A stretch of DNA of 64,000 bases from Escherichia coli (GTDB lineage: Bacteria > Pseudomonadota > Gammaproteobacteria > Enterobacterales > Enterobacteriaceae). Within the stretch, counting starts at the first letter, position 1; each line of letters opens with the position of its first letter. Below are positions 1-64,000 of this stretch, piece after piece. Made by a program: the position numbers and the translations under genes. The stretch is from the NCBI RefSeq assembly GCF_009931435.1, contig NZ_CP043414.1. The stretch is one strand, 5' to 3'. The notes beneath the pieces are model-generated. The model was given only the letters and a program-made list of their open reading frames with translations, ran no database searches and was not told the origin of the DNA.

Positions 1-305
1 AGTACGGCGAGTGGCGCACCGGCGTTCGTTCGGAAGGTACGGTCTACACCGGCTTCACCTTCTTTCGCAAAGTATCTCAGGCGCTGGCAGGTTTCTTCCC
101 AGGCTGGATGCTGACGCAAATCGGCTATGTGCCAAACGTGGCGCAGGCTGACCATACCATCGAAGGTTTACGCCAGCTGATCTTCATCTACCCAAGCGCA
201 CTGGCGGTAGTCACCATTGTGGCGATGGGTTGCTTCTACAGTCTGAACGAGAAAATGTACGTCCGCATTGTTGAAGAAATAGAAGCCCGTAAACGCACGG
301 CATAA
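1..305 (+). CDS. yihP: GPH-family sugar:cation symporter, 3' fragment (gene begins upstream of window)
   Basis: Frame open from position 1 to stop at 305; C-terminus is paralogous to the downstream YihO C-terminus (EG.VYTG.TFFRK...GYVPN); position matches K-12 synteny. Confidence 0.75.
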   Translation, partial: YGEWRTGVRSEGTVYTGFTFFRKVSQALAGFFPGWMLTQIGYVPNVAQADHTIEGLRQLIFIYPSALAVVTIVAMGCFYSLNEKMYVRIVEEIEARKRTA

Positions 306-339
306 ATAATAAACAACGCCCTGCGGGGCGTTATAAGGA

Positions 340-1749
340 GTGATTATGTCTGACCATAATCCACTGACATTAAAACTGAATCTGCGGGAAAAAATCGCTT
401 ATGGCATGGGCGACGTCGGTTCGAATTTAATGCTTAGCATCGGCACTCTGTATCTCCTCAAATTTTATACCGATGAATTAGGGATGCCTGCTTACTATGG
501 CGGGATTATCTTTCTGGTGGCGAAATTCTTTACCGCGTTTACCGATATGCTCACCGGATTTTTACTCGACTCGCGGAAAAATATTGGGCCTAAAGGCAAA
601 TTTCGTCCCTTTATTTTATATGCAGCGGTTCCGGCGGCGTTAATTGCAACGCTCCAGTTTATCGCCACCACCTTTAGTTTGCCGGTTAAAACGACGATTG
701 CCACCGCGCTGTTTATGATGTTTGGACTTTCATACAGTCTGATGAACTGCTCGTATGGCGCGATGATCCCGGCCATTACCAAAAACCCCAATGAGCGCGC
801 GCAGCTCGCAGCTTATCGACAAGGAGGAGCCACCATAGGGCTATTGATTTGTACCGTGGCGTTTATTCCGTTGCAGTCGCTATTTTCTGACCCCACCGTC
901 GGTTACGCCTGCGCGGCACTGATGTTCTCCATTGGCGGCTTTATTTTTATGATGCTGTGCTACAGAGGCGTCAAAGAGCATTATGTGGACGCAACGCCAA
1001 CCGGACATAAAGCCAGTATTCTCAAATCATTTTGCGCGATATTTCGTAATCCGCCATTGCTGGTTTTATGCATTGCTAACCTGTGTACCCTGGCGGCATT
1101 TAATATCAAACTGGCAATTCAGGTCTATTACACCCAGTATGTGCTGAATGATATTAATTTATTGTCGTGGATGGGATTCTTCAGTATGGGATGCATCCTC
1201 ATCGGCGTATTGCTGGTGCCATTAACTGTAAAATGTTTTGGTAAAAAACAGGTTTATTTAGCTGGCATGGTGCTGTGGGCGGTGGGGGATATCCTGAATT
1301 ATTTCTGGGGCAGTAACTCTTTCACTTTCGTCATGTTCTCTTGTGTCGCCTTTTTTGGTACGGCCTTTGTAAACAGCCTGAACTGGGCGCTGGTACCGGA
1401 TACCGTAGATTATGGTGAATGGAAAACCGGTATTCGTGCCGAAGGTTCTGTTTATACCGGTTATACCTTCTTTCGTAAAATTTCAGCCGCACTTGCTGGC
1501 TTCTTGCCAGGCATTATGCTGACGCAAATCGGTTATGTTCCCAACATCGCGCAAAGCGATGCAACATTACAGGGTTTGCGTCAGCTCATTTTTATTTGGC
1601 CTTGTGCGCTGGCGATAATTGCTGCATTGACGATGGGATTCTTTTACACGCTCAATGAAAAACGTTTTGCGTTAATTATTGAGGACATCAACCAACGTAA
1701 AAATAAAGAGATTGAGACAAAAGAAAAAACTGCTTCCGTAACGTTATAA
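340..1749 (+). CDS. yihO: GPH-family transporter (putative sulfoquinovose importer)
   Basis: 469-aa ORF with multi-TM hydrophobic profile; true start may be the ATG at 346 (MSDHNPL); synteny with ompL and yihN. Confidence 0.85.
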   Translation: MIMSDHNPLTLKLNLREKIAYGMGDVGSNLMLSIGTLYLLKFYTDELGMPAYYGGIIFLVAKFFTAFTDMLTGFLLDSRKNIGPKGKFRPFILYAAVPAALIATLQFIATTFSLPVKTTIATALFMMFGLSYSLMNCSYGAMIPAITKNPNERAQLAAYRQGGATIGLLICTVAFIPLQSLFSDPTVGYACAALMFSIGGFIFMMLCYRGVKEHYVDATPTGHKASILKSFCAIFRNPPLLVLCIANLCTLAAFNIKLAIQVYYTQYVLNDINLLSWMGFFSMGCILIGVLLVPLTVKCFGKKQVYLAGMVLWAVGDILNYFWGSNSFTFVMFSCVAFFGTAFVNSLNWALVPDTVDYGEWKTGIRAEGSVYTGYTFFRKISAALAGFLPGIMLTQIGYVPNIAQSDATLQGLRQLIFIWPCALAIIAALTMGFFYTLNEKRFALIIEDINQRKNKEIETKEKTASVTL

Positions 1750-1816
1750 ATGTCAATAGCCGCTATTTCCATCCTGATGGGTGGCGGCCCCCCTACGTTA
1801 AAAAAATGGACTTATT

Positions 1817-2509
1817 ATGAAAAAGATTAATGCAATAATTTTATTATCTTCTCTGACCTCTGCCTCGGTATTTGCTGGCGCATACGTCGAAAACAGGGAG
1901 GCATATAATCTCGCCTCCGATCAGGCAGAAATTATGCTACGTGTAGGTTATAACTTCGATATGGGCGCGGGTATCATGTTAACCAATACCTATAATTTTC
2001 AGAGAGAAGATGAGCTTAAACATGGCTACAATGAAATTGAAGGTTGGTATCCTTTATTCAAACCAACCGATAAATTAACCATCCAACCCGGTGGCTTAAT
2101 TAATGATAAAAGCACCGGTTCCGGTGGTGCAGTATATCTGGACGTCAACTATAAATTTGTACCATGGTTTAATCTGACAGTGCGAAATCGCTATAACCAT
2201 AATAACTATAGTTCAACAGATTTGAACGGGGAGCTGGATAATAATGACACCTATGAAATTGGTACCTACTGGAATTTTAAAATCACCGAGAAATTCTCCT
2301 ATACATTTGAGCCACATTATTTCATACGCGTAAATGACTTTAATAGCAGCAATGGAAAAGATCATCATTGGGAAATCACTAATACCTTCCGTTACCGTAT
2401 TAATGAACACTGGCTGCCTTATTTCGAATTACGCTGGTTAGATCGTAATATAGAACCATACCACCGCGAGCAAAACCAGATTCGTATCGGGACGAAGTAT
2501 TTCTTCTGA
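1817..2509 (+). CDS. ompL: outer membrane porin OmpL
   Basis: 230-aa ORF with N-terminal signal peptide (MKKINAIILLSSLTSASVFA) and aromatic-rich beta-barrel-like sequence ending in F; synteny. Confidence 0.85.
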   Translation: MKKINAIILLSSLTSASVFAGAYVENREAYNLASDQAEIMLRVGYNFDMGAGIMLTNTYNFQREDELKHGYNEIEGWYPLFKPTDKLTIQPGGLINDKSTGSGGAVYLDVNYKFVPWFNLTVRNRYNHNNYSSTDLNGELDNNDTYEIGTYWNFKITEKFSYTFEPHYFIRVNDFNSSNGKDHHWEITNTFRYRINEHWLPYFELRWLDRNIEPYHREQNQIRIGTKYFF

Positions 2510-2599
<90 letters not shown>

Positions 2600-2600
<1 letters not shown>

Positions 2601-3865
2601 CAAGCTTCAGCCGCCAGCATCTCTTTCTTACGTTGGCTAATACGCTTAACCAGCATTACGGAAACCACCGCACCACAGAATGCGAAGCAGGCCATAATGC
2701 CAAACACGATTTTGTAGCCAATAATCCCCGGATTTAAATCCAGAATGTAACCATACAGACTGAAGCAGAACATCGCCGGGGCGTAACCGATAAAGCTACC
2801 CAACGCCATCGCCGCGCCTGTTTTATTTTCAGCAATTTTTGCTTCGCCGATAGGTGCAAAAAATACGGCTCGCTGTGTAAAGACTATCGCGCCAAAGCCT
2901 AATGTACAGGCCATCCCTAAATAGACCGGCATACTTTCGTGCGGCAGCATAATCAACAGTACGAGCGCAGCGGTACTGATGATAAAGGTGTAGCATAGAT
3001 ATTTACTCGGCGATTTCAGGATCTTATCTGAAATCATGCCACCAATCGGTCCACCGATCATTTTCAGACAGTATTGGTTAATGATGCCGTAAGCACCCAC
3101 CAGCGCAACGGGCAGCAGATAGATGTTTTTCAGGAATGGAATGAAGAATGTCAGGCCACAGTAAACCGCGTAAACGAAGAAGACGTTGAAAGCGATAAGC
3201 CAGATGGTTTTATCTCTCAGCACCGAAGTCATACTGGTGTTTTGCGATGCTTCGTCTTCTTTTTTCACCTCCACGGACGGTGCCTCTTCTTTGTCATTGA
3301 GTACAAAGAAAATGATAACGCCCACGGCAATCACAATAAGGGAATAGAACCAGATACCCGCTTTAAAGCCCAACAAGCCACTGCCAAACCAGGTAAATAC
3401 TGCCAACGCAGAAAATGCCACCACAGTATCGACAATTCCACGCCCTGTTTCGAAGAAGCCAAACAAACGACCTTGTTGTTCGCTATTGCCCAGTCGACTT
3501 ACCGACTTGAGCAAGACAGGCCAGTTCATCATGTCGCAGGTAACGCCAAATAGCGCCCAGACAAAGAGGATGCCCCAATACCCCGGCATTGTCGTCAAAT
3601 AAACACCCAGTAATCCCGTCGCAATGAGGGAGAATGACATGGTGTATCTGCGCGGTAGTTTATCGGCAAAATAAATAGACAGAAAAAAGCCCACTGTGGT
3701 GACAAATGAGTTTACCGACATAGCATTACCAATTTGACCATTGGTCAAATGGAAATATTCCTGCATCGGGATATAAAACGCATCTTTCAACGACGGTAAT
3801 TTATAAATTGTACCGCCACACAGTGTTAATAGACTAAATAACGCCCATTTCTTTTTCGTGAGCAT
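2600..3865 (-). CDS. yihN: MFS transporter
   Basis: 421-aa hydrophobic ORF; synteny. Confidence 0.85.
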
Positions 3866-3964
3866 AACATCCCCTAAGCGATTTTGAAAATCACTGTTCT
3901 AAAGGCAATAAGATACCGGCCATTCTTATGGAATGGTTTTTATTAACAGCGGATGAGTTAAAGC

Positions 3965-4948
3965 TTATGAGTGGTTCAGAAGATGGCTTGCCTCTTGTTT
4001 GATTTGTTGTAGTACGTTACGCACATGATTTATCTGATTAATTGCATCTTCTTTTTCTTTACGTAACCGCGCATCCAGTAAATGATTTTCTGGCAGTGGT
4101 GTTTCACTCATCTGGCGATAAGGGATCCACGGATTATCATCTTCGTCTTCAAAGCGGAACGCCGGAGCATAATAATCAACCTCTTCTTCCAGGCCATACG
4201 CTGTCACCTGCGGTTCTTCATCGCCAAGGCAGATAAGGTGTGTTAATAACTCTTTGAATGGCATATCACCCTGACCTGAAATACAGGCTTTATGGCCCAG
4301 GCCACCTTGTTCTTTAACAATCAAGGCATCTTTGATATGGACCTGGGTAATATGTGGTGCCATCGTTTTTAAAGCGTCTATGGGATGCTCATTCGCATTG
4401 ATCATATTCGCAAAATCAAACAGTAAGGAAAGTGATTTCATCTCACTGTCTTTGACCAGCGACACCAGTTCATGGCTTTTTAAATCTTCATGCTGTTCGA
4501 TCGTAAAGGTCAGGCCGCTGTCCTGATACGTTTCCCGAACATAGGCAATATCGTTAGCAATGATCGATAATACGTCGCGTAAATTACCTTCATAACGCGG
4601 ATAAAAACGCACGGACGATGCCCCGGTTTTCAACGCAATGGCGACGGCTTCGTCAATAGATGCCTTATCTGAAGCGCTGGTTTCAATATGAATATCAAGG
4701 TTCAGATGGCGGGCTTTATCGCCAAAGGCAGAGAGTTCTTTATCTGCCATATTGCCCAAAGAAAAACGTTCGCCATCCAGAACATGAATTTTTACGCCTC
4801 GCAGATTATTTTCACTCGCAATATCAAGTAAATCAGCTGGCAATACTCTTTCCAGCCGCATATTTAAATGAAAAGCGTAGGCATGCAAATAAAGAGGAAG
4901 AGTATCGACACGTTGTAGAATCTTTCTTGCGTTATTTATTGTCACCAT
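3965..4948 (-). CDS. yihM: sugar-phosphate isomerase/epimerase (TIM-barrel) family protein
   Basis: ORF track gives 345 aa from 5002; start at MVTINNARK (4948) gives 327 aa and avoids overlap with yihL. Confidence 0.8.
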   Translation of the reverse strand: MVTINNARKILQRVDTLPLYLHAYAFHLNMRLERVLPADLLDIASENNLRGVKIHVLDGERFSLGNMADKELSAFGDKARHLNLDIHIETSASDKASIDEAVAIALKTGASSVRFYPRYEGNLRDVLSIIANDIAYVRETYQDSGLTFTIEQHEDLKSHELVSLVKDSEMKSLSLLFDFANMINANEHPIDALKTMAPHITQVHIKDALIVKEQGGLGHKACISGQGDMPFKELLTHLICLGDEEPQVTAYGLEEEVDYYAPAFRFEDEDDNPWIPYRQMSETPLPENHLLDARLRKEKEDAINQINHVRNVLQQIKQEASHLLNHS

Positions 4949-4955
4949 AAAACAC

Positions 4956-5666
4956 CTACAGATTAATGATGAGATCCACGGCCTCAAATCGCCAATATTC
5001 AATATCTATCTGGACAATATTGCCTTGCTGGTCAGCGCGATGTTTTTCAATTAAGATCGCAGGCATGCCCGCTGAACCGCCAAGAAATTTACTGATATCA
5101 CCCGGCATTCTTACGGGTTTGAAAACCAGTTTTTTTACTACCGTCTCTTTTTGGTAGCATTTTTCCCAGACTGAAGAAAATGAGTGGTTTTCAAGTTGCT
5201 CTATAAAACCTGGGGCAACTTCAGGATTAATATATGTTTCGTGATAGAAAACTTTATGTCCTTCCAGCGCCCCCCAGCCGGTAATGCGATAGAGTTCAGT
5301 TGATGGCGTCACTGCAACCAGTGGCGCGAGCGTCTCGGGAATGTCGCTGGTACGGCTTTTCTCAGTAAAGCCCCAGGAAGGTTCCCGCCCTTGCTCAATT
5401 GCGGCCCGCTGAAAGCTCGCCGACAGCTCCGGACTGTAATTAAATCGCGGCTGAGTCACGAACCACCCTTTACGATCCTTACGGAAAATTTTGGATTCTG
5501 CCTCAAGGTTCAGCAACGCCTGGCGTAACGTCATACGTTTAATGCCCAGCAACTCTCCCAGCTCTCTTTCTGAAGGGAGTTTTCCACCCGGCGTGGTGAT
5601 GCCATCTTTCAACCACCGATCCAGTTTCTCTTTTGCATTTTCTACGGTGGATTGATTCTCCGCCAT
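4956..5666 (-). CDS. yihL: GntR-family transcriptional regulator
   Basis: 236-aa ORF with N-terminal wHTH (ERELGELLGIKRMTLRQAL); synteny. Confidence 0.85.
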   Translation of the reverse strand: MAENQSTVENAKEKLDRWLKDGITTPGGKLPSERELGELLGIKRMTLRQALLNLEAESKIFRKDRKGWFVTQPRFNYSPELSASFQRAAIEQGREPSWGFTEKSRTSDIPETLAPLVAVTPSTELYRITGWGALEGHKVFYHETYINPEVAPGFIEQLENHSFSSVWEKCYQKETVVKKLVFKPVRMPGDISKFLGGSAGMPAILIEKHRADQQGNIVQIDIEYWRFEAVDLIINL

Positions 5667-5832
5667 TGTTTAATCCTTTTGGTTTAAACCAGATGAGGCA
5701 TCTTACGCTTACGCCAAAAAAGAAAGCAATTAACAGCGTATGACTTTGCAGATAATTGTGACAAAGCTCTCTATTGACGTAACCACAAACTTATAAGGGA
5801 GATACTCGCACTGGTGAGAACTTACGACAGGC

Positions 5833-5865
5833 AAAAAAAAACCTGCCATCACTGGCAGGTTTTTT
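5833..5865 (-). terminator. rho-independent terminator downstream of typA (palindromic, potentially bidirectional)
   Basis: Hairpin cctgccatcactggcagg flanked by an A9 run and a T6 run. Confidence 0.6.
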
Positions 5866-5882
5866 ATGACTAAAAAACGAAA

Positions 5883-7706
5883 TTAATCGTCTTTCGGTGC
5901 GCGGTTGGCGCGACGACGATCGTTTTCCGTCAGGTGACGTTTACGAATACGGATAGAGGTCGGAGTCACTTCTACCAGTTCGTCATCATCGATGAACTCC
6001 AGAGCTTGTTCCAGAGTCATGCGGATAGGCGGAACCAGAACAACGGCTTCGTCAGTACCGGAAGCACGCATGTTGGTCAGTTTCTTACCGGTCAGACAGT
6101 TTACAGTCAGGTCGTTAGAACGGCTGTGAATACCGATAATCTGACCTTCGTAAACTTCTGCACCGTGACCGAGGAACAGCTTACCGCGATCCTGCAGACC
6201 GAACAGCGCGAACGCGACCGCTTTACCCTGACCGTTAGAGATCAGTACGCCATTCTGACGCTGACCCACTTCGCCCGGACGTACGTCGTCGTAGTGGCTG
6301 AAGGTGGAGTACAGCAGACCAGTACCGGAAGTCATGGTCATGAACTCAGAACGGAAGCCAATCAGACCACGGCTTGGGATCACGTAGTCGAGACGTACGC
6401 GGCCTTTACCGTCTGGATTCATGTTTTTCAGGTCGCCTTTACGTTCGCCCAGCGCCTGCATTACAGAACCCTGATGCTGTTCTTCAACGTCCAGAGTCAC
6501 GTTTTCATACGGCTCTTGTTTACGACCGTCAATTTCACGGAAGATAACTTTCGGACGGGATACCGCCAGTTCGAAACCTTCACGACGCATGTTTTCGATC
6601 AGAACAGACAAGTGCAGTTCGCCACGGCCAGAAACGCGGAACGCATCGGCATCTTCGGTTTCTTCTACGCGCAGCGCAACGTTGTGTACCAGTTCTTTGT
6701 TCAGACGATCCAGGATCTGACGAGACGTTACGAACTTACCTTCTTTACCGCAGAACGGTGAGGTGTTAACGCAGAAGAACATAGAAACGGTCGGCTCATC
6801 AACGGAGAGTGCCGGCAGCGCTTCAACGTTTTGCGTGTCGCAAACGGTGTCAGAAATGTTCAGTTCGCCCAGGCCCGTGATCGCCACGATATCGCCAGCT
6901 TCCGCCAGATCGGTTTCGATACGTTCCAGACCGAGGTGGCCCAGCACTTTACCGACTTTCGCGTTGCGGGTTTTGCCTTCGCTATCGATGATAGTAACTT
7001 GCTGGTTCGGCTTCACTTTACCGCGCTTGATGCGGCCAATGCCGATAACGCCAACATAGCTGTTGTAATCGAGCTGAGAAATCTGCATCTGGAACGGACC
7101 GTCAAGGTCAACGTCCGGCGCAGGAACGTGGTCAACAATTGCCTGATACAGCGGGGTCATGTCTTCTGCCATATCTTCGTGGTCCAGACCCGCGATACCG
7201 TTCAGCGCAGAAGCGTAAACGATCGGGAAGTCCAGCTGCTCGTCAGTCGCGTCGAGGTTAACGAACAGGTCGAATACCTGATCCACAACCCAGTCAGGAC
7301 GCGCGCCAGGGCGGTCAACTTTGTTGATAACAACAATTGGCTTCAGGCCGTAAGCAAACGCTTTTTTGGTTACGAAGCGCGTTTGCGGCATCGGGCCGTC
7401 AAATGCGTCAACCACCAGCAGCACTGAGTCTACCATGGACATTACACGTTCAACTTCACCACCGAAGTCGGCGTGCCCCGGGGTATCAACGATGTTGATA
7501 CGGTAATCATTCCATTTGATAGCGGTGTTTTTCGCGAGGATGGTAATCCCACGCTCTTTCTCCAAATCGTTGGAGTCCATCACGCGCTCTTGGGTTTCGG
7601 CACGAGAGTCGAACGTACCGGATTGTTGGAGCAGCTTGTCTACCAGGGTGGTTTTACCATGGTCTACGTGCGCGATGATGGCGATATTACGCAATTTTTC
7701 GATCAC
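5883..7706 (-). CDS. typA: ribosome-dependent translational GTPase BipA/TypA
   Basis: 607 aa; G1 motif [13 protein letters not shown]-like domains. Confidence 0.97.
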
Positions 7707-7854
7707 AACTTTGCCTCAGGCATTAGAAATAGCGCGTTATTGTACACGGATTAATCGCACTACAAAACAGGATCACAAACATCCTCCGCAAACAAGTATT
7801 GCAGAGTCCCTTTGTGATCGCTTTCACGGAGCATAAAAAGGGTTATCCAAAGGT

Positions 7855-7995
7855 CATTGCACCAATATGGTGCTTAATGTTTCCATTGAAGCACTATATT
7901 GGTGCAACATTAACATCGTGGTGCAGCCCTTTTGCACGATGGTGCGCATGATAACGCCTTTTAGGGGCAATTTAAAAGTTGGCACAGATTTCGCT
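7855..7995 (+). promoter_or_regulatory. glnA control region: NtrC enhancer sites and sigma-54 promoter glnAp2
   Basis: TGCACCAatatGGTGC-type NtrC half-site pairs at about 7858-7960; TGGCACagatTTCGCT (-24/-12) at about 7980-7995. Confidence 0.8.
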
Positions 7996-8078
7996 TTATC
8001 TTTTTTACGGCGACACGGCCAAAATAATTGCAGATTTCGTTACCACGACGACCATGACCAATCCAGGAGAGTTAAAGT

Positions 8079-9488
8079 ATGTCCGCTGAACACGTACTGA
8101 CGATGCTGAACGAGCACGAAGTGAAGTTTGTTGATTTGCGCTTCACCGACACCAAAGGTAAAGAACAGCACGTCACTATCCCTGCTCATCAGGTGAATGC
8201 TGAATTCTTCGAAGAAGGCAAAATGTTTGACGGCTCCTCGATTGGCGGCTGGAAAGGCATTAACGAATCCGACATGGTGCTGATGCCAGACGCATCCACC
8301 GCAGTGATTGACCCGTTCTTCGCGGACTCTACCCTGATTATCCGTTGCGATATCCTTGAACCAGGCACCCTGCAAGGCTATGACCGTGACCCGCGTTCCA
8401 TCGCGAAGCGCGCTGAAGATTACCTGCGTTCTACTGGCATTGCCGACACCGTACTGTTCGGGCCAGAACCTGAATTCTTCCTGTTCGATGACATCCGTTT
8501 CGGCGCGTCTATCTCCGGTTCTCATGTTGCCATCGACGATATCGAAGGTGCATGGAACTCCTCCACCAAATATGAAGGTGGTAACAAAGGTCACCGTCCG
8601 GCAGTGAAAGGCGGTTACTTCCCGGTTCCGCCGGTAGACTCTGCTCAGGATATCCGTTCTGAAATGTGTCTGGTGATGGAACAGATGGGTCTGGTTGTTG
8701 AAGCCCATCACCACGAAGTAGCGACTGCTGGTCAGAACGAAGTGGCTACCCGCTTCAATACCATGACCAAAAAAGCTGACGAAATTCAGATCTACAAATA
8801 TGTTGTGCACAACGTTGCACACCGCTTCGGTAAAACCGCGACCTTTATGCCAAAACCGATGTTCGGTGATAACGGCTCCGGTATGCACTGCCACATGTCA
8901 CTGTCTAAAAACGGCGTCAACCTGTTCGCTGGCGACAAATATGCAGGTCTGTCTGAGCAGGCGTTGTACTACATTGGCGGCGTAATCAAACACGCTAAAG
9001 CAATTAACGCCCTGGCAAACCCGACCACCAACTCTTACAAGCGTCTGGTCCCGGGCTACGAAGCACCGGTAATGCTGGCTTACTCTGCACGCAACCGTTC
9101 TGCGTCTATCCGTATTCCAGTGGTTTCTTCTCCGAAAGCACGTCGTATCGAAGTCCGTTTCCCGGACCCAGCGGCTAACCCGTACCTGTGCTTTGCTGCC
9201 CTGCTGATGGCCGGTCTTGATGGTATCAAGAACAAGATCCACCCAGGCGAAGCCATGGACAAAAACCTGTATGACCTGCCGCCAGAAGAAGCGAAAGAGA
9301 TCCCACAGGTTGCAGGCTCTCTGGAAGAAGCACTGAACGAACTGGATCTGGACCGCGAGTTCCTGAAAGCCGGTGGCGTGTTCACTGACGAAGCCATTGA
9401 TGCGTACATCGCTCTGCGTCGCGAAGAAAATGACCGCGTGCGTATGACTCCGCATCCGGTAGAGTTTGAGCTGTACTACAGCGTCTAA
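8079..9488 (+). CDS. glnA: glutamine synthetase
   Basis: 469 aa, [31 protein letters not shown]...; immediately upstream of ntrBC. Confidence 0.98.
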
Positions 9489-9549
9489 TAGTTGAAGTTG
9501 TACTACCCGGTGCAAAGAAGGCCGGGATTTAGTTGCCGTGGAAACTTTC

Positions 9550-9580
9550 AGCCCATCTCTGCATGGGCTTTTTTCTCCGT
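9550..9580 (+). terminator. rho-independent terminator after glnA
   Basis: agcccatctctgcatgggct hairpin followed by a T6 run. Confidence 0.7.
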
Positions 9581-9619
9581 AACTTCTTTGATGCTTCGCG
9601 CTTTTTATCCGTAAAAAGC

Positions 9620-9650
9620 TATAATGCACTAAAATGGTGCAACCTGTTCA
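9620..9650 (+). promoter_or_regulatory. glnL promoter with overlapping NtrC operator
   Basis: tataat immediately followed by TGCACTaaaaTGGTGCAa. Confidence 0.6.
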
Positions 9651-9662
9651 GGAGACTGCTTT

Positions 9663-10712
9663 ATGGCAACAGGCACGCAGCCCGATGCTGGGCAGATCCT
9701 CAACTCACTGATTAACAGTATTTTGTTAATTGATGACAACCTGGCAATCCATTACGCCAACCCCGCCGCGCAACAACTACTCGCCCAAAGCTCCCGCAAA
9801 TTGTTTGGTACGCCGTTACCGGAACTGTTGAGCTACTTCTCATTAAATATCGAGCTGATGCAAGAAAGTCTGGAGGCGGGGCAAGGTTTTACCGATAACG
9901 AAGTGACGCTGGTGATCGACGGTCGCTCGCATATCCTTTCTGTGACGGCCCAGCGTATGCCGGACGGCATGATCCTGCTGGAGATGGCACCGATGGATAA
10001 CCAGCGCCGCTTAAGTCAGGAACAGCTACAGCACGCCCAGCAGGTTGCTGCCCGTGATTTAGTGCGCGGCCTGGCGCATGAGATTAAAAATCCGCTTGGC
10101 GGTTTACGTGGCGCGGCCCAGTTGCTCAGCAAAGCATTACCTGACCCGTCACTGCTGGAATATACCAAAGTGATTATTGAACAGGCGGATCGGTTGCGAA
10201 ATCTGGTCGACCGTCTGTTGGGGCCGCAACTGCCCGGTACGCGCGTTACCGAAAGTATTCACAAAGTGGCTGAACGCGTGGTGACGCTGGTGTCGATGGA
10301 ACTGCCGGACAACGTGCGGTTGATTCGTGATTACGACCCCAGCCTGCCGGAACTGGCGCACGACCCGGATCAAATTGAACAGGTATTGCTGAATATTGTG
10401 CGCAATGCGCTACAGGCACTGGGGCCGGAAGGTGGTGAAATCATTCTGCGTACCCGCACCGCGTTTCAACTGACCTTACACGGCGAGCGCTATCGGCTGG
10501 CGGCGCGGATTGATGTGGAAGATAACGGGCCAGGCATTCCGCCTCATTTGCAGGATACGCTGTTTTACCCGATGGTCAGCGGCCGCGAAGGTGGCACCGG
10601 GCTTGGCTTATCCATCGCCCGTAATTTGATTGATCAGCATTCAGGCAAAATTGAATTTACCAGTTGGCCAGGTCATACCGAGTTCTCGGTTTACCTGCCT
10701 ATCAGGAAATAA
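9663..10712 (+). CDS. glnL: nitrogen regulation sensor histidine kinase NtrB
   Basis: 349 aa; H-box HEIKNPLGG; HATPase motifs. Confidence 0.97.
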
Positions 10713-10723
10713 AGGTGACGTTT

Positions 10724-12133
10724 ATGCAACGAGGGATAGTCTGGGTAGTCGATGACGATAGTTCCATCCGTTGGGTGCTTGAACGTGCGCTCGCTGGAGC
10801 AGGTTTAACCTGTACGACGTTTGAGAACGGCGCGGAAGTGCTGGAGGCGCTGGCGAGCAAAACACCGGATGTACTGCTTTCAGATATCCGTATGCCGGGA
10901 ATGGACGGGCTTGCGCTGCTCAAGCAGATTAAACAGCGCCATCCGATGCTTCCGGTCATCATTATGACCGCACATTCCGATCTGGATGCTGCCGTCAGCG
11001 CCTATCAACAAGGGGCGTTTGATTATCTGCCCAAACCGTTTGATATCGACGAAGCCGTGGCGCTGGTTGAGCGCGCCATCAGCCATTATCAGGAACAGCA
11101 GCAACCGCGTAATGTTCAGCTTAACGGCCCGACGACCGATATCATCGGCGAAGCGCCAGCCATGCAGGACGTGTTCCGGATTATCGGTCGGCTTTCACGT
11201 TCTTCTATTAGCGTGCTGATTAACGGCGAATCCGGCACCGGTAAAGAACTGGTCGCTCATGCCCTGCATCGCCACAGTCCTCGAGCCAAAGCGCCGTTTA
11301 TCGCGCTGAATATGGCGGCTATCCCGAAGGATTTGATCGAATCAGAACTGTTCGGTCACGAGAAAGGCGCGTTTACCGGCGCGAATACCATTCGTCAGGG
11401 GCGTTTTGAACAGGCCGATGGCGGCACGTTATTCCTCGATGAAATTGGCGATATGCCGCTCGATGTACAGACGCGTTTGCTGCGCGTGCTGGCAGACGGT
11501 CAGTTTTATCGCGTTGGCGGCTATGCGCCGGTGAAAGTGGATGTGCGGATTATCGCTGCGACCCATCAGAATCTCGAACAGCGGGTACAGGAAGGCAAGT
11601 TCCGTGAGGATTTGTTCCACCGCCTGAACGTTATCCGCGTTCATCTGCCGCCGCTGCGTGAGCGTCGGGAAGATATTCCCCGTCTGGCACGCCATTTTTT
11701 ACAGGTTGCCGCGCGCGAACTGGGCGTAGAAGCGAAGTTGCTGCATCCGGAAACCGAAGCCGCGCTGACGCGTCTGGCATGGCCGGGTAACGTGCGCCAG
11801 CTGGAAAACACCTGCCGTTGGTTAACGGTGATGGCCGCCGGGCAGGAAGTGTTGATTCAGGATTTGCCTGGCGAACTGTTTGAATCAACGGTTGCGGAGA
11901 GTACTCCGCAAATGCAACCGGACAGTTGGGCAACGCTGTTAGCGCAGTGGGCAGACAGAGCGCTGCGTTCCGGTCATCAAAATTTGCTTTCCGAAGCGCA
12001 GCCTGAGCTTGAGCGGACGTTACTGACGACCGCGTTGCGACATACGCAGGGGCATAAACAGGAAGCTGCGCGGCTACTTGGCTGGGGGCGTAACACCCTG
12101 ACGCGGAAGTTAAAAGAGCTGGGGATGGAGTGA
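10724..12133 (+). CDS. glnG: sigma-54-dependent response regulator NtrC
   Basis: Start chosen at the ATG giving [12 protein letters not shown] (the ORF-track start at 10664 overlaps glnL); receiver domain, [11 protein letters not shown]+ motif, C-terminal HTH. Confidence 0.97.
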
Positions 12134-12244
12134 TTCACAGCTTGTGTGTAAAGATTGATTATTGAGCGCAAATTGCTGGTATTTTGCGCTTTACTGTTCC
12201 GATAAGTTCAGTATGATCTTGCCCGGAAAACGGGGAGAGTCATT

Positions 12245-12355
12245 ATGCTGGAATCAATAATTAATCTGGTATCGAGTGGCGCAGTTGACAGCCACACACC
12301 GCAAACTGCCGTTGCTGCCGTGCTGTGTGCTGCGATGATTGGGCTGTTTAGCTGA
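12245..12355 (+). CDS. yshB: small membrane protein, 36 aa (below the ORF-track length cutoff)
   Basis: ATG at 12245 preceded by ggggagag RBS; translation MLESIINLVSSGAVDSHTPQTAVAAVLCAAMIGLFS; position between glnG and hemN as in K-12. Confidence 0.7.
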   Translation: MLESIINLVSSGAVDSHTPQTAVAAVLCAAMIGLFS

Positions 12356-12361
12356 AGCTCG

Positions 12362-12520
12362 TTGTTTATGCCGGATGCGGAGAAAGTCGTAGGCCTGATA
12401 AGACGCGACCAGCGTCGCATCAGGCATCATGCTCAGATGCCGGATGCCGGATGCCGGATGCCGGATGCCGGATGCCGGATGCAGCGTAAACGCCTTATCC
12501 GGCCTACAAAAGCAATAATT
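12362..12520. repeat. REP/BIME cluster containing a 6-copy tandem heptamer (atgccgg)
   Basis: REP consensus units plus atgccgg x6 at 12437-12478. Confidence 0.75.
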
Positions 12521-12618
12521 TCAACAGGTTTTCTTAACCAGCGCATCAGGCAATCTTGTTCTCAGCACATTGATGGCGCTTTCGTTTTCTACTTTGTAAA
12601 CGAAGCGCCATTCACCAT

Positions 12619-13992
12619 TTAAATCACTCGTGAGAACTGCTGCATCCGCGCTTTCTGGCGCAGATAGGTATCAAAGCACATGCAAATGTTGCGGATCAGC
12701 AGGCGACCTTTCGCCGTTACCTGAATCCCCTTCTCATCCACATCCACCAGCCCATCTTTTGCTAACGGGGCAAGCAGCTTGAGATCTTCTGCAAAGTAGT
12801 CAGCGAAGTGCAAATCCCACTGTTGCTCAATGGGGGCATAATCCAGACGGAAGTTGCAGATGAGCGACTTAATCACATCGCGACGAATACAGTCATCACG
12901 CGTTAGCGCAATACCACGCCACAGCGCATTGCCTTGTTCATCCACTTGCTGATAGTACTGCTTCAACTCTTTCTGATTCTGCGCGTAGCAGTCGCCAATC
13001 ATGCTAATGGCTGAAACGCCCATCCCCAGCAGATCGGTATCGCCCTGAGTGGTGTAGCCCTGGAAGTTACGATGAAGCACGCCTTCACGTTGGGCCACCG
13101 CCAGCTCATCATCCGGGCGAGCAAAGTGATCCATACCGATAAACTGATAGCCCGATTGTGTCAGGAAGGCGATGGTTTCCTGCAGGATATCGAGTTTTTG
13201 CTGCGGACTCGGCAGGTCAGCATCTTTGATTTTACGCTGAGCAGCAAAAATGGTCGGCAAATGCGCGTAGTTAAAGACACTCAGGCGATCGGGGTTAAGT
13301 TCCGCCACGCGTTTCAGGGTAAAGGCGAAACTCTCCGGCGTCTGTTTCGGCAGGCCGTAAATCAGGTCGATGTTGGTGGAAGTAAAGCCAATCTCACGCG
13401 CATGGTTAAGCAGTGCAAAGATGAACTCTTCATCCTGCTCGCGGTTAACCAGACGTTGCACTTCTTTGTTGAAGTCCTGCACGCCCATGCTCAGGCGATT
13501 AAAGCCTTCGGCGCGTAAATGATCGAGTACATCCAGTTCGATTTCCCGCGGATCGACTTCGATCGAAATCTCCGCATCGGCATTGAACTGGAAGTTTTCG
13601 CGCAGCAACTTCATCAGTCGGCTGATTTGCGCTTTGTTCAGATACGTCGGCGTACCACCGCCCCAGTGCAATTGGCTGACGTGACGCCCGGCGAACAGCG
13701 GTGCACGATGGACGATTTCTTGCTCCAGCGCGTCCAGATACTGATCGGCCTTGTGCTGCTGGCGAGTAACAATCTTATTGCAACCGCAGAAGTAACAAAG
13801 CTTATGGCAGAACGGGATATGTACGTAGAGAGATAATGGACGCTCAGGATAGCGCGCCACGGCTTGTAAAAACGCCTGTTCGCCGAAGTCTTCTGAAAAC
13901 TCCAGCGCGGTCGGGTACGAGGTGTATCGTGGCCCGGAATAGTTATATTTCTGGATCAGGGCCAGATCCCAGTCGATTTGCTGTACAGACAT
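12619..13992 (-). CDS. hemN: oxygen-independent coproporphyrinogen III oxidase (radical SAM)
   Basis: CxxxCxxC radical-SAM motif (HIPFCHKLCYFCGCN); start taken at MSVQQIDW (457 aa). Confidence 0.95.
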   Translation of the reverse strand: MSVQQIDWDLALIQKYNYSGPRYTSYPTALEFSEDFGEQAFLQAVARYPERPLSLYVHIPFCHKLCYFCGCNKIVTRQQHKADQYLDALEQEIVHRAPLFAGRHVSQLHWGGGTPTYLNKAQISRLMKLLRENFQFNADAEISIEVDPREIELDVLDHLRAEGFNRLSMGVQDFNKEVQRLVNREQDEEFIFALLNHAREIGFTSTNIDLIYGLPKQTPESFAFTLKRVAELNPDRLSVFNYAHLPTIFAAQRKIKDADLPSPQQKLDILQETIAFLTQSGYQFIGMDHFARPDDELAVAQREGVLHRNFQGYTTQGDTDLLGMGVSAISMIGDCYAQNQKELKQYYQQVDEQGNALWRGIALTRDDCIRRDVIKSLICNFRLDYAPIEQQWDLHFADYFAEDLKLLAPLAKDGLVDVDEKGIQVTAKGRLLIRNICMCFDTYLRQKARMQQFSRVI

Positions 13993-14180
13993 GCTCACTC
14001 CTTCCGATGGCGTCTCTGGCGGCTACGGCGTACCGGCGAATGCCCGTTTCGGGTCATCAGCCGGTTGCGCAGCCACTTTTGTCGCCGCGACAACCGCTGT
14101 AGTTTAACGAATAACCACACCAGATAACATATAACCGGAAGGGTTATCAGCAGAACGGGAAGGCCCACGGCGGCAATCCG

Positions 14181-14690
14181 TTAGTTGCCCCGCAGCAGAC
14201 GCATCATGTCTTCTTGCTTCTCGTCTTCTTCCTCTTCTTCGTCATCGTCATAAGAGAGGCCGAGTTTCTGCATCAACTCATCAATACGATCCAGTTTGGC
14301 ATCCACCCAGGATTGCTCTTCGGCGCTCAGGGTTTCGCCTGCCTCCAGACGTTCCAGCAGCGCATCCAGACGCTCATCCGTTTCCAGTAACTCCAACTCC
14401 GCCTGCGGTGAAAGCATAGGTTTCTCACTCTTCGGTTTGTGCTGTTTGGTGACTTTTTCAGTCACGCCCAATGGAATAGGGGTTTTACTGCCAATACGTG
14501 GATCTTTCGGTGCGTTCTGGCCTTTGCTGCCTGACGTGGTGTTACCGCCCGCTGCGCGGCTGCCCGGCGCATGACCACGACGTTTTTTCTGACGCTTACG
14601 GTCACGAGCTTCCTGATCCAGCTCCTCGCGTGTTTTTCGACGCGCTTTTGCATGACCTTTGCTGCGTGAGTTTGAAGATGATGGTTTCAT
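14181..14690 (-). CDS. yihI: Der GTPase-activating protein YihI
   Basis: Highly basic N-terminus and acidic C-terminus; start chosen at [11 protein letters not shown] (169 aa); the ORF-track start at 14753 is a 5' extension. Confidence 0.85.
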
Positions 14691-14759
14691 AATGGTTCGT
14701 CTTTTAGCCGTTTTATTCAGTATAGATTTGCGGCGGAATCTAACAGAAAGCAAGCAAAG

Positions 14760-15001
14760 AAAAAAGGCGACAGATTACTCTGTCGCCTTTTTTCCTGACT
14801 CATAACCCTTAACGGGTCTTACAATCCCTGCAGGCCGCCAACACACCCTGTTTTTCCATTAGCCGGAACAATCCGTGTTGATTCCATTTCCGTTTAATTA
14901 CGTCTCCGGACGTTTGTCTTCCTGACAATCCTCTGTCTTCGCCTCCTGGCGCTCCTGACCCTCATCCTGAGTCATTGTTCCTGTTAGCGTCCTCGCTCTA
15001 T
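14760..15001 (-). ncRNA. csrC: CsrC small RNA (CsrA-sequestering)
   Basis: Minus-strand sequence begins ATAGAGCGAGGACGCTAACAGGAACAATGACTCAGGATGAGGG, has multiple GGA motifs, and ends with a GGCGACAGAGTAATCTGTCGCC hairpin plus U-run; 3' end approximate. Confidence 0.8.
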
Positions 15002-15271
15002 GGGTGCTACTTTACGCCTTTGCTTTAAACAAACAATCAACCGCCATCAGTATTTGCACATTTTCAGAGTTTTATATAAAAGCAATTAACTGATTTATAT
15101 AGCTTATTTGACATGCATCGCAGAATTTTCTCTGCTATTTCGCATAAAGACTATCGGCAATGTCTCACAAAGCGTATGGCTTTTACTTACAACGCTCACG
15201 CCGAAAAATCCGCCTTTTATTATGGTTCAGGTATAATCGCCGCAAAGCTTTGACTGACGGAGACGACCGCT

Positions 15272-15904
15272 TTGACTAATTTGAATTATCAACAGACGCA
15301 TTTTGTGATGAGTGCGCCTGATATTCGCCACCTACCTTCCGATACCGGAATTGAAGTGGCTTTTGCAGGCCGTTCCAACGCAGGTAAATCCAGCGCGCTG
15401 AACACGCTGACTAACCAGAAAAGCCTGGCGCGGACCTCAAAAACCCCAGGGCGCACCCAGCTTATCAACCTGTTTGAAGTGGCTGACGGCAAGCGTCTGG
15501 TTGACCTGCCCGGCTATGGCTACGCGGAAGTCCCGGAAGAGATGAAGCGCAAATGGCAGCGCGCGCTCGGCGAGTACCTCGAAAAACGTCAGAGCCTGCA
15601 AGGCCTGGTGGTACTCATGGATATTCGCCATCCGCTGAAAGATTTGGATCAGCAGATGATTGAGTGGGCGGTAGACAGCAATATCGCCGTGCTGGTGCTG
15701 CTGACCAAAGCGGACAAACTGGCAAGCGGCGCACGTAAAGCGCAATTGAATATGGTGCGTGAAGCGGTGCTGGCGTTTAACGGTGATGTGCAGGTTGAAA
15801 CGTTCTCTTCGCTGAAGAAGCAAGGCGTGGACAAGCTGCGGCAGAAACTGGATACCTGGTTTAGCGAGATGCAGCCTGTAGAAGAAACGCAGGACGGCGA
15901 ATAA
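15272..15904 (+). CDS. engB: ribosome biogenesis GTP-binding protein EngB/YihA
   Basis: 210 aa; [10 protein letters not shown]-loop. Confidence 0.95.
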
Positions 15905-15998
15905 TTTTCTTGCCTTAATGCTTGTGCCGGATGTGGCGTATCCGGCTCTGGCATAGGCCTGAGAAGCATCAGGCATTACGATCTTTTCTTTCGCCCAA

Positions 15999-16107
15999 TA
16001 AAAAACGCCCCAGTCATTACTGACTGGGGCGGCTAAAATATTCAGCCAAATCCGATTACGTGAAGTAAAAGGTCTGAAAGATAGAACATCTTACCTCTGT
16101 ACCCTAC
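15999..16107 (-). ncRNA. spf: Spot 42 small RNA
   Basis: Minus strand reads GTAGGGTACAGAGGTAAGATGTTCTATCTTTCAGACCTTTTACTTCACGTAATCGGATTTGGCTGAATATTTTAGCCGCCCCAGTCAGTAATGACTGGGGCGTTTTTTA, including the terminator hairpin. Confidence 0.92.
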
Positions 16108-16254
16108 GCGACTAACTTTACTCTTTTTTGTTCAGTTCAGAAAGCATTTTTTGTAATTTTTTTTCAGTTGTTGCATAGGAATTTCTAATAGCCATCACAA
16201 AACGTGACAGCTTATGTTGCTTACTTACGAAAAAAGGGCATGTTCAGGCGAATC

Positions 16255-19041
16255 TTAGTGCGCCTGATCCCAGTTTTCGCCACTCCCCACTTCCACCAGC
16301 AGCGGCACATCCAGACGGGTACAGTTTTCCATCAGTTGATGAATCTGTTTCGCGACGGCATCGACATCATCTTTATGAACTTCAAATACCAGTTCATCGT
16401 GTACCTGCATAATCATACGCACACGCGGTTGCTCAGCTTGTAACCACGCATCAACGGCAATCATCGCTCGTTTGATAATGTCGGCGGCGGTTCCCTGCAT
16501 TGGCGCGTTAATGGCTGCACGTTCAGCCGCTGCACGACGAGCACCATTGCTGGATTTGATATCCGGCAGATACAGACGGCGTCCGTCCAGCGTTTCAACG
16601 TAGCCCTGTTCTTTCGCCTGCGCACGGGTGCGCTCCATATACTCCAGCACGCCTGGGTAGCGTTCGAAGTAAAGGTCCATGTACTTCTGCGCTTCTTTAC
16701 GTGGAATGTTCAATTGTCGCGCCAGACCGAAAGCACTCATGCCATAAATCAGACCAAAGTTGATCGCTTTCGCGCTACGACGTTGCTCGCTGGTGACGGT
16801 TTCCAGTGGCAAACCAAACACTTCTGCCGCCGTAGCCCGGTGGATATCTTTTCCTTCCGCGAATGCGGTCAGCAAGCCTTTGTCACGCGAGAGATGCGCC
16901 ATAATGCGCAGTTCAATCTGCGAGTAGTCCGCCGAGACAATCACATAATCCTCTGGCGCAATAAACGCCTGGCGGATACGACGACCTTCTTCGTTACGCA
17001 CCGGAATGTTTTGCAGGTTAGGATCGGTTGACGATAAACGTCCCGTAGCGGTTACTGCCTGGTGATAAGAGGTATGTACACGCCCGGTTTTCGGGTTGAT
17101 CATCAGCGGCAGCTTGTCGGTGTAGGTCGATTTCAGCTTCGCCAGACCACGATACTCCAGAATCACTTTTGGCAACGGATAGTCCAGCGCCAGTTCTTCC
17201 AGTACCTCTTCCGACGTTGACGGCGCACCACCCGGCGTTTTCTTCAGCGGTTTAATGCCCTGTTTTTCAAACAGAATGGTTTGTAACTGCTTGGTGGAAG
17301 AAAGGTTAAATTCTTCACCTGCAATTTCATGCGCTTTCTTTTCCAGCTCAGCCAGACGTAGAGTGAGCTCTTCAGAATGATTATGAAGCACTTTCGGATC
17401 GATCTTCACACCGTTACGTTCAATGCGTGAAAGCACCGGCACCAGCGGCATTTCGATGTTCTCGAAGACGTTCAACGGCCCTTTGTGTTTTTGCAGATCC
17501 GGCCACATTTTCAGATGCAACTGCAAGGTGACATCTGCATCTTCGGCGGCGTAACGTCCGGCCTCTTCGAGGGCAATCTGGTTAAAGGTCAGTTGATTTT
17601 TGCCTTTACCCGCAATCTCTTCAAAAGTGATGGTTTTGTGCTTCAACCAACGTTCCGCGAGGCTGTCCATATCGTGACGCCCGGCAACGCTATTGAGAAT
17701 GTAGGACTCCAGCATGGTATCAAACGCAATCCCACGCAGCTCAATGCCGTAGTTCGCCAGAATACCGCGATCGTATTTCAGGTTTTGCCCGACCTTCAGC
17801 GCCTTTTCATCTTCCAGCAGCGGTTTTAGCAACTCGAGTGCACGCTCGCGAGAGATTTGATCGGGCGCATCAAGATAATCATGAGCAACCGGAATATATG
17901 CCGCTACGCCTGGCTCGATAGCAAAAGAAAGCCCGACCAGGTTAGCAGAGATGTTATCAAGGCTGTCGGTTTCGGTATCAAATGCAAATACCGGCGATTT
18001 TTCCAGCTTCGCAATCCACGCTTTCAGTGTTTCTTCATCAAGGATGGTGACGTAGTTGTCATAAGAAATCACCGTTGCCGTCACTTCTGGCGCTTCGTCT
18101 GCAACACTGGTTTCCTGCGGCTTCGCGGCTGGTTTTGCCCCTTTGGCCTGTAACCATTTGCCCGCTTCGACATCAGCAGTCCAGCGTTTGAACTCATACT
18201 TTTTGAACAGCCCCAACAACTCTTCCGCCGCCGGTTGCTGCACTTCTAGTTGTTCACAGGTAAGCTCCAGTTCAACGTCGGTTTTAATCGTCGCCAGCTG
18301 GTAAGAGAGATAAGCCACTTCTTTGTTTTGCTCGAGCTTCGCCGCCATTGTTTTCGCGCCACGGAAGCTCAACCCAGCAATTTTTTCTGGCTCGGCATAC
18401 AGCGTATCCAGTCCGCCAAGACCTTGTAGCAATGCTTGCGCGGTTTTTTCACCGACGCCCGGTACGCCAGGGATGTTATCAGAGGAGTCACCCATCAGCG
18501 CCAGGAAGTCGATGATCAGTTCTGGCGGCACGCCGTACTTATTCACCACCTCTTCCGGTCCGAGGATGGTATTCGTCATGGTATTGATAAGCGTAATATT
18601 TGGCGTCACCAGCTGCGCCATATCTTTATCGCCTGTGCTTATCAGCACCGGACGCCCGGCTTTTTCGGCTTCGCGCGCCAGAGTACCGATAACGTCGTCC
18701 GCTTCTACGCCAGAAACCGCCAGCAGCGGCAGTCCCATCGCTTTAACCATCGCGTGCAGAGGTTCGATTTGTGCTCGCAGATCGTCCGGCATTGGCGGAC
18801 GATGTGATTTGTAATGTTCAAACAGTTCATCACGAAAGGTTTTTCCCTTGGCGTCAAAGACCACCGCTGCATGCGTCGGTTTATATTGCATGATTAGACT
18901 GCGCAGCATGTTGAGGACACCATACATCGCACCGGTCGGCTCGCCTGCGCTGTTAGTCAGCGGGGGAAACGCGTGATAGGCGCGATAAAGATAAGATGAA
19001 CCATCTACAAGGATAAGTGGATTTTGGGGGATCTGAACCAT
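16255..19041 (-). CDS. polA: DNA polymerase I
   Basis: 928 aa; 5'-3' exonuclease, 3'-5' exonuclease and polymerase domains recognisable. Confidence 0.98.
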
Positions 19042-19404
19042 AATGTCCGTGCCTGTTTATCAGATTATGGGTAAAGGATGCCACAGACAGGATGAAAACA
19101 TGAGTTTTTCACCGCTTTTCGTGAAAATCTTTTGTAGATCTTCTGGATCGCTCGCAAATCGTCATGTGGATAACTTTGTGCATAAATTATTTACATCGCT
19201 TTTAATTTATTATCATGCTTTTTACAGCATGATGTTTGTCTTTGCTTTTCATACAGTTAAATATAAAGCCATCCCTAATAATTGTGATAATGGGATTTTT
19301 TCTAATGTGGATAGATATGAATTATTTTTCTCCTTAAGGATCATCCGTTATTTGGGGCGTTTTCTGCTAAAATCGGCGCCTTGCGCTTCTTTAGCGCACT
19401 GTCT

Positions 19405-20337
19405 ATGGCTAACCTTTTGAATAAATTCATTATGACGAGAATACTCGCTGCGATAACCCTTTTGCTGAGTATCGTATTGACCATTTTGGTCACTATTTTT
19501 TGCTCCGTCCCGATCATCATTGCCGGGATTGTAAAACTATTGCTACCTGTGCCAGTCATTTGGCGAAAGGTTTCGCGTTTTTGTGATTTTATGATGTATT
19601 GCTGGTGTGAAAGTCTGGCGGTATTACTGCATCTGAACCCACACCTGCAATGGGAAGTTCACGGGCTGGAAGGGTTAAGTAAGAAGAACTGGTATCTGCT
19701 TATTTGTAACCACCGTAGTTGGGCAGATATTGTCGTACTGTGCGTGCTGTTTCGTAAGCACATTCCGATGAATAAATATTTCCTCAAGCAGCAGCTTGCC
19801 TGGGTGCCATTTCTTGGCCTGGCATGCTGGGCGCTGGATATGCCGTTTATGAAGCGTTATTCCCGCGCTTATTTATTACGTCATCCGGAGAGACGTGGTA
19901 AAGATGTTGAAACCACACGGCGTTCTTGTGAAAAGTTTCGCCTGCACCCCACCACCATTGTCAATTTCGTTGAAGGCTCCCGTTTCACGCAAGAAAAACA
20001 TCAGCAAACCCACTCCACTTTTCAAAACTTGTTGCCACCAAAGGCGGCAGGCATTGCGATGGCGCTAAATGTACTGGGTAAACAATTCGATAAACTGCTT
20101 AATGTTACGCTGTGTTATCCCGACAATAACCGTCAGCCGTTCTTCGATATGTTAAGCGGTAAACTGACGCGAATTGTCGTACATGTGGATTTACAGCCTA
20201 TTGCCGATGAGTTACATGGCGACTACATCAATGACAAAAGCTTTAAGCGCCATTTTCAGCAATGGCTGAACTCACTGTGGCAGGAAAAAGACCGACTTCT
20301 GACGTCGTTGATGTCATCACAGCGTCAGAATAAGTAA
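19405..20337 (+). CDS. yihG: acyltransferase (PlsC-like lysophospholipid acyltransferase family)
   Basis: HxxxxD acyltransferase motif (NHRSWAD); start chosen at MANLLNKF (310 aa) rather than the ORF-track 19381. Confidence 0.85.
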
Positions 20338-20377
20338 GTTTTACTCGCCTCTGAATGAGCAGAGGCGAGTGAGTATT

Positions 20378-21808
20378 TTAATGAACAAAACGTCCGGCAC
20401 GAGACATAAATTCTTCTTCGCTCATTTCCTGTCCGTTAAAAACAACTTTACCCGGTGTATAACGCAGTTGCAGCGAGGCGGTATTGTTGTCAATCGTGAT
20501 TAACTGAAACATCTGACCTAATGTCATCATCCCGCTGATTTGTTTATCAGCCTGCTTTTGCGCTTTTTCAGCATCCATTCCTTCAGATAAATTAAGCTGT
20601 TTTGCGGTTTCTGTGACGACATTAAGCGGTAACTTCACATCAAAAATGAGCGATTTAATATCTTTGTTTGTGGATGATGAGGATTTGGCTGGGTCGGCAA
20701 TACTGATATCCAGATTGGCATTTAGTTCGCCGAGTGCGTTCTTCCATCTTACCGGTTGTTTAATGGTCGGCTCACTTTTTTGTAATAACGGTAAATACTC
20801 TTTGAACAATGCAGCATTCACTTCTTGCAGAGCAACTTCATCGTTTGCTAACTCAGGGTGTGCAGCAAGCTGCTTCTGCATCGCAATGTTATACTGAATG
20901 ATAAATTGGCGCACCGCTGAGGGATCAATAGATTCCGCAATCAAGGACCACTCACCACTACCGAGTTGCTGATTTCCTTTTGTTAACTTATCAAGTTCGT
21001 AGGTCAGATTGACATTGATATAATCTTTGTCTTTAACGCGATCCAGCCTGGTTTTTGCAACGAAAGCATCGATTTGGGCAACGTCTTCTCCCTGATTGAT
21101 AATGTTAATCTGATTGAATTTCGACTCGCTTTCGCCAACCGGAAATTTCTTTTCTTCTAATCGCGTTAGAGAATCAATGGTAAAACTTTTCGCCGTTACT
21201 TTATTCAATGGCGATAATTCCAGAACAAGATCTTCGACTTTGCCTTCAATATCCAGATTAGACAATGAACTACCATCACCATTAAAAGTAAACTGGCCCT
21301 CACCAAAAGAAAACTTTCCATATTTTGCAGGGGCAACATCTAATGTCGTGGAGAATGAGCCACCAAACGCGAATCGCAATGTCGCTTCCACGGGCGATTT
21401 ATTTTTTGCGGCGATAAATAGCGGTTGTGTCAGTTCATTATTCACTAAGTTCACTTTTGCCGCTGCCAGTGCGGGGATGACATTACCACGCATTAACATT
21501 GTGATGGGCAACGGACCGTGCTCAACATCCACATCAAATGCAACTTTCTGGCCTGGCTTGATATTGAGATCGGGTGCACCGTTATCAAATGTCATTTGCA
21601 TTTGAAAATGAGAATTAAAAAAGCCTTTGTCAAAGTTTTTATAACTTAACGTCATATCGTAGGCATGTTCACCTTTCTCTTTAGCATCGTTAAAATCTTT
21701 AATGAACTTTTCGACACCAGGCTGAATTTGCGTACCTGTGTACCATGTGCCACCACCCCAGATTACGGCTAACGCAACAATAACACCTGTAGCTGACTTA
21801 CGTATCAT
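20378..21808 (-). CDS. yihF: DUF945-family protein, signal-anchored
   Basis: Start chosen at MIRKSATGVIVALAV (476 aa); N-terminal hydrophobic segment. Confidence 0.85.
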   Translation of the reverse strand: MIRKSATGVIVALAVIWGGGTWYTGTQIQPGVEKFIKDFNDAKEKGEHAYDMTLSYKNFDKGFFNSHFQMQMTFDNGAPDLNIKPGQKVAFDVDVEHGPLPITMLMRGNVIPALAAAKVNLVNNELTQPLFIAAKNKSPVEATLRFAFGGSFSTTLDVAPAKYGKFSFGEGQFTFNGDGSSLSNLDIEGKVEDLVLELSPLNKVTAKSFTIDSLTRLEEKKFPVGESESKFNQINIINQGEDVAQIDAFVAKTRLDRVKDKDYINVNLTYELDKLTKGNQQLGSGEWSLIAESIDPSAVRQFIIQYNIAMQKQLAAHPELANDEVALQEVNAALFKEYLPLLQKSEPTIKQPVRWKNALGELNANLDISIADPAKSSSSTNKDIKSLIFDVKLPLNVVTETAKQLNLSEGMDAEKAQKQADKQISGMMTLGQMFQLITIDNNTASLQLRYTPGKVVFNGQEMSEEEFMSRAGRFVH

Positions 21809-21913
21809 ATAAATATTCCCTGATAAAACAGCAAAACTTTGAATATCCACTTATGCTGAAATAATGTCCAGCGGCAGGACGCATTATCAGAATGTATTTA
21901 TATTTATTAAATA

Positions 21914-21943
21914 ATAAAAAAAGCCCGTGAATATTCACGGGCT
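21914..21943 (-). terminator. rho-independent terminator between dsbA and yihF
   Basis: gcccgtgaatattcacgggc hairpin followed on the minus strand by a U7 run. Confidence 0.65.
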
Positions 21944-21962
21944 TTATGTAATTTACATTGAA

Positions 21963-22589
21963 TTATTTTTTCTCGGACAGATATTTCACAGTATCAGCAT
22001 ACTGCTGAACAAAAACATCCATATTGCTGGTATCCATACCCTGCGGATTCAGCTGATATTTACCGTTAACAAACATCGCCGGAACGCCACGCAATTGCAC
22101 GTCGGCTGCGGCTTTTTCCTGCTGAGCCACCAGAGATTTCACCACGAAGCTGTTCCAGGCCGCGTCGTACTCTTCACCTTTAATACCTGCGTTGATAAAT
22201 ACATCGCGGATATCAGATGCAGAACGAATGGTCTGGGTTTTCTGTACGCCTTCAAACAGCGGAACAGTCACTTTGTCTTCCACGCCCAGCGCCATCGCCA
22301 CTGCCCATGCCTGAGTCAGTTCTTTGCCCAGATCCCCACCCATGAAGTTGACGTGGTATTTAGTCATTTTCACGCCTTCCGGCAGTTTTTTCTTCACGTT
22401 CTCAGAAATATGCAGAACTTCTTCAAACTGATAGCAGTGCGGGCAGAAGAAAGAGAAAAACTCCAGCACTTGCGGCGCGCCAGCAACCGGTTTTTCCAGG
22501 GTGGTGTACTGTTTACCATCTTCATACTGCGCCGCCGATGCGCTAAACGCTAAAACTAAACCAGCCAGCGCCAGCCAAATCTTTTTCAT
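21963..22589 (-). CDS. dsbA: periplasmic thiol:disulfide oxidoreductase DsbA
   Basis: 208 aa, signal peptide, CPHC active site ([13 protein letters not shown]). Confidence 0.97.
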
Positions 22590-22605
22590 GATCTACTCTC
22601 TCCGA

Positions 22606-23592
22606 TTAATACATAGGTGTTAATTGCAAAGGGGGTTCTTGTAGAACTTTTGCCTGTTCTATAAAAGTCGCCGTCTGTCGCAGCCAGTAATCTTCCCCGG
22701 TTAACCACGGGAAATTTTTCGGGAACGCGGGATCAGCCCAACGCCGCATTAGCCAGGCAAGATAATAAACCAAACGCATGGCGCGTAAAGGTTCAATCAG
22801 TCCGATTTCAGCGATATCGAACTCGCTAAATTCTTCATAAGCCTCAATAATAGTTTCCAGTTGCATCCGCTGCTCAGCTTTATCGCCATTGAGCAACATC
22901 CACAAATCCTGAATAGCCGGACCATTACGTGCATCATCCAGATCAACAAACATTGGACCATCGCGCCAGAGGATATTCCCGGCGTGGCAGTCTCCATGTA
23001 GCCGCAGAACGGTGAAATCTTCCCGCCAGTGTGCTGTAACGGCGGCGATCAGCTCATCTGTCGCTTTCAGGAATGCCGCTTTCAACCCGGAAGGTATCAG
23101 TGTGGCGTCCTCAAACAGCTTGCGTGGCTCAATGAGATATTCATTCAGACCGATGGTCGGGCGATGGATAAAAAGCTGTTTGCGCCCCGTCTGGTGCATA
23201 CGCCCTAAATAACGCCCAACAGCTTCCATCTGATCGATATTATCAGCTTCGAACTGGCGACCACCGACGCTTGGAAAAACAGCGAAATAAAATCCCTGAT
23301 GATTCAATAAAGTCTGACCGTTAAAGGCCACAGGCGCTGCGACCGGAACTTCATCGTTAACCAGCTGCAACGCAAATTGATGTTCTTCGAAGATTTGATC
23401 GGCTGTCCAACGTTCAGGGCGATAAAATTTGACGACAAAACGTCGACGATCTTCGTCCTGAAATTGATAGACACGGTTTTCATAGCTGTTAAGCGGGGTA
23501 AGACCGGAATCCACCCGGATCCCATGCTCAAACAGAGCGTCCATGATGGTATCCGGGTGTAGTGTCTGGAAAGTAAAAGCGCTGTTGTTCAT
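22606..23592 (-). CDS. srkA: stress response Ser/Thr kinase SrkA (YihE/RdoA)
   Basis: 328 aa; kinase-like HGDCHAGNILW and DLDDA motifs. Confidence 0.9.
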   Translation of the reverse strand: MNNSAFTFQTLHPDTIMDALFEHGIRVDSGLTPLNSYENRVYQFQDEDRRRFVVKFYRPERWTADQIFEEHQFALQLVNDEVPVAAPVAFNGQTLLNHQGFYFAVFPSVGGRQFEADNIDQMEAVGRYLGRMHQTGRKQLFIHRPTIGLNEYLIEPRKLFEDATLIPSGLKAAFLKATDELIAAVTAHWREDFTVLRLHGDCHAGNILWRDGPMFVDLDDARNGPAIQDLWMLLNGDKAEQRMQLETIIEAYEEFSEFDIAEIGLIEPLRAMRLVYYLAWLMRRWADPAFPKNFPWLTGEDYWLRQTATFIEQAKVLQEPPLQLTPMY

Positions 23593-23668
23593 CCCATCAT
23601 CCGGAAAACATTACGAATGATGAAGGATATCATTTCACGATGATTTTGGTTGCGCCGCTTACAAGCTT

Positions 23669-23938
23669 TTACTCTTTAATTACGCCACGTGCGCGTAATA
23701 GCGCCGTTTTGAAATCTTCTTCATAATCTTTCTGCAAACCCGGGATCACCGCATCTTTCGCGGAATCACGCATTTTCAGGTGATAGATCAGAATGTCATC
23801 CGTCAAATCCGCCAGTTCGCCGTCAAAACCTGACTCTTTCGCCAGTTTCTGCAAAAATTGCAGCAGGTTAAGGTCTGGTTCTTTTTGCCAGGCTGGCTGG
23901 AGGAGTTCAATAACTTCATTCAGACGTTTACATTTCAT
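23669..23938 (-). CDS. yihD: DUF1040 protein YihD
   Basis: Start chosen at MKCKRLNEV (89 aa); synteny. Confidence 0.8.
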
Positions 23939-24007
23939 AGTGATGCTCCTTACTCTTGAGACAGACACGTTAGCAGGGTCAATCCCACAATAAAAGAGGC
24001 GATATCG

Positions 24008-24592
24008 GTGAATCTGATGACGACGATAACAGGCGTTGTGCTGGCGGGCGGTAAAGCCAGACGAATGGGCGGCGTAGATAAAGGATTGCTTGAATTAAAC
24101 GGCAAACCATTATGGCAACATGTCGCTGACGCGCTTATGACGCAGCTCTCTCACGTCGTGGTTAATGCTAATCGTCATCAGGAAATCTATCAGGCAAGCG
24201 GTCTGAAAGTGATTGAAGATACACTGGCGGATTACCCAGGCCCTCTGGCAGGAATGCTTTCAGTAATGCAGCAGGAAGCGGGGGAGTGGTTTTTGTTTTG
24301 CCCATGCGATACGCCTTACATTCCCCCTGATTTAGCTGCCCGGCTTAATCATCAGCGCAAAGATGCGCCTGTCGTGTGGGTCCACGACGGTGAACGCGAT
24401 CACCCGACTATTGCTCTGGTAAACCGCGCAATTGAGCCTTTATTACTGGAATATCTGCAAGCAGGAGAACGCCGGGTAATGGCATTTATGCGTCTGGCTG
24501 GCGGTCATGCGGTTGATTTCAGCGATAATAAAAATGCATTTATTAACGTGAATACGCCAGAGGAGCTTGCCCGATGGCAGGAAAAACGATGA
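24008..24592 (+). CDS. mobA: molybdenum cofactor guanylyltransferase
   Basis: 194 aa, [28 protein letters not shown]. Confidence 0.95.
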
Positions 24593-25092
24593 TACCGTTA
24601 CTCGCCTTTGCCGCGTGGAGTGGCACTGGAAAAACTACGCTGCTGAAAAAACTGATCCCGGCATTATGCGCCAGAGGGATCCGTCCAGGGCTGATTAAGC
24701 ATACGCACCATGATATGGATGTTGATAAACCGGGCAAAGATAGCTATGAGCTGCGCAAGGCTGGCGCGGCACAAACCATCGTTGCCAGCCAGCAGCGATG
24801 GGCCTTGATGACGGAAACACCAGACGAAGAAGAGCTGGATCTACATTTTCTCGCAAGTCGAATGGATACCTCAAAGCTGGATTTGATTCTGGTCGAAGGG
24901 TTTAAGCATGAAGAGATCGCAAAGATTGTGCTGTTTCGCGATGGAGCCGGACATCGACCGGAAGAATTAGTGATAGACAGACATGTTATTGCTGTAGCCA
25001 GTGATGTGCCGCTTAATCTTGATGTCGCGTTACTGGATATTAATGATGTTGAGGGGCTGGCTGATTTTGTGGTGGAGTGGATGCAAAAGTAG
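24574..25092 (+). CDS. mobB: molybdopterin-guanine dinucleotide biosynthesis adapter protein MobB
   Basis: P-loop GTGKTTLL; overlaps the mobA stop; start could be the ATG at 24574 or 24589. Confidence 0.9.
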
Positions 25093-25145
25093 GCTGGATA
25101 AGATGCGCCAGCGTCGCATCCGGCATGATTTTCTGCACCAATGCA

Positions 25146-25174
25146 AAAAGGCCATCCGTCAGGATGGCCTTTCG
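25146..25174 (-). terminator. rRNA operon terminator (T1-like)
   Basis: Minus strand aaaggccatcctgacggatggcctttttg hairpin and U-run just downstream of 5S. Confidence 0.65.
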
Positions 25175-25183
25175 CTTAATTTG

Positions 25184-25303
25184 ATGCCTGGCAGTTCCCT
25201 ACTCTCGCATGGGGAGACCCCACACTACCATCGGCGCTACGGCGTTTCACTTCTGAGTTCGGCATGGGGTCAGGTGGGACCACCGCGCTAAGGCCGCCAG
25301 GCA
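25184..25303 (-). rRNA. rrfA: 5S ribosomal RNA
   Basis: 120-nt match to E. coli 5S (TGCCTGGCGGC...CTGCCAGGCAT on the minus strand). Confidence 0.96.
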
Positions 25304-25396
25304 AATTCTGTTTCATCAGACCGCTTCTGCGTTCTGATTTAATCTGTATCAGGCTGAAAATCTTCTCTCAATCCGCCAAAACATCTTCGGCGTTGT

Positions 25397-28300
<2,904 letters not shown>

Positions 28301-28484
28301 CTCACAACCCGAAGATGTTTCTTGCGATTCATCATCGTGTTGCGAAAATTTGAGAGACTCACGAACAACTTTCGTTGTTCAGTGTTTCAATTTTCAGCTT
28401 GATCCAGATTTTTAAAGAGCAAAACTTCGCAGTGAACCTTTGCAGGTACACTCTGAAGTATTTTTTATTTAATCACTACAGAGA

Positions 28485-28560
28485 TGGTGGAGCTATGCGG
28501 GATCGAACCGCAGACCTCCTGCGTGCAAAGCAGGCGCTCTCCCAGCTGAGCTATAGCCCC
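28485..28560 (-). tRNA. alaT: tRNA-Ala (UGC), rRNA spacer tRNA
   Basis: Minus strand GGGGCTATAGCTCAGCTGGGAGAGCGCCTGCTTTGCACGCAGGAGGTCTGCGGTTCGATCCCGCATAGCTCCACCA. Confidence 0.97.
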
Positions 28561-28602
28561 ATAACATGTAGTTAAAACCTCTTCAAATTTGCGGTGCAAA
28601 TT

Positions 28603-28679
<77 letters not shown>

Positions 28680-28747
28680 GTAGAGGTTTTACTGCTCATT
28701 TTCATCAGACAATCTGTGTGAGCACTGCAAAGTACGCTTCTTTAAGG

Positions 28748-30289
<1,542 letters not shown>

Positions 30290-30464
30290 AAAAGTTTGAT
30301 GCTCAAAGAATTAAACTTCGTAATGAATTACGTGTTCACTCTTGAGACTTGGTATTCATTTTTCGTCTTGCGACGTTAAGAATCCGTATCTTCGAGTGCC
30401 CACACAGATTGTCTGATAAATTGTTAAAGAGCAGTGCCGCTTCGCTTTTTCTCAGCGGCGCGGG

Positions 30465-30645
30465 GTGTGCATAATACACTTTCCCGCTACAGAGTCAAGC
30501 ATTTTTTTGCTTTTCTCTGTCGAGATTCTCAGGAGAACCTCGCTGACCCGGCGGCGTGTTTGCCGTTGTTCCGTGTCAGTGGTGGCGCATTATAGGGAGT
30601 TATTCCGGCCTGACAAGAGGAAATTTAAAATAATTTTCCGACCGC
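30465..30645 (-). promoter_or_regulatory. rrn tandem promoters P1 and P2 with AT-rich UP element
   Basis: P1: TTGTCA (30611-30616) / TATAAT (30589-30594), 16-bp spacer, AT-rich UP element upstream. P2: TTGACT (30493-30498) / TATTAT (30471-30476). Confidence 0.8.
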
Positions 30646-30665
30646 GCATTTTTTACTCTTTATGC

Positions 30666-31211
30666 TTATTTCAGCGTCGGTTTGTCGGTTAAATGGGCGA
30701 TTTCTCGGGCGAAATTCGCCACCTGCTGCCAATCGGTATAGACAACTTCTTTGCGCGTATCCGTTTCACCGCCTGACATCTTCATAATCAGCTTGATCAT
30801 AAAGCGGTCGTACCAGCGGTAACGTGGATAACGTAGCGCCCCGGCAATGACGGCACAGCGATCGGGACGCCATTGTGAACTCATCAGAAACTTGCGCGCG
30901 TAGCTGTTGGTCTGTGGAGTACGCTTCTCCGGTTTACGCGCCACCAGGTTTACGGAGTAAAAGGCGCTCGGCATCGAATTCAGCCGCGTCGCATGCTTTT
31001 TGACAAATTCCTGGAACGCAGAGTGGTAGTGACCATAGCGAATAGAAGCACCAATGACCACACGGTCGTAGTTTTCCCACTGGGGTTCTTCAATGCGGTG
31101 CACATTGGCGACATCCGCCTGGATCCCCAGTTCTTTCAGTTCCGAAGCCAGGTAGGAGGCAATCTCGCGCGTTTGTCCGTCCCTTGTTGAGAAAAGAATT
31201 AATGTTTTCAC
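30666..31211 (-). CDS. hemG: protoporphyrinogen oxidase (flavodoxin-like, menaquinone-dependent)
   Basis: 181 aa, [22 protein letters not shown] flavodoxin fold. Confidence 0.95.
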
Positions 31212-31222
31212 GTATTACTCCA

Positions 31223-32674
31223 TCATTCACGCCAGAAAGTCGGGGTAAAGAGCACCAGCAATGTAAAGACCTCGAGACGACCAAACAGCATGTTGGCAAT
31301 CAGGATCCATTTAGCCACCGGGTTCATACTGGTAAAGTTATCAGCAACCACGCCAAGCCCTGGTCCCAGGTTATTCAATGTCGCAACAACCGAGGCAAAG
31401 GCAGAAAAGTCATCCACACCCGTGGCGATAATCGCCAGCATACTGACAATAAACACCAATGCATAGGCGGAGAAAAATCCCCAAACGGCTTCGAGGATAC
31501 GTTCCGGCAGTGCGCGATTCCCCAGCTTAATGCTATACACGGCGTTCGGGTGCACCAGTCGTTTCAGCTCACGGTTCCCCTGCTTAAACAGCAGCAGAAT
31601 GCGGATCACTTTCAGGCCACCGCCCGTAGACCCGGCGCAACCGCCAATAAATGCTGAACATAAAAGCAGTACCGGCAAAAAGAGCGGCCAGCGGGCAATG
31701 CTATCTGTCGTAAATCCGGCGGTCGTCGCCATCGACACCACCTGAAAAAACGCCTGGTTAATTGTCATCAGCGCCGAACTGTAGACATTATGAAACCACA
31801 GCACGAGGGTACAAATAACCACCAGCGTAAACTGTACGCCGATAAACATGCGAAATTCCGGATCGCGCCAATAAACCTTCAGACTACGCCCACTTAACAG
31901 CGAAAAGTGCAGACCGTAGTTACAGCCGGAGATCAGCAGGAAGATAGCAATGATGGTGTTAATAGTCGGGCTGTCGAAATAACCGATACTGGCATCATGT
32001 GTCGAGAAGCCGCCAATAGCGATAGTCGCAAAGCTATGGCCGATGGCATCAAAGGCATCCATTCCGGCAAACCACAACGCCAGCGCACAGGCGACGGTCA
32101 GCAAGACATAAATCAACCACAGGGTTTTCGCCGTTTCCGCAATTCGCGGGCGCATTTTGTTATCTTTCAGCGGGCCGGGCATTTCCGCGCGATAGAGCTG
32201 CATCCCACCCACGCCGAGGATAGGCAGTATCGCAACCGCCAAAACGATGATCCCCATCCCGCCAAACCATTGCAGCATCTGGCGATAAAAGAGGATTGCG
32301 TGAGGAAGTGTATCCAGTCCCACCAGCGTAGTGGCCCCCGTGGTAGTCAGACCGGAGAAAGATTCAAAAAACGCATCGGTAATCGTGAGGTTTGGGCTTT
32401 CCGAAAAGATAAAAGGGAGCGCACCGACGCTACCCAACACGGTCCAGAACAGCACCACTATCAGAAACCCTTCACGGGATTTCAGTTCGCCCTTTTCTTT
32501 ACGGTTCGGCCACCACAGCATAGAACCAATGGCAAGGGCGACAAAAAAGGTCTGGGTAAAAGCGCGGCCCGCTCCATCCCGGTAGATGAGTGCTACCAGC
32601 CCAGGGATAATCATGGTCCCTGAAAATAAGATGACCAGTAGTCCAACGATTCGGGTAATGGCGCGAAAATGCAT
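31223..32674 (-). CDS. trkH: Trk-system potassium uptake protein
   Basis: 483-aa polytopic membrane protein; synteny. Confidence 0.95.
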   Translation of the reverse strand: MHFRAITRIVGLLVILFSGTMIIPGLVALIYRDGAGRAFTQTFFVALAIGSMLWWPNRKEKGELKSREGFLIVVLFWTVLGSVGALPFIFSESPNLTITDAFFESFSGLTTTGATTLVGLDTLPHAILFYRQMLQWFGGMGIIVLAVAILPILGVGGMQLYRAEMPGPLKDNKMRPRIAETAKTLWLIYVLLTVACALALWFAGMDAFDAIGHSFATIAIGGFSTHDASIGYFDSPTINTIIAIFLLISGCNYGLHFSLLSGRSLKVYWRDPEFRMFIGVQFTLVVICTLVLWFHNVYSSALMTINQAFFQVVSMATTAGFTTDSIARWPLFLPVLLLCSAFIGGCAGSTGGGLKVIRILLLFKQGNRELKRLVHPNAVYSIKLGNRALPERILEAVWGFFSAYALVFIVSMLAIIATGVDDFSAFASVVATLNNLGPGLGVVADNFTSMNPVAKWILIANMLFGRLEVFTLLVLFTPTFWRE

Positions 32675-32712
32675 CTCTGCCGCTTCCTTAGTTCTGCAAA
32701 ACGAAGTGGGGA

Positions 32713-33330
32713 TTATTCTTCAATCGCTAACAATTGCAATGAACCACGGCTAAAATCCGCCAGCTTTGCGGAAAATTCAGCCACTTTCGCCGCCGGAAGC
32801 GCCACCCGCAGCAGAACGAATGCCTGATAATCACTGTTGATAATTTTGCCGCCACACTGCCCCAGCAACGCTTCAATGCCGGTTAACTGACTATATTCAC
32901 ATTGCAAAGTATATTCGGTTAATGGCGTCTTGCGTTGGGTCGTTAGCTGGCGCAGTGCCTGATTCACGCCGCCGCCATACGCTTTCACTAACCCACCGGT
33001 GCCCAGCAATATGCCGCCGTAGTAGCGCACCACCACGGCGGTAATTTCCCCGACGCCGCTGCCCATAAGTTGGGCGAGCATCGGTTTACCTGCCGTTCCC
33101 GCCGGTTCCCCGTCATCAGAGAAACCCAGTTGTTGAGAATCATCCGGTGCGCCAGCTACCCACGCCACGCAATGGTGGCGGGCATCAGGGTGTTCTGCCC
33201 GCACCGATTCAACAAACGCTTTCGCCGCCTCGACGCCATCGGTATGCGCCAACAGCGTAATGAAGCGGCTTTTTTTGATCTCTTCAACAACCGTGACCGG
33301 TGCCGCAGGAATTAACCAGCTTTCCATCAC
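32713..33330 (-). CDS. yigZ: IMPACT-family protein
   Basis: 205 aa; overlaps the pepQ start by 4 bp. Confidence 0.9.
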
Positions 33331-34658
33331 GCCAGTTTCAGATCCCGGGTCATGTTTTCCACGTTGTTTTCGTGGATCACCACGTTGTCTTCGATACGAA
33401 TACCGCCGAACGGTTTCAGTGCTTCAATTTTCTGCCAGTTGAAGTGTTTGCTGAACTGCCCTTCACGCCACGGTGCCAGCAGCGATTCGATGAAGTAGAT
33501 ACCCGGTTCGATGGTTAAGACCATGCCCGGCTGGAGAATACGGGTGCAGCGCAGGTACGGATATTTTGCCGGTGCCGCGAGGTGCGTACCGCTATCATCC
33601 TGCATAAAACCGGCCACGTCATGCACCTGCAGGCCCAGCGGATGGCCGATACCGTGCGGCATAAACGGTCCGGTAAGATCATTTTCGACCATCGCCTCTT
33701 CACTCATATCGGTGATGATTTGATGTTTACGCAGCAGTTTGGCGATACGCTGATGGAACTGGATGTGGTAATCCACATAGCTGACGCCTGCTTTCATGGT
33801 GGCGATCAGCGCCAGTTGTTCATCATTTACGTCTTTCACCAGCTGTGCATAGTCGTTGTCGCTTTTTGCCGACCAGGTACGAGTCAGGTCAGCCGCATAG
33901 CCGTTATATTCGGCCCCGGCATCCAGCAGGAAGCTGCGCATCTCTTCCGGTGCCTGATGGTCGAGTTTGGTGTAATGCAGTACCGCAGCGTGTTCGTTGA
34001 GCGCCACAATGTTGCTGTAAGGCACGTCGGTATCACGATGACCGGTCGCGGTCAGATAGGCAATGTTGATATCGAACTCGCTCATGCCAGAACGGAACGC
34101 TTCTTCTGCCGCGCGATGACCGTTGACCGCCATTTTCTGCGCTTCTCGCATACAGGCCAGTTCGTACTCGGTTTTGAAGGAGCGGTAGTAATGCAGGTAG
34201 TCGATCACCCCTTTCGGGTTGATATTGCTGGCCTCAATACCCAGTTGCAGCGCACGTTCTGGCACCGGACCGATATAACCGATATTGCCGCGCGCAGCAG
34301 GCAACAGACTACCAATGCCATCGGCTTTCGGCAGCGCGATCACTTCTACATCTTCAGTCCAGAAGGAGTTCGGCAGCGGTTCGACGTTGTGCCAGTAATC
34401 AACCGGCAGATAGAACCACAGTTTCGGCTTATTCACGCCATCCACCAGCAGCCAGCAGTTTGGCACCTGAGTTACCGGCACCCACGCTTTGAATTGCGGG
34501 TTCACTTTAAACGGATAGGGATGATCGTCGAGAAAAACGTTGAACAGTTCGCCGGAGTGAATAAGTAACGCATCCAGCTTGAAGCGCGCCAACGCATCGC
34601 GAGTCCGTTCCTGTAAGGTAGCTATATGATTTTTATAGAGCGAGGCCAGTGATTCCAT
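33327..34658 (-). CDS. pepQ: Xaa-Pro dipeptidase (prolidase)
   Basis: 443 aa, M24 metallopeptidase motifs ([13 protein letters not shown]). Confidence 0.95.
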
Positions 34659-34804
34659 TTTTTACCCTTCTGTTTTTTGACCTTAAGTCTCCGCATCTTA
34701 GCACAACGTTAATACAGAGCGTGATTTCTGCCGAGCGTGATCAGATTGGCATTTCTTTAATCTTTTATTTGCATATTTTTAACACAAAATACACACTTCG
34801 TCTC

Positions 34805-34821
34805 ATCTGGTACGACCAGAT
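34805..34821 (+). promoter_or_regulatory. FadR operator in the fadBA promoter
   Basis: ATCTGGTACGACCAGAT palindrome about 26 bp upstream of the fadB start. Confidence 0.75.
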
Positions 34822-34846
34822 CACCTTGCGGATTCAGGAGACTGAC

Positions 34847-37036
34847 ATGCTTTACAAAGGCGACACCCTGTACCTTGACTGGCTGGAAGATGGCATTGCC
34901 GAACTGGTATTTGATGCCCCAGGTTCAGTTAATAAACTCGACACTGCGACCGTCGCCAGCCTCGGCGAGGCCATCGGCGTGCTGGAACAGCAATCAGATT
35001 TAAAAGGGCTGCTGCTGCGTTCGAATAAAGCAGCCTTTATCGTCGGTGCTGATATCACCGAATTCTTGTCCCTGTTCCTCGTTCCTGAAGAACAGTTAAG
35101 CCAGTGGCTGCATTTTGCCAATAGCGTGTTTAATCGCCTGGAAGATCTGCCGGTGCCGACCATTGCTGCCGTCAACGGCTATGCGCTGGGCGGTGGCTGC
35201 GAATGTGTGCTGGCGACCGATTATCGTCTGGCGACGCCAGATCTGCGCATCGGTCTGCCGGAAACCAAACTGGGCATTATGCCGGGCTTTGGCGGTTCTG
35301 TACGTATGCCACGTATGCTCGGTGCTGATAGTGCGCTGGAAATCATTGCCGCCGGTAAAGATGTCGGCGCGGATCAGGCGCTGAAAATCGGTCTGGTGGA
35401 TGGCGTAGTCAAAGCAGAAAAACTGGTTGAAGGCGCGAAGGCGATTTTACGTCAGGCTATTAACGGCGACCTCGACTGGAAAGCGAAACGTCAGCCGAAG
35501 CTGGAACCGCTAAAACTGAGCAAGATTGAAGCCACCATGAGCTTCACCATCGCTAAAGGAATGGTCGCACAAACAGCAGGGAAACATTACCCCGCACCCA
35601 TCACCGCAGTAAAAACCATTGAAGCGGCTGCCCGTTTTGGTCGTGAAGAAGCATTAAATCTGGAAAACAAAAGTTTTGTCCCGCTGGCGCATACCAACGA
35701 AGCTCGCGCACTGGTCGGCATTTTCCTTAACGATCAATATGTAAAAGGTAAAGCGAAGAAACTCACCAAAGATGTTGAAACCCCGAAACAGGCCGCTGTG
35801 CTGGGCGCAGGCATTATGGGCGGCGGCATCGCTTACCAGTCTGCGTGGAAAGGCGTGCCGGTTGTCATGAAAGATATCAACGACAAGTCGTTAACCCTCG
35901 GCATGACCGAAGCCGCGAAACTGCTGAACAAGCAGCTTGAGCGCGGCAAGATCGACGGTCTGAAACTGGCTGGCGTGATCTCCACGATTCATCCAACGCT
36001 CGACTACACCGGGTTTGATCGCGTGGACGTTGTGGTAGAAGCGGTTGTCGAAAACCCGAAAGTGAAAAAAGCCGTGCTGGCAGAAACCGAGCAGAAAGTA
36101 CGCCCGGATACCGTGCTGGCTTCCAATACTTCAACCATTCCTATCAGCGAACTGGCCAACGCGCTGGAACGCCCGGAAAACTTCTGCGGGATGCATTTCT
36201 TTAACCCAGTGCACCGGATGCCGTTGGTGGAAATTATTCGCGGTGAGAAAAGCTCCGACGAAACCATCGCGAAAGTTGTCGCATGGGCGAGCAAGATGGG
36301 TAAAACGCCAATTGTGGTTAATGACTGCCCCGGCTTCTTTGTTAACCGCGTGCTGTTCCCCTATTTCGCCGGTTTCAGCCAGCTGCTGCGCGACGGCGCG
36401 GATTTTCGCAAGATCGACAAAGTGATGGAAAAACAGTTCGGCTGGCCGATGGGTCCGGCATACTTGCTGGATGTCGTGGGCATTGATACCGCGCATCACG
36501 CCCAGGCAGTGATGGCAGCAGGTTTCCCGCAGCGGATGCAGAAAGATTATCGCGATGCCATCGACGCTCTGTTTGATGCCAACCGTTTTGGTCAGAAGAA
36601 CGGCCTTGGTTTCTGGCGTTATAAAGAAGACAGCAAAGGTAAGCCGAAGAAAGAAGAAGATGCCGCCGTTGACGACCTGCTGGCAGAAGTCAGCCAGCCG
36701 AAGCGAGATTTCAGCGAAGAAGAGATTATCGCCCGCATGATGATCCCGATGGTCAACGAAGTGGTGCGTTGTCTGGAGGAAGGCATTATCGCCACTCCGG
36801 CAGAAGTCGATATGGCACTGGTCTACGGCCTGGGCTTCCCTCCGTTCCACGGCGGCGCGTTCCGCTGGCTGGACACCCTCGGTAGCGCAAAATATCTCGA
36901 TATGGCACAACAATATCAGCACCTCGGCCCGCTGTATGAAGTGCCGGAAGGTCTGCGTAATAAAGCGCGTCATAATGAACCGTACTATCCCCCGGTTGAG
37001 CCAGCCCGTCCGGTTGGCGACCTGAAAACGGCTTAA
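34847..37036 (+). CDS. fadB: fatty acid oxidation complex alpha subunit (enoyl-CoA hydratase / 3-hydroxyacyl-CoA dehydrogenase)
   Basis: Start taken at [16 protein letters not shown] (729 aa); the ORF-track start at 34649 is an upstream in-frame extension. Confidence 0.97.
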
Positions 37037-38209
<1,173 letters not shown>

Positions 38210-38214
38210 CCACT

Positions 38215-38335
38215 TGCCGGATGCGGCGTGAATGCCTTATCCGGTCTACCGACCCGGCACTAATGTAGGCCTGATAAGACGCGCCAGCGTCGCATCAGGC
38301 ATCGATTGCCGGATGCGACATAGATCTAAATGCCA
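38215..38335. repeat. REP/BIME elements
   Basis: gccggatgcggcgtgaatgccttatccggtctac and gcctgataagacgcgccagcgtcgcatcaggc units. Confidence 0.7.
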
Positions 38336-38362
38336 CTGTATAAAGTTTTAGTTGCCGTTCTT

Positions 38363-38388
38363 CCCGCCTGTCAGGGGCGGGTTTTTTA
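38363..38388 (+). terminator. rho-independent terminator after fadA
   Basis: cccgcctgtcaggggcggg hairpin followed by a T6 run. Confidence 0.65.
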
Positions 38389-38392
38389 TATC

Positions 38393-39094
38393 TCAGATAA
38401 ACGCAAACGCATCGCCAAACAGGCGGTCTTCCCGCGCATTACGCTCACTGCAAAACAGGTCACGGGCGATTTTCGCCATCTCAAAACGCCCGGCAATGTA
38501 GATATCATGCTCTGCCAGCGTGCCGTGATCCTGCAATACCGCCGTTAACACGGTGCCAGTACGCCCACGCCAACCCGCTTCCGGTTGTTCAACCACCGGC
38601 ACCACTTGCAGACCAGGATGCTTCAGCGAAAGCGCCTCAAGCTCGCAGAGATCATAAAGATGCTGCTCTTCACGCCCCCCCCAGTAAATGGTGATATCAC
38701 GGTTTGGGTTACGCGCCAGCGCCGTCAGCAAAATCGAGCGCGCATAAGAGAACCCGGTGCCACCCGCAATCAAAATCATCGGACGTTCTTCATCATCGCG
38801 CAGCCACGCTTCTCCGTGGGGAATATCGACCACGATTTGATGATCTTTGAGGATACGGTCCATGACTGCTTTCGCGTAAAGGTTGATTTCAGAAGCGCCA
38901 ATATGCAGCTCGATAAACTCTTTTTCATCCGGCGTCGAAGCCATTGAGAATGGACGTTTATCGCGCTCATCCATCACCACCATCAAATACTGACCAGCAC
39001 GAAAAGAAAAGGCCGCGTCTGGCACGATTCGAACACGATATACGGTATCGGTGATAGCTTCTACCGAGGTCACTTTACAGCTTAAGGTTGTCAT
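38393..39094 (-). CDS. fre: NAD(P)H-flavin reductase
   Basis: Start chosen at [14 protein letters not shown] (233 aa); ferredoxin-reductase fold motifs. Confidence 0.93.
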
Positions 39095-39139
39095 GCGCTT
39101 TCTCTGTCGGATCGATAAATAGGGCAAAACAAACGCGCA

Positions 39140-40633
39140 TCAGGCGCTTTTACCGTTGTTAAAGATGGCCAGTTCATCCCAGATGGCGTCAATATGCGCG
39201 ACAACATCCGGATCTTTTTTGATGGGACGTCCCCATTCACGCTGGGTTTCCCCTGGCCATTTATTCGTGGCATCCAGCCCCATTTTTGAACCCAGCCCGG
39301 AGACAGGCGAGGCAAAATCCAGATAATCAATAGGCGTATTTTCTACCAGAACAGTATCCCGCGCCGGGTCCATACGGGTGGTAATCGCCCAAATCACATC
39401 GTTCCAGTCGCGTGCGTTGACGTCATCATCGCAAACGATCACAAATTTAGTGTACATAAACTGGCGTAAGAACGACCAGACGCCCATCATGACGCGCTTC
39501 GCGTGTCCGGCGTACTGTTTTTTGATCGTCACTACCGCCAGGCGATAAGAGCAGCCTTCCGGCGGCAGGTAAAAATCGACAATTTCCGGGAACTGTTTTT
39601 GCAGAATCGGCACAAACACTTCGTTCAGTGCGACACCCAGCACAGCAGGTTCATCCGGCGGACGCCCGGTATAGGTGGAATGATAAATCGCATCTTCACG
39701 CTGGGTAATATGCGTCACAGTAAATACCGGGAAACTATCGACTTCGTTATAGTAACCGGTGTGGTCGCCATACGGCCCTTCCGGCGCCGTTTCACCTTGT
39801 TCGATATACCCTTCCAGCACAATCTCCGCACTGGCGGGCACTTCAAGGTCATTGGAGATACACTTCACCACTTCGGTCTTGGTGCCGCGCAGCAATCCGG
39901 CAAACGCATATTCTGAAAGTGTATCCGGAACGGGCGTTACCGCACCGAGAATCGTAGCGGGATCAGCACCCAGCGCCACAGAAACCGGGAAACGTTCGCC
40001 CGGATGCGCCGCGCACCACTCCTGATAATCCAGCGCGCCGCCGCGATGCGACAGCCAACGCATAATCAGTTTGTTTTTACCAATCAGCTGCTGGCGATAA
40101 ATACCCAGATTCTGCCGTTCTTTATTCGGGCCGCGCGTTACGGTCAGCCCCCAGGTAATCAGCGGCGCGGCATCTTCCGGCCAGCAGGTCATAATGGGAA
40201 TGCGGTTAAGATCGACGTCATCGCCAGAGACGATTTTTTGTTGGCAGGGCGCACCACGCAGTCGCTTTGTCGGCATGTTCAATACTTGTTTAAACTGCGG
40301 CAGTTTATCAAACAGGTCGCGGAAACCTTTTGGCGGCTCCGGCTCTTTCAGAAACGCCAATAATTTACCCACTTCACGCAGCGCCGAAACATCTTCCTGC
40401 CCCATGCCCATCGCCACGCGCTTTGGCGTACCGAACAGGTTGCACAGCACCGGCATTGAGTAGCCTTTAGGGTTTTCGAACAACAACGCAGGCCCACCGG
40501 CACGCAAAGTGCGGTCAGCAATTTCAGTGATTTCCAGATGCGGATCCACCGGGAGCGTGATACGTTTTAGCTCACCCTGCTGTTCAAGCAGCGTCAGGAA
40601 GTCGCGTAAATCGTTATATTTCATGGCATCCAT
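39140..40633 (-). CDS. ubiD: 3-octaprenyl-4-hydroxybenzoate decarboxylase
   Basis: 497 aa, [25 protein letters not shown]. Confidence 0.96.
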
Positions 40634-40754
40634 TGTAGCCTCTTAATCTGCGCCCATTATACGGCGTTCATCTTTGCGATGCTGTAAATTTGTTAAATTA
40701 GCGTGAACTCTGACGGTATAACGCAAACCGGGGAATATAATTAACTTAGCGTAA

Positions 40755-42079
<1,325 letters not shown>

Positions 42080-42108
42080 ATGACAACCGCCCTGACGGGC
42101 GGTTGAAT

Positions 42109-42885
42109 TTATTCTTCAGTTTTTTCGCTTTCTGCTTCAGCGTCGTTTTCCTCTTCCCGGTTTCGACCCTTACCAACGTAAAAGCGTGAGAAGAAGACAC
42201 CGATTTCAAACAGGCAGTACATCGGGATCGCCAGCAGCGTTTGCGAGAAGACATCCGGCGGCGTCAGCAGCATCCCGACAACAAATGCGCCAACCAGCAC
42301 ATACGGACGTTTTTTGCGTAAGTCTTCTGGCGAGGTAATTCCCATCCAGCACAGCAGCACAATTGCCACCGGCACTTCAAAGGAGACACCAAACGCCATA
42401 AACAGCGCCATAACGAAGCTTAAATAGCTGGCGATGTCGGTGGATACCTGTACCCCTTCCGGCGCGGTATTGGCAAGGAAGCCAAATGCCAGCGGAAAGA
42501 CCACAAAGTAGGCGAACGCCATGCCGATATAAAACAACAGAGAGCTGGAAACCAGCAGCGGCACCACCAGACGACGTTCATGCTTATACAGCGCTGGGGC
42601 GATAAACGCCCACACCTGATAGAGAATCACCGGCGCTGACAGAATCAGCGACACCATAAAGGTCAGCTTGATCGGCGTAAAGAACGGTGAGGCCACGTCG
42701 GTGGCGATCATCGTTGAACCTTGCGGCAACTGCTTGATCAATGGCGCGGATACCAGGTGATAGATGTCATTGGCGAAATAGACCAGACACAGGAATATCA
42801 CGATCACCGCGATAATGCAGTTCAGCAGACGCTTACGCAGCTCAATCAGATGCGTGATAAGCGGTTGAGTATCTTCTACAGACAT
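42109..42885 (-). CDS. tatC: twin-arginine translocase subunit TatC
   Basis: 258-aa six-TM protein. Confidence 0.96.
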
Positions 42886-42887
42886 GT

Positions 42888-43403
42888 TTACGGTTTATCA
42901 CTCGACGAAGGGGAAGGTGCAGCGGTTTTCGGTTCAGCGTCCGCAGCAGGTTTTACCACCGGCTCTGGCGTGGTTTCTGGCTTCTGTTCCGGCGAACTGG
43001 CCTGCGTTTGTGCAGCGGCAGGCGTTACGCCTTCATGCGCAGCTTCATTATCTTTCACCACCGGATTATGGATGGTGTGCGCTTCATCGCTCGCCTTTTC
43101 AGGATCGTTTGCAACGTAGGAACGCTTCATCGACTCCGCGGCCTGGCGTAGTTCATCCATCGACGCTTTCAGTTCGGGCGTCAGGTTAGTGAGGCTCGCC
43201 TTTTCAACCTTTTTCAGGCTGTCCTGAAACTCCTGGAGTTTTAACTCCTGGGTCAGTTCGTTCTGCACCGTTGTCGCCAGTGAACGCAACGCGCGAATCC
43301 AGCCCGCTACCGTTTTTACCGCCACAGGCAGTCGTTGCGGCCCCAGAACGACGAGGCCGATGATGAACACCAATAGCAGTTCGCTAAAACCGATATCAAA
43401 CAC
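42888..43403 (-). CDS. tatB: twin-arginine translocase subunit TatB
   Basis: 171 aa, [26 protein letters not shown]. Confidence 0.95.
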
Positions 43404-43406
43404 GGA

Positions 43407-43676
43407 TTACACCTGCTCTTTATCGTGGCGCTTCGCGTCTTCTGTTTTAGCCTGTTCCTGATTCGTATCCGCCTGCTTATCGGCGATAGTTTTCGCAGTA
43501 AAATCAGCATCCTGACTGGTTTTATCCTGCTTTGGTTCATCATCGCTCATTGCTTTTTTAAAGCCTTTGATCGACGCACCAAGATCGGAACCGATGGAGC
43601 CGAGCTTTTTGGTGCCAAAAAGCAGTACAACGATGACGGCAATAATCAATAACTGCCAAATACTGATACCACCCAT
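43407..43676 (-). CDS. tatA: twin-arginine translocase subunit TatA
   Basis: Start chosen at [25 protein letters not shown] (89 aa); the ORF-track start at 43718 is an extension. Confidence 0.93.
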
Positions 43677-43754
43677 ACATGTTCCTCTGTGGTAGATGAT
43701 GATTAAACAAGGCCGCATTATACGTTACACGGCCCGCCTTGAGCGATGAAAAAA

Positions 43755-45997
<2,243 letters not shown>

Positions 45998-46010
45998 TTC
46001 CGGTCTCCTG

Positions 46011-46766
46011 TCAGAACTTATAACCACGATGCAGCGCCACAACCCCTGCCGTCAGGTTGTAATAGTCGACACTTTCGAATCCAGCATCCTGCATCATAGC
46101 TTTCAGGGTGTCCTGATCGGGATGCATGCGGATAGATTCAGCAAGATAACGGTAGCTGTCAGCGTCGTTCGCGACCAGTGAGCCAATACGCGGCAGCACA
46201 TGGAAGGAGTAAGCGTCATAGGCCTTACTTAACGGCTCGATAATCGGCTTCGAGAACTCAAGCACCAGCAGTCGGCCGCCAGGTTTCAGAACGCGATACA
46301 TTGAACGCAGAGCTTTATCTTTGTCAGTGACGTTACGCAGACCAAACGAAATGGTGATGCAATCAAAGGTGTTATCCGGGAACGGCAGCGCCTCAGCGTT
46401 CGCCTGAACATACTCAACGTTGCCAATCACACCAATATTACGCAGCTTCTCGCGGCCCATTTTGAGCATGGATTCATTGATATCAGCAAGGACCACTTTG
46501 CCAGTTTCACCCACCAGGCGGGAGAATTTCGCTGTCAGGTCGCCAGTACCGCCTGCCAGATCCAGCACGGTCTGCCCGCGGCGTACGCCACTGCAATCAA
46601 TCGTGAAGCGTTTCCACAAACGATGTATGCCAAAAGACATCAAATCATTCATGACATCGTATTTCGATGCCACGGAATGGAAAACGTGGGCGACCATATC
46701 CGCTTTTTGTTCCTTCGCGACGGTCTGAAAACCAAAGTGCGTCGTTTCTTGTGACTTATCCACCAT
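46011..46766 (-). CDS. ubiE: ubiquinone/menaquinone C-methyltransferase
   Basis: 251 aa; SAM-binding motif [10 protein letters not shown]. Confidence 0.96.
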
Positions 46767-46860
46767 CTCAATGCCTGCTCATCAAAAAATTGTTCCAGAA
46801 GTGTAACAGATTGGGCGTCGATGCCCTAGATTTCTACCCGGCTTAACTACCCCCAATGGG

Positions 46861-48288
46861 CTAGCGCGACTGCTGATTATATTCATCATCGCGTTGATAA
46901 GCTTCATCATTCGGCTGCTCCGGTACCGACCGCAGTCGATACTCTTCATCCTGGCTCACCGCTTGTTCAGCCAAATCCGGATTAATCTCGCGTTTAATTT
47001 CTACTCCTAAACCGCGAAACGCTTCTGCTTGCGCCAGCACATTTCCGCGACCTGAAGAGAGTTTTTTCATTGCCTGACGATAGTTGTCCTGTGCTTTGTC
47101 CAGACTTTGACCAATCGCGGACATATCATCGACAAACAAGCGCATTTTGTCGTACAACTTGCTGGCACGATCGGCTATTTTCTGAGCGTTGCGGCTTTGA
47201 TGCTCATAGCGCCAGAGGTTGGCGATAGTGCGCAGCGCCACCAGCAGCGTGGTCGGGCTAACCAGCATGATATTGTTTTTCAACGCTTCGGTGATCAGCT
47301 CCGGCTGGCGGTCAAGCGCCAGTAAAAAAGCGGGTTCAACGGGAATAAACATCAGCACGTAATCCAGGGTTCGCAGCCCCGGCAGCTGTTGATAATCTTT
47401 GCGTCCCAGCAAACGGATATGGTTACGCACCGACGCGATATGTTCCTGTAGCGCGCTTTCGCGGGTGTAGTCGTCTTCTGCGTTGAAATAGCGTTCATAG
47501 GCGACCAGTGTCATTTTTGCGTCGATCACCACATCTTTTCCCTGCGGCAACCGCACGATGACATCCGGCTGCATCCGCGAGCGGGCGTCATTTTCGATGC
47601 TGACCTGGGTTTCATATTCATACCCTTCACGCAGACCGGAAGCCTCCAGCACACGCGTCAATACTACCTCGCCCCAGTTGCCCTGGGTTTTATTGTCGCC
47701 TTTCAGCGCACGCGTCAGGTTGATCGCTTCCTGGGCCATTTGCGCGTTGAGCTGCTGGAGATTGCGTATTTCGTGAGTCAGGGTATGGCGTTCTTGTGCT
47801 TCTTTACCGAAACTGTCCTGAACCTGACGACGAAAACCGTCCAGTTGTTCACGTAGTGGCGACAACAGGCTGTTCAGACTCTGACGGTTTTGCTCATCAA
47901 CCCGGCGATTGCTGTGCTCGAAAATACGGTTGGCGAGGTTTTCAAACTGCTCACTGAGGCGCTGTTCGCTGTTGATCATTTGGCGAATTTTATCGTCAGC
48001 ATGTTGCTGTACGGCCTCCATTCGCGTGGTGACTTCACGCAGATCCGCCTCCAGCGAGGTGTTAATGCTTTGCAGACTGCGCACTTCATTATTGAGTAAC
48101 TCGCACTCAGCACGCCAATGTTCGCTTTGGGTAATTTGTTGTTTTGCCGCACTTAACTCCGCGACCATCTCTTCACGTTCAGCGAATTGCTCGGCTTTTT
48201 GCTGCGCATGCTGATAACTGGCAATCAGCCAGCCAATCGCCACGCTCACCAACGCAATAACTGCGTAAACCATGATTGAGATATCCAC
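46861..48288 (-). CDS. rmuC: DNA recombination protein RmuC
   Basis: Start assigned to GTG at 48288 (VDISIMVYAVIAL, preceded by ggagg RBS) giving 475 aa; the ORF-track ATG at 48381 adds 31 aa. Confidence 0.88.
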   Translation of the reverse strand: MDISIMVYAVIALVSVAIGWLIASYQHAQQKAEQFAEREEMVAELSAAKQQITQSEHWRAECELLNNEVRSLQSINTSLEADLREVTTRMEAVQQHADDKIRQMINSEQRLSEQFENLANRIFEHSNRRVDEQNRQSLNSLLSPLREQLDGFRRQVQDSFGKEAQERHTLTHEIRNLQQLNAQMAQEAINLTRALKGDNKTQGNWGEVVLTRVLEASGLREGYEYETQVSIENDARSRMQPDVIVRLPQGKDVVIDAKMTLVAYERYFNAEDDYTRESALQEHIASVRNHIRLLGRKDYQQLPGLRTLDYVLMFIPVEPAFLLALDRQPELITEALKNNIMLVSPTTLLVALRTIANLWRYEHQSRNAQKIADRASKLYDKMRLFVDDMSAIGQSLDKAQDNYRQAMKKLSSGRGNVLAQAEAFRGLGVEIKREINPDLAEQAVSQDEEYRLRSVPEQPNDEAYQRDDEYNQQSR

Positions 48289-48404
48289 AACGCCTCCAGC
48301 CTCATTACTTACCCGCACAAAATAGAATTGTGCTGTACAAACGTCCAGTTTGAAAGAAGTTTCCTGCGAGGCGCTACGCAAAACGATCCTTAATTTTTAT
48401 TATT

Positions 48405-48444
48405 TTATCCCACAATATGAGACCTAGTTTATATTGTGGGATAA
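48405..48444. promoter_or_regulatory. perfect 14-bp inverted repeat, candidate operator
   Basis: ttatcccacaatat-N12-atattgtgggataa, 60-100 bp upstream of the IclR-family gene and about 120 bp upstream of divergent rmuC; no flanking U-run on either strand. Confidence 0.45.
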
Positions 48445-48503
48445 ATCACCTTTTCCCCACGTCATTATGTGGAACACTTCAGCAATATCATCAGGAGAAA
48501 CGT

Positions 48504-49271
48504 ATGGCAGATACCTCTTCAACCACCGCTGGCGCACAAACGTTATTACGCGGGCTCGCGGTTCTTAATGCTGTTTATAACGGCTGCCATGACCTGAAAA
48601 GTATCGGCGAGTTCACCGGCACGACCCGGAGCACAACCCATCGTTTAGTCACCGTTCTGGTGGAACAACGCTACCTGCGCCACGTCCCAACGCAGGGCTA
48701 CCAACTGGGCGCCAAACTGATCGAATTCGGTGCCAGAGCGCTGGAAAGCACCTCGCTGTACGAAGTTGCGCTGCCCGTTTTGCAACGCCTTGCCCGTTAC
48801 ACCCTGGACACCGTGCATCTGGGGATCGTTGAAGGCGACGAAGTGCTGTATCTGGAGAAGATCAACAGCCAGCGCGGGCTGGAAATGCGCTCACGCCCAG
48901 GCCATCGCATGCCACTGGCAATCACCGGCATCGGCAAGGCATTGATCCTCAACCGAACAGAAGAAGAGTGGCGCACGCTGTTTAAGACCTGTGGTGATGA
49001 AACAAAACTGGGCGCATTTATTCAGAACATGCGTCGTTATGCCGCGAGTGGTTTTGCTTTTGATCTGGAAGAGAACGAGCCGACTATCCGTTGCGTTGCA
49101 GCGCCGGTTTACAACGCCCGGGATGAAATTGTGGCGGCTATTTCTGTCGCCAGTACCACTACGTATATGTCACTGGCGCGTCTGGAAGAACTGGCACCTT
49201 ACGTCAAATCCTGTGCAGAAGAGATATCCGCTGAACTGGGCTGGGGTAAGCACGTCCGCAAAAATAAATAA
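48504..49271 (+). CDS. IclR-family transcriptional regulator
   Basis: Start chosen at MADTSSTTAGAQTLLRGLAVLNAV (aggag RBS); N-terminal wHTH plus C-terminal effector-domain pattern typical of IclR regulators. Confidence 0.8.
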   Translation: MADTSSTTAGAQTLLRGLAVLNAVYNGCHDLKSIGEFTGTTRSTTHRLVTVLVEQRYLRHVPTQGYQLGAKLIEFGARALESTSLYEVALPVLQRLARYTLDTVHLGIVEGDEVLYLEKINSQRGLEMRSRPGHRMPLAITGIGKALILNRTEEEWRTLFKTCGDETKLGAFIQNMRRYAASGFAFDLEENEPTIRCVAAPVYNARDEIVAAISVASTTTYMSLARLEELAPYVKSCAEEISAELGWGKHVRKNK

Positions 49272-49294
49272 ACCATGACTAAAGGAAACGGCTA

Positions 49295-50299
49295 ATGTCG
49301 GGAAACACCTCATTTATTGCCCTGGACTGGGGAACGTCATCGCTTCGGGCATGGCGTTTTGGCGATTCACCAAATCCACAAGAAAAACGTGAATTCCCGT
49401 GGGGGATCATGAAATTACCCTCCCAGGCAGCAACACGTGAGGACGCTTTCCACGATACGTTTTTACGTGTCTGCGGCGACTGGCTGGCACAATCCCCATG
49501 CCCGGTTCTGGCTTGCGGCATGATCGGCAGTGCGCAAGGGTGGCAACCCGCAGCTTATTTACCTTGCCCGGTCACTCTCGAGGGTCTGGCAAAGCAGTTG
49601 ACGCCTGTTATCCACCAGCAGCAGACAATGCTGCATATTATTCCTGGCGTGATTAAAGAAGGTGAAATGCCCGAAGTAATGCGTGGTGAAGAGACACAAA
49701 TCTTCGGTGCTATCTCGATGGAACCGGCCCTGCAAAACGCGATCCGCCAGGGTATGCCTGTGCTGATTGGCTTACCTGGCACACATGCGAAATGGGCGGT
49801 AGTTGAAAACAACACCATTACCGATTTCCGAACCTTTATGACTGGCGAGTTATTTGATGTTTTATCCCGCCATTCGATTCTCGGTGCCACCATGCGTTCG
49901 GGAGATGAACCGCACTGGGATGCCTTCACCCATGGGCTGACAGCAGCACAAGAGCATCATCAGACCGGATTATTATCGACGCTGTTTTCGACCCGTTCGC
50001 GCCTGCTGACCAGTAATCTTACGCCGTCCTCACAGGGGGATTACCTTTCAGGATTACTGATAGGCCATGAATTATGCGGTCTGGCATCCAGTTTGCTACG
50101 TGATTTACCCGCCACAACACCGATCGCCTTAATCGGTAGCGCCACTCTGAACAGCCGCTATTCACAAGCATTCAGCCACGTTTTTCCCGACAGACAGCTA
50201 CACGCCATTCCTAATGCCACTGAACAGGGGTTATGGCGAATCGCCCACGTTGCCGGGCTACTCTCCACCAACGCCAGGGAATGTACCCATGCCATTTAA
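49295..50299 (+). CDS. 2-dehydro-3-deoxygalactonokinase-like sugar-acid kinase (DgoK family)
   Basis: 334 aa; N-terminal IALDWGTSSLRAW and VMRGEETQIFGA / TGELFD..LS.HS.LGA / LSGLLIG motifs align with E. coli DgoK as I recall it. Confidence 0.8.
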   Translation: MSGNTSFIALDWGTSSLRAWRFGDSPNPQEKREFPWGIMKLPSQAATREDAFHDTFLRVCGDWLAQSPCPVLACGMIGSAQGWQPAAYLPCPVTLEGLAKQLTPVIHQQQTMLHIIPGVIKEGEMPEVMRGEETQIFGAISMEPALQNAIRQGMPVLIGLPGTHAKWAVVENNTITDFRTFMTGELFDVLSRHSILGATMRSGDEPHWDAFTHGLTAAQEHHQTGLLSTLFSTRSRLLTSNLTPSSQGDYLSGLLIGHELCGLASSLLRDLPATTPIALIGSATLNSRYSQAFSHVFPDRQLHAIPNATEQGLWRIAHVAGLLSTNARECTHAI

Positions 50300-50918
50300 T
50301 ACGCTTTTGCAAAAAACCGGGTTAGTCGCCATTTTACGCGGCGTGAAACCGGATGAGATTGTCGCCATCGGTGAAAAGCTGTATGCCGCTGGATTTCGCC
50401 TGATTGAGATTCCCATGAACTCGCCGGAGCCGTTGCAAAGTATCAGTTTACTGCGCGACGCCCTGCCTAAGGACTGCCTGGTCGGAGCCGGAACGGTGCT
50501 TTCGGTGGAGCAAGTCGTCGCGGTTAAAGAGGCTGGAGGCCAGATTATCGTGATGCCGCATTGCGATACTGCGGTGATCCGTCGTGCCCGTGCGCTGGGT
50601 ATGTATTGTGCGCCTGGCGTCGCTACGCCCACCGAAGCTTTTGCTGCCATTGAACATGGCGCCAATGCCATCAAGCTGTTCCCGGCTGAACAAATTACGC
50701 CTGAAGTCACCAAAGCCTGGCGTGCGGTTATTCCACAATCCGTTCCGATGTTACCGGTTGGCGGTATCACTCCAGACACAATGGCGCGTTATCTGAGCCA
50801 CGGCGCAAACGGCTTTGGCCTCGGTTCTGCGCTATATCGCCCCGGCATGACGCCAGAGCAAGTCTATGAAAATGCAGTACTGTTTATGAACGCATGGAAC
50901 AATTTAAATAGCAAATAA
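50289..50918 (+). CDS. 2-dehydro-3-deoxy-6-phosphogalactonate (KDPGal/KDPG) aldolase-like
   Basis: Start at MPFNTLLQKTGLVAILRG (209 aa), overlapping the kinase gene by 11 bp; AILRG...EIP.NSP...GAGTVL...GG(I/V)TP motifs of the Eda/DgoA family. Confidence 0.8.
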   Translation: MPFNTLLQKTGLVAILRGVKPDEIVAIGEKLYAAGFRLIEIPMNSPEPLQSISLLRDALPKDCLVGAGTVLSVEQVVAVKEAGGQIIVMPHCDTAVIRRARALGMYCAPGVATPTEAFAAIEHGANAIKLFPAEQITPEVTKAWRAVIPQSVPMLPVGGITPDTMARYLSHGANGFGLGSALYRPGMTPEQVYENAVLFMNAWNNLNSK

Positions 50919-50942
50919 CTGATAAATAAGGATATAAAAGCA

Positions 50943-51917
50943 ATGATAAAACATCTTACCTTACCGAAAAAAATGGCTGCAATGGTACTTCTTGCCGGCG
51001 CTGCCCTCAGCACTGCGCCTGTACAGGCGGCCTCCTGGCCAACCAAACAAATCGAGTTAGTCGTACCCTACGCGGCCGGAGGCGGTACGGACCTGGTTGC
51101 CCGAGCCTTTGCTGATGCCGCCAAAAACCATTTACCCGTCAGCATCGGGGTTATCAATAAACCTGGCGGTGGCGGCGCTATCGGCCTGAGTGAAATCGCC
51201 GCTGCCCGCCCTAACGGTTACAAAATGGGTTTAGGCACGGTTGAACTGACCACCCTTCCCAGCCTCGGAATGGTGCGTTTTAAAACCAGCGACTTTAAAC
51301 CCATTGCCCGTCTGAATGCGGATCCGGCGGCTATCACCGTCCGTGCCGATGCGCCGTGGAATAGCTATGAAGAATTTATGACTTACGCCAAAGCGAATCC
51401 CGGAAAAGTACGCATTGGTAACTCAGGCACCGGAGCAATCTGGCATCTGGCGGCAGCTGCACTGGAAGACAAAACGGGCGTGAAGTTTTCTCATGTCCCG
51501 TATGACGGCGCAGCCCCTGCCATTACAGGCCTGTTAGGCGGGCATATTGAAGCGGTTTCCGTAAGCCCAGGTGAAGTTATCAATCATGTGAAAGGCGGCA
51601 AGCTGAAGACACTGGTAGTGATGGCGGATGAACGTATGAAAACCATGCCTGACGTCCCGACGTTAAAAGAGAAAGGCGTTGATCTCTCCATCGGCACCTG
51701 GCGCGGCCTGATTGTGTCGCAAAAAACGCCGCAGGATGTGGTGGATGTGCTGGCAAAGGCAGCAAAAGAGACGGCTGAAGAGCCTGCATTCCAGGATGCA
51801 CTGCAAAAGTTGAATCTCAACTATGCATGGCTTGATGGTGCCAGCTTCCAGACCCAAATCAACGAGCAGGAAAAGTACTTTGACGAGCTTCTGACTCGCC
51901 TGGGCCTGAAAAAATAA
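50943..51917 (+). CDS. tctC: tripartite tricarboxylate transporter, periplasmic substrate-binding protein (TctC/Bug family)
   Basis: 324 aa; signal peptide then ASWPTKQIELVVPYAAGGGTDLVAR, typical Bug-family N-terminus. Confidence 0.8.
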   Translation: MIKHLTLPKKMAAMVLLAGAALSTAPVQAASWPTKQIELVVPYAAGGGTDLVARAFADAAKNHLPVSIGVINKPGGGGAIGLSEIAAARPNGYKMGLGTVELTTLPSLGMVRFKTSDFKPIARLNADPAAITVRADAPWNSYEEFMTYAKANPGKVRIGNSGTGAIWHLAAAALEDKTGVKFSHVPYDGAAPAITGLLGGHIEAVSVSPGEVINHVKGGKLKTLVVMADERMKTMPDVPTLKEKGVDLSIGTWRGLIVSQKTPQDVVDVLAKAAKETAEEPAFQDALQKLNLNYAWLDGASFQTQINEQEKYFDELLTRLGLKK

Positions 51918-51933
51918 TCCCGAGGTACGGTCG

Positions 51934-52440
51934 ATGAACACAAAACAGTCTGTTGCTCAACTCGCCGTACCGCACCGCAAGCGCCTTTCATCCACTGTGG
52001 TGGTGGCGCTGTTACTTTGTGTGGTTGCTGGCGCGGTGATAATTAATGCCGCTGATTTTCCAGCAACTGCCATTGAAACGGATCCCGGTGCAAGTGCCTT
52101 CCCTACTTTCTATGCCTGCGCTCTGATTGTGCTCGCTGTCTTACTGGTGATACGCGATCTTTTGCTGGCAAAACCAGTCCCTTGCGCCAACGCACAGGAA
52201 AAACCGGCATTAAGGAAAACGGCAACAGGAATTGCGGCAACCGCGTTTTATATTGTGGCGATGAGCTACTGCGGTTATCTCGTTACTACTCCTGTTTTCC
52301 TCATCGTCATTATGACGTTGATGGGCTACAGGCGATGGGTACTCACTCCGGGTATTGCGCTGCTGTTAACGGCAATCCTCTGGTTGCTGTTTGTCGAAGC
52401 GTTACAGGTGCCATTGCCTGTCGGCACATTTTTCGAATAA
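51934..52440 (+). CDS. tctB: tripartite tricarboxylate transporter small membrane subunit (TctB-like)
   Basis: 168-aa 4-TM protein between tctC-like and tctA-like genes. Confidence 0.7.
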   Translation: MNTKQSVAQLAVPHRKRLSSTVVVALLLCVVAGAVIINAADFPATAIETDPGASAFPTFYACALIVLAVLLVIRDLLLAKPVPCANAQEKPALRKTATGIAATAFYIVAMSYCGYLVTTPVFLIVIMTLMGYRRWVLTPGIALLLTAILWLLFVEALQVPLPVGTFFE

Positions 52441-52452
52441 CAGGGGCCTGCA

Positions 52453-53943
52453 ATGTTTGAAAGTGAACTTTTAACTCAGGGGTTTTCGACATTACTCAGT
52501 AATCCTCAGGCGCTGCTGTTTGCCACGTTTGGAGTGATGCTGGGTATTATGATTGGCGCTCTGCCTGGCCTGACAGCGACCATGGGTGTGGCGATTTTGC
52601 TGCCTTTCACCTACGGCATGGAGCCTGTTTCTGGCTTGTTGATGATTTGCGGTGTCTTTTTTGGTGGTGTGTATGGTGGTTCTATCACCGCAATTTTGCT
52701 CAAAATTCCCGGTACACCTGCCGCCGCTGCCACCGCCATTGACGGTTATGAGTTAACGAAGCAGGGAAAAGCCGGGCTGGCATTAAGTGCCGCCACGTTC
52801 TCTTCTTTTAGCGGTGGAACGCTCAGCATTATCGTATTGATGTTTCTCTCTCCGGTCCTTGCTAGTTGGGCGTTGAAATTTAGTGCCTCGGAGTCCTTCG
52901 CCCTGGCAACCTTCGGACTGAGCATTATTGCCAGTATTTCCGGTGAGTCGCTGATTAAAGGGCTGATCGCCGGGATTGGCGGATTAATGATCGCAACGAT
53001 AGGCCTCGATCCGATGGGCGGTTTTCCACGCTTTACGGGCGGGTTTGTGGAACTGATGAATGTGCCATTTATCCCGGTGATGATTGGTCTGTTTGCTGCT
53101 TCAGAAGCGTTCCGTTCTATGGAACAAAATCAGCATATTCGTCAGAGCGCGAACGTGGCTATCGGCAGTCTGTTACTGCCCTGGCAAACGCTACGCCGCA
53201 TCGCATTAACCATTTTGCGCTCATCAGGATTAGGGGTTTTTATCGGCATGATCCCCGGTGCGGGGGCAGATATTGCAGCTTTTGTTGCCTATAACGAAAC
53301 TCGTCGTTTCAGTAAGACGCCTGAAAACTTTGGTAAGGGTGAGATTAAGGCGGTGGCCTCCTGTGAGGCAGGCGCGAATGGCTGCACCGGTGGCGCATTG
53401 TTACCTATGCTGACGTTGGGGATCCCAGGCGATGCGGTAACTGCCATCATGCTGGGCGCGTTAACGTTACAAGGGATGCAGCCAGGCCCACTGATGTTTA
53501 CCGACCACGGCGATATGGTTTATACGTTATTTGTCGGCATGATCTTCTGTTACTTCATGCTGCTAGTTCTTGGACTGCTCTCTTTGAAAGTCATCGGTAA
53601 CGTGGTGAAAATTCCCGGCAATATTCTCACACCGATGATCCTCGCACTTTGTGTGGTCGGGACTTATGCGTTGAACAATAGCCTGTTTGATGTTGGCATT
53701 ATGCTGATTGCAGGCGTGGTGGGCTATTTCATGCAAAAAGGGGGATATCCGGCATCACCCGTAGTGCTGGCATTGATTATGGGGCCAATGGCGGAAAGTA
53801 ATTTTCGCCGTGCGCTGTCGCTTTCAGGGGGGTCACTCGACTTCCTGTATACCCGACCGATAACCCTGGCATTGCTGACACTGGCAGCCTTTACGCTACT
53901 GACGCCAATAATACGCAAAATTATGCGCTTACGGCGTCAGTAA
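52453..53943 (+). CDS. tctA: tripartite tricarboxylate transporter large permease subunit (TctA-like)
   Basis: 496-aa polytopic membrane protein with duplicated GxPGxxA / IPGxPA-type motifs. Confidence 0.85.
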   Translation: MFESELLTQGFSTLLSNPQALLFATFGVMLGIMIGALPGLTATMGVAILLPFTYGMEPVSGLLMICGVFFGGVYGGSITAILLKIPGTPAAAATAIDGYELTKQGKAGLALSAATFSSFSGGTLSIIVLMFLSPVLASWALKFSASESFALATFGLSIIASISGESLIKGLIAGIGGLMIATIGLDPMGGFPRFTGGFVELMNVPFIPVMIGLFAASEAFRSMEQNQHIRQSANVAIGSLLLPWQTLRRIALTILRSSGLGVFIGMIPGAGADIAAFVAYNETRRFSKTPENFGKGEIKAVASCEAGANGCTGGALLPMLTLGIPGDAVTAIMLGALTLQGMQPGPLMFTDHGDMVYTLFVGMIFCYFMLLVLGLLSLKVIGNVVKIPGNILTPMILALCVVGTYALNNSLFDVGIMLIAGVVGYFMQKGGYPASPVVLALIMGPMAESNFRRALSLSGGSLDFLYTRPITLALLTLAAFTLLTPIIRKIMRLRRQ

Positions 53944-53964
53944 TTGATATCGCTCCCCGACGTT

Positions 53965-54110
53965 GGGGAGTATGAGACTGATGACAAACGCTAAATTGCC
54001 TGATGCGCTGCGCTTATCAGGCCTACCACAGAAATGCAATATATTGAATTTGCATGCTTTTGTAGGCCGGATAAGGCGATCACGCCGCATCCGGTATGAA
54101 CAAAGGACAC
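53965..54110. repeat. REP/BIME elements at the island 1 / udp junction
   Basis: gcctgatgcgctgcgcttatcaggcctac and gtaggccggataaggcgatcacgccgcatccggtatg units. Confidence 0.65.
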
Positions 54111-54127
54111 GTTAACAACAATCGGAA

Positions 54128-54153
54128 TGCTCCCCTAAGCCAGGGAGCGTTTT
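54128..54153 (+). terminator. rho-independent terminator (plus-strand, ends tct operon transcription)
   Basis: ctcccctaagccagggag hairpin followed by a T6 run. Confidence 0.55.
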
Positions 54154-54918
54154 TTATTTCAGCAGACGACGCGCCGCTTCCACCACGATTTTCACCGCCT
54201 GGCTTTCGGTTTGTTTCATCGTCTCAGCATTCGGGATCTCTTGCTGGGTACGATTGACGATAACGCCCGCCACCATACCCGCACGCAGGCCCTGGCTTGC
54301 ACACATGGTCAGCAGGGTTGCAGATTCCATTTCATAGTTCATTACGCCCATCGCCTGCCACTCTTCCATAGAACCTTTAAAGTGACGGACTACACGACCA
54401 GAGTAAGTATCGTAACGTTCCTGACCCGGGTAGAAGGTATCAGAAGAAGCCGTCACACCAACGTGAGTGGTGGCACCAATTGACTTCGCCGCTTCAACCA
54501 GCGCGGTCGTACATTCGAAATCTGCGACAGCCGGGAACTCCAGCGGAGCGAAGTGCAGGCTCGCGCCATCCAGACGAACAGACGCCGTGGTCACCAGCAC
54601 ATCGCCGACATTGATATGCGGCTGGATAGCGCCCGTTGTACCGATACGCAGGAAGGTGCGAATGCCCAGCTGTGCCAGCTCTTCAACCGCAATAGAGGTA
54701 GACGGGCCGCCGATACCGGTAGAGCAGACGATAACAGGTTTACCATCCAGCTCTGCACGCCAGGTGGTGAATTCGCGGTGAGATGCCAGCTTAACCGGCT
54801 TATCCATCAGCGCGGCGATCTTTTCCACACGATCCGGGTCGCCAGGGACGATGGCAAGCGTAGCCCCTTGTAAATCGTTTTTAGTGAGGCCGAGATGAAA
54901 AACATCAGACTTGGACAT
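54154..54918 (-). CDS. udp: uridine phosphorylase
   Basis: [41 protein letters not shown]...; PNP/UDP family. Confidence 0.96.
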
Positions 54919-55179
54919 ATACAACTCCTCTGTGAATCGGTTTAGTCAGAAGAAGCAAAAAGACACTTTACCGAAGGGTTTAACATTTTTTCGTGACACT
55001 CATCACCTTGATGCAAATGCGTTGCATAAATTTACCCAGCAAAAGTGATGCGAATCACATAAATCACTCTTCATTCTGCATGACTGCATAAAAGATGAGC
55101 CGATTCAGGCAATGTGATTTGTTGCATGCTGACTATAGTTAACATTGCGCAACATTTTTATAAGGGTACGGAGAATACC

Positions 55180-55989
55180 ATGGCAACAACACAACAATCT
55201 GGATTTGCACCTGCTGCATCACCTCTCGCTTCGACCATCGTTCAGACCCCGGATGACGCGATTGTAGCAGGCATCACCTCTATCCCTTCACAAGGGGATA
55301 ACATGCCTGCTTACCATGCCAGACCAAAGCAGAGCGATGGCCTACTACCAGTGGTCATTGTAGTGCAGGAAATTTTTGGCGTGCATGAACATATCCGCGA
55401 TATTTGTCGCCGTCTGGCGCTGGAGGGGTATCTGGCTATCGCACCTGAACTTTACTTCCGCGAAGGCGATCCGAATGATTTTGCCGATATCCCTACGCTG
55501 CTTAGCGGTCTGGTAGCAAAAGTGCCTGACTCGCAGGTGCTGGCCGATCTCGATCATGTCGCCAGTTGGGCGTCACGCAACGGCGGCGATGTTCATCGCT
55601 TAATGATCACCGGATTTTGCTGGGGTGGGCGCATCACCTGGCTGTATGCTGCGCATAATCCACAACTGAAAGCAGCGGTGGCATGGTACGGCAAATTAAC
55701 CGGCGATAAGACGCTGAATTCACCGAAACAACCTGTTGATATCGCAACCGATCTTAACGCTCCGGTTCTCGGCTTATATGGCGGCCAGGATAACAGCATT
55801 CCGCAGGAGAGCGTTGAAACCATGCGCCAGGCGCTGCGGGCTGCTAATGCGAAAGCAGAGATTATCGTCTACCCGGATGCCGGGCATGCATTCAACGCCG
55901 ATTATCGCCCGAGCTATCATGCCGAATCTGCGAAAGATGGCTGGCAGCGAATGCTGGAGTGGTTTAAGCAGTATGGTGTTAAAAAGTAA
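55180..55989 (+). CDS. ysgA: dienelactone hydrolase family protein
   Basis: Start chosen at MATTQQSGFAPAAS (269 aa); alpha/beta hydrolase with nucleophile motif ITGFCWGG. Confidence 0.9.
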   Translation: MATTQQSGFAPAASPLASTIVQTPDDAIVAGITSIPSQGDNMPAYHARPKQSDGLLPVVIVVQEIFGVHEHIRDICRRLALEGYLAIAPELYFREGDPNDFADIPTLLSGLVAKVPDSQVLADLDHVASWASRNGGDVHRLMITGFCWGGRITWLYAAHNPQLKAAVAWYGKLTGDKTLNSPKQPVDIATDLNAPVLGLYGGQDNSIPQESVETMRQALRAANAKAEIIVYPDAGHAFNADYRPSYHAESAKDGWQRMLEWFKQYGVKK

Positions 55990-56245
55990 CGCCATAGCCG
56001 CTAAATCTGATGATTAAGCTCACACAATTTCAACGATTTTTTTAATCTCAAAACCATACAGCATCAAAAAATTTGTTGCTGTATGCCACTCTTTGACTCC
56101 CTTCACATTCGTCATCACACCACCTGTTGAATGCAAAAATTTCGTTGCTGTGCGGCAAACTTTTTTCCTGTTTTATGCCGCTTTTCTCCTGAATACTCGC
56201 TCTCAGAACAACTGGATCGTTTAAACATCAGACAGGAGATTTACC

Positions 56246-56914
56246 ATGACGCAATCCATTTTTCAGGCTCAACCCTTTGAATTACCTTTTGATCCGCGCA
56301 CAACTGCACTGGTCATGATCGACATGCAGCGTGACTTTGTCGAAGCAGGGGGCTTCGGTGAGGCACTGGGCAATGATGTTTCACTGGTACGCACGGCTAT
56401 CGCACCATGTACAGAGGTGCTGGCAGCCGCACGTCAAAAAGGAATTATGGTTATTCATACTCGTGAAGGCCATCGTGCAGACTTAAGCGACTGCCCGCCA
56501 GCCAAACTGACGCGCGGCGGAAAAACCTTTATTGGTGAACCAGGACCGATGGGACGCATTCTGGTCAGAGGTGAAGCGGGTCATGACATCATTCCTGAAC
56601 TGTACCCAGTGACAGGCGAACCGGTGATTGATAAGCCCGGTAAAGGCGCTTTTTATCAAACCGACTTACATCTGATTTTGCAAAACCACGGTATCAAGAC
56701 GCTGATAGTTTGTGGTGTAACAACCGAAGTTTGCGTAACCACCACCGTGCGCGAAGCAAATGACCGTGGCTATGAATGCATTATCCCGGAAGATTGTGTC
56801 GGCTCATATTTCCCGGAATTCCAGAAATATGCCCTCGAGATGATCAAAGCACAAGGTGCCATTTTCGGTTGGGTGAGTGATTCCAAAGCCATTATTGCAG
56901 GTCTGGAAGGCTAA
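56246..56914 (+). CDS. isochorismatase-family cysteine hydrolase (RutB/BiuH-like amidohydrolase)
   Basis: 222 aa; D-K-C triad context (ALVMIDMQRDF, DKPGKGAF, VCGVTTEVC) and a C-terminal FGWVSDS block resembling RutB as I recall it. Confidence 0.75.
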   Translation: MTQSIFQAQPFELPFDPRTTALVMIDMQRDFVEAGGFGEALGNDVSLVRTAIAPCTEVLAAARQKGIMVIHTREGHRADLSDCPPAKLTRGGKTFIGEPGPMGRILVRGEAGHDIIPELYPVTGEPVIDKPGKGAFYQTDLHLILQNHGIKTLIVCGVTTEVCVTTTVREANDRGYECIIPEDCVGSYFPEFQKYALEMIKAQGAIFGWVSDSKAIIAGLEG

Positions 56915-56919
56915 CGCCG

Positions 56920-57780
56920 ATGGTACAGGTGACGCTTTGCGCATCATCGTTGGGATATCTTTTCCCGCAAAATGAAACGCAAGATTTACGTCTGCATAGT
57001 GCTTTTAAACATGCGGTAAATCTGTATTCAGAAGCGGGAACATTCATCACTCTGTTGTGTGCGCAAACGTATCTGAATCTCCCTGATGCCGCCAGAGTCA
57101 ACCTGCCTGAGAATTGGGACTGGCGAAGAGAGATTGCCCATTCAGATCCCATTCAGTTAACCCCAGGCTTGTTACAAACACCTCGCTTTTGCGTGGTGCT
57201 TCATAACACAACACTTTGGCAACCGCCATTTGTGGGGGGAATGCTGACACTTGAGGCATTCCCTTTGGTTTTCCAGCACTACCCAACGATGGCATCGCAA
57301 CGGCTTTTATTTTGTCTGGAGCATAACGTTCAAAGCACATTGCACCTGCCGGATAGTCTCACGCACCAGGGATTAGCGATTATGGAACATCCAGATGCAC
57401 TGGAACGCCAGGTGCCACAACTGATCGGCTTTGGTAAAGGCTTAACGCCCGATGGAGATGACTATTTGTTGGGCTATCTGGCAGCGCTCTGGTTATGGCA
57501 ACTCCCTGCAACACTTGCCGATCATCAATACCGGTTGCAGCAGGCAATTGATCAACATGCGCACAACACCACGGATATCAGTCGTCATTATCTGGAGCGT
57601 GCGCTTCAGGGGCATTTTTCAGAACCGATTTGCCAGTTACTCGCACAACTGGTTGGGGGCGCATCGGAAATGACAATCGCATCCTGTGCAGAACAGGTCA
57701 TGCAATTTGGCGCAACGTCAGGAGTAGATTGCCTTGCAGGAATGCTGCATGGCTTTCGAACCCTGAACACCATGAATTGA
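56920..57780 (+). CDS. DUF2877-like protein (YlbF/YahE-like putative carbamoyltransferase subunit)
   Basis: 286 aa, 6 bp after the hydrolase gene; GFGKGLTPDGDDYLLG motif; assignment to DUF2877 is from memory of the LTPxGDD signature and the conserved position next to FdrA-like/DUF1116 genes. Confidence 0.55.
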   Translation: MVQVTLCASSLGYLFPQNETQDLRLHSAFKHAVNLYSEAGTFITLLCAQTYLNLPDAARVNLPENWDWRREIAHSDPIQLTPGLLQTPRFCVVLHNTTLWQPPFVGGMLTLEAFPLVFQHYPTMASQRLLFCLEHNVQSTLHLPDSLTHQGLAIMEHPDALERQVPQLIGFGKGLTPDGDDYLLGYLAALWLWQLPATLADHQYRLQQAIDQHAHNTTDISRHYLERALQGHFSEPICQLLAQLVGGASEMTIASCAEQVMQFGATSGVDCLAGMLHGFRTLNTMN

Positions 57781-57874
57781 TTTCAACCTTTTCTCCCGTA
57801 GCCCATTTATGGCGCTACACGGGGATGCTTTGCCCGAATTTTGCTATCGGGCGGAATAAAACAGGCGTAACAGC

Positions 57875-59434
57875 ATGAAAGTTAAATATAAAGTTTTCAG
57901 CAATCTTTATCAGGACTCGGTTTCTCTGATGCAGATTTCCGCGCAAATCAGTAAGTTGCCCGGTATTCAACAGGCCTCGGTCGTCATGGGAACACCCAAT
58001 AATCTCGAACAATTGCGCGATGCGGGTCTGGGTAACGAAATCAACGCCAGTCCCAATGATTTAGTGATTGCAGTCATGGGTGAAGAAGATATTTGCAATG
58101 AAGCACTGATACTGGCCCAGCAACGTCTGACCAGCAAACCCGATGATGAAACGGATAGTGGCATTAAAACACCGGAAAATGTCAGCCTGGAAATGGCACT
58201 GGAAGCCGACACCGAAGCCAACCTGGCACTCATTTCTGTACCGGGAGACTACGCCGCCGCCGAAGCAATTAAAGCGTTAAACCTCGGAATGAACGTGATG
58301 ATGTTCAGCGATAACGTCAGTATCGGGCAGGAAAAATCCATCAAAACACTTGCCCGAGAACGTCAGCGCATCGTAATGGGACCTGATTGTGGAACCGCCA
58401 TTGTTAACGGCATTCCGTTAGGCTTCGCTAATGTGGTGAAACGCGGAGCAATTGGTGTTATTGGCGCGTCAGGCACCGGGCTACAGGAAGTGACTTGCCG
58501 AATCGACCAGCTCGGAGCGGGTATTTCTCAGGCGTTGGGAACAGGCGGGCATGATCTCAGTGAAGAGATTGGTGGAATATCGATGCTCTTCGCTTTAGAT
58601 GCGCTGGCGCAAGACGATGAAACTCGCGTGATTGTGCTTATTTCAAAACCGCCTTCACCGATCGTTGCCCGGGCTATTCTGGAGCGCGCCGAGGCTTGTG
58701 GAAAACCCGTGGTGGTGAATTTCCTCGGTGCGAATCCGCATGATCTGGCACGTCCCAATATCACCGCTGCCGCCACACTTGCCAGCGCCGCAAATATCGC
58801 CGTGGCAGTACTGAATGATCAGCCACTTCCGACTGTCGAGACCGAGATTTCCTGCGACGATCTCACAATGTTACAAAACGCCTGCCAGCGTCTGCCAGCC
58901 CATCGCCAGGCGATACGCGGTGTTTTCGCCGGAGGAACCTTCTGTTACGAAGCGCAACTTATCTGCCAGCAAAAGGGATTCAGCGCCGCCTCCAATACGC
59001 CAGTTGCGGGTAATCGTACTCTGGCAAATATCTGGCAAAGCAAAGGTCACACGCTGATCGATATGGGCGACGATGATTTCACCCGTGGCAAACCGCATCC
59101 AATGATCGACCCGACTCTGCGCAATCAACGTCTGCTCAACGAACTCAACGACTCACACACTGCCGTCGTGTTATTCGACCTGGTACTTGGTTATGGCGCT
59201 TCCGCTACGCCTGCCAGCGAATTACTGGACCAACTTTCACACATCGACATGAATAACGCACCGTTGCTGATTGCGCACGTTTGCGGAACGGAAGCTGATC
59301 CGCAAATACGCAGTCAGCAGATAAGCGCACTACAAAATGCGGGCATCATCATTGCCAGCAGCAATGCACAGGCGGCGCTATGGGCCAGCGCCGTTGCGCA
59401 GACTCAGTTGCAGAAAAAGGGGCTAAACGCATGA
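57875..59434 (+). CDS. FdrA-like protein (CoA-binding/succinyl-CoA-synthetase-like fold)
   Basis: 519 aa; N-terminus YQDSVSLMQISAQISKLPGIQQASVVMGTPNN aligns with E. coli FdrA; internal NVMMFSDNV, MGPDCGT and VIGASGTG motifs. Confidence 0.8.
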   Translation: MKVKYKVFSNLYQDSVSLMQISAQISKLPGIQQASVVMGTPNNLEQLRDAGLGNEINASPNDLVIAVMGEEDICNEALILAQQRLTSKPDDETDSGIKTPENVSLEMALEADTEANLALISVPGDYAAAEAIKALNLGMNVMMFSDNVSIGQEKSIKTLARERQRIVMGPDCGTAIVNGIPLGFANVVKRGAIGVIGASGTGLQEVTCRIDQLGAGISQALGTGGHDLSEEIGGISMLFALDALAQDDETRVIVLISKPPSPIVARAILERAEACGKPVVVNFLGANPHDLARPNITAAATLASAANIAVAVLNDQPLPTVETEISCDDLTMLQNACQRLPAHRQAIRGVFAGGTFCYEAQLICQQKGFSAASNTPVAGNRTLANIWQSKGHTLIDMGDDDFTRGKPHPMIDPTLRNQRLLNELNDSHTAVVLFDLVLGYGASATPASELLDQLSHIDMNNAPLLIAHVCGTEADPQIRSQQISALQNAGIIIASSNAQAALWASAVAQTQLQKKGLNA

Positions 59435-60855
59435 ATACCTTATTTAATCAGCCTTTGAAGGTCGTGAACGCGGGACTACACAGTTTTGCTGACAATATTC
59501 AACATGCCGGGGGAAGCGCAATTGCACTCAACTGGCAGCCACCAGCACAAGGCGATATTGACGCTGGATTGGATCTGGCATCGTTGCTACGTCATCCACT
59601 AGTAGAAAATGCCAATCAAATCGCCATGACACGTTATCTCGAAGCACAACCCGTGCTGGTGGATGTCATGCTCGCTAAAGAGGCCATTCCAGCAATGGCT
59701 GAACAAAAACGTATTTTGCACTCTGGTCCGCCGATTGCCTGGGAAGAGATGTGTGGTCCGGTAAAAGGGGCGATTATTGGTGCCATGCTGTACGAAGGTT
59801 GGGCCACCAGCCAGCAAGACGCTGAAAACCAGATAAACACAGGCGAAATCGACCTTGCCCCTTGTCATCATTATCACGCGGTTGGACCAATGGCAGGCAT
59901 CATCAGCCCGTCGATGCCGTTATGGGTGGTAGAAAACAAAACCAACGGCCACCGTACTTTTAGCAATTTCAATGAAGGTCTGGGTAAGGTTCTCCGTTTT
60001 GGTGCCAATAACGATGAAGTTCTCAATCGTCTGGCCTGGATGCGCGATGAACTGGCACCGGCAATGAAAGCAGCAATCGCACAACACGGCGAGCTGGAAC
60101 TCAAGCCATTAATGGCGCAGGCGCTGCATATGGGGGATGAAGTTCATAACCGCAATGCTGCCGCTACCGGTTTGCTGATTAAGCGCCTGCTCCCGGCATT
60201 GCTGGCCTGCTCTATTCCACAGGAACATATCCAGCGCGTCGTGGCATTTATCACCAGTAACGATCACTTCTTCCTCAATCTGTCGATGGCTGCCTGTAAA
60301 GCGATGATGGATGCCGCCGCCAATGTACCGTTCAGTTCAATGGTTACGGTGATGGCGCGTAACGGGGTGAATTTTGGTATTCGGCTTTCCGGTACTGGCG
60401 ATCGCTGGTTCCAGGCTCCTGCCAATGCAGTTGAAGGTCTGTTCTTCCCCGGATTTGGCGTCGACGATGCCGCTGCTGACCTGGGTGATAGCGCAATTAC
60501 CGAAACCGCAGGTGTGGGTGGCTTCGCGATGGCGTCATCTCCAGCGATCGTCAAATTTGTGGGAGGCACCCCTGCCGATGCCACCAATAACAGCCGTAGG
60601 ATGCAAGCAATCACCCTCGGTGGTAACCCCGCATTTACACTTCCTGCCCTCAATTTTGCCCCCACCGCAGCAGGGATTGATGCGCGTAAAGTGACCGATC
60701 GCGGCATTTTACCGGTCATCAATACGGGTATCGCCCACAAACAAGCGGGGGTCGGGCAAATTGGTGCCGGGATCACCACTGCGCCGATGGCCTGTTTTGT
60801 CGCCGCTGTACGTGCACTGTCTGAGATCGTCGCAAAGGAGAACCATCATGGTTAA
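59431..60855 (+). CDS. DUF1116-family protein (YlbE/YahG-like)
   Basis: Start at MNTLFNQPLKV, overlapping the FdrA-like stop (ATGA); 474 aa; family call from memory. Confidence 0.7.
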   Translation: MNTLFNQPLKVVNAGLHSFADNIQHAGGSAIALNWQPPAQGDIDAGLDLASLLRHPLVENANQIAMTRYLEAQPVLVDVMLAKEAIPAMAEQKRILHSGPPIAWEEMCGPVKGAIIGAMLYEGWATSQQDAENQINTGEIDLAPCHHYHAVGPMAGIISPSMPLWVVENKTNGHRTFSNFNEGLGKVLRFGANNDEVLNRLAWMRDELAPAMKAAIAQHGELELKPLMAQALHMGDEVHNRNAAATGLLIKRLLPALLACSIPQEHIQRVVAFITSNDHFFLNLSMAACKAMMDAAANVPFSSMVTVMARNGVNFGIRLSGTGDRWFQAPANAVEGLFFPGFGVDDAAADLGDSAITETAGVGGFAMASSPAIVKFVGGTPADATNNSRRMQAITLGGNPAFTLPALNFAPTAAGIDARKVTDRGILPVINTGIAHKQAGVGQIGAGITTAPMACFVAAVRALSEIVAKENHHG

Positions 60856-61804
60856 GCCACTGGCTGTTGTCGCAGTTGGCGGCAATGCGCTCATTCAGGA
60901 CGAGCAACGCAATAGTATTCCCGATCAATATGTTGCAGTGATGGAAAGCGTGCAGCATATCGTTGATATGGTTGAAGCCGGATGGGACCTGGTGCTTACC
61001 CACGGTAATGGCCCGCAGGTGGGCTTTATTCTGCGCCGCTCTGAACTCGCCAGTAACGAAGTTTCTCCGGTTCCACTTGATTACGCCGTGGGTGATACAC
61101 AAGGTGCAATTGGCTACATGTTCCAGAAAGCGCTGCATAACGAATTGGCTCGCCGTGGCATAAACAAACCGGTAATTGCGCTGGTGACACAAACGCGAGT
61201 CTGCCCACATGACGATGCTTTCACCAGCCCCAGTAAACCGATTGGCGCGTTTCTCGATGAAGCAACGGCCCTACAACGCCAACAGCAACTCGGCTGGACG
61301 CTGATGGAGGACGCCGGGCGTGGTTGGCGGCGTACAGTTCCCTCTCCTGCGCCACTGGAAATTATTGAGCACGACACCATCGCTCACCTGGTGCGCCAGG
61401 GATATCTGGTTATTGCCTGCGGCGGTGGCGGTATTCCGGTGGTGCGAGACGGACAACAACTGAAAGGTGTGGAAGCCGTGATCGATAAAGATCTGGCCTC
61501 CGCGCTGCTCGCCAGTCAGTTAGGCGCAGATCTGCTGGTGATCCCCACCGGTGTAGAAAAAGTGGCGATTAACTTTGGTACACCACAACAACAGTGGCTC
61601 GACGCTATCAGCGTTGCCGAAGCGCAAACGCTGTTACGGGAAGGTCAGTTTGGTGTCGGCAGTATGCAGCCCAAAGTGGAAGCCATTGTTGATTTCATCA
61701 ATGCCAGCCAACAACAAGGCAAACAGGCCAGCGGCCTGATTACTTCACCGCAAACCATAAAAGCAGCCCTTTCGCATCAGAGCGGCACATGGATAACCCT
61801 TTAA
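60848..61804 (+). CDS. carbamate kinase
   Basis: 318 aa; VVAVGGNAL and THGNGPQVG amino-acid-kinase motifs; 8-bp overlap with the upstream gene. Confidence 0.85.
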   Translation: MVKPLAVVAVGGNALIQDEQRNSIPDQYVAVMESVQHIVDMVEAGWDLVLTHGNGPQVGFILRRSELASNEVSPVPLDYAVGDTQGAIGYMFQKALHNELARRGINKPVIALVTQTRVCPHDDAFTSPSKPIGAFLDEATALQRQQQLGWTLMEDAGRGWRRTVPSPAPLEIIEHDTIAHLVRQGYLVIACGGGGIPVVRDGQQLKGVEAVIDKDLASALLASQLGADLLVIPTGVEKVAINFGTPQQQWLDAISVAEAQTLLREGQFGVGSMQPKVEAIVDFINASQQQGKQASGLITSPQTIKAALSHQSGTWITL

Positions 61805-61820
61805 TTCTCTGGAGAACTCA

Positions 61821-62210
61821 ATGACTACAACACTTTTAGCCGTTAACGGAACGCTGATGCGTGGCCTGGAACTCAACCCAAATATGCAAAAAGCGGGCGG
61901 CATTTTTGTCCGTGAAGACCGAACTGACGCCCATTACAGGTTGTGGAGTATTAACGATCGTCATCCGGGAATGATTCGCGTGAATGAAGGAGGAACACAC
62001 GTCGACGTAGAAATTTGGCAATTACCACTGACCAGTTTTGCCGCTCTGTTAATGAGCGAACCCGCTGGGCTGGCAATTGGCAAAATCAAACTTGCCGATG
62101 GTAGCGAAGTGCTGGGCGTACTGGCAGAAAACTGGCTGACCGAAGGCCAACGGGAAATTACAGAACTGGGTAGCTGGCGCAAATACACCGGGCATTTTCA
62201 TACTGTGTAA
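61821..62210 (+). CDS. small cytoplasmic protein of unknown function (possibly GGCT/AIG2-like or allophanate-hydrolase C-terminal-domain-like)
   Basis: 129 aa, no TM segment; NGTLMRG near the N-terminus weakly resembles the YGSL(x)RG motif of gamma-glutamyl cyclotransferase-like folds. Confidence 0.45.
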   Translation: MTTTLLAVNGTLMRGLELNPNMQKAGGIFVREDRTDAHYRLWSINDRHPGMIRVNEGGTHVDVEIWQLPLTSFAALLMSEPAGLAIGKIKLADGSEVLGVLAENWLTEGQREITELGSWRKYTGHFHTV

Positions 62211-62235
62211 CGCGCATTTTTAAAGGGAACATACT

Positions 62236-63459
62236 ATGCGTAAAAAAGAAGAGAATCTGAATACAGCATCAGGATTGCGTATTGCCATGATTTTACTGGG
62301 TATTGCCGTCACACCTGTGCTGTTGTCATCCTCAAGCCTCGGCAATCAACTTTCCAGCGGCAGTTTAATTAGCGTCGTATTGTTAGGCGGCGTCATTCTG
62401 ACCTTACTTTCAGCCATCACCATTAGCGTGGGAGAAAAAGCCCGCCTGCCAACGTATGGCATTGTGAAATATTCGTTTGGCGAAAAAGGGGCCATCGCCA
62501 TTAACATTTTGATGGCGATAAGTCTGTTCGGCTGGATTGCCGTTACCGCCAATATGTTTGGTCATTCGGTACATGACTTACTGGCTCAACATGGACTGGA
62601 AGTTCCACTAGCACTGTTAGTGGCTGCTGGCTGTGTCATTTTTGTCGCCTCTACAGCATTTGGTTTTGCCGTTCTGGGAAAAATTGCCCAGGTTGCCGTG
62701 CCGGTTATCGCGCTGGTGCTGTGTTACATCCTCTATGTGGCAACCCATACCGAAGTGGCAGCACCAGCGGTGATTGTGGAGATGAATACGGGTGTCGCTG
62801 TTTCCACCGTTGTTGGCACCATTATTGTGCTGGTTGCCACACTGCCTGATTTCGGTAGTTTTGTGCATAACCGCAAACATGCGCTGATTGCCGCAGGCGT
62901 GACGTTTCTGGTTGCCTACCCTCTGCTCTACTGGGCGGGAGCAACGCCGAGCGCCATTAGTGGTCAGGGATCTTTACTGGGTGCGATGGCGGTATTCGGT
63001 GCGGTTCTGCCCGCGGCGCTGTTGTTGATTTTCGCCTGCGTCACCGGTAACGCGGGCAATATGTTCCAGGGCACGCTGGTGGTTTCCACACTGCTTACCC
63101 ACTTTCCCAAATGGCAGATTACCGTGGCGCTGGGTATCCTTTCCGCCATCGTAGGCAGTCTGGATATTATGGCGTGGTTTATTCCGTTTCTGCTGTTCCT
63201 GGGTATCGCCACGCCACCCGTTGCCGGAATTTATATCGCTGACTTTTTCCTTTATCGCCGTAATGGCTATCAAGAGTCAGTGTTAGCCCAGGAGTCACAG
63301 ATCAAAGTGCTGACATTCGCAGCATGGATCATAGGTGCAGCGGTTGGCTTTATGACCGTAAAAGGCTTATTCACCCTGACGACAATCCCTTCGGTAGACT
63401 CGATTCTGGTGGCATGTATCGCGTATGCGATTCTCAGTCGGGCAAGTCAACGCCGCTAA
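62236..63459 (+). CDS. NCS1-family nucleobase permease (CodB-like)
   Basis: 407-aa polytopic protein; C-terminal ATPPVAGIYIADFFLYRRNG resembles CodB AIPPVGGVIIADYLMNRR. Confidence 0.8.
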   Translation: MRKKEENLNTASGLRIAMILLGIAVTPVLLSSSSLGNQLSSGSLISVVLLGGVILTLLSAITISVGEKARLPTYGIVKYSFGEKGAIAINILMAISLFGWIAVTANMFGHSVHDLLAQHGLEVPLALLVAAGCVIFVASTAFGFAVLGKIAQVAVPVIALVLCYILYVATHTEVAAPAVIVEMNTGVAVSTVVGTIIVLVATLPDFGSFVHNRKHALIAAGVTFLVAYPLLYWAGATPSAISGQGSLLGAMAVFGAVLPAALLLIFACVTGNAGNMFQGTLVVSTLLTHFPKWQITVALGILSAIVGSLDIMAWFIPFLLFLGIATPPVAGIYIADFFLYRRNGYQESVLAQESQIKVLTFAAWIIGAAVGFMTVKGLFTLTTIPSVDSILVACIAYAILSRASQRR

Positions 63460-63536
63460 TTCCTGGGTATACTCAGGCAATGATTACGGCTGAATCTGGA
63501 GAGATTCAGCCACTTTACCACTGACCAGGGAGCCTT

Positions 63537-64000
63537 ATGTTCATCTCAGACGAAACGCTTCGTGTTATTCATCTGGTCGCCAGACACCAGAGCATTACCA
63601 CCGCAGCCGAACAGTTAAATAAAGTCCCTTCCGCCATCAGTTACACCATCAAGAAAGTGGAAGAGAGCCTGGGCGTTGAACTGTTCATTCGTAAGGGACG
63701 CTATATTGAATTATCTCCGGCGGGGAGTTACTTCATCGAACATAGCAAAACTATTCTGGGCGACCTGGAAGCATTAAAGCGCAACACAGTGCTGATTCAC
63801 GATGGTATTGAACGTGAACTGACAATTGCGGTGAACAATATTATTCCTGGTGATTTGCTGGTGGCATTTATTCGAGATTTTGAACGGCAATTCACATCAA
63901 CAACACTGACGGTAGATCTTGAGGTATACAACGGCTGCTGGGATGCGCTGTACAGTAAGCGTGCTGATCTGGTCTACGGTGCTCCTCATGCAGTGCCAAG
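63537..64000 (+). CDS. LysR-family transcriptional regulator, 5' part (continues beyond window)
   Basis: N-terminal HTH (LRVIHLVARHQSITTAAEQLNKVPSAISYTIKKVEESLGVELF); not MetR by sequence. Confidence 0.8.
   Translation, partial: MFISDETLRVIHLVARHQSITTAAEQLNKVPSAISYTIKKVEESLGVELFIRKGRYIELSPAGSYFIEHSKTILGDLEALKRNTVLIHDGIERELTIAVNNIIPGDLLVAFIRDFERQFTSTTLTVDLEVYNGCWDALYSKRADLVYGAPHAVP

What the first reader, a model, noticed from the sequence alone, without database searches (positions are those of the whole stretch)
56246..56914. RutB/BiuH-like cysteine hydrolase as the first gene of the operon
The D/K/C triad context and similarity to ureidoacrylate and biuret-type amidohydrolases suggest the pathway starts by hydrolysing an amide or ureide bond. 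Paired with a CodB-like permease, this points to a pyrimidine-derived or small ureide substrate rather than oxamate.
Basis: inference. Interest (0 to 1): 0.5.

Follow-up and report, generated by a model that had tools for sequence, protein, structure and literature searches.

The report
Triuret-type hydrolase heading an ATP-yielding ureide operon
The gene is a real cysteine amidohydrolase whose active site matches triuret hydrolase (TrtA) rather than RutB or biuret hydrolase, and it leads a mobile E. coli operon (in BL21, UPEC and APEC, not K-12) that probably turns a small urea oligomer into ammonia and ATP by a route not yet described.

Summary
Window 56246-56914 (+) encodes a 222-aa isochorismatase-fold cysteine hydrolase with the triad D26/K130/C163, and it is the promoter-proximal gene of a co-directional operon.

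The closest characterised relative is triuret hydrolase TrtA (PDB 6XIX; 58% identity). Biuret hydrolase BiuH is close behind, and RutB is distant (about 30%). All six residues reported to separate TrtA from BiuH are in the TrtA state. The same is true in all 80 related loci, whereas the two co-located BiuH paralogues carry the BiuH state.

In 71 of those 80 loci the hydrolase lies within 10 kb of a distinct orthologous group of AllF/AllG-type carbamoyltransferase. Carbamate kinase and an allophanate-hydrolase C-domain protein (AH_C) accompany it in most. In four Mycobacterium loci carbamate kinase and AH_C are fused. BiuH appears only where AllFG is absent.

My best reading: triuret (or a very similar acyl-urea) is deamidated to an N-carboxy ureide. 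This is phosphorolysed to carbamoyl phosphate, which yields ATP. Only homology and synteny are shown; substrates and reaction order are inferred.

The island lies between ysgA and metE in 1559 of 5426 complete E. coli genomes and on IncF plasmids.

The parts
56055..56085 (.). Palindromic operator-like site CATACAGCATCAAA-AAA-TTTGTTGCTGTATG, probably bound by the LysR-type regulator
   Evidence: Inverted repeat with 14-nt arms, 93% complementary. The core CAAW-N3-WTTG occurs in 40 of 81 upstream regions of related loci, against 1.7 +/- 1.3 in shuffles. Binding by the LysR protein is inferred.
56132..56171 (+). Second half-palindromic site (TGCAAAAATTTCGTTGCTG) followed by the conserved AAAC/TCATTT..CTGT element, probably the activator site overlapping the -35 region
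   Evidence: Direct repeat of site 1. A similar sequence sits at the same relative position in enterobacterial, Dyella and Silvimonas loci. Function is inferred.
56191..56197 (+). -10-like hexamer region GAATACT (TATACT in relatives)
   Evidence: Conserved in the upstream regions of relatives. The simple sigma-70 scan did not call it, so this is tentative.
56246..56914 (+). Cysteine amidohydrolase of the TrtA (triuret hydrolase) type, 222 aa. Triad D26/K130/C163. Substrate-contact residues F31, E74, K133, Q203. TrtA-state discriminators F37, N43, A135, E161, Y188, I206.
56920..57780 (+). DUF2877/AllH-like subunit (286 aa)
   Evidence: Pfam AllH 97 bits. 33% identical to K-12 AllH and 25% to YahE. 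Undetectable in 14 of 72 related loci that carry AllF/G.
57875..59434 (+). FdrA/AllF-like subunit (519 aa; CoA-ligase-like fold)
   Evidence: NCBIfam FdrA subfamily 495 bits against a cutoff of 433. 41% identical to AllF and 42% to YahF.
59431..60855 (+). DUF1116/AllG-like subunit (474 aa); its start overlaps the allF-like stop by 4 nt
   Evidence: Pfam AllG 330 bits. 48% identical to AllG and 46% to YahG. It forms its own orthologous group together with the TrtA-linked copies.
60848..61804 (+). Carbamate kinase (318 aa); its start overlaps the upstream gene by 8 nt
   Evidence: TIGR00746 arcC 362.3 bits against a cutoff of 358.25; NF009007 373.5 against 266.
61821..62210 (+). Stand-alone allophanate-hydrolase C-terminal-domain protein (AH_C, 129 aa); it matches c4763 of UPEC CFT073
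   Evidence: Pfam AH_C 140.8 bits. 128/129 identical to PDB 5C5Z. Fused to carbamate kinase in four Mycobacterium loci.
62236..63459 (+). NCS1-family permease, CodB-like but not a CodB equivalog (407 aa)
   Evidence: Pfam Transp_cyt_pur 53.5 bits; NCBIfam cytosine permease 146 bits against a cutoff of 326.
63537..64000 (+). LysR-family regulator, cut off by the end of the window
   Evidence: Annotated as a LysR substrate-binding-domain protein in BL21. Co-conserved in most related loci, upstream or downstream of the operon.

Best explanation
The gene encodes a TrtA-type cysteine amidohydrolase. It most likely hydrolyses the terminal amide of triuret, or of a very similar planar acyl-urea, through a Cys163 thioester, releasing NH3 and an N-carboxy ureide (1-carboxybiuret if the substrate is triuret).

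It is the promoter-proximal gene of a self-contained, LysR-controlled module. The proposed flow is as follows.
1. The NCS1 permease imports the substrate.
2. The hydrolase performs the first deamidation.
3. A third paralogous AllF/AllG(/AllH)-type carbamoyltransferase cleaves the remaining N-carbamoyl group(s) of carboxybiuret and/or allophanate with phosphate, giving carbamoyl phosphate.
4. Carbamate kinase converts carbamoyl phosphate plus ADP to ATP and carbamate.
5. The AH_C protein decarboxylates an N-carboxy species (carbamate or N-carboxycarbamate) at the kinase end of the pathway.

In the loci found here, biuret hydrolase appears only where AllFG is absent, so this module seems to take its place. 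That would let a urease-negative E. coli recover all the nitrogen and gain ATP.

Shown here: the fold, the triad, the TrtA-type active-site residues, the operon structure, the conserved synteny, the separate orthology of the AllFG-like set and the CK-AH_C fusion. Inferred: the substrate, the order of steps, the substrate of the AllFG-like enzyme and the role of AH_C.
For: Sequence: the best PDB sequence matches are TrtA 6XIX/6XJ4 at 269/264 bits, then BiuH at 234-239 and RutB at 106.

Structure: the AlphaFold model (pLDDT 94.1) superposes best on TrtA (TM 0.94-0.96, rmsd 1.2 A). It has the N-terminal two-strand sheet that the TrtA paper says BiuH lacks.

Active site: the TrtA paper (PMC7948467) gives the triad D24/K129/C162, the ligand contacts F29, E72, K132 and Q202, the cis-peptide V157-T158, and six positions that differ between TrtA and BiuH (F35/Y, N41/Y, A134/S, E160/D, Y187/T, I205/V). 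The window protein has the TrtA residue at every one of these positions. So do all 80 primary hits from 80 species, apart from a BiuH-like serine at the A134 position (A135 in the window protein) in the six Mycobacterium loci and one Chloroflexota MAG. The second hydrolases in L068 and L076 have the full BiuH pattern.

Phylogeny: in an NJ tree the BiuH sequences lie outside. Herbaspirillum TrtA and the loci without AllFG (two of which carry BiuH and one of these also AtzF) branch first. The AllFG-linked hydrolases form a derived clade.

Synteny: 71 of the 80 species loci (72 of 81 with the BL21 locus L001) have AllF/G-like genes within 10 kb, usually as hydrolase-(AllH)-AllF-AllG-CK-AH_C-permease. 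They span Gamma-, Beta- and Alphaproteobacteria, Mycobacterium and Chloroflexi. BiuH occurs only in loci without AllFG.

Orthology: 70 of 74 aligned AllG-type sequences (the window's own included) are nearer the window's AllG-like protein than to K-12 AllG or YahG; the other four are K-12 AllG, K-12 YahG, the second copy in L016 and L056.

Fusion: carbamate kinase and AH_C form one polypeptide in four Mycobacterium loci.

AtzF variant: three alphaproteobacterial loci have full-length AtzF in place of stand-alone AH_C, next to TrtA-like, AllHFG-like and CK genes.

Precedent: AllFGH phosphorolyses the acyl-urea oxalurate to carbamoyl phosphate (PMC11326118). Oxalurate and carboxybiuret are both N-acyl ureas with a terminal carboxylate; that comparison is my own inference.

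Operon: overlapping start/stop codons and a conserved upstream palindrome.
Against: No enzyme assay exists for any protein of this clade.

Overall identity to TrtA (58%) is only slightly higher than to BiuH (54%). The NCBIfam hit is to the BiuH model, and no TrtA model turned up. The TrtA paper found that single mutations do not switch specificity, so residue signatures may not fully predict the substrate.

The classical TrtA partners are absent from the window. BiuH and AtzF were looked for and not found, but TrtB could not be searched because I had no TrtB sequence or model.

The only characterised AllFGH acts on oxalurate. Locus L065 also carries an AllD-like dehydrogenase (Ldh_2 family) and amidases, which fits an oxalurate-type role there.

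If AllFG-like phosphorolysis took allophanate all the way to carbamate, AH_C would have no obvious substrate, yet it is strongly conserved. At least one step of the scheme is therefore missing or wrong.

AllH-like is undetectable in 14 of 72 loci, although K-12 AllFGH activity was reported to depend on all three genes.

Triuret availability in E. coli habitats is not documented in the papers I could search.
Confidence: 0.5

Rival explanations
1. In vivo the enzyme is a biuret hydrolase or a biuret/triuret generalist. Biuret is hydrolysed to allophanate, and allophanate is the acyl-urea that the AllFG-like enzyme phosphorolyses to carbamoyl phosphate plus carbamate.
For: The top NCBIfam hit is BiuH at 279.6 bits. 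JGI names many close homologues 'biuret amidohydrolase'. The protein is 54% identical to Rhizobium BiuH and its fold matches BiuH at TM 0.91-0.95. A natural generalist, RhdBiuH, exists. Allophanate is one carbonyl shorter than oxalurate.
Against: The score is below the BiuH equivalog cutoff of 370. All six discriminator residues, and the indel pattern, are TrtA-type and not BiuH-type, while genuine co-located BiuH paralogues show the BiuH pattern. TrtA itself is about 10^5-fold less active on biuret than on triuret.
Confidence: 0.15
2. Two unrelated functions happen to sit side by side: a triuret or biuret hydrolase, and a second oxalurate carbamoyltransferase with its carbamate kinase for the end of allantoin or purine breakdown. 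This is how the nitrifier study read trtA/biuH next to allFGHK.
For: AllFGH is an experimentally shown oxamic transcarbamylase. The nitrifier paper treats the two gene sets as adjacent pathways. L065 carries an AllD-like dehydrogenase next to the cluster.
Against: Within the window there is no biuret hydrolase or full-length allophanate hydrolase, so a lone TrtA would yield one ammonia and, after spontaneous decarboxylation, biuret. Absence of these enzymes elsewhere in E. coli rests on my background knowledge and was not tested. K-12 already has allFGHK for oxalurate. The linked AllG-like proteins form a separate orthologous group that travels with the hydrolase across phyla. The genes are translationally coupled and move as one unit on plasmids. 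The allantoin genes allB, allC, allD and allE are not in the island.
Confidence: 0.12
3. The substrate is another small acyl-urea or ureide that fits a TrtA-like pocket, for example formylurea, oxaluramide, carboxybiuret or allophanate. The hydrolase plus AH_C would then act as a two-protein analogue of allophanate hydrolase: deamidation to an N-carboxy compound, followed by decarboxylation.
For: TrtA shows trace activity on formylurea and nitrobiuret. AH_C is conserved with the hydrolase. In allophanate hydrolase the C domain is reported to act on the N-carboxy product of the amidase domain; I recall this from Fan et al. 2013 and could not read the paper here. The clade is tightly conserved (80-88% identity across classes), which fits a specific but unknown ligand.
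Against: Every residue that contacts triuret in 6XJE is conserved. AH_C is fused to carbamate kinase and not to the hydrolase. No candidate compound has independent support.
Confidence: 0.18
4. RutB-like step of a pyrimidine-derived pathway, with uptake by a CodB-like cytosine or uracil permease.
For: The protein is about 30% identical to RutB and belongs to the same superfamily. The permease is an NCS1 family member most similar to CodB. The BEN2908 paper proposes this for region GR29.
Against: RutB is a far weaker match than TrtA or BiuH by sequence, profile and fold. No RutA or other rut genes are in the island. The permease fails the CodB cutoff. In other phyla a different, unrelated permease accompanies the same hydrolase.
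Confidence: 0.05

Closest known systems
Triuret hydrolase TrtA of Herbaspirillum sp. BH-1 (PDB 6XIX, 6XJE, 6XJ4; PMC7948467)
   Same: Best match by sequence and by fold: 58% identity, TM 0.94-0.96, rmsd 1.2 A. Same D/K/C triad, the same ligand-contact residues, the same V-T cis-peptide motif, the TrtA state at all six positions that separate TrtA from BiuH, and the N-terminal two-strand sheet.
   Different: TrtA works with BiuH, AtzF and often TrtB. Here BiuH and AtzF are absent (TrtB could not be searched), and the partners are an AllFG(H)-type carbamoyltransferase, carbamate kinase and stand-alone AH_C. The window protein belongs to a derived, highly conserved clade that is 69-92% identical across phyla. 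No activity data exist for this clade.
Biuret hydrolase BiuH (Rhizobium leguminosarum 6AZO/5BK6; Rhodococcus 6XJM; NCBIfam NF050097)
   Same: Same subfamily, 51-54% identity, and the same triad and ligand-binding residues.
   Different: The window protein is below the equivalog cutoff (279.6 against 370). BiuH has Y, Y, S, D, T, V where the window protein has F37, N43, A135, E161, Y188, I206. BiuH also has insertions that the window protein and TrtA lack.
Oxamic transcarbamylase AllFGH with carbamate kinase AllK of E. coli K-12 (PMC11326118)
   Same: The downstream genes belong to the same three families (FdrA, DUF1116, DUF2877) and are followed by a carbamate kinase. The logic is probably the same: phosphorolysis of an acyl-urea to carbamoyl phosphate, then ATP.
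   Different: Identity is only 33-48%. They form a separate orthologous group, in the gene order H-F-G-K as in yahEFG-yahI. They are not linked to the allantoin genes, and AllH-like is dispensable in 14 of 72 loci. The substrate is unknown.
Ureidoacrylate amidohydrolase RutB (PDB 8BKD; TIGR03614)
   Same: Same superfamily and the same triad chemistry on a ureido amide.
   Different: About 30% identity, 113 bits against a cutoff of 378, rmsd 2.5-3.3 A, and no rut operon context.
c4763 of UPEC CFT073 (PDB 5C5Z) and the C-terminal domain of allophanate hydrolase (4ISS, 4GYR)
   Same: The sixth gene of this operon is 128/129 identical to c4763, and its fold family is the AH C-domain.
   Different: It stands alone, without the amidase domain. 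It was previously discussed only in connection with urea use, not as part of this operon's pathway.

Membership tests
Isochorismatase-like (cysteine) hydrolase superfamily, PF00857 | Profile match above the curated cutoff | tested here: met
   161.9 bits against a cutoff of 27.
Isochorismatase-like (cysteine) hydrolase superfamily, PF00857 | Asp-Lys-Cys catalytic triad | tested here: met
   D26, K130 and C163 align with TrtA D24, K129 and C162 and are invariant in alignment A1.
Isochorismatase-like (cysteine) hydrolase superfamily, PF00857 | Conserved cis-peptide before the nucleophile (V157-T158 in TrtA) | tested here: inconclusive
   The residues V158-T159 are conserved, but the peptide geometry could not be inspected.
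Triuret hydrolase TrtA | Closest characterised relative by sequence and by fold | tested here: met
   269 bits for TrtA against 239 for BiuH. Foldseek rank 1-6, TM 0.94-0.96, rmsd 1.2 A.
Triuret hydrolase TrtA | TrtA consensus at the six TrtA/BiuH discriminating positions (F35, N41, A134, E160, Y187, I205) | tested here: met
   F37, N43, A135, E161, Y188, I206. Co-located BiuH paralogues show Y, Y, S, D, T, V.
Triuret hydrolase TrtA | Triuret-contact residues D24, F29, E72, K132, Q202 | tested here: met
   D26, F31, E74, K133, Q203.
Triuret hydrolase TrtA | Genomic association with biuH, atzF and trtB, as in the described triuret pathway | tested here: not met
   No second cysteine hydrolase and no amidase-domain AtzF were found in the window island. 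BiuH occurs only in related loci that lack AllFG. trtB could not be searched because no TrtB sequence or model was available.
Triuret hydrolase TrtA | Specific triuret amidohydrolase activity giving carboxybiuret | not testable with these tools
   Needs an enzyme assay or 13C-NMR.
Biuret hydrolase BiuH (NF050097 equivalog) | Score at or above the equivalog cutoff | tested here: not met
   279.6 bits against 370.
Biuret hydrolase BiuH (NF050097 equivalog) | BiuH consensus residues Y, Y, S, D, T, V | tested here: not met
   None of the six positions is in the BiuH state.
RutB (TIGR03614 equivalog) | Score at or above the equivalog cutoff, and a rut operon context | tested here: not met
   113.4 bits against 377.95. 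No rutA or other rut genes are adjacent.
Nicotinamidase/pyrazinamidase PncA (NF008623) | Score at or above the equivalog cutoff | tested here: not met
   47.7 bits against 174, and only a partial match.
Oxamic transcarbamylase AllFGH (downstream genes) | Three subunits of the FdrA, DUF1116 and DUF2877 families | tested here: met
   FdrA subfamily 495 bits against 433; Pfam AllG 330 bits; Pfam AllH 97 bits.
Oxamic transcarbamylase AllFGH (downstream genes) | Orthology to K-12 AllFGH and linkage to the allantoin genes | tested here: not met
   Identity is 33-48%, equally distant from YahEFG. They form a separate group. No all genes are in the island.
Carbamate kinase (TIGR00746 arcC) | Score at or above the equivalog cutoff | tested here: met
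   362.3 bits against 358.25.
Allophanate hydrolase (TIGR02713) | Amidase-signature N domain plus AH_C domain | tested here: not met
   Only the AH_C domain is present (129 aa): 99 bits against a cutoff of 511, with Pfam AH_C at 140.8 bits.

The most novel reading that the evidence does not exclude
The operon encodes an undescribed, phosphorolytic and ATP-yielding route for triuret, a urea oligomer formed when urate is oxidised by peroxynitrite and reported in human urine. A TrtA-type hydrolase makes carboxybiuret. A third class of AllFG-type carbamoyltransferase strips its carbamoyl groups as carbamoyl phosphate. Carbamate kinase, helped by AH_C, turns these into ATP, NH3 and CO2. This would bypass biuret hydrolase, allophanate hydrolase and urease. 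It would give a biochemical role to the 'UPEC-specific' protein c4763 and to a module carried by ExPEC and APEC chromosomes, IncF plasmids and E. coli B and C laboratory strains.
Probability: 0.3. Interest if true: 0.75.

Novelty: new variant of a known kind. Interest (0 to 1): 0.55.

Why it matters
If the model is right, about 29% of complete E. coli genomes carry a compact, mobile pathway that extracts nitrogen and ATP from a urate-oxidation product without urease. The carriers include BL21, E. coli C, CFT073-type UPEC and APEC.

The model would assign a function to a widely conserved gene set that databases label only as 'cysteine hydrolase / DUF2877 / FdrA / DUF1116 / allophanate hydrolase-related'. 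It would define a third substrate class for the recently discovered AllFGH carbamoyltransferases. It would also explain why trtA and biuH genes sit next to allFGHK in nitrifiers.

The test is easy because K-12 lacks the island and BL21 has it. Even if the pathway model fails, re-labelling the gene as TrtA-type, and not RutB-like, corrects the published reading of this ExPEC island.

Tried and rejected
- RutB, PncA, YcaC and YecD assignments were rejected on profile cutoffs and fold ranking.
- BiuH was rejected as the best label on the equivalog cutoff and the six discriminator residues.
- The simple sigma-70 scan found no plus-strand promoter upstream of the gene, and terminator-like sites were at chance level. 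The promoter assignment therefore rests on conserved motifs only.
- My first two motif regular expressions used the wrong spacing and gave chance-level counts. The corrected CAAW-N3-WTTG pattern gave 40 of 81.
- Three papers could not be read: the trtB paper (Aukema 2020) and the c4763 structure paper. What I say about them and about Fan et al. 2013 is from memory.
- The literature searches found no paper that links triuret to E. coli, none with at least two of c4763-c4768, and none holding 'allophanate hydrolase' with 'N-carboxycarbamate'.
- Two UPEC-in-urine omics papers do not mention these genes in their main text. The UPEC transcriptome paper with fdrA and ylbE refers to the K-12 allFGH genes, not this island.
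- A search for Biolog biuret or parabanate phenotypes of E. coli B found nothing usable.
- Guanylurea hydrolase (GuuH), another member of this subfamily, could not be compared because no sequence or model was available.
Full report
**What is there**

The window is E. coli chromosome. Its best match is a goat isolate at 99.6% identity, and BL21, E. coli B and E. coli C match at 97.8%.

The ORF at 56246-56914 (+) encodes 222 aa and is preceded by an AGGAG site. It matches Pfam Isochorismatase at 161.9 bits. RefSeq calls it a 'cysteine hydrolase family protein'.

It is followed on the same strand by seven genes:
- a DUF2877/AllH-like gene;
- an FdrA/AllF-like gene;
- a DUF1116/AllG-like gene;
- a carbamate kinase that passes the arcC equivalog cutoff;
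- a 129-aa stand-alone allophanate-hydrolase C-domain protein (AH_C);
- an NCS1 permease;
- a LysR regulator cut off by the window end.

The spacings are 5, 94, -4, -8, 16, 25 and 77 bp. Terminator-like sites are no more frequent than in shuffles. In K-12, ysgA and metE are adjacent, so the whole block is an insertion. It is present in 1559 of 5426 complete E. coli genomes. A copy at about 94% identity sits on 82 conjugative plasmids, and the one inspected is an IncF plasmid carrying the full unit from hydrolase to LysR.

**What kind of hydrolase it is**

The nearest characterised enzyme is not RutB. Against PDB sequences, triuret hydrolase TrtA (6XIX/6XJ4) scores 269/264 bits, the biuret hydrolases 234-239 and RutB 106. 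An AlphaFold model (pLDDT 94.1) superposes best on TrtA (TM 0.94-0.96, rmsd 1.2 A). BiuH follows (rmsd 1.4-1.7 A), then RutB (rmsd 2.5-3.3 A, about 30% identity). The NCBIfam BiuH and RutB equivalog cutoffs are both missed.

The TrtA paper (PMC7948467) lists the residues that bind triuret. It also lists six positions where more than 500 TrtA and BiuH sequences differ: F35/Y, N41/Y, A134/S, E160/D, Y187/T and I205/V. The window protein has the TrtA residue at all of them: F37, N43, A135, E161, Y188 and I206. It also has all the ligand contacts, namely D26, F31, E74, K133 and Q203. Its indel pattern follows TrtA, and the model shows the N-terminal two-strand sheet that BiuH lacks.

**Relatives and their neighbourhoods**

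A scan of one genome per species returned 80 loci. Every primary hit carries the TrtA signature. The one variation is a BiuH-like serine at the A135 position in the six Mycobacterium loci and one Chloroflexota MAG. The two loci that also hold a second hydrolase (L068, L076) show the full BiuH signature in that second copy.

In an NJ tree the BiuH sequences fall outside. Herbaspirillum TrtA and the loci without AllFG branch first; two of these carry BiuH, and one of those also carries AtzF. The remaining hydrolases form a derived clade that is almost entirely linked to AllF/AllG-like genes.

With the BL21 locus included, 72 of 81 loci contain AllF/G-like genes (71 of the 80 species loci). The usual order is hydrolase-(AllH)-AllF-AllG-CK-AH_C-permease. 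The loci come from Enterobacterales, Vibrionaceae, Shewanella, Pasteurellaceae, Burkholderiales, Neisseriales, Dyella, Mycobacterium, Chloroflexi and alphaproteobacterial MAGs.

BiuH appears only where AllFG is absent. Three alphaproteobacterial loci have full-length AtzF in place of stand-alone AH_C. AllH-like is undetectable in 14 of the 72.

In four Mycobacterium loci carbamate kinase and AH_C are one polypeptide.

The island's AllF/G/H/CK proteins are 41/48/33/38% identical to K-12 AllF/G/H/K and 42/46/25/48% to YahF/G/E/I. Of 74 aligned AllG-type sequences, 70 are closer to the window's copy than to either K-12 paralogue. This is therefore a third orthologous group that travels with the TrtA-type hydrolase.

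**Regulation**

The 256-bp upstream region holds a near-perfect palindrome at 56055-56085 and a related site at 56132-56150. The core CAAW-N3-WTTG is found upstream of the hydrolase in 40 of 81 loci, against 1.7 +/- 1.3 in shuffles. A LysR gene is co-conserved. This fits a LysR-activated promoter directly in front of the hydrolase gene, but binding is inferred.

**How it most likely works**

Three reactions are established for relatives:
- TrtA converts triuret to 1-carboxybiuret plus NH3.
- AllFGH interconverts oxalurate plus Pi with carbamoyl phosphate plus oxamate.
- Carbamate kinase makes ATP from carbamoyl phosphate.

Carboxybiuret and allophanate, like oxalurate, are N-acyl ureas with a terminal carboxylate. 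I infer that the hydrolase supplies such a compound and that the AllFG-like enzyme phosphorolyses its carbamoyl group(s). Carbamate kinase then harvests ATP, and AH_C removes an N-carboxy species at the kinase end. The CK-AH_C fusion is the basis for placing AH_C there.

Within the window there is no BiuH or full-length AtzF. A lone TrtA would give a single ammonia and then biuret. That is a dead end if, as I recall but did not test, E. coli has no biuret hydrolase elsewhere. The tight linkage to AllFG and CK is therefore best explained by a single pathway.

The exact substrate of the AllFG-like enzyme and the substrate of AH_C remain open. If allophanate were phosphorolysed straight to carbamate, AH_C would seem unnecessary, so one step is still not understood.

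**Comparison with what is known**

A recent genome paper describes this ExPEC island (GR29, metE..ysgA) and reads the hydrolase as RutB-like, in a pyrimidine/carbamate scheme, on BLAST identity alone.

A nitrifier metagenome paper noted trtA/biuH next to allFGHK and codB but treated them as two adjacent pathways.

The AH_C protein is 128/129 identical to PDB 5C5Z, which is c4763 of UPEC CFT073. A later paper cites it as a urea-related fitness factor.

In the searchable library only the nitrifier paper and the TrtA paper combine the triuret terms I searched; only the former mentions carbamate kinase, and it treats the gene sets as separate pathways. No paper links triuret to E. coli.

**Verdict**

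It needs correction on two points. The enzyme is TrtA-type, not RutB-like or pyrimidine-related, and the downstream enzymes are a new AllFG-type orthologous group.

I rate this a new variant of a known kind. Interest is moderate to good because the hypothesis is specific, mechanistically unusual and directly testable with common laboratory strains.

Noticed in passing
L064:12651-14060, L067:13632-14984, L073:13629-14987, L077:13691-15046: In four Mycobacterium genomes carbamate kinase and the allophanate-hydrolase C-domain are fused into one protein of about 450-470 aa (Pfam AA_kinase + AH_C). This architecture ties AH_C functionally to the kinase.
   Followed up: partly
L065:10731-12275, L068:10723-12306, L076:10684-12282, L062:12347-13942: A conserved, highly hydrophobic protein of about 515-530 aa with no Pfam or NCBIfam match follows the TrtA-type gene in several non-enterobacterial loci (the pair compared, L065 and L068, is 57% identical). 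It is probably an uncharacterised permease that takes the place of the NCS1 transporter.
   Followed up: partly
window 48504-53943: A second accessory block, absent from K-12, lies between rmuC and udp. It holds an IclR regulator, a 2-dehydro-3-deoxygalactonokinase, a KDPGal-type aldolase and a TctCBA tripartite tricarboxylate transporter. The core genes udp and ysgA are therefore flanked by two separate insertions.
   Followed up: partly
L084 (plasmid NZ_CP104593.1, 100522-108700) and 81 other plasmids: The complete unit from hydrolase to LysR is carried at about 94% identity on large conjugative plasmids of E. coli and Klebsiella (IncF in the one inspected), next to iron-transport and bacteriocin-immunity genes. 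Homology to the chromosomal copy starts only about 14 bp before the ATG, so the plasmid copy has a different upstream region.
   Followed up: partly
window 56055-56085 and 56132-56171: A palindromic operator-like motif (GCATCAAA-N3-TTTGNTGC) is conserved upstream of the hydrolase in Gamma- and Betaproteobacteria: 40 of 81 loci, against about 2 expected by chance.
   Followed up: yes
L007 (record titled Chryseobacterium sp. 18061) and L056 (MAG titled Desulfotomaculum): These records carry an enterobacterial-type locus with a hydrolase 86% and 82% identical to the E. coli protein. In L007 the gene order is fully enterobacterial. Contamination, a binning error or recent transfer is more likely than vertical descent.
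   Followed up: no
L083 (K-12 yahE-yahJ, 335925-342507): The uncharacterised K-12 cluster yahEFG-yahI-yahJ has the same H-F-G-kinase order as this island but pairs it with a metal-dependent amidohydrolase (YahJ). This suggests a general design in which a hydrolase feeds an AllFG-type carbamoyltransferase and a carbamate kinase, with different substrates in each cluster.
   Followed up: partly
L016 (Avibacterium gallinarum) 4286-7200 and 10001-14000: This locus carries two AllF/AllG-like pairs. One is of the YahFG type, and the other is of the TrtA-linked type next to the hydrolase. This illustrates that the paralogous groups are distinct.
   Followed up: partly

What the first reader, a model, noticed from the sequence alone, without database searches (positions are those of the whole stretch)
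56920..61804. Third-paralog-like copy of the FdrA / DUF1116 / DUF2877 module coupled to carbamate kinase
Gene order and sizes (286, 519, 474, 318 aa) resemble the K-12 yahE-yahF-yahG-yahI and fdrA-ylbE-ylbF-ybcF arrangements as I remember them. The latter has been proposed to form an oxamate carbamoyltransferase with a partner carbamate kinase. Here the module is linked to a different hydrolase and transporter, suggesting the same catalytic scaffold is reused for another carbamoylated substrate. Translational coupling (ATGA overlap at 59431, 8-bp overlap at 60848) supports a stoichiometric complex.
Basis: partly seen in the sequence, partly recalled or inferred. Interest (0 to 1): 0.75.

Follow-up and report, generated by a model that had tools for sequence, protein, structure and literature searches.

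The report
Predicted ATP-yielding triuret breakdown operon
About three in ten E. coli strains carry a mobile eight-gene operon, a third and distinct copy of the three-subunit enzyme that splits carbamoyl groups onto phosphate, and its partner genes suggest it breaks down triuret (a uric-acid oxidation product) while making ATP.

Summary
Four co-directional genes of 286, 519, 474 and 318 aa sit at the stated coordinates, and both stated overlaps are real. They are homologues of AllH/YahE, AllF/YahF, AllG/YahG and carbamate kinase.

They form a third lineage, about equally distant from both K-12 sets. The cassette is in 1555 of 5426 complete E. coli genomes. allFGHK is in 5407 and yahEFGI in 5001.

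The unit is larger than reported. It is an eight-gene operon (56246 to beyond 64000): cysteine hydrolase, AllH-like, AllF-like, AllG-like, carbamate kinase, free-standing allophanate-hydrolase C-domain, NCS1 permease and LysR regulator. This order is invariant in Citrobacter, Edwardsiella, Serratia, Limnobaculum, Caballeronia and on conjugative plasmids.

The hydrolase is TrtA-type (triuret hydrolase). It carries 6 of 6 residues that separate TrtA from biuret hydrolase.

In metagenome loci, TrtA-type genes pair with either BiuH/AtzF or AllF/AllG/carbamate kinase, and rarely with both.

Best reading, which is inferred and not shown: triuret is converted to 1-carboxybiuret, whose carbamoyl groups are transferred to phosphate, and carbamate kinase then makes ATP. 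I rate it a new variant of a known kind, with no biochemistry behind it yet.

The parts
55990..56245 (+). Upstream control region of the operon. It holds two TCACA boxes and two direct repeats (AAAAATTTnGTTGCTGT, near 56063 and 56134).
   Evidence: The sequence was read. The blocks are conserved in Citrobacter, Edwardsiella, Serratia, Limnobaculum, a metagenome contig and the plasmid copy. No sigma-70 consensus match lies on the + strand. Function is not tested; these may be binding sites for the LysR-type regulator.
56246..56914 (+). TrtA-type isochorismatase-like cysteine hydrolase (222 aa), a predicted triuret hydrolase.
   Evidence: PDB matches: TrtA 6XIX E 3e-79, BiuH 6AZO E 5e-70, RutB 8BKD E 2e-29. 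It is 58% identical to TrtA. It has the triad D26/K130/C163 and all six TrtA-versus-BiuH discriminating residues: F37, N43, A135, E161, Y188, I206 (the residues are defined in PMC7948467). The NCBIfam BiuH equivalog scores 279.6 bits, below its cutoff of 370.
56920..57780 (+). AllH-like subunit (DUF2877 / Pfam PF11392), 286 aa.
   Evidence: Blastp against YahE and YlbF. Orthologues carry PF11392:AllH. The invariant loops GxGxGLTPxGDD (57427-57462) and GxSSGxD (57709-57729) are seen. The AlphaFold model has pLDDT 93.7 and no relative in the PDB.
57781..57874 (+). 94-nt AllH-AllF spacer with two hairpins (about 57792-57825 and 57829-57855).
   Evidence: Alignment and folds. 7 of 18 pairs show a change on both sides in at least one enterobacterial copy. 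The z-score is only -1.9. Role unknown (RNA processing or stability, or attenuation).
57875..59434 (+). AllF-like subunit (FdrA family, succinyl-CoA-synthetase-alpha-like), 519 aa.
   Evidence: NF004760 scores 495 against a cutoff of 433. PDB FdrA 3DMY matches at E 2e-84, and SCS-alpha chains at E 1e-12 and weaker. The motif GDDDFTxGxPHPMIDPTLRNQ (59066-59128) is almost identical in all three paralogue lineages. In GTGG-H-DL (58538-58558) the cassette lineage has His where AllF and YahF have Arg.
59431..60855 (+). AllG-like subunit (DUF1116 / PF06545), 474 aa. Its start overlaps the AllF-like stop (ATGA).
   Evidence: Blastp. PDB 3CLQ matches at E 2e-120. Its N-terminal residues 6-42 match the C-terminal end of the FdrA profile. 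In an NJ tree it falls in a clade of AllG proteins whose loci carry TrtA-type hydrolases (plus one linked to a ring-opening amidohydrolase), apart from K-12 AllG and YahG.
60848..61804 (+). Catabolic-type carbamate kinase, 318 aa. It overlaps the AllG-like gene by 8 bp.
   Evidence: TIGR00746 arcC scores 362.3 against a cutoff of 358.25, and PRK12352 scores 373.5 against 266. It is 48% identical to YahI and 38% to AllK.
61821..62210 (+). Free-standing homologue of the C-terminal domain of allophanate hydrolase (Pfam AH_C), 129 aa.
   Evidence: It matches only positions 472-595 of the 600-position allophanate hydrolase profile. PDB 5C5Z is essentially the same protein (E 6e-85). The allophanate hydrolase C-domain in 4GYR matches at E 9e-12. 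No amidase domain occurs anywhere in the window. The gene is present in every cassette copy.
62236..63459 (+). NCS1-family permease (annotated 'cytosine permease'), 407 aa; substrate unknown.
   Evidence: The CodB equivalog NF008241 scores 146 bits against a cutoff of 326. Orthologues carry Pfam Transp_cyt_pur. It is conserved in all cassette copies.
63537..64000 (+). LysR-type regulator, N-terminal 154 codons; the gene runs off the window end.
   Evidence: Translation. PGAP annotates a gene of about 298 aa at the same place in near-identical genomes, followed by metE. A LysR gene follows the permease in 7 of the 9 non-E. coli or plasmid copies examined.

Best explanation
The four genes are the core of a horizontally mobile eight-gene catabolic operon. 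It sits between ysgA and metE and is absent from K-12.

Proposed pathway:
1. The NCS1 permease imports triuret (carbonyldiurea), or a very close analogue.
2. The TrtA-type cysteine hydrolase removes one terminal amide, giving 1-carboxybiuret and NH3.
3. The AllH/AllF/AllG-like complex does to this N-carbamoyl-amide anion what AllFGH does to oxalurate. It transfers the terminal carbamoyl group to phosphate, giving carbamoyl phosphate and allophanate. It probably repeats the reaction on allophanate, giving carbamoyl phosphate and carbamate.
4. Carbamate kinase converts carbamoyl phosphate plus ADP into ATP plus carbamate, which decays to NH3 and CO2.
5. The free-standing AH_C protein is assumed to speed decarboxylation of an N-carboxy intermediate. 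This is by analogy with the role proposed for that domain in allophanate hydrolase, which I cite from memory.
6. The LysR protein controls the operon.

The net effect is a phosphorolytic, ATP-yielding substitute for the hydrolytic BiuH + AtzF route.

Shown here: the homologies, the invariance of the operon, the TrtA signature, and the near-exclusive pairing of TrtA with either partner set. Inferred: every substrate and product.
For: 1. Third lineage. Cassette 1555, allFGHK 5407 and yahEFGI 5001 of 5426 genomes.

2. Operon invariance. The order hydrolase-AllH-AllF-AllG-CK-AH_C-NCS1(-LysR) is identical in E. coli, Citrobacter (two loci), Edwardsiella, Serratia, Limnobaculum, Caballeronia, two metagenome contigs and a plasmid. 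The flanking genes differ in each.

3. Hydrolase identity. It has 6 of 6 TrtA-specific residues, as do all 8 cassette orthologues. It is 66-71% identical to TrtA-signature proteins that sit 2-6 kb from BiuH-signature (YYSDTV) proteins in canonical loci.

4. Alternative partners. Among 39 TrtA loci of at least 5 kb, 15 have AllF/AllG without BiuH/AtzF, 10 have BiuH and/or full-length AtzF without AllF/AllG, 1 has both and 13 have neither (Fisher p = 0.014).

5. Chemistry. AllFGH was shown to interconvert oxalurate and carbamoyl phosphate + oxamate (PMC11326118). 1-Carboxybiuret and allophanate are, like oxalurate, anionic N-carbamoyl amides. TrtA's product is 1-carboxybiuret, with a half-life of about 20 min (PMC7948467).

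6. Convergent feeder. An AllG that nests inside the TrtA-linked clade (60% identical to the window protein; L015) lies beside a ring-opening amidohydrolase of the AtzD/barbiturase family. That family's products are 1-carboxybiuret or its CH2 isostere ureidomalonate.

7. Distant recurrence. A low-GC contig (L017) carries a TrtA-like hydrolase, AllH, AllF, AllG and carbamate kinase. Ammonia-oxidising archaea and comammox Nitrospira collocate biuH or trtA with allFGHK, and in some archaea also codB (PMC12625717).

8. No BiuH, no AtzF amidase domain and no second hydrolase of this clade occur in the window.
Against: - There are no biochemical or genetic data for this cassette. I found no paper linking it to triuret.
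- The TrtA signature rests on one characterised enzyme plus a published consensus. The hydrolase is only slightly nearer to TrtA (58%) than to BiuH (54%), and generalist BiuH enzymes exist (PMC7948467).
- Nothing is known about the substrate determinants of AllF, AllG or AllH.
- Exclusivity is not absolute. L066 has both AllFG and AtzF, and comammox clusters hold biuH, atzF and allFGHK together (PMC12625717).
- The metagenome sample is small, many contigs are short, and related contigs are not independent.
- The role of AH_C is unexplained. A free-standing AH_C also occurs next to BiuH (L057).
- NCS1 permeases usually carry nucleobases, hydantoins or allantoin.
- The L015 amidohydrolase scores best against a barbiturase structure (398 versus 267 bits). 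That would point to a pyrimidine-derived ureide for part of the clade.
- Whether E. coli meets triuret in nature is unknown.
Confidence: 0.45

Rival explanations
1. Same operon logic but a different cut point. 1-Carboxybiuret first loses CO2, either spontaneously or helped by AH_C. The AllHFG-like enzyme then phosphorolyses biuret to carbamoyl phosphate plus urea.
For: Carboxybiuret decarboxylates with a half-life of about 20 min (PMC7948467). AH_C is related to a domain credited with decarboxylating an N-carboxy compound. No BiuH is present to use biuret otherwise.
Against: Urea would be a dead end in urease-negative hosts such as most E. coli and Edwardsiella, wasting half the nitrogen (inference). 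The one characterised family member acts on a carboxylate-bearing ureide (PMC11326118). The cyanuric-acid pathway literature treats biuret as a dead end to be avoided (PMC6219798, title and abstract seen).
Confidence: 0.15
2. The pathway handles another ureide, not triuret. Examples are a pyrimidine-derived compound (ureidomalonate, ureidoacrylate, or barbiturate-related), as suggested for 'GR 29' in PMC12928451, or an unknown N-acylurea imported by the nucleobase-type permease.
For: The permease belongs to the cytosine/purine/hydantoin NCS1 family. One clade member (L015) sits beside an enzyme most similar to barbiturase. The low-GC relative L017 ends with a uracil phosphoribosyltransferase gene. 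The hydrolase forms its own sub-clade, 83-92% identical within the cassette and 58% to TrtA.
Against: The hydrolase scores 269 bits to TrtA and 239 to BiuH but only 106 to RutB, and the RutB equivalog gives 113 bits against a cutoff of 378. No RutA-type monooxygenase, uracil dehydrogenase or barbiturase is present in the cassette. All six TrtA-specific residues are conserved in every copy. Its closest metagenomic relatives sit in canonical trtA-biuH-atzF loci.
Confidence: 0.25
3. It is a redundant oxamate carbamoyltransferase: a second route for oxalurate from allantoin, as the PGAP names ('oxamate carbamoyltransferase subunit AllH family') might be taken to imply.
For: Family membership of all three subunits plus carbamate kinase.
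Against: It is only 24-48% identical to AllFGH and as far from it as the uncharacterised Yah set. allFGHK is already present in 99.6% of genomes. No allantoin genes are linked. The conserved partners are a TrtA-type hydrolase and AH_C.
Confidence: 0.07
4. The FdrA-like protein is an acyl-CoA synthetase, as it is still annotated, and the cluster activates an organic acid.
For: It is homologous to succinyl-CoA synthetase alpha, and this is the current database name.
Against: The only biochemistry for the family shows carbamoyl transfer, not CoA ligation (PMC11326118). No SCS-beta/ATP-grasp partner or CoA-pathway gene is linked. Linkage to carbamate kinase is constant.
Confidence: 0.03

Closest known systems
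AllF-AllG-AllH oxamate (oxamic) carbamoyltransferase with AllK carbamate kinase, E. coli K-12 (PMC11326118; PMC9843812)
   Same: It has the same three protein families plus an adjacent carbamate kinase, tight or overlapping genes, and presumably the same chemistry (ureide + phosphate gives carbamoyl phosphate + amide, then ATP).
   Different: It is a paralogue, not an orthologue (48, 41 and about 27% identity). The gene order is H-F-G-K rather than F-G-H-K. The roughly 55-residue segment that is fused to the C-terminus of K-12 AllF sits here at the N-terminus of AllG. It is not linked to allantoin genes. Its partners are a TrtA-type hydrolase, AH_C and an NCS1 permease. It is accessory and mobile (29% of genomes, and on plasmids) rather than core (99.6%).
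yahE-yahF-yahG-(yahH)-yahI-yahJ cluster of E. coli K-12 (uncharacterised)
   Same: It has the same gene order H-F-G-kinase, similar sizes, and a LysR regulator nearby (yahB).
   Different: Identities are 22-25, 42, 47 and 49%. The Yah set is linked to an amidohydrolase-superfamily protein (YahJ) and an ankyrin protein instead of a cysteine hydrolase, AH_C and a permease. yahE and yahF overlap, whereas here a conserved spacer of about 94 nt with two hairpins separates them.
Hydrolytic triuret/biuret pathway TrtA-(TrtB)-BiuH-AtzF (Herbaspirillum sp. BH-1, Rhizobium leguminosarum; PMC7948467, PMC5806882)
   Same: The first enzyme is the same: catalytic triad, substrate-binding residues and all six TrtA-specific second-shell residues. 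The end products expected are also the same (NH3 and CO2).
   Different: BiuH and the amidase domain of AtzF are absent; only the AtzF C-domain survives, as a separate protein. The downstream steps are predicted to be phosphorolytic and to yield ATP.
Cyanuric acid pathway AtzD-AtzEG-AtzH-AtzF of Pseudomonas sp. ADP (PMC6219798)
   Same: It also has to deal with 1-carboxybiuret without losing it to biuret, and it also ends at allophanate.
   Different: It uses amidase-signature hydrolases and an NTF2-like decarboxylase, forms no carbamoyl phosphate and yields no ATP.

Membership tests
AllFGH-type three-subunit carbamoyltransferase family (as a protein family) | Separate AllF (FdrA; HMA_AllF_N + CoA_binding + Ligase_CoA), AllG (DUF1116/PF06545) and AllH (DUF2877/PF11392) proteins encoded together. 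| tested here: met
   Blastp. NCBIfam FdrA scores 495 against a cutoff of 433. PDB 3DMY and 3CLQ match. Pfam families are recorded on orthologues.
AllFGH-type three-subunit carbamoyltransferase family (as a protein family) | Adjacent catabolic carbamate kinase. | tested here: met
   TIGR00746 scores 362.3 against a cutoff of 358.25. The gene overlaps the AllG-like gene by 8 bp.
Oxamate carbamoyltransferase proper (orthologue of E. coli AllFGH, EC 2.1.3.5) | Orthology to AllF, AllG and AllH. | tested here: not met
   Identities are 41, 48 and about 27%. The distance to the Yah set is equal. It forms a separate clade. allFGHK is present elsewhere in 5407 of 5426 genomes.
Oxamate carbamoyltransferase proper (orthologue of E. 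coli AllFGH, EC 2.1.3.5) | Linkage to allantoin/ureidoglycolate genes (allECD) that supply oxalurate. | tested here: not met
   No such genes lie in or next to the cassette in any of the loci examined.
Oxamate carbamoyltransferase proper (orthologue of E. coli AllFGH, EC 2.1.3.5) | Activity with oxalurate, or with oxamate plus carbamoyl phosphate. | not testable with these tools
   This needs an enzyme assay.
TrtA triuret hydrolase | Isochorismatase-like fold with the Asp-Lys-Cys triad and the substrate-binding Phe, Glu, Lys and Gln. | tested here: met
   D26, K130, C163, F31, E74, K133, T159 and Q203 are present.
TrtA triuret hydrolase | Six consensus residues that differ between TrtA and BiuH (F35, N41, A134, E160, Y187, I205 in TrtA numbering). 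| tested here: met
   F37, N43, A135, E161, Y188 and I206 give 6 of 6 in the window protein and in all 8 cassette orthologues. The BiuH control reads YYSDTV.
TrtA triuret hydrolase | Clustering with biuH and atzF, the context in which TrtA was discovered. | tested here: not met
   No BiuH-type gene and no amidase domain occur in the window. However, proteins 66-71% identical to it do sit in such clusters.
TrtA triuret hydrolase | Specific hydrolysis of triuret to 1-carboxybiuret. | not testable with these tools
   This needs an enzyme assay.
BiuH biuret hydrolase | The NCBIfam equivalog score and BiuH-type second-shell residues. | tested here: not met
   NF050097 scores 279.6 bits against a cutoff of 370. 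It has 0 of 6 BiuH-type residues.
Rut pathway (RutB ureidoacrylate amidohydrolase), as suggested in PMC12928451 | RutB equivalog score and the presence of RutA and the other rut genes. | tested here: not met
   TIGR03614 scores 113 bits against a cutoff of 378. No other rut-like gene is in the cassette.
Allophanate hydrolase (AtzF/DUR1,2 AH) | An N-terminal amidase-signature domain plus the C-terminal domain. | tested here: not met
   Only profile positions 472-595 of 600 are matched. The sole tblastn match of a full AtzF to the window covers residues 486-605.
CodB cytosine permease | The equivalog score. | tested here: not met
   NF008241 scores 146 bits against a cutoff of 326. Only NCS1 family-level similarity is seen.

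The most novel reading that the evidence does not exclude
E. coli (especially ExPEC and APEC lineages and poultry-associated conjugative plasmids) and other Proteobacteria possess a previously unrecognised phosphorolytic route for triuret / 1-carboxybiuret / allophanate. In it, an AllFGH-type enzyme makes carbamoyl phosphate, so that a nitrogen-rich urate-oxidation product yields ATP as well as ammonia. This would give the AllFGH family a second, chemically defined substrate class. It would also define a general rule for the family: a feeder hydrolase, an N-acylurea:phosphate carbamoyltransferase and a carbamate kinase.
Probability: 0.4. Interest if true: 0.75.

Novelty: new variant of a known kind. 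Interest (0 to 1): 0.62.

Why it matters
The AllFGH-type carbamoyltransferase was matched to genes only in 2024. It has one known substrate. Two further E. coli copies have no assigned role.

This cassette comes with an unusually informative context. That context turns 'unknown paralogue' into a concrete hypothesis that a few assays can test.

If right, it adds a new way of degrading triuret, carboxybiuret and allophanate, by phosphorolysis with substrate-level ATP gain instead of hydrolysis.

It would also explain why ammonia oxidisers collocate biuH or trtA with 'allFGHK' genes. And it would assign a metabolic function to an island long used as an ExPEC/APEC marker region. That island also travels on large conjugative plasmids, many from poultry, whose excreta are rich in uric acid. 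The ecological link is speculation.

Tried and rejected
- Rfam scan of 55900-64000: only two sub-threshold chance-level hits, so no riboswitch.
- Sigma-70 and terminator consensus scans: no more sites than in shuffled sequence, and none usefully placed.
- Genome-contig scan with the single AllH-like protein: only 3 loci, too close to be informative on their own. I replaced it with a protein search plus contig look-ups.
- Pyrimidine/Rut reading from PMC12928451: rejected as the leading explanation on family scores.
- AH_C as the carboxybiuret decarboxylase TrtB: no support. Canonical trtA-biuH loci gave no AH_C-like hit for the small ORFs between trtA and biuH. I could not establish TrtB's family from the papers available.
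- Equivalent of the succinyl-CoA-synthetase phosphohistidine in AllF: the alignment in that region is unreliable, so I make no claim.
- Deciding whether the L015 amidohydrolase is a cyanuric acid hydrolase or a barbiturase: unresolved. It passes the NCBIfam AtzD cutoff (389 against 360), but its best solved relative is a barbiturase.
- Literature search by APEC O1 locus tags: it found only the 2012 island description.

Full report
WHAT IS THERE

The window is E. coli chromosome. The stretch 54000-64000 is 99.4% identical to strain R32_14_1F and about 97.5% identical to many other strains. NCBI's annotation calls the same genes in near-identical genomes. The ATGA overlap at 59431 and the 8-bp overlap at 60848 were read directly from the sequence. 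Each start has a Shine-Dalgarno-like motif.

Against K-12 proteins taken from NC_000913.3:
- The 519-aa protein is 42% identical to YahF and 41% to FdrA/AllF.
- The 474-aa protein is 46% identical to YahG and 48% to YlbE/AllG.
- The 318-aa protein is 48% identical to YahI and 38% to YbcF/AllK.
- The 286-aa protein is 25% identical to YahE and 33% (partial) to YlbF/AllH.
E-values run from 1e-151 to 9e-9. NCBIfam places the 519-aa protein above the FdrA cutoff and the 318-aa protein above the carbamate kinase equivalog cutoff.

IT IS A THIRD LINEAGE, NOT A RECENT COPY

I collected the same gene set from Citrobacter, Edwardsiella, Serratia, Limnobaculum, Caballeronia and two metagenome contigs. 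Among these, the proteins are 78-86% (AllG-like), 66-77% (AllF-like), 39-59% (AllH-like) and 69-85% (carbamate kinase) identical. They are only about 47, 41, 24 and 40-50% identical to either K-12 set. The two K-12 sets are just as far from each other.

In complete E. coli genomes the cassette occurs in 1555 of 5426. allFGHK occurs in 5407 and yahEFGI in 5001. Carriers therefore normally hold all three sets.

THE UNIT IS AN EIGHT-GENE MOBILE OPERON

Upstream, 5 nt away, lies a 222-aa cysteine hydrolase (56246-56914). Downstream lie three more genes, at gaps of 16, 25 and 77 nt:
- a 129-aa protein (61821-62210);
- an NCS1 permease (62236-63459);
- a LysR regulator (63537 onward, cut by the window end).

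The block sits between ysgA and metE, where K-12 has nothing.

The order hydrolase-AllH-AllF-AllG-kinase-AH_C-permease(-LysR) is identical in every locus examined, while the flanking genes differ from genus to genus. A 90-95% identical allele lies on 82 conjugative plasmids in PLSDB (78 E. coli, 4 Klebsiella), many from poultry. In the one plasmid copy examined (L019) it is bracketed by insertion sequences.

The region has been listed before. It appears as part of the tkt1 island of APEC O1, with the genes labelled yahE/F/G-like and hypothetical (PMC3349570). It also appears as 'GR 29' of strain BEN2908, with a speculative link to pyrimidine breakdown (PMC12928451). In this window the tkt1 part is absent.

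WHAT THE PARTNER GENES SAY

The hydrolase's best solved relatives are:
- the triuret hydrolase TrtA (6XIX, E 3e-79);
- biuret hydrolases (6AZO, E 5e-70);
- RutB, far weaker (E 2e-29).

Tassoulas et al. (PMC7948467) list six positions at which more than 500 TrtA and BiuH sequences differ by consensus: F35, N41, A134, E160, Y187 and I205 in TrtA, against Y, Y, S, D, T and V in BiuH. The window protein has the TrtA residue at all six. It also has the triad and the substrate-binding residues. So do all eight cassette orthologues. It falls below the NCBIfam BiuH cutoff (279.6 against 370) and far below RutB (113 against 378).

The 129-aa protein matches only the C-terminal domain of allophanate hydrolase. 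It is essentially identical to an uncharacterised structural-genomics entry, 5C5Z. No amidase domain exists anywhere in the window.

The permease is NCS1 family but not a CodB equivalog.

A TEST OF THE HYDROLASE-MODULE LINK

I scanned metagenome contigs with an alignment of TrtA, BiuH and cassette hydrolases. All 80 best loci carry the TrtA signature (FN[A/S]EYI) and are 64-99% identical to the E. coli protein. Second hydrolase copies in these loci carry the BiuH signature YYSDTV and are 75-79% identical to Rhizobium BiuH. The signature therefore separates the two enzymes within single loci.

Among the 39 loci of at least 5 kb:

| Partner genes near TrtA | Loci |
|---|---|
| AllF/AllG (usually with carbamate kinase and AH_C), no BiuH or AtzF | 15 |
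| BiuH and/or full-length AtzF, no AllF/AllG | 10 |
| Both | 1 |
| Neither | 13 |

Fisher's exact test gives p = 0.014.

TrtA thus has two largely alternative downstream partner sets. The AllG proteins of the TrtA-linked loci form one clade with the cassette, apart from K-12 AllG and YahG. This is a neighbour-joining tree without support values.

Inside that clade lies one AllG (L015) whose neighbour is a ring-opening amidohydrolase of the AtzD/barbiturase family. After I corrected an assembly frameshift, it passes the NCBIfam cyanuric acid hydrolase cutoff (389 against 360). Its best solved relative, however, is a barbiturase. AtzD makes 1-carboxybiuret, the same product as TrtA. Barbiturase makes ureidomalonate, its CH2 isostere.

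A low-GC contig (L017) repeats the theme with a TrtA-like hydrolase (4 of 6 signature residues), a short AllH, AllF, AllG and carbamate kinase. Independent authors have reported biuH or trtA next to 'allFGHK' in ammonia-oxidising archaea and comammox, with codB in some archaea. They read the two as separate pathways (PMC12625717).

HOW IT MOST LIKELY WORKS

Shown elsewhere:
- Purified AllF-AllG-AllH interconverts oxalurate with carbamoyl phosphate plus oxamate, and AllK makes ATP from the carbamoyl phosphate (PMC11326118, PMC9843812).
- TrtA converts triuret to 1-carboxybiuret, which decays to biuret with a half-life of about 20 min (PMC7948467).

Inferred here: oxalurate, 1-carboxybiuret and allophanate are all anionic N-carbamoyl amides. 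I propose that the AllH/F/G-like complex transfers the terminal carbamoyl of 1-carboxybiuret, and then that of allophanate, to phosphate. The kinase recovers ATP. The operon thereby replaces BiuH plus AtzF with an energy-conserving route.

AllF's similarity to succinyl-CoA synthetase alpha fits acyl-phosphate chemistry. That enzyme forms an acyl phosphate by phosphorolysis (established knowledge). The analogy is my inference.

The motif GDDDFTxGxPHPMIDPTLRNQ is almost identical in all three paralogue lineages, so it is a candidate catalytic site. A His replaces Arg in GTGG(H/R)DL only in the cassette lineage, which makes it a candidate specificity position. Neither idea is tested.

The role of AH_C is the weakest step. 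I assign it decarboxylation of an N-carboxy intermediate by analogy with the allophanate hydrolase C-domain, which I cite from memory.

SUBUNIT ASSOCIATION

- AllF-AllG single-chain fusions of about 1000 aa exist.
- A segment of about 40 residues sits at the C-terminus of K-12 AllF but at the N-terminus of YahG and of the window's AllG-like protein.
- The start/stop overlaps are conserved in most orthologous loci.

RIVALS

- Biuret phosphorolysis to carbamoyl phosphate plus urea is possible, but it would waste nitrogen in urease-negative hosts.
- A non-triuret ureide, including pyrimidine-derived ones, remains a serious alternative. The permease family and the barbiturase-like neighbour in L015 both point that way.
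- A redundant oxalurate enzyme and an acyl-CoA synthetase are both unlikely.

COMPARISON AND NOVELTY

As a protein family this is an AllFGH-type carbamoyltransferase with a carbamate kinase. It fails the tests for being the oxamate enzyme itself (orthology and context).

Its hydrolase meets every sequence test for TrtA, but not the canonical trtA-biuH-atzF context.

The existence of the copy was known. Its conserved operon structure, the TrtA identity of its hydrolase, the either/or relation with BiuH/AtzF and the proposed phosphorolytic pathway were not found in the literature I could search.

I rate it a new variant of a known kind, interest 0.62. My confidence differs by claim:
- Anatomy and third-lineage status: high, about 0.95.
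- Triuret as the entry substrate: moderate, about 0.6.
- The specific carbamoyl-transfer steps: lower, about 0.45.

Noticed in passing
window 48417-53943: A second accessory block lies between rmuC and udp, which I recall as adjacent in K-12 (not checked here). It encodes an IclR regulator, a 2-dehydro-3-deoxygalactonokinase-like kinase, a KDPGal-aldolase-like protein and a tripartite tricarboxylate transporter (TctC/B/A). It is present in 1452 of 5426 complete E. coli genomes, close to the frequency of the cassette.
   Followed up: partly
window 57781-57874: The AllH-AllF spacer holds two hairpins that are kept in the Citrobacter, Edwardsiella and plasmid copies. 7 of 18 pairs show changes on both sides. 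The z-score is only -1.9, and there is no Rfam match. In yahE-yahF the genes overlap instead.
   Followed up: partly
window 55990-56245: The upstream region holds two TCACA boxes and two direct repeats of about 17 nt (AAAAATTTnGTTGCTGT, near 56063 and 56134). These are conserved across genera and in the plasmid allele. They may be sites for the LysR-type regulator.
   Followed up: partly
L019 7001-15179 (plasmid p2 of E. coli EC13); PLSDB hits H38-H49: The whole eight-gene cassette also rides on large conjugative plasmids: 82 in PLSDB (78 E. coli, 4 Klebsiella), at 90-95% identity, many from chickens. In L019 it lies near eitD, is bracketed by IS66, IS3 and IS1 elements, and is followed by a cytochrome b562 gene.
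   Followed up: partly
L003 15681-17348 (K-12 fdrA) versus window 59431-59560; L016 8-3079: A segment of about 40 residues sits at the C-terminus of K-12 FdrA/AllF but at the N-terminus of YahG and of the window's AllG-like protein. Full AllF-AllG fusion proteins of about 1000 aa are common among family representatives.
   Followed up: partly
window 58538-58558 and 59066-59128: In the AllF-like protein, GTGG-H-DL has His in all cassette-lineage sequences where AllF and YahF have Arg. The motif GDDDFTxGxPHPMIDPTLRNQ is nearly identical in all three paralogue lineages.
   Followed up: no
L068 10723-12318 (also L085, L093, L094, L082, L050, L027, L029, L043); L017 1711-3216 and 3876-5399: A polytopic membrane protein of about 530 aa with no NCBIfam match lies directly next to TrtA-type genes in most environmental loci. 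It is 37-43% identical to the two membrane proteins flanking the TrtA-like gene of the low-GC contig L017. It is a candidate triuret permease, and the NCS1 permease takes its place in the E. coli cassette.
   Followed up: partly
[not shown]
   Followed up: partly
L015 7395-11428: A high-GC metagenome contig encodes a ring-opening amidohydrolase (AtzD/barbiturase family, split by an apparent assembly frameshift in a G-run). It is directly followed by AllF- and AllG-like genes. No AllH-like gene or carbamate kinase was evident in the fetched flanks.
   Followed up: partly
L057 about 5080-6584 (minus strand); L037, L044: Free-standing AH_C genes also occur away from AllF/AllG. In L057 one lies beside a BiuH-signature hydrolase, with no full-length AtzF detected on the contig. 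In L037 and L044 a carbamate kinase plus AH_C pair flanks TrtA (downstream in L037, upstream in L044) on short contigs.
   Followed up: no

What the first reader, a model, noticed from the sequence alone, without database searches (positions are those of the whole stretch)
61821..62210. Orphan 129-aa protein embedded in the operon
A small soluble protein with no confidently recognisable family lies between the carbamate kinase and the permease, 16 bp after the kinase stop. Its position implies a pathway role, possibly handling an unstable carbamate or N-carboxy intermediate. The GGCT-like assignment is weak.
Basis: inference. Interest (0 to 1): 0.45.

Follow-up and report, generated by a model that had tools for sequence, protein, structure and literature searches.

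The report
Stand-alone allophanate-hydrolase C-domain protein (c4763)
The "orphan" 129-residue protein is the already crystallised E. coli protein c4763, a free-standing copy of the C-terminal domain of allophanate hydrolase, and it is a fixed part of a widespread seven-gene cassette that most likely breaks down triuret-type nitrogen compounds.

Summary
The ORF at 61821-62210 (+) is real: it has an ATG start, a GGAG ribosome-binding site and lies 16 nt after the carbamate kinase stop. Its dN/dS against orthologues is 0.04-0.11.

It is not an orphan. It matches Pfam PF21986 (AH_C, allophanate hydrolase C-terminal domain) at E=2.7e-41. It is 128/129 identical to PDB 5c5z ("c4763, a uropathogenic E. 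coli-specific protein"), and NCBI names it "allophanate hydrolase-related protein". The fold is GGCT-like.

New here:
- **Subfamily.** It belongs to a distinct "type A" subfamily (motif V-N-G-T-L-M-R-G). The His that is invariant in true allophanate hydrolase C-domains is Leu here.
- **Partner enzyme.** Type A is almost always next to a cysteine hydrolase of the TrtA/BiuH (triuret/biuret hydrolase) clade. In green algae it is fused to one.
- **This cassette.** The hydrolase carries all six TrtA-specific residues. It is followed by a divergent AllH/F/G carbamoyltransferase paralogue, carbamate kinase, AH_C and an NCS1 permease.

Best reading (inferred, untested): AH_C decarboxylates or otherwise processes the unstable N-carboxy ureide (carboxybiuret and/or allophanate) made by that hydrolase.

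The parts
61821..62210 (+). Stand-alone AH_C domain protein, 129 aa (c4763 type, 'type A': V8-N9-G10-T11-L12-M13-R14-G15; conserved T35, Y39, D46, E64, E80)
   Evidence: Pfam PF21986 140.8 bits. 128/129 identical to PDB 5c5z. AF2 model pLDDT 94.4, and Foldseek TM 0.98 to 5c5z and 0.90 to the KlAH C-domain. Subfamily analysis. dN/dS 0.04-0.11.
61811..61814 (+). Shine-Dalgarno GGAG, 6 nt upstream of the ATG
   Evidence: Read directly from the sequence.
56246..56914 (+). Isochorismatase-like cysteine hydrolase of TrtA (triuret hydrolase) type, 222 aa. Triad D26/K130/C163, with Q203.
   Evidence: Pfam Isochorismatase 161.9 bits. NCBIfam BiuH model 279.6 bits, below its 370 cut-off. The closest PDB entry is TrtA 6xix at 269 bits, ahead of BiuH at 239 and RutB at 106. 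All six TrtA-versus-BiuH discriminating positions are in the TrtA state, FNAEYI (positions taken from PMC7948467).
56920..57780 (+). AllH-like (DUF2877) subunit of an AllFGH-type carbamoyltransferase paralogue
   Evidence: Pfam PF11392 97.1 bits. About 33% identity to K-12 YlbF/AllH, over the C-terminal part only.
57875..59434 (+). AllF/FdrA-like subunit
   Evidence: NCBIfam FdrA 495 bits. 41% identity to K-12 FdrA.
59431..60855 (+). AllG-like (DUF1116) subunit
   Evidence: Pfam PF06545 330 bits. 48% identity to K-12 YlbE.
60848..61804 (+). Carbamate kinase
   Evidence: NCBIfam TIGR00746 arcC 362.3 bits, above the 358.25 cut-off. 38% identity to K-12 YbcF/AllK.
62236..63459 (+). NCS1-family (CodB-like) permease, 407 aa; probable importer of the pathway substrate
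   Evidence: Pfam PF02133. NCBIfam cytosine permease 146 bits, below the 326 cut-off.
63537..64000 (+). LysR-type regulator gene, cut by the window end
   Evidence: RefSeq annotation of the 99.6% identical locus L001, transferred by coordinates. LysR genes also flank the cassette in L002 and L003.

Best explanation
The ORF encodes c4763, a free-standing 'type A' member of the allophanate hydrolase C-terminal domain family (AH_C, GGCT-like fold). It is co-transcribed as the sixth gene of a conserved cassette. The cassette order is TrtA-type cysteine hydrolase, AllH/AllF/AllG-type carbamoyltransferase paralogue, carbamate kinase, AH_C and NCS1 permease, with a LysR regulator.

Proposed mechanism (inferred):
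1. The permease imports triuret or a close analogue.
2. The TrtA-type hydrolase removes one terminal amide as NH3 and leaves an unstable N-carboxy ureide (carboxybiuret).
3. AH_C acts on this class of N-carboxy intermediate (carboxybiuret and/or the shorter allophanate). The most likely reaction is decarboxylation, the role played by the unrelated TrtB protein in known triuret clusters and proposed for the C-domain of yeast allophanate hydrolase.
4. The AllFGH paralogue phosphorolyses the remaining N-acylurea to carbamoyl phosphate.
5. Carbamate kinase converts carbamoyl phosphate to ATP, CO2 and NH3.

Shown: identity, fold, subfamily, operon structure, conservation and the gene-fusion links to TrtA/BiuH. 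Inferred: the substrate, the decarboxylation chemistry and the order of steps.
For: **Family and structure.** PF21986 at E=2.7e-41; PDB 5c5z 128/129 identical; fold ranking.

**Cassette conservation.** Gene order is conserved in about 60 of 80 species loci across Enterobacterales, Burkholderiales, Neisseriales, Vibrionales, Dyella and Halomonas.

**Link to the hydrolase rather than to AllFG/CK.**
- Pseudovibrio splits the cassette into Iso-AHC-NCS1 and a divergent AllH-F-G-CK unit. Palleronia places Iso directly before AHC.
- Verrucomicrobia loci have TrtA-type + BiuH-type + AH_C with no AllFG/CK.
- All 73 cassette hydrolases carry the TrtA signature FNAEYI, identical to the crystallised TrtA 6xix.

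**Rosetta-stone fusions.**
- AH_C-BiuH in at least 12 protein clusters, including Klebsormidium nitens and other streptophyte algae.
- Three-domain AH_C-BiuH-TrtA proteins with intact triads (P0271, P0282).
- BiuH-AH_C (P0132, P0289).
- CK-AH_C (P0125).

**Gap in the pathway.** No TrtB/AtzH-family gene fits in the cassette; all intergenic gaps are 94 nt or less. TrtB belongs to the AtzH/HpxZ family, not to AH_C. Carboxybiuret decays spontaneously with a half-life of about 20 min, and a dedicated decarboxylase exists elsewhere (PMC7948467).

**Signs of catalysis.** Type A keeps polar residues N9, T11, R14, T35, Y39, D46, E64 and E80 at 87-100%. E64 aligns with the conserved Glu of the GGACT-family protein YtfP. 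dN/dS is 0.04-0.11.
Against: - No biochemical data exist for any type A protein. The c4763 paper could not be read here.
- The His that is invariant in genuine allophanate hydrolase C-domains is Leu12 in type A. The precedent for decarboxylation therefore may not transfer.
- For AtzF, removing the C-domain left amidase activity intact and only changed the oligomeric state (PMC3944691).
- If AH_C makes biuret or urea, urease-negative E. coli would lose half of the nitrogen, which sits oddly with the logic of AllFGH systems (PMC11326118).
- The fusions are always to the BiuH-type domain, never to TrtA alone. The substrate could therefore be allophanate rather than carboxybiuret.
- The hhalign match to YtfP is weak (probability 9.5%).
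Confidence: 0.45

Rival explanations
1. AH_C is a non-catalytic assembly or channelling subunit. It dimerises and docks the hydrolase, the AllFGH paralogue and/or the carbamate kinase, so that labile carboxybiuret or allophanate is passed on before it decarboxylates to dead-end biuret or urea.
For: [quoted passage not shown] Type A is found fused to different pathway enzymes: BiuH-type hydrolase, carbamate kinase, a ChrR-type cupin and DUF3810. The catalytic-looking His of the canonical C-domains is absent. Avoiding urea would make sense in urease-negative hosts.
Against: Conserved small polar residues and the retained GGCT-type G-[ST]-L loop and Glu look like a ligand site. A pure scaffold rarely keeps 66-90% identity across bacterial classes. 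It persists as a domain in algal fusion proteins, where tethering is already covalent.
Confidence: 0.2
2. AH_C does the same job as proposed for the C-domain of allophanate hydrolase, or acts specifically on allophanate. It would decarboxylate N-carboxycarbamate or allophanate at the end of the pathway, not carboxybiuret.
For: There is homology to allophanate hydrolase C-domains (E about 1e-11 to 4gyr and 4iss; TM 0.90). The fusions are directly to the BiuH-type domain, whose product is allophanate. A Verrucomicrobia locus has UreG immediately after AH_C, which fits allophanate to urea to urease. The gene sits after the carbamate kinase in most cassettes and is fused to it in P0125. From my own knowledge, Fan et al. 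2013 (JBC 288:21422) proposed N-carboxycarbamate decarboxylation for the yeast C-domain.
Against: The cassette has no enzyme known to make N-carboxycarbamate; no amidase-signature domain was found in any of the 80 loci. The His invariant in canonical C-domains is replaced. Making urea is a dead end in E. coli. Free carbamate decays in well under a second, so it needs no enzyme (my own knowledge).
Confidence: 0.2
3. It is a gamma-glutamyl-cyclotransferase-type enzyme acting on an unrelated gamma-glutamyl or similar amide, and sits in this operon by accident.
For: The fold is GGCT-like. Several type A relatives pass the Pfam GGACT threshold (P0138 at 82.9 bits, P0160 at 39.9 bits). The Glu is conserved.
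Against: Synteny is fixed across at least five bacterial orders, and there are recurrent fusions to BiuH/TrtA. This protein itself fails the GGACT threshold. No gamma-glutamyl metabolism genes are nearby.
Confidence: 0.05

Closest known systems
c4763 of uropathogenic E. coli CFT073 (PDB 5c5z; Kim et al. 2015, Acta Cryst F 71:1042)
   Same: Essentially the same protein: 128/129 identical, TM 0.98, same length.
   Different: One substitution (T71 here, A in 5c5z). The paper's suggestion of a role in urea use (as quoted in PMC7558591) was based on fold similarity only, without the operon analysis. The label 'UPEC-specific' does not hold, because the cassette is in 1559 of 5426 complete E. coli genomes including B/BL21 and C.
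C-terminal domain of allophanate hydrolase (AtzF, DUR1,2, K. lactis AH 4iss, G. bethesdensis AH 4gyr; Pfam PF21986)
   Same: Same Pfam family and fold. Shared conserved positions are V8, G10, G15, L18, T35, Y39, P49, G58, E64, P81, L84, G87, L91, G99, I113 and W119. Both are partnered with an amidohydrolase that converts a terminal ureide amide into an N-carboxylate.
   Different: This protein is free-standing rather than fused to an amidase-signature domain. It belongs to a different subfamily: the invariant His of the G-[AL]-H motif is Leu12, there are further switches at positions 44 and 83, and it has its own conserved N9, R14, D46 and E80. Its partner enzyme is an isochorismatase-fold cysteine hydrolase.
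TrtB carboxybiuret decarboxylase (AtzH/HpxZ family) of the Herbaspirillum triuret/cyanuric acid pathway
   Same: It is a small protein (about 126 aligned positions in the trtB/atzH/hpxZ alignment) encoded next to trtA/biuH. The proposed reaction is the same, carboxybiuret to biuret plus CO2 (PMC7948467).
   Different: It belongs to a different protein family, so any functional equivalence would be by analogy, not homology. Activity is untested for AH_C.
AllFGH oxamic transcarbamylase plus AllK carbamate kinase of E. coli K-12 (PMC11326118, PMC9843812)
   Same: The neighbouring genes are homologues (41/48/33/38% identity). They presumably also turn an N-acylurea into carbamoyl phosphate and then ATP.
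   Different: The gene order differs (H-F-G-K here, F-G-H-K in K-12). The K-12 operon has no hydrolase, AH_C or permease. The substrate here is probably carboxybiuret, allophanate or biuret rather than oxalurate (inference).
GGCT/GGACT/AIG2/YtfP gamma-glutamyl cyclotransferase-like proteins (Pfam PF06094)
   Same: Same fold. There is a similar N-terminal G-[ST]-L-x-[RK]-G loop and a conserved Glu (E64 aligned to the GEVY Glu of YtfP).
   Different: Below the Pfam threshold (19.4 against 22.8). About 12-19% identity. The genomic context is ureide catabolism, not gamma-glutamyl catabolism.

Membership tests
Pfam PF21986 AH_C (allophanate hydrolase C-terminal domain) | HMM score at or above the gathering threshold (27 bits), with near full-length coverage of the model | tested here: met
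   140.8 bits, E=2.7e-41, residues 5-123 on model positions 2-122 of 123.
Pfam PF21986 AH_C (allophanate hydrolase C-terminal domain) | Same three-dimensional fold as the C-domain of solved allophanate hydrolases | tested here: met
   AF2 model (pLDDT 94.4) has TM 0.89-0.90 to 4iss, 4ist and 5i8i.
Allophanate hydrolase proper (EC 3.5.1.54; TIGR02713 / NF006043) | N-terminal amidase-signature domain, and a whole-protein score above the curated cut-off | tested here: not met
   99 and 103.8 bits against cut-offs of 511 and 487. Only model positions 440-563 and 472-595 align. No amidase-signature seed hit was found in any of the 80 related loci.
Canonical (type B) allophanate hydrolase C-domain | Invariant His in the N-terminal x-G-[AL]-H motif (100% of 45 representatives, and present in 4gyr and 4iss) | tested here: not met
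   Leu12 in the motif N-G-T-L; 98% Leu in the 53 type A representatives.
Glutamyl-tRNA amidotransferase (legacy database name of c4763 and 5c5z) | GatA amidase-signature domain, or GatB/GatC domains | tested here: not met
   No such Pfam or NCBIfam hit. The name is an annotation artefact inherited from full-length amidases.
GGCT/GGACT (Pfam PF06094) | HMM score at or above the gathering threshold (22.8 bits) | tested here: not met
   19.4 bits, E=0.0017. Some type A relatives do pass.
GGCT/GGACT (Pfam PF06094) | GGCT fold with a conserved catalytic Glu | tested here: inconclusive
   The fold match is confident (probability 1.0, TM 0.58-0.72). E64 aligns with the YtfP Glu, but the hhalign probability is only 9.5%. 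No residue-level structural superposition was available.
TrtB/AtzH/HpxZ decarboxylase family | Sequence homology to TrtB | not tested
   No TrtB sequence was at hand. The literature places TrtB with AtzH/HpxZ, and the NCBIfam scan of c4763 returned only allophanate hydrolase models.
TrtB/AtzH/HpxZ decarboxylase family | Carboxybiuret decarboxylase activity | not testable with these tools
   Requires an enzyme assay.
TrtA triuret hydrolase (for the partner gene 56246-56914) | Asp-Lys-Cys triad, Gln202, and the six residues that distinguish TrtA from BiuH (F35, N41, A134, E160, Y187, I205) | tested here: met
   D26/K130/C163, Q203 and FNAEYI, identical to 6xix. Enzyme activity is not testable here.

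The most novel reading that the evidence does not exclude
Type A AH_C proteins are a previously unrecognised enzyme class that decarboxylates N-carboxy ureides (carboxybiuret and/or allophanate), non-homologous to TrtB. The E. coli cassette would then be a complete triuret pathway that needs neither allophanate hydrolase (AtzF) nor BiuH. In it a second AllFGH-type carbamoyltransferase phosphorolyses the biuret-type intermediates, so that carbamate kinase makes ATP from them. This would give E. coli B/BL21, C and uropathogenic strains a way to use triuret, a uric-acid oxidation product reported in human urine.
Probability: 0.3. Interest if true: 0.65.

Novelty: already known. Interest (0 to 1): 0.4.

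Why it matters
The protein itself is not new; it has a Pfam family, a PDB entry and a RefSeq name. Its biochemical function has never been shown, and as of a 2026 paper (PMC12928451) the literature available here still describes the surrounding E. coli module as uncharacterised.

The analysis turns a vague "allophanate hydrolase-related" label into a concrete, cheap test. Common laboratory strains (BL21, C) carry the cassette and K-12 does not. Growth on triuret or biuret, and an NMR assay with purified c4763, would settle the question.

If confirmed, three things would follow:
- A function would be assigned to a domain whose role in allophanate hydrolase is disputed.
- A second substrate class would be defined for the recently discovered AllFGH carbamoyltransferases.
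- The repeated co-location of biuH/trtA with allFGHK in nitrifier genomes would be explained.

Tried and rejected
**Rejected readings**
- 'Orphan or no family': rejected by Pfam, PDB and RefSeq.
- The legacy name 'glutamyl-tRNA amidotransferase': rejected, because there is no amidase domain.
- Detached but otherwise canonical allophanate hydrolase C-domain: rejected, because the invariant His is Leu and the sequences form a separate subfamily.
- The hydrolase as RutB or a pyrimidine pathway (as guessed in PMC12928451): unlikely. RutB scores 106 bits against 269 for TrtA, and the TrtA signature is complete.
- The hydrolase as BiuH: below the NCBIfam cut-off (279.6 against 370), and all six discriminating residues are in the TrtA state.
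- The neighbouring AllFGH/CK genes as the canonical allantoin genes: rejected. They are 33-48% identical paralogues with a different gene order.
- AH_C as a carbamate decarboxylase: considered unlikely, because free carbamate decays in well under a second (my own knowledge).

**Dead ends**
- The c4763 paper (PMC4528939), Fan et al. 2013 (PMC3774409), Lin & St Maurice 2013 (PMC3568674) and Aukema et al. 2020 (PMC6952224) are not held.
- A search for 'N-carboxycarbamate' found no paper.
- P0132 and P0136 have no contig on record.
- Cyanobacterial stand-alone copies have no informative neighbours.
- The promoter/terminator scan gave nothing above chance.

Full report
**1. The observation.**
The window carries an ORF at 61821-62210 on the + strand, 129 codons long, with an ATG start and a TAA stop. 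The carbamate kinase gene ends at 61804, so the gap is 16 nt as reported. A GGAG lies at 61811-61814, 6 nt before the ATG. The next gene, a permease, starts 25 nt after the stop. There is no terminator-like hairpin on the + strand between kinase, ORF and permease. With overlapping or very short gaps upstream, the seven genes from 56246 to 63459 read as one operon.

The gene is clearly protein-coding. Against orthologues from another E. coli, Citrobacter, Buttiauxella and Budvicia, dN/dS is 0.04-0.11, while synonymous sites are nearly saturated.

**2. It is not an orphan.**
- Pfam PF21986, 'AH_C, allophanate hydrolase C-terminal domain', matches at 140.8 bits (cut-off 27, E=2.7e-41) over residues 5-123.
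- NCBIfam allophanate hydrolase models align only with their last ~120 positions and stay far below their whole-protein cut-offs.
- PDB 5c5z is 128/129 identical, differing only at T71A. It is titled 'Crystal structure analysis of c4763, a uropathogenic E. coli-specific protein' and was deposited under the misleading molecule name 'Glutamyl-tRNA amidotransferase'.
- The window is E. coli, 99.6% identical to strain R32_14_1F. RefSeq calls the gene 'allophanate hydrolase-related protein', WP_000214035.1.
- An AlphaFold model (pLDDT 94.4) matches 5c5z at TM 0.98 and the C-domain of K. lactis allophanate hydrolase / urea amidolyase at TM 0.89-0.90. It then matches GGCT-fold proteins: PH0828, YkqA, GGACT, GGCT and ChaC2.

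It is weak only for the Pfam GGACT model (19.4 against 22.8 bits).

**3. A separate subfamily.**
I took 98 AH_C domains from representatives of 50%-identity clusters and aligned them to a profile. They fall into two groups.

| | Type B | Type A |
|---|---|---|
| Number of domains | 45 | 53 |
| Members | Every full-length ~600-aa allophanate hydrolase | c4763, the stand-alone cassette proteins and all fusions to non-amidase partners |
| N-terminal motif | x-G-[AL]-H, with the His 100% conserved; also seen in 4gyr and 4iss | V-N-G-T-L-M-R-G, with Leu at the His position (98%) |
| Own conserved residues | P17, G50, P83, F100, C102, E103 | N9, T11, R14, S43, D46, M51, E80, G83 |

Both types share T35, Y39, P49, E64, W119 and a set of glycines and hydrophobic residues. 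By hhalign, E64 and Y39 align with the conserved Glu (GEVY motif) and Tyr of the E. coli GGACT-family protein YtfP, though the score is weak. c4763 is therefore not simply a detached canonical C-domain.

**4. Context in this window.**
| Coordinates | Product | Evidence |
|---|---|---|
| 56246-56914 | Isochorismatase-fold cysteine hydrolase | |
| 56920-57780 | AllH-like (DUF2877) | |
| 57875-59434 | AllF/FdrA-like | |
| 59431-60855 | AllG-like (DUF1116) | |
| 60848-61804 | Carbamate kinase | |
| 61821-62210 | AH_C | see sections 1-3 |
| 62236-63459 | NCS1 permease | |
| from ~63537 | LysR regulator, cut by the window end | |

The AllF/G/H/kinase set is only 41, 48, ~33 and 38% identical to the K-12 oxamic transcarbamylase AllFGH and AllK, and has a different gene order. 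It is a paralogous system with a probably different substrate.

The hydrolase is closest to the crystallised triuret hydrolase TrtA (6xix, 269 bits). Biuret hydrolases follow at ~235-239 bits and RutB at 106. It falls below the NCBIfam BiuH cut-off, at 279.6 against 370. Tassoulas et al. (PMC7948467) list six positions that distinguish TrtA from BiuH: F35/Y, N41/Y, A134/S, E160/D, Y187/T and I205/V. The window protein has the TrtA state at all six (F37, N43, A135, E161, Y188, I206). It also has the triad D26/K130/C163 and Q203.

**5. Context elsewhere.**
Stand-alone ~130-aa type A proteins are common: 4747 hits, with 66-90% identity across several proteobacterial orders. A scan of one genome per species found 543 genomes with a relative.

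In the 80 best loci, my phmmer survey gave the following:
- About 60 loci have the complete cassette in the same order.
- Pseudovibrio has Iso-AHC-NCS1 as one unit and AllH-F-G-CK as a divergent unit.
- Palleronia has Iso directly before AHC.
- Seven Verrucomicrobia-type loci have two hydrolase genes plus AH_C and no AllFG/CK.
- Four loci (three cyanobacterial and one Chthoniobacter) have AH_C alone.
- No amidase-signature gene was found in any locus.

All 73 hydrolases in AllFG/CK cassettes have the TrtA signature. The Verrucomicrobia loci have one TrtA-type and one BiuH-type hydrolase (YYSDTV). The BiuH-type gene of L070 passes the NCBIfam BiuH cut-off at 410.7 bits. In L070 and L075 these genes are accompanied by an ABC nucleoside-type transporter, a ChrR-type cupin, a conserved ~530-aa protein with no family hit and, in L070, UreG.

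A metagenomic contig (L005) has the kinase and AH_C fused, a UT-family urea transporter in place of NCS1, and no AllH.

**6. Fusions.**
Among cluster representatives and homologues, type A AH_C occurs in several fused architectures:
- AH_C-BiuH in at least 12 clusters, including Klebsormidium nitens, Chlorokybus and other streptophyte algae.
- Three-domain AH_C-BiuH-TrtA proteins with intact triads (P0271, P0282).
- BiuH-AH_C (P0132, P0289).
- Carbamate kinase-AH_C (P0125).
- BiuH-TrtA two-domain proteins also exist.

These fusions tie type A AH_C firmly to the triuret to biuret to allophanate pathway.

**7. Mechanism.**
*Established knowledge.* TrtA hydrolyses triuret to carboxybiuret. Carboxybiuret decarboxylates spontaneously with a half-life of about 20 min, or enzymatically through TrtB. 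BiuH then gives allophanate (PMC7948467). TrtB belongs to the AtzH/HpxZ family and is absent from the cassette. AllFGH phosphorolyses the N-acylurea oxalurate to carbamoyl phosphate, and AllK makes ATP from it (PMC11326118, PMC9843812). From my own knowledge, Fan et al. 2013 proposed that the yeast allophanate hydrolase C-domain decarboxylates N-carboxycarbamate. AtzF without its C-domain keeps amidase activity but changes oligomeric state (PMC3944691).

*Inference.* AH_C acts on the N-carboxy ureide produced by its partner hydrolase. Decarboxylation of carboxybiuret fills the only enzymatic gap between TrtA and BiuH, and it explains every context and fusion seen. Action on allophanate cannot be excluded. 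The AllFGH paralogue then phosphorolyses biuret, carboxybiuret or allophanate; I cannot say which.

*Rivals.* A non-catalytic assembly or channelling role; the canonical terminal N-carboxycarbamate or allophanate role; and an unrelated GGCT-type activity.

**8. What is known about the cassette.**
- A 2010 genome comparison lists c4760-c4780 as a UPEC block (PMC2831201).
- A 2026 paper on strain BEN2908 describes the module ('GR 29') as uncharacterised and guesses pyrimidine or carbamate nitrogen acquisition (PMC12928451).
- A 2025 study of nitrifier genomes noticed biuH/trtA next to allFGHK and codB, and read them as two separate pathways (PMC12625717).
- None of the papers held here assigns a function to the stand-alone AH_C beyond fold similarity.

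**9. Verdict.**
The ORF is real and belongs to the operon. The 'orphan' label is wrong, because the protein is already known structurally. The object is already known. The pathway-level reading is new, moderately interesting and easy to test.

Noticed in passing
window 56246-64000 (whole cassette): The cassette is accessory in E. coli. It is present in 1559 of 5426 complete genomes, including B/BL21 and C. 127 of 1628 placements are on plasmids. It sits between ysgA and metE.
   Followed up: partly
L063 7225-8814, L067 6974-8563, L070 6993-8576, L075 7984-9612, L083 7875-9479: A conserved ORF of about 530 aa with no Pfam or NCBIfam hit is wedged between the TrtA/BiuH genes and a ChrR-type cupin plus AH_C in Verrucomicrobia. 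In L070 a bona fide UreG (270 bits) follows AH_C, with no urease structural genes within the ~10 kb examined. This may be a new metal enzyme standing in for allophanate hydrolase.
   Followed up: partly
L005 1246-7300: A metagenomic variant of the cassette. Carbamate kinase and AH_C are fused into one 458-aa protein, a UT-family urea transporter replaces the NCS1 permease, and AllH is absent (only 89 nt between the hydrolase and AllF).
   Followed up: partly
P0136, P0205, P0271-P0290: Eukaryotic fusion proteins occur in streptophyte and other algae: AH_C-BiuH, AH_C-BiuH-TrtA and BiuH-TrtA. This implies that a triuret/biuret pathway of bacterial type exists in algae. In P0205 the TrtA-like domain has lost the Asp and Cys of the triad.
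   Followed up: partly
L015, L016 and L071: The locus labelled Chryseobacterium sp. 18061 gives the same match statistics as Citrobacter sp. 18056 from the same study, so it is probably contamination. The MAG labelled Klebsiella pneumoniae (L071) has the Verrucomicrobia-type gene order, so it is probably mis-binned.
   Followed up: no
window 51934-53943 and upstream (L001 1-3744): A tripartite tricarboxylate transporter (Bug-family binding protein, TctB, TctA) and 2-dehydro-3-deoxygalactonate kinase/aldolase genes lie upstream of udp. They are unrelated to the finding.
   Followed up: no
L022, L040, L044-L046, L050, L062, L068: AllH was not detected by phmmer in about eight otherwise complete cassettes. 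In Phytobacter, Kosakonia and Aeromonas it lies on the opposite strand upstream of the hydrolase. AllH may be dispensable, or too divergent for the seed.
   Followed up: no
window 61836-62021 (-) and 61961-62188 (-): Two antisense ORFs of 61 and 75 aa overlap the AH_C gene. Given the strong purifying selection on the + strand frame, they are most likely spurious.
   Followed up: no
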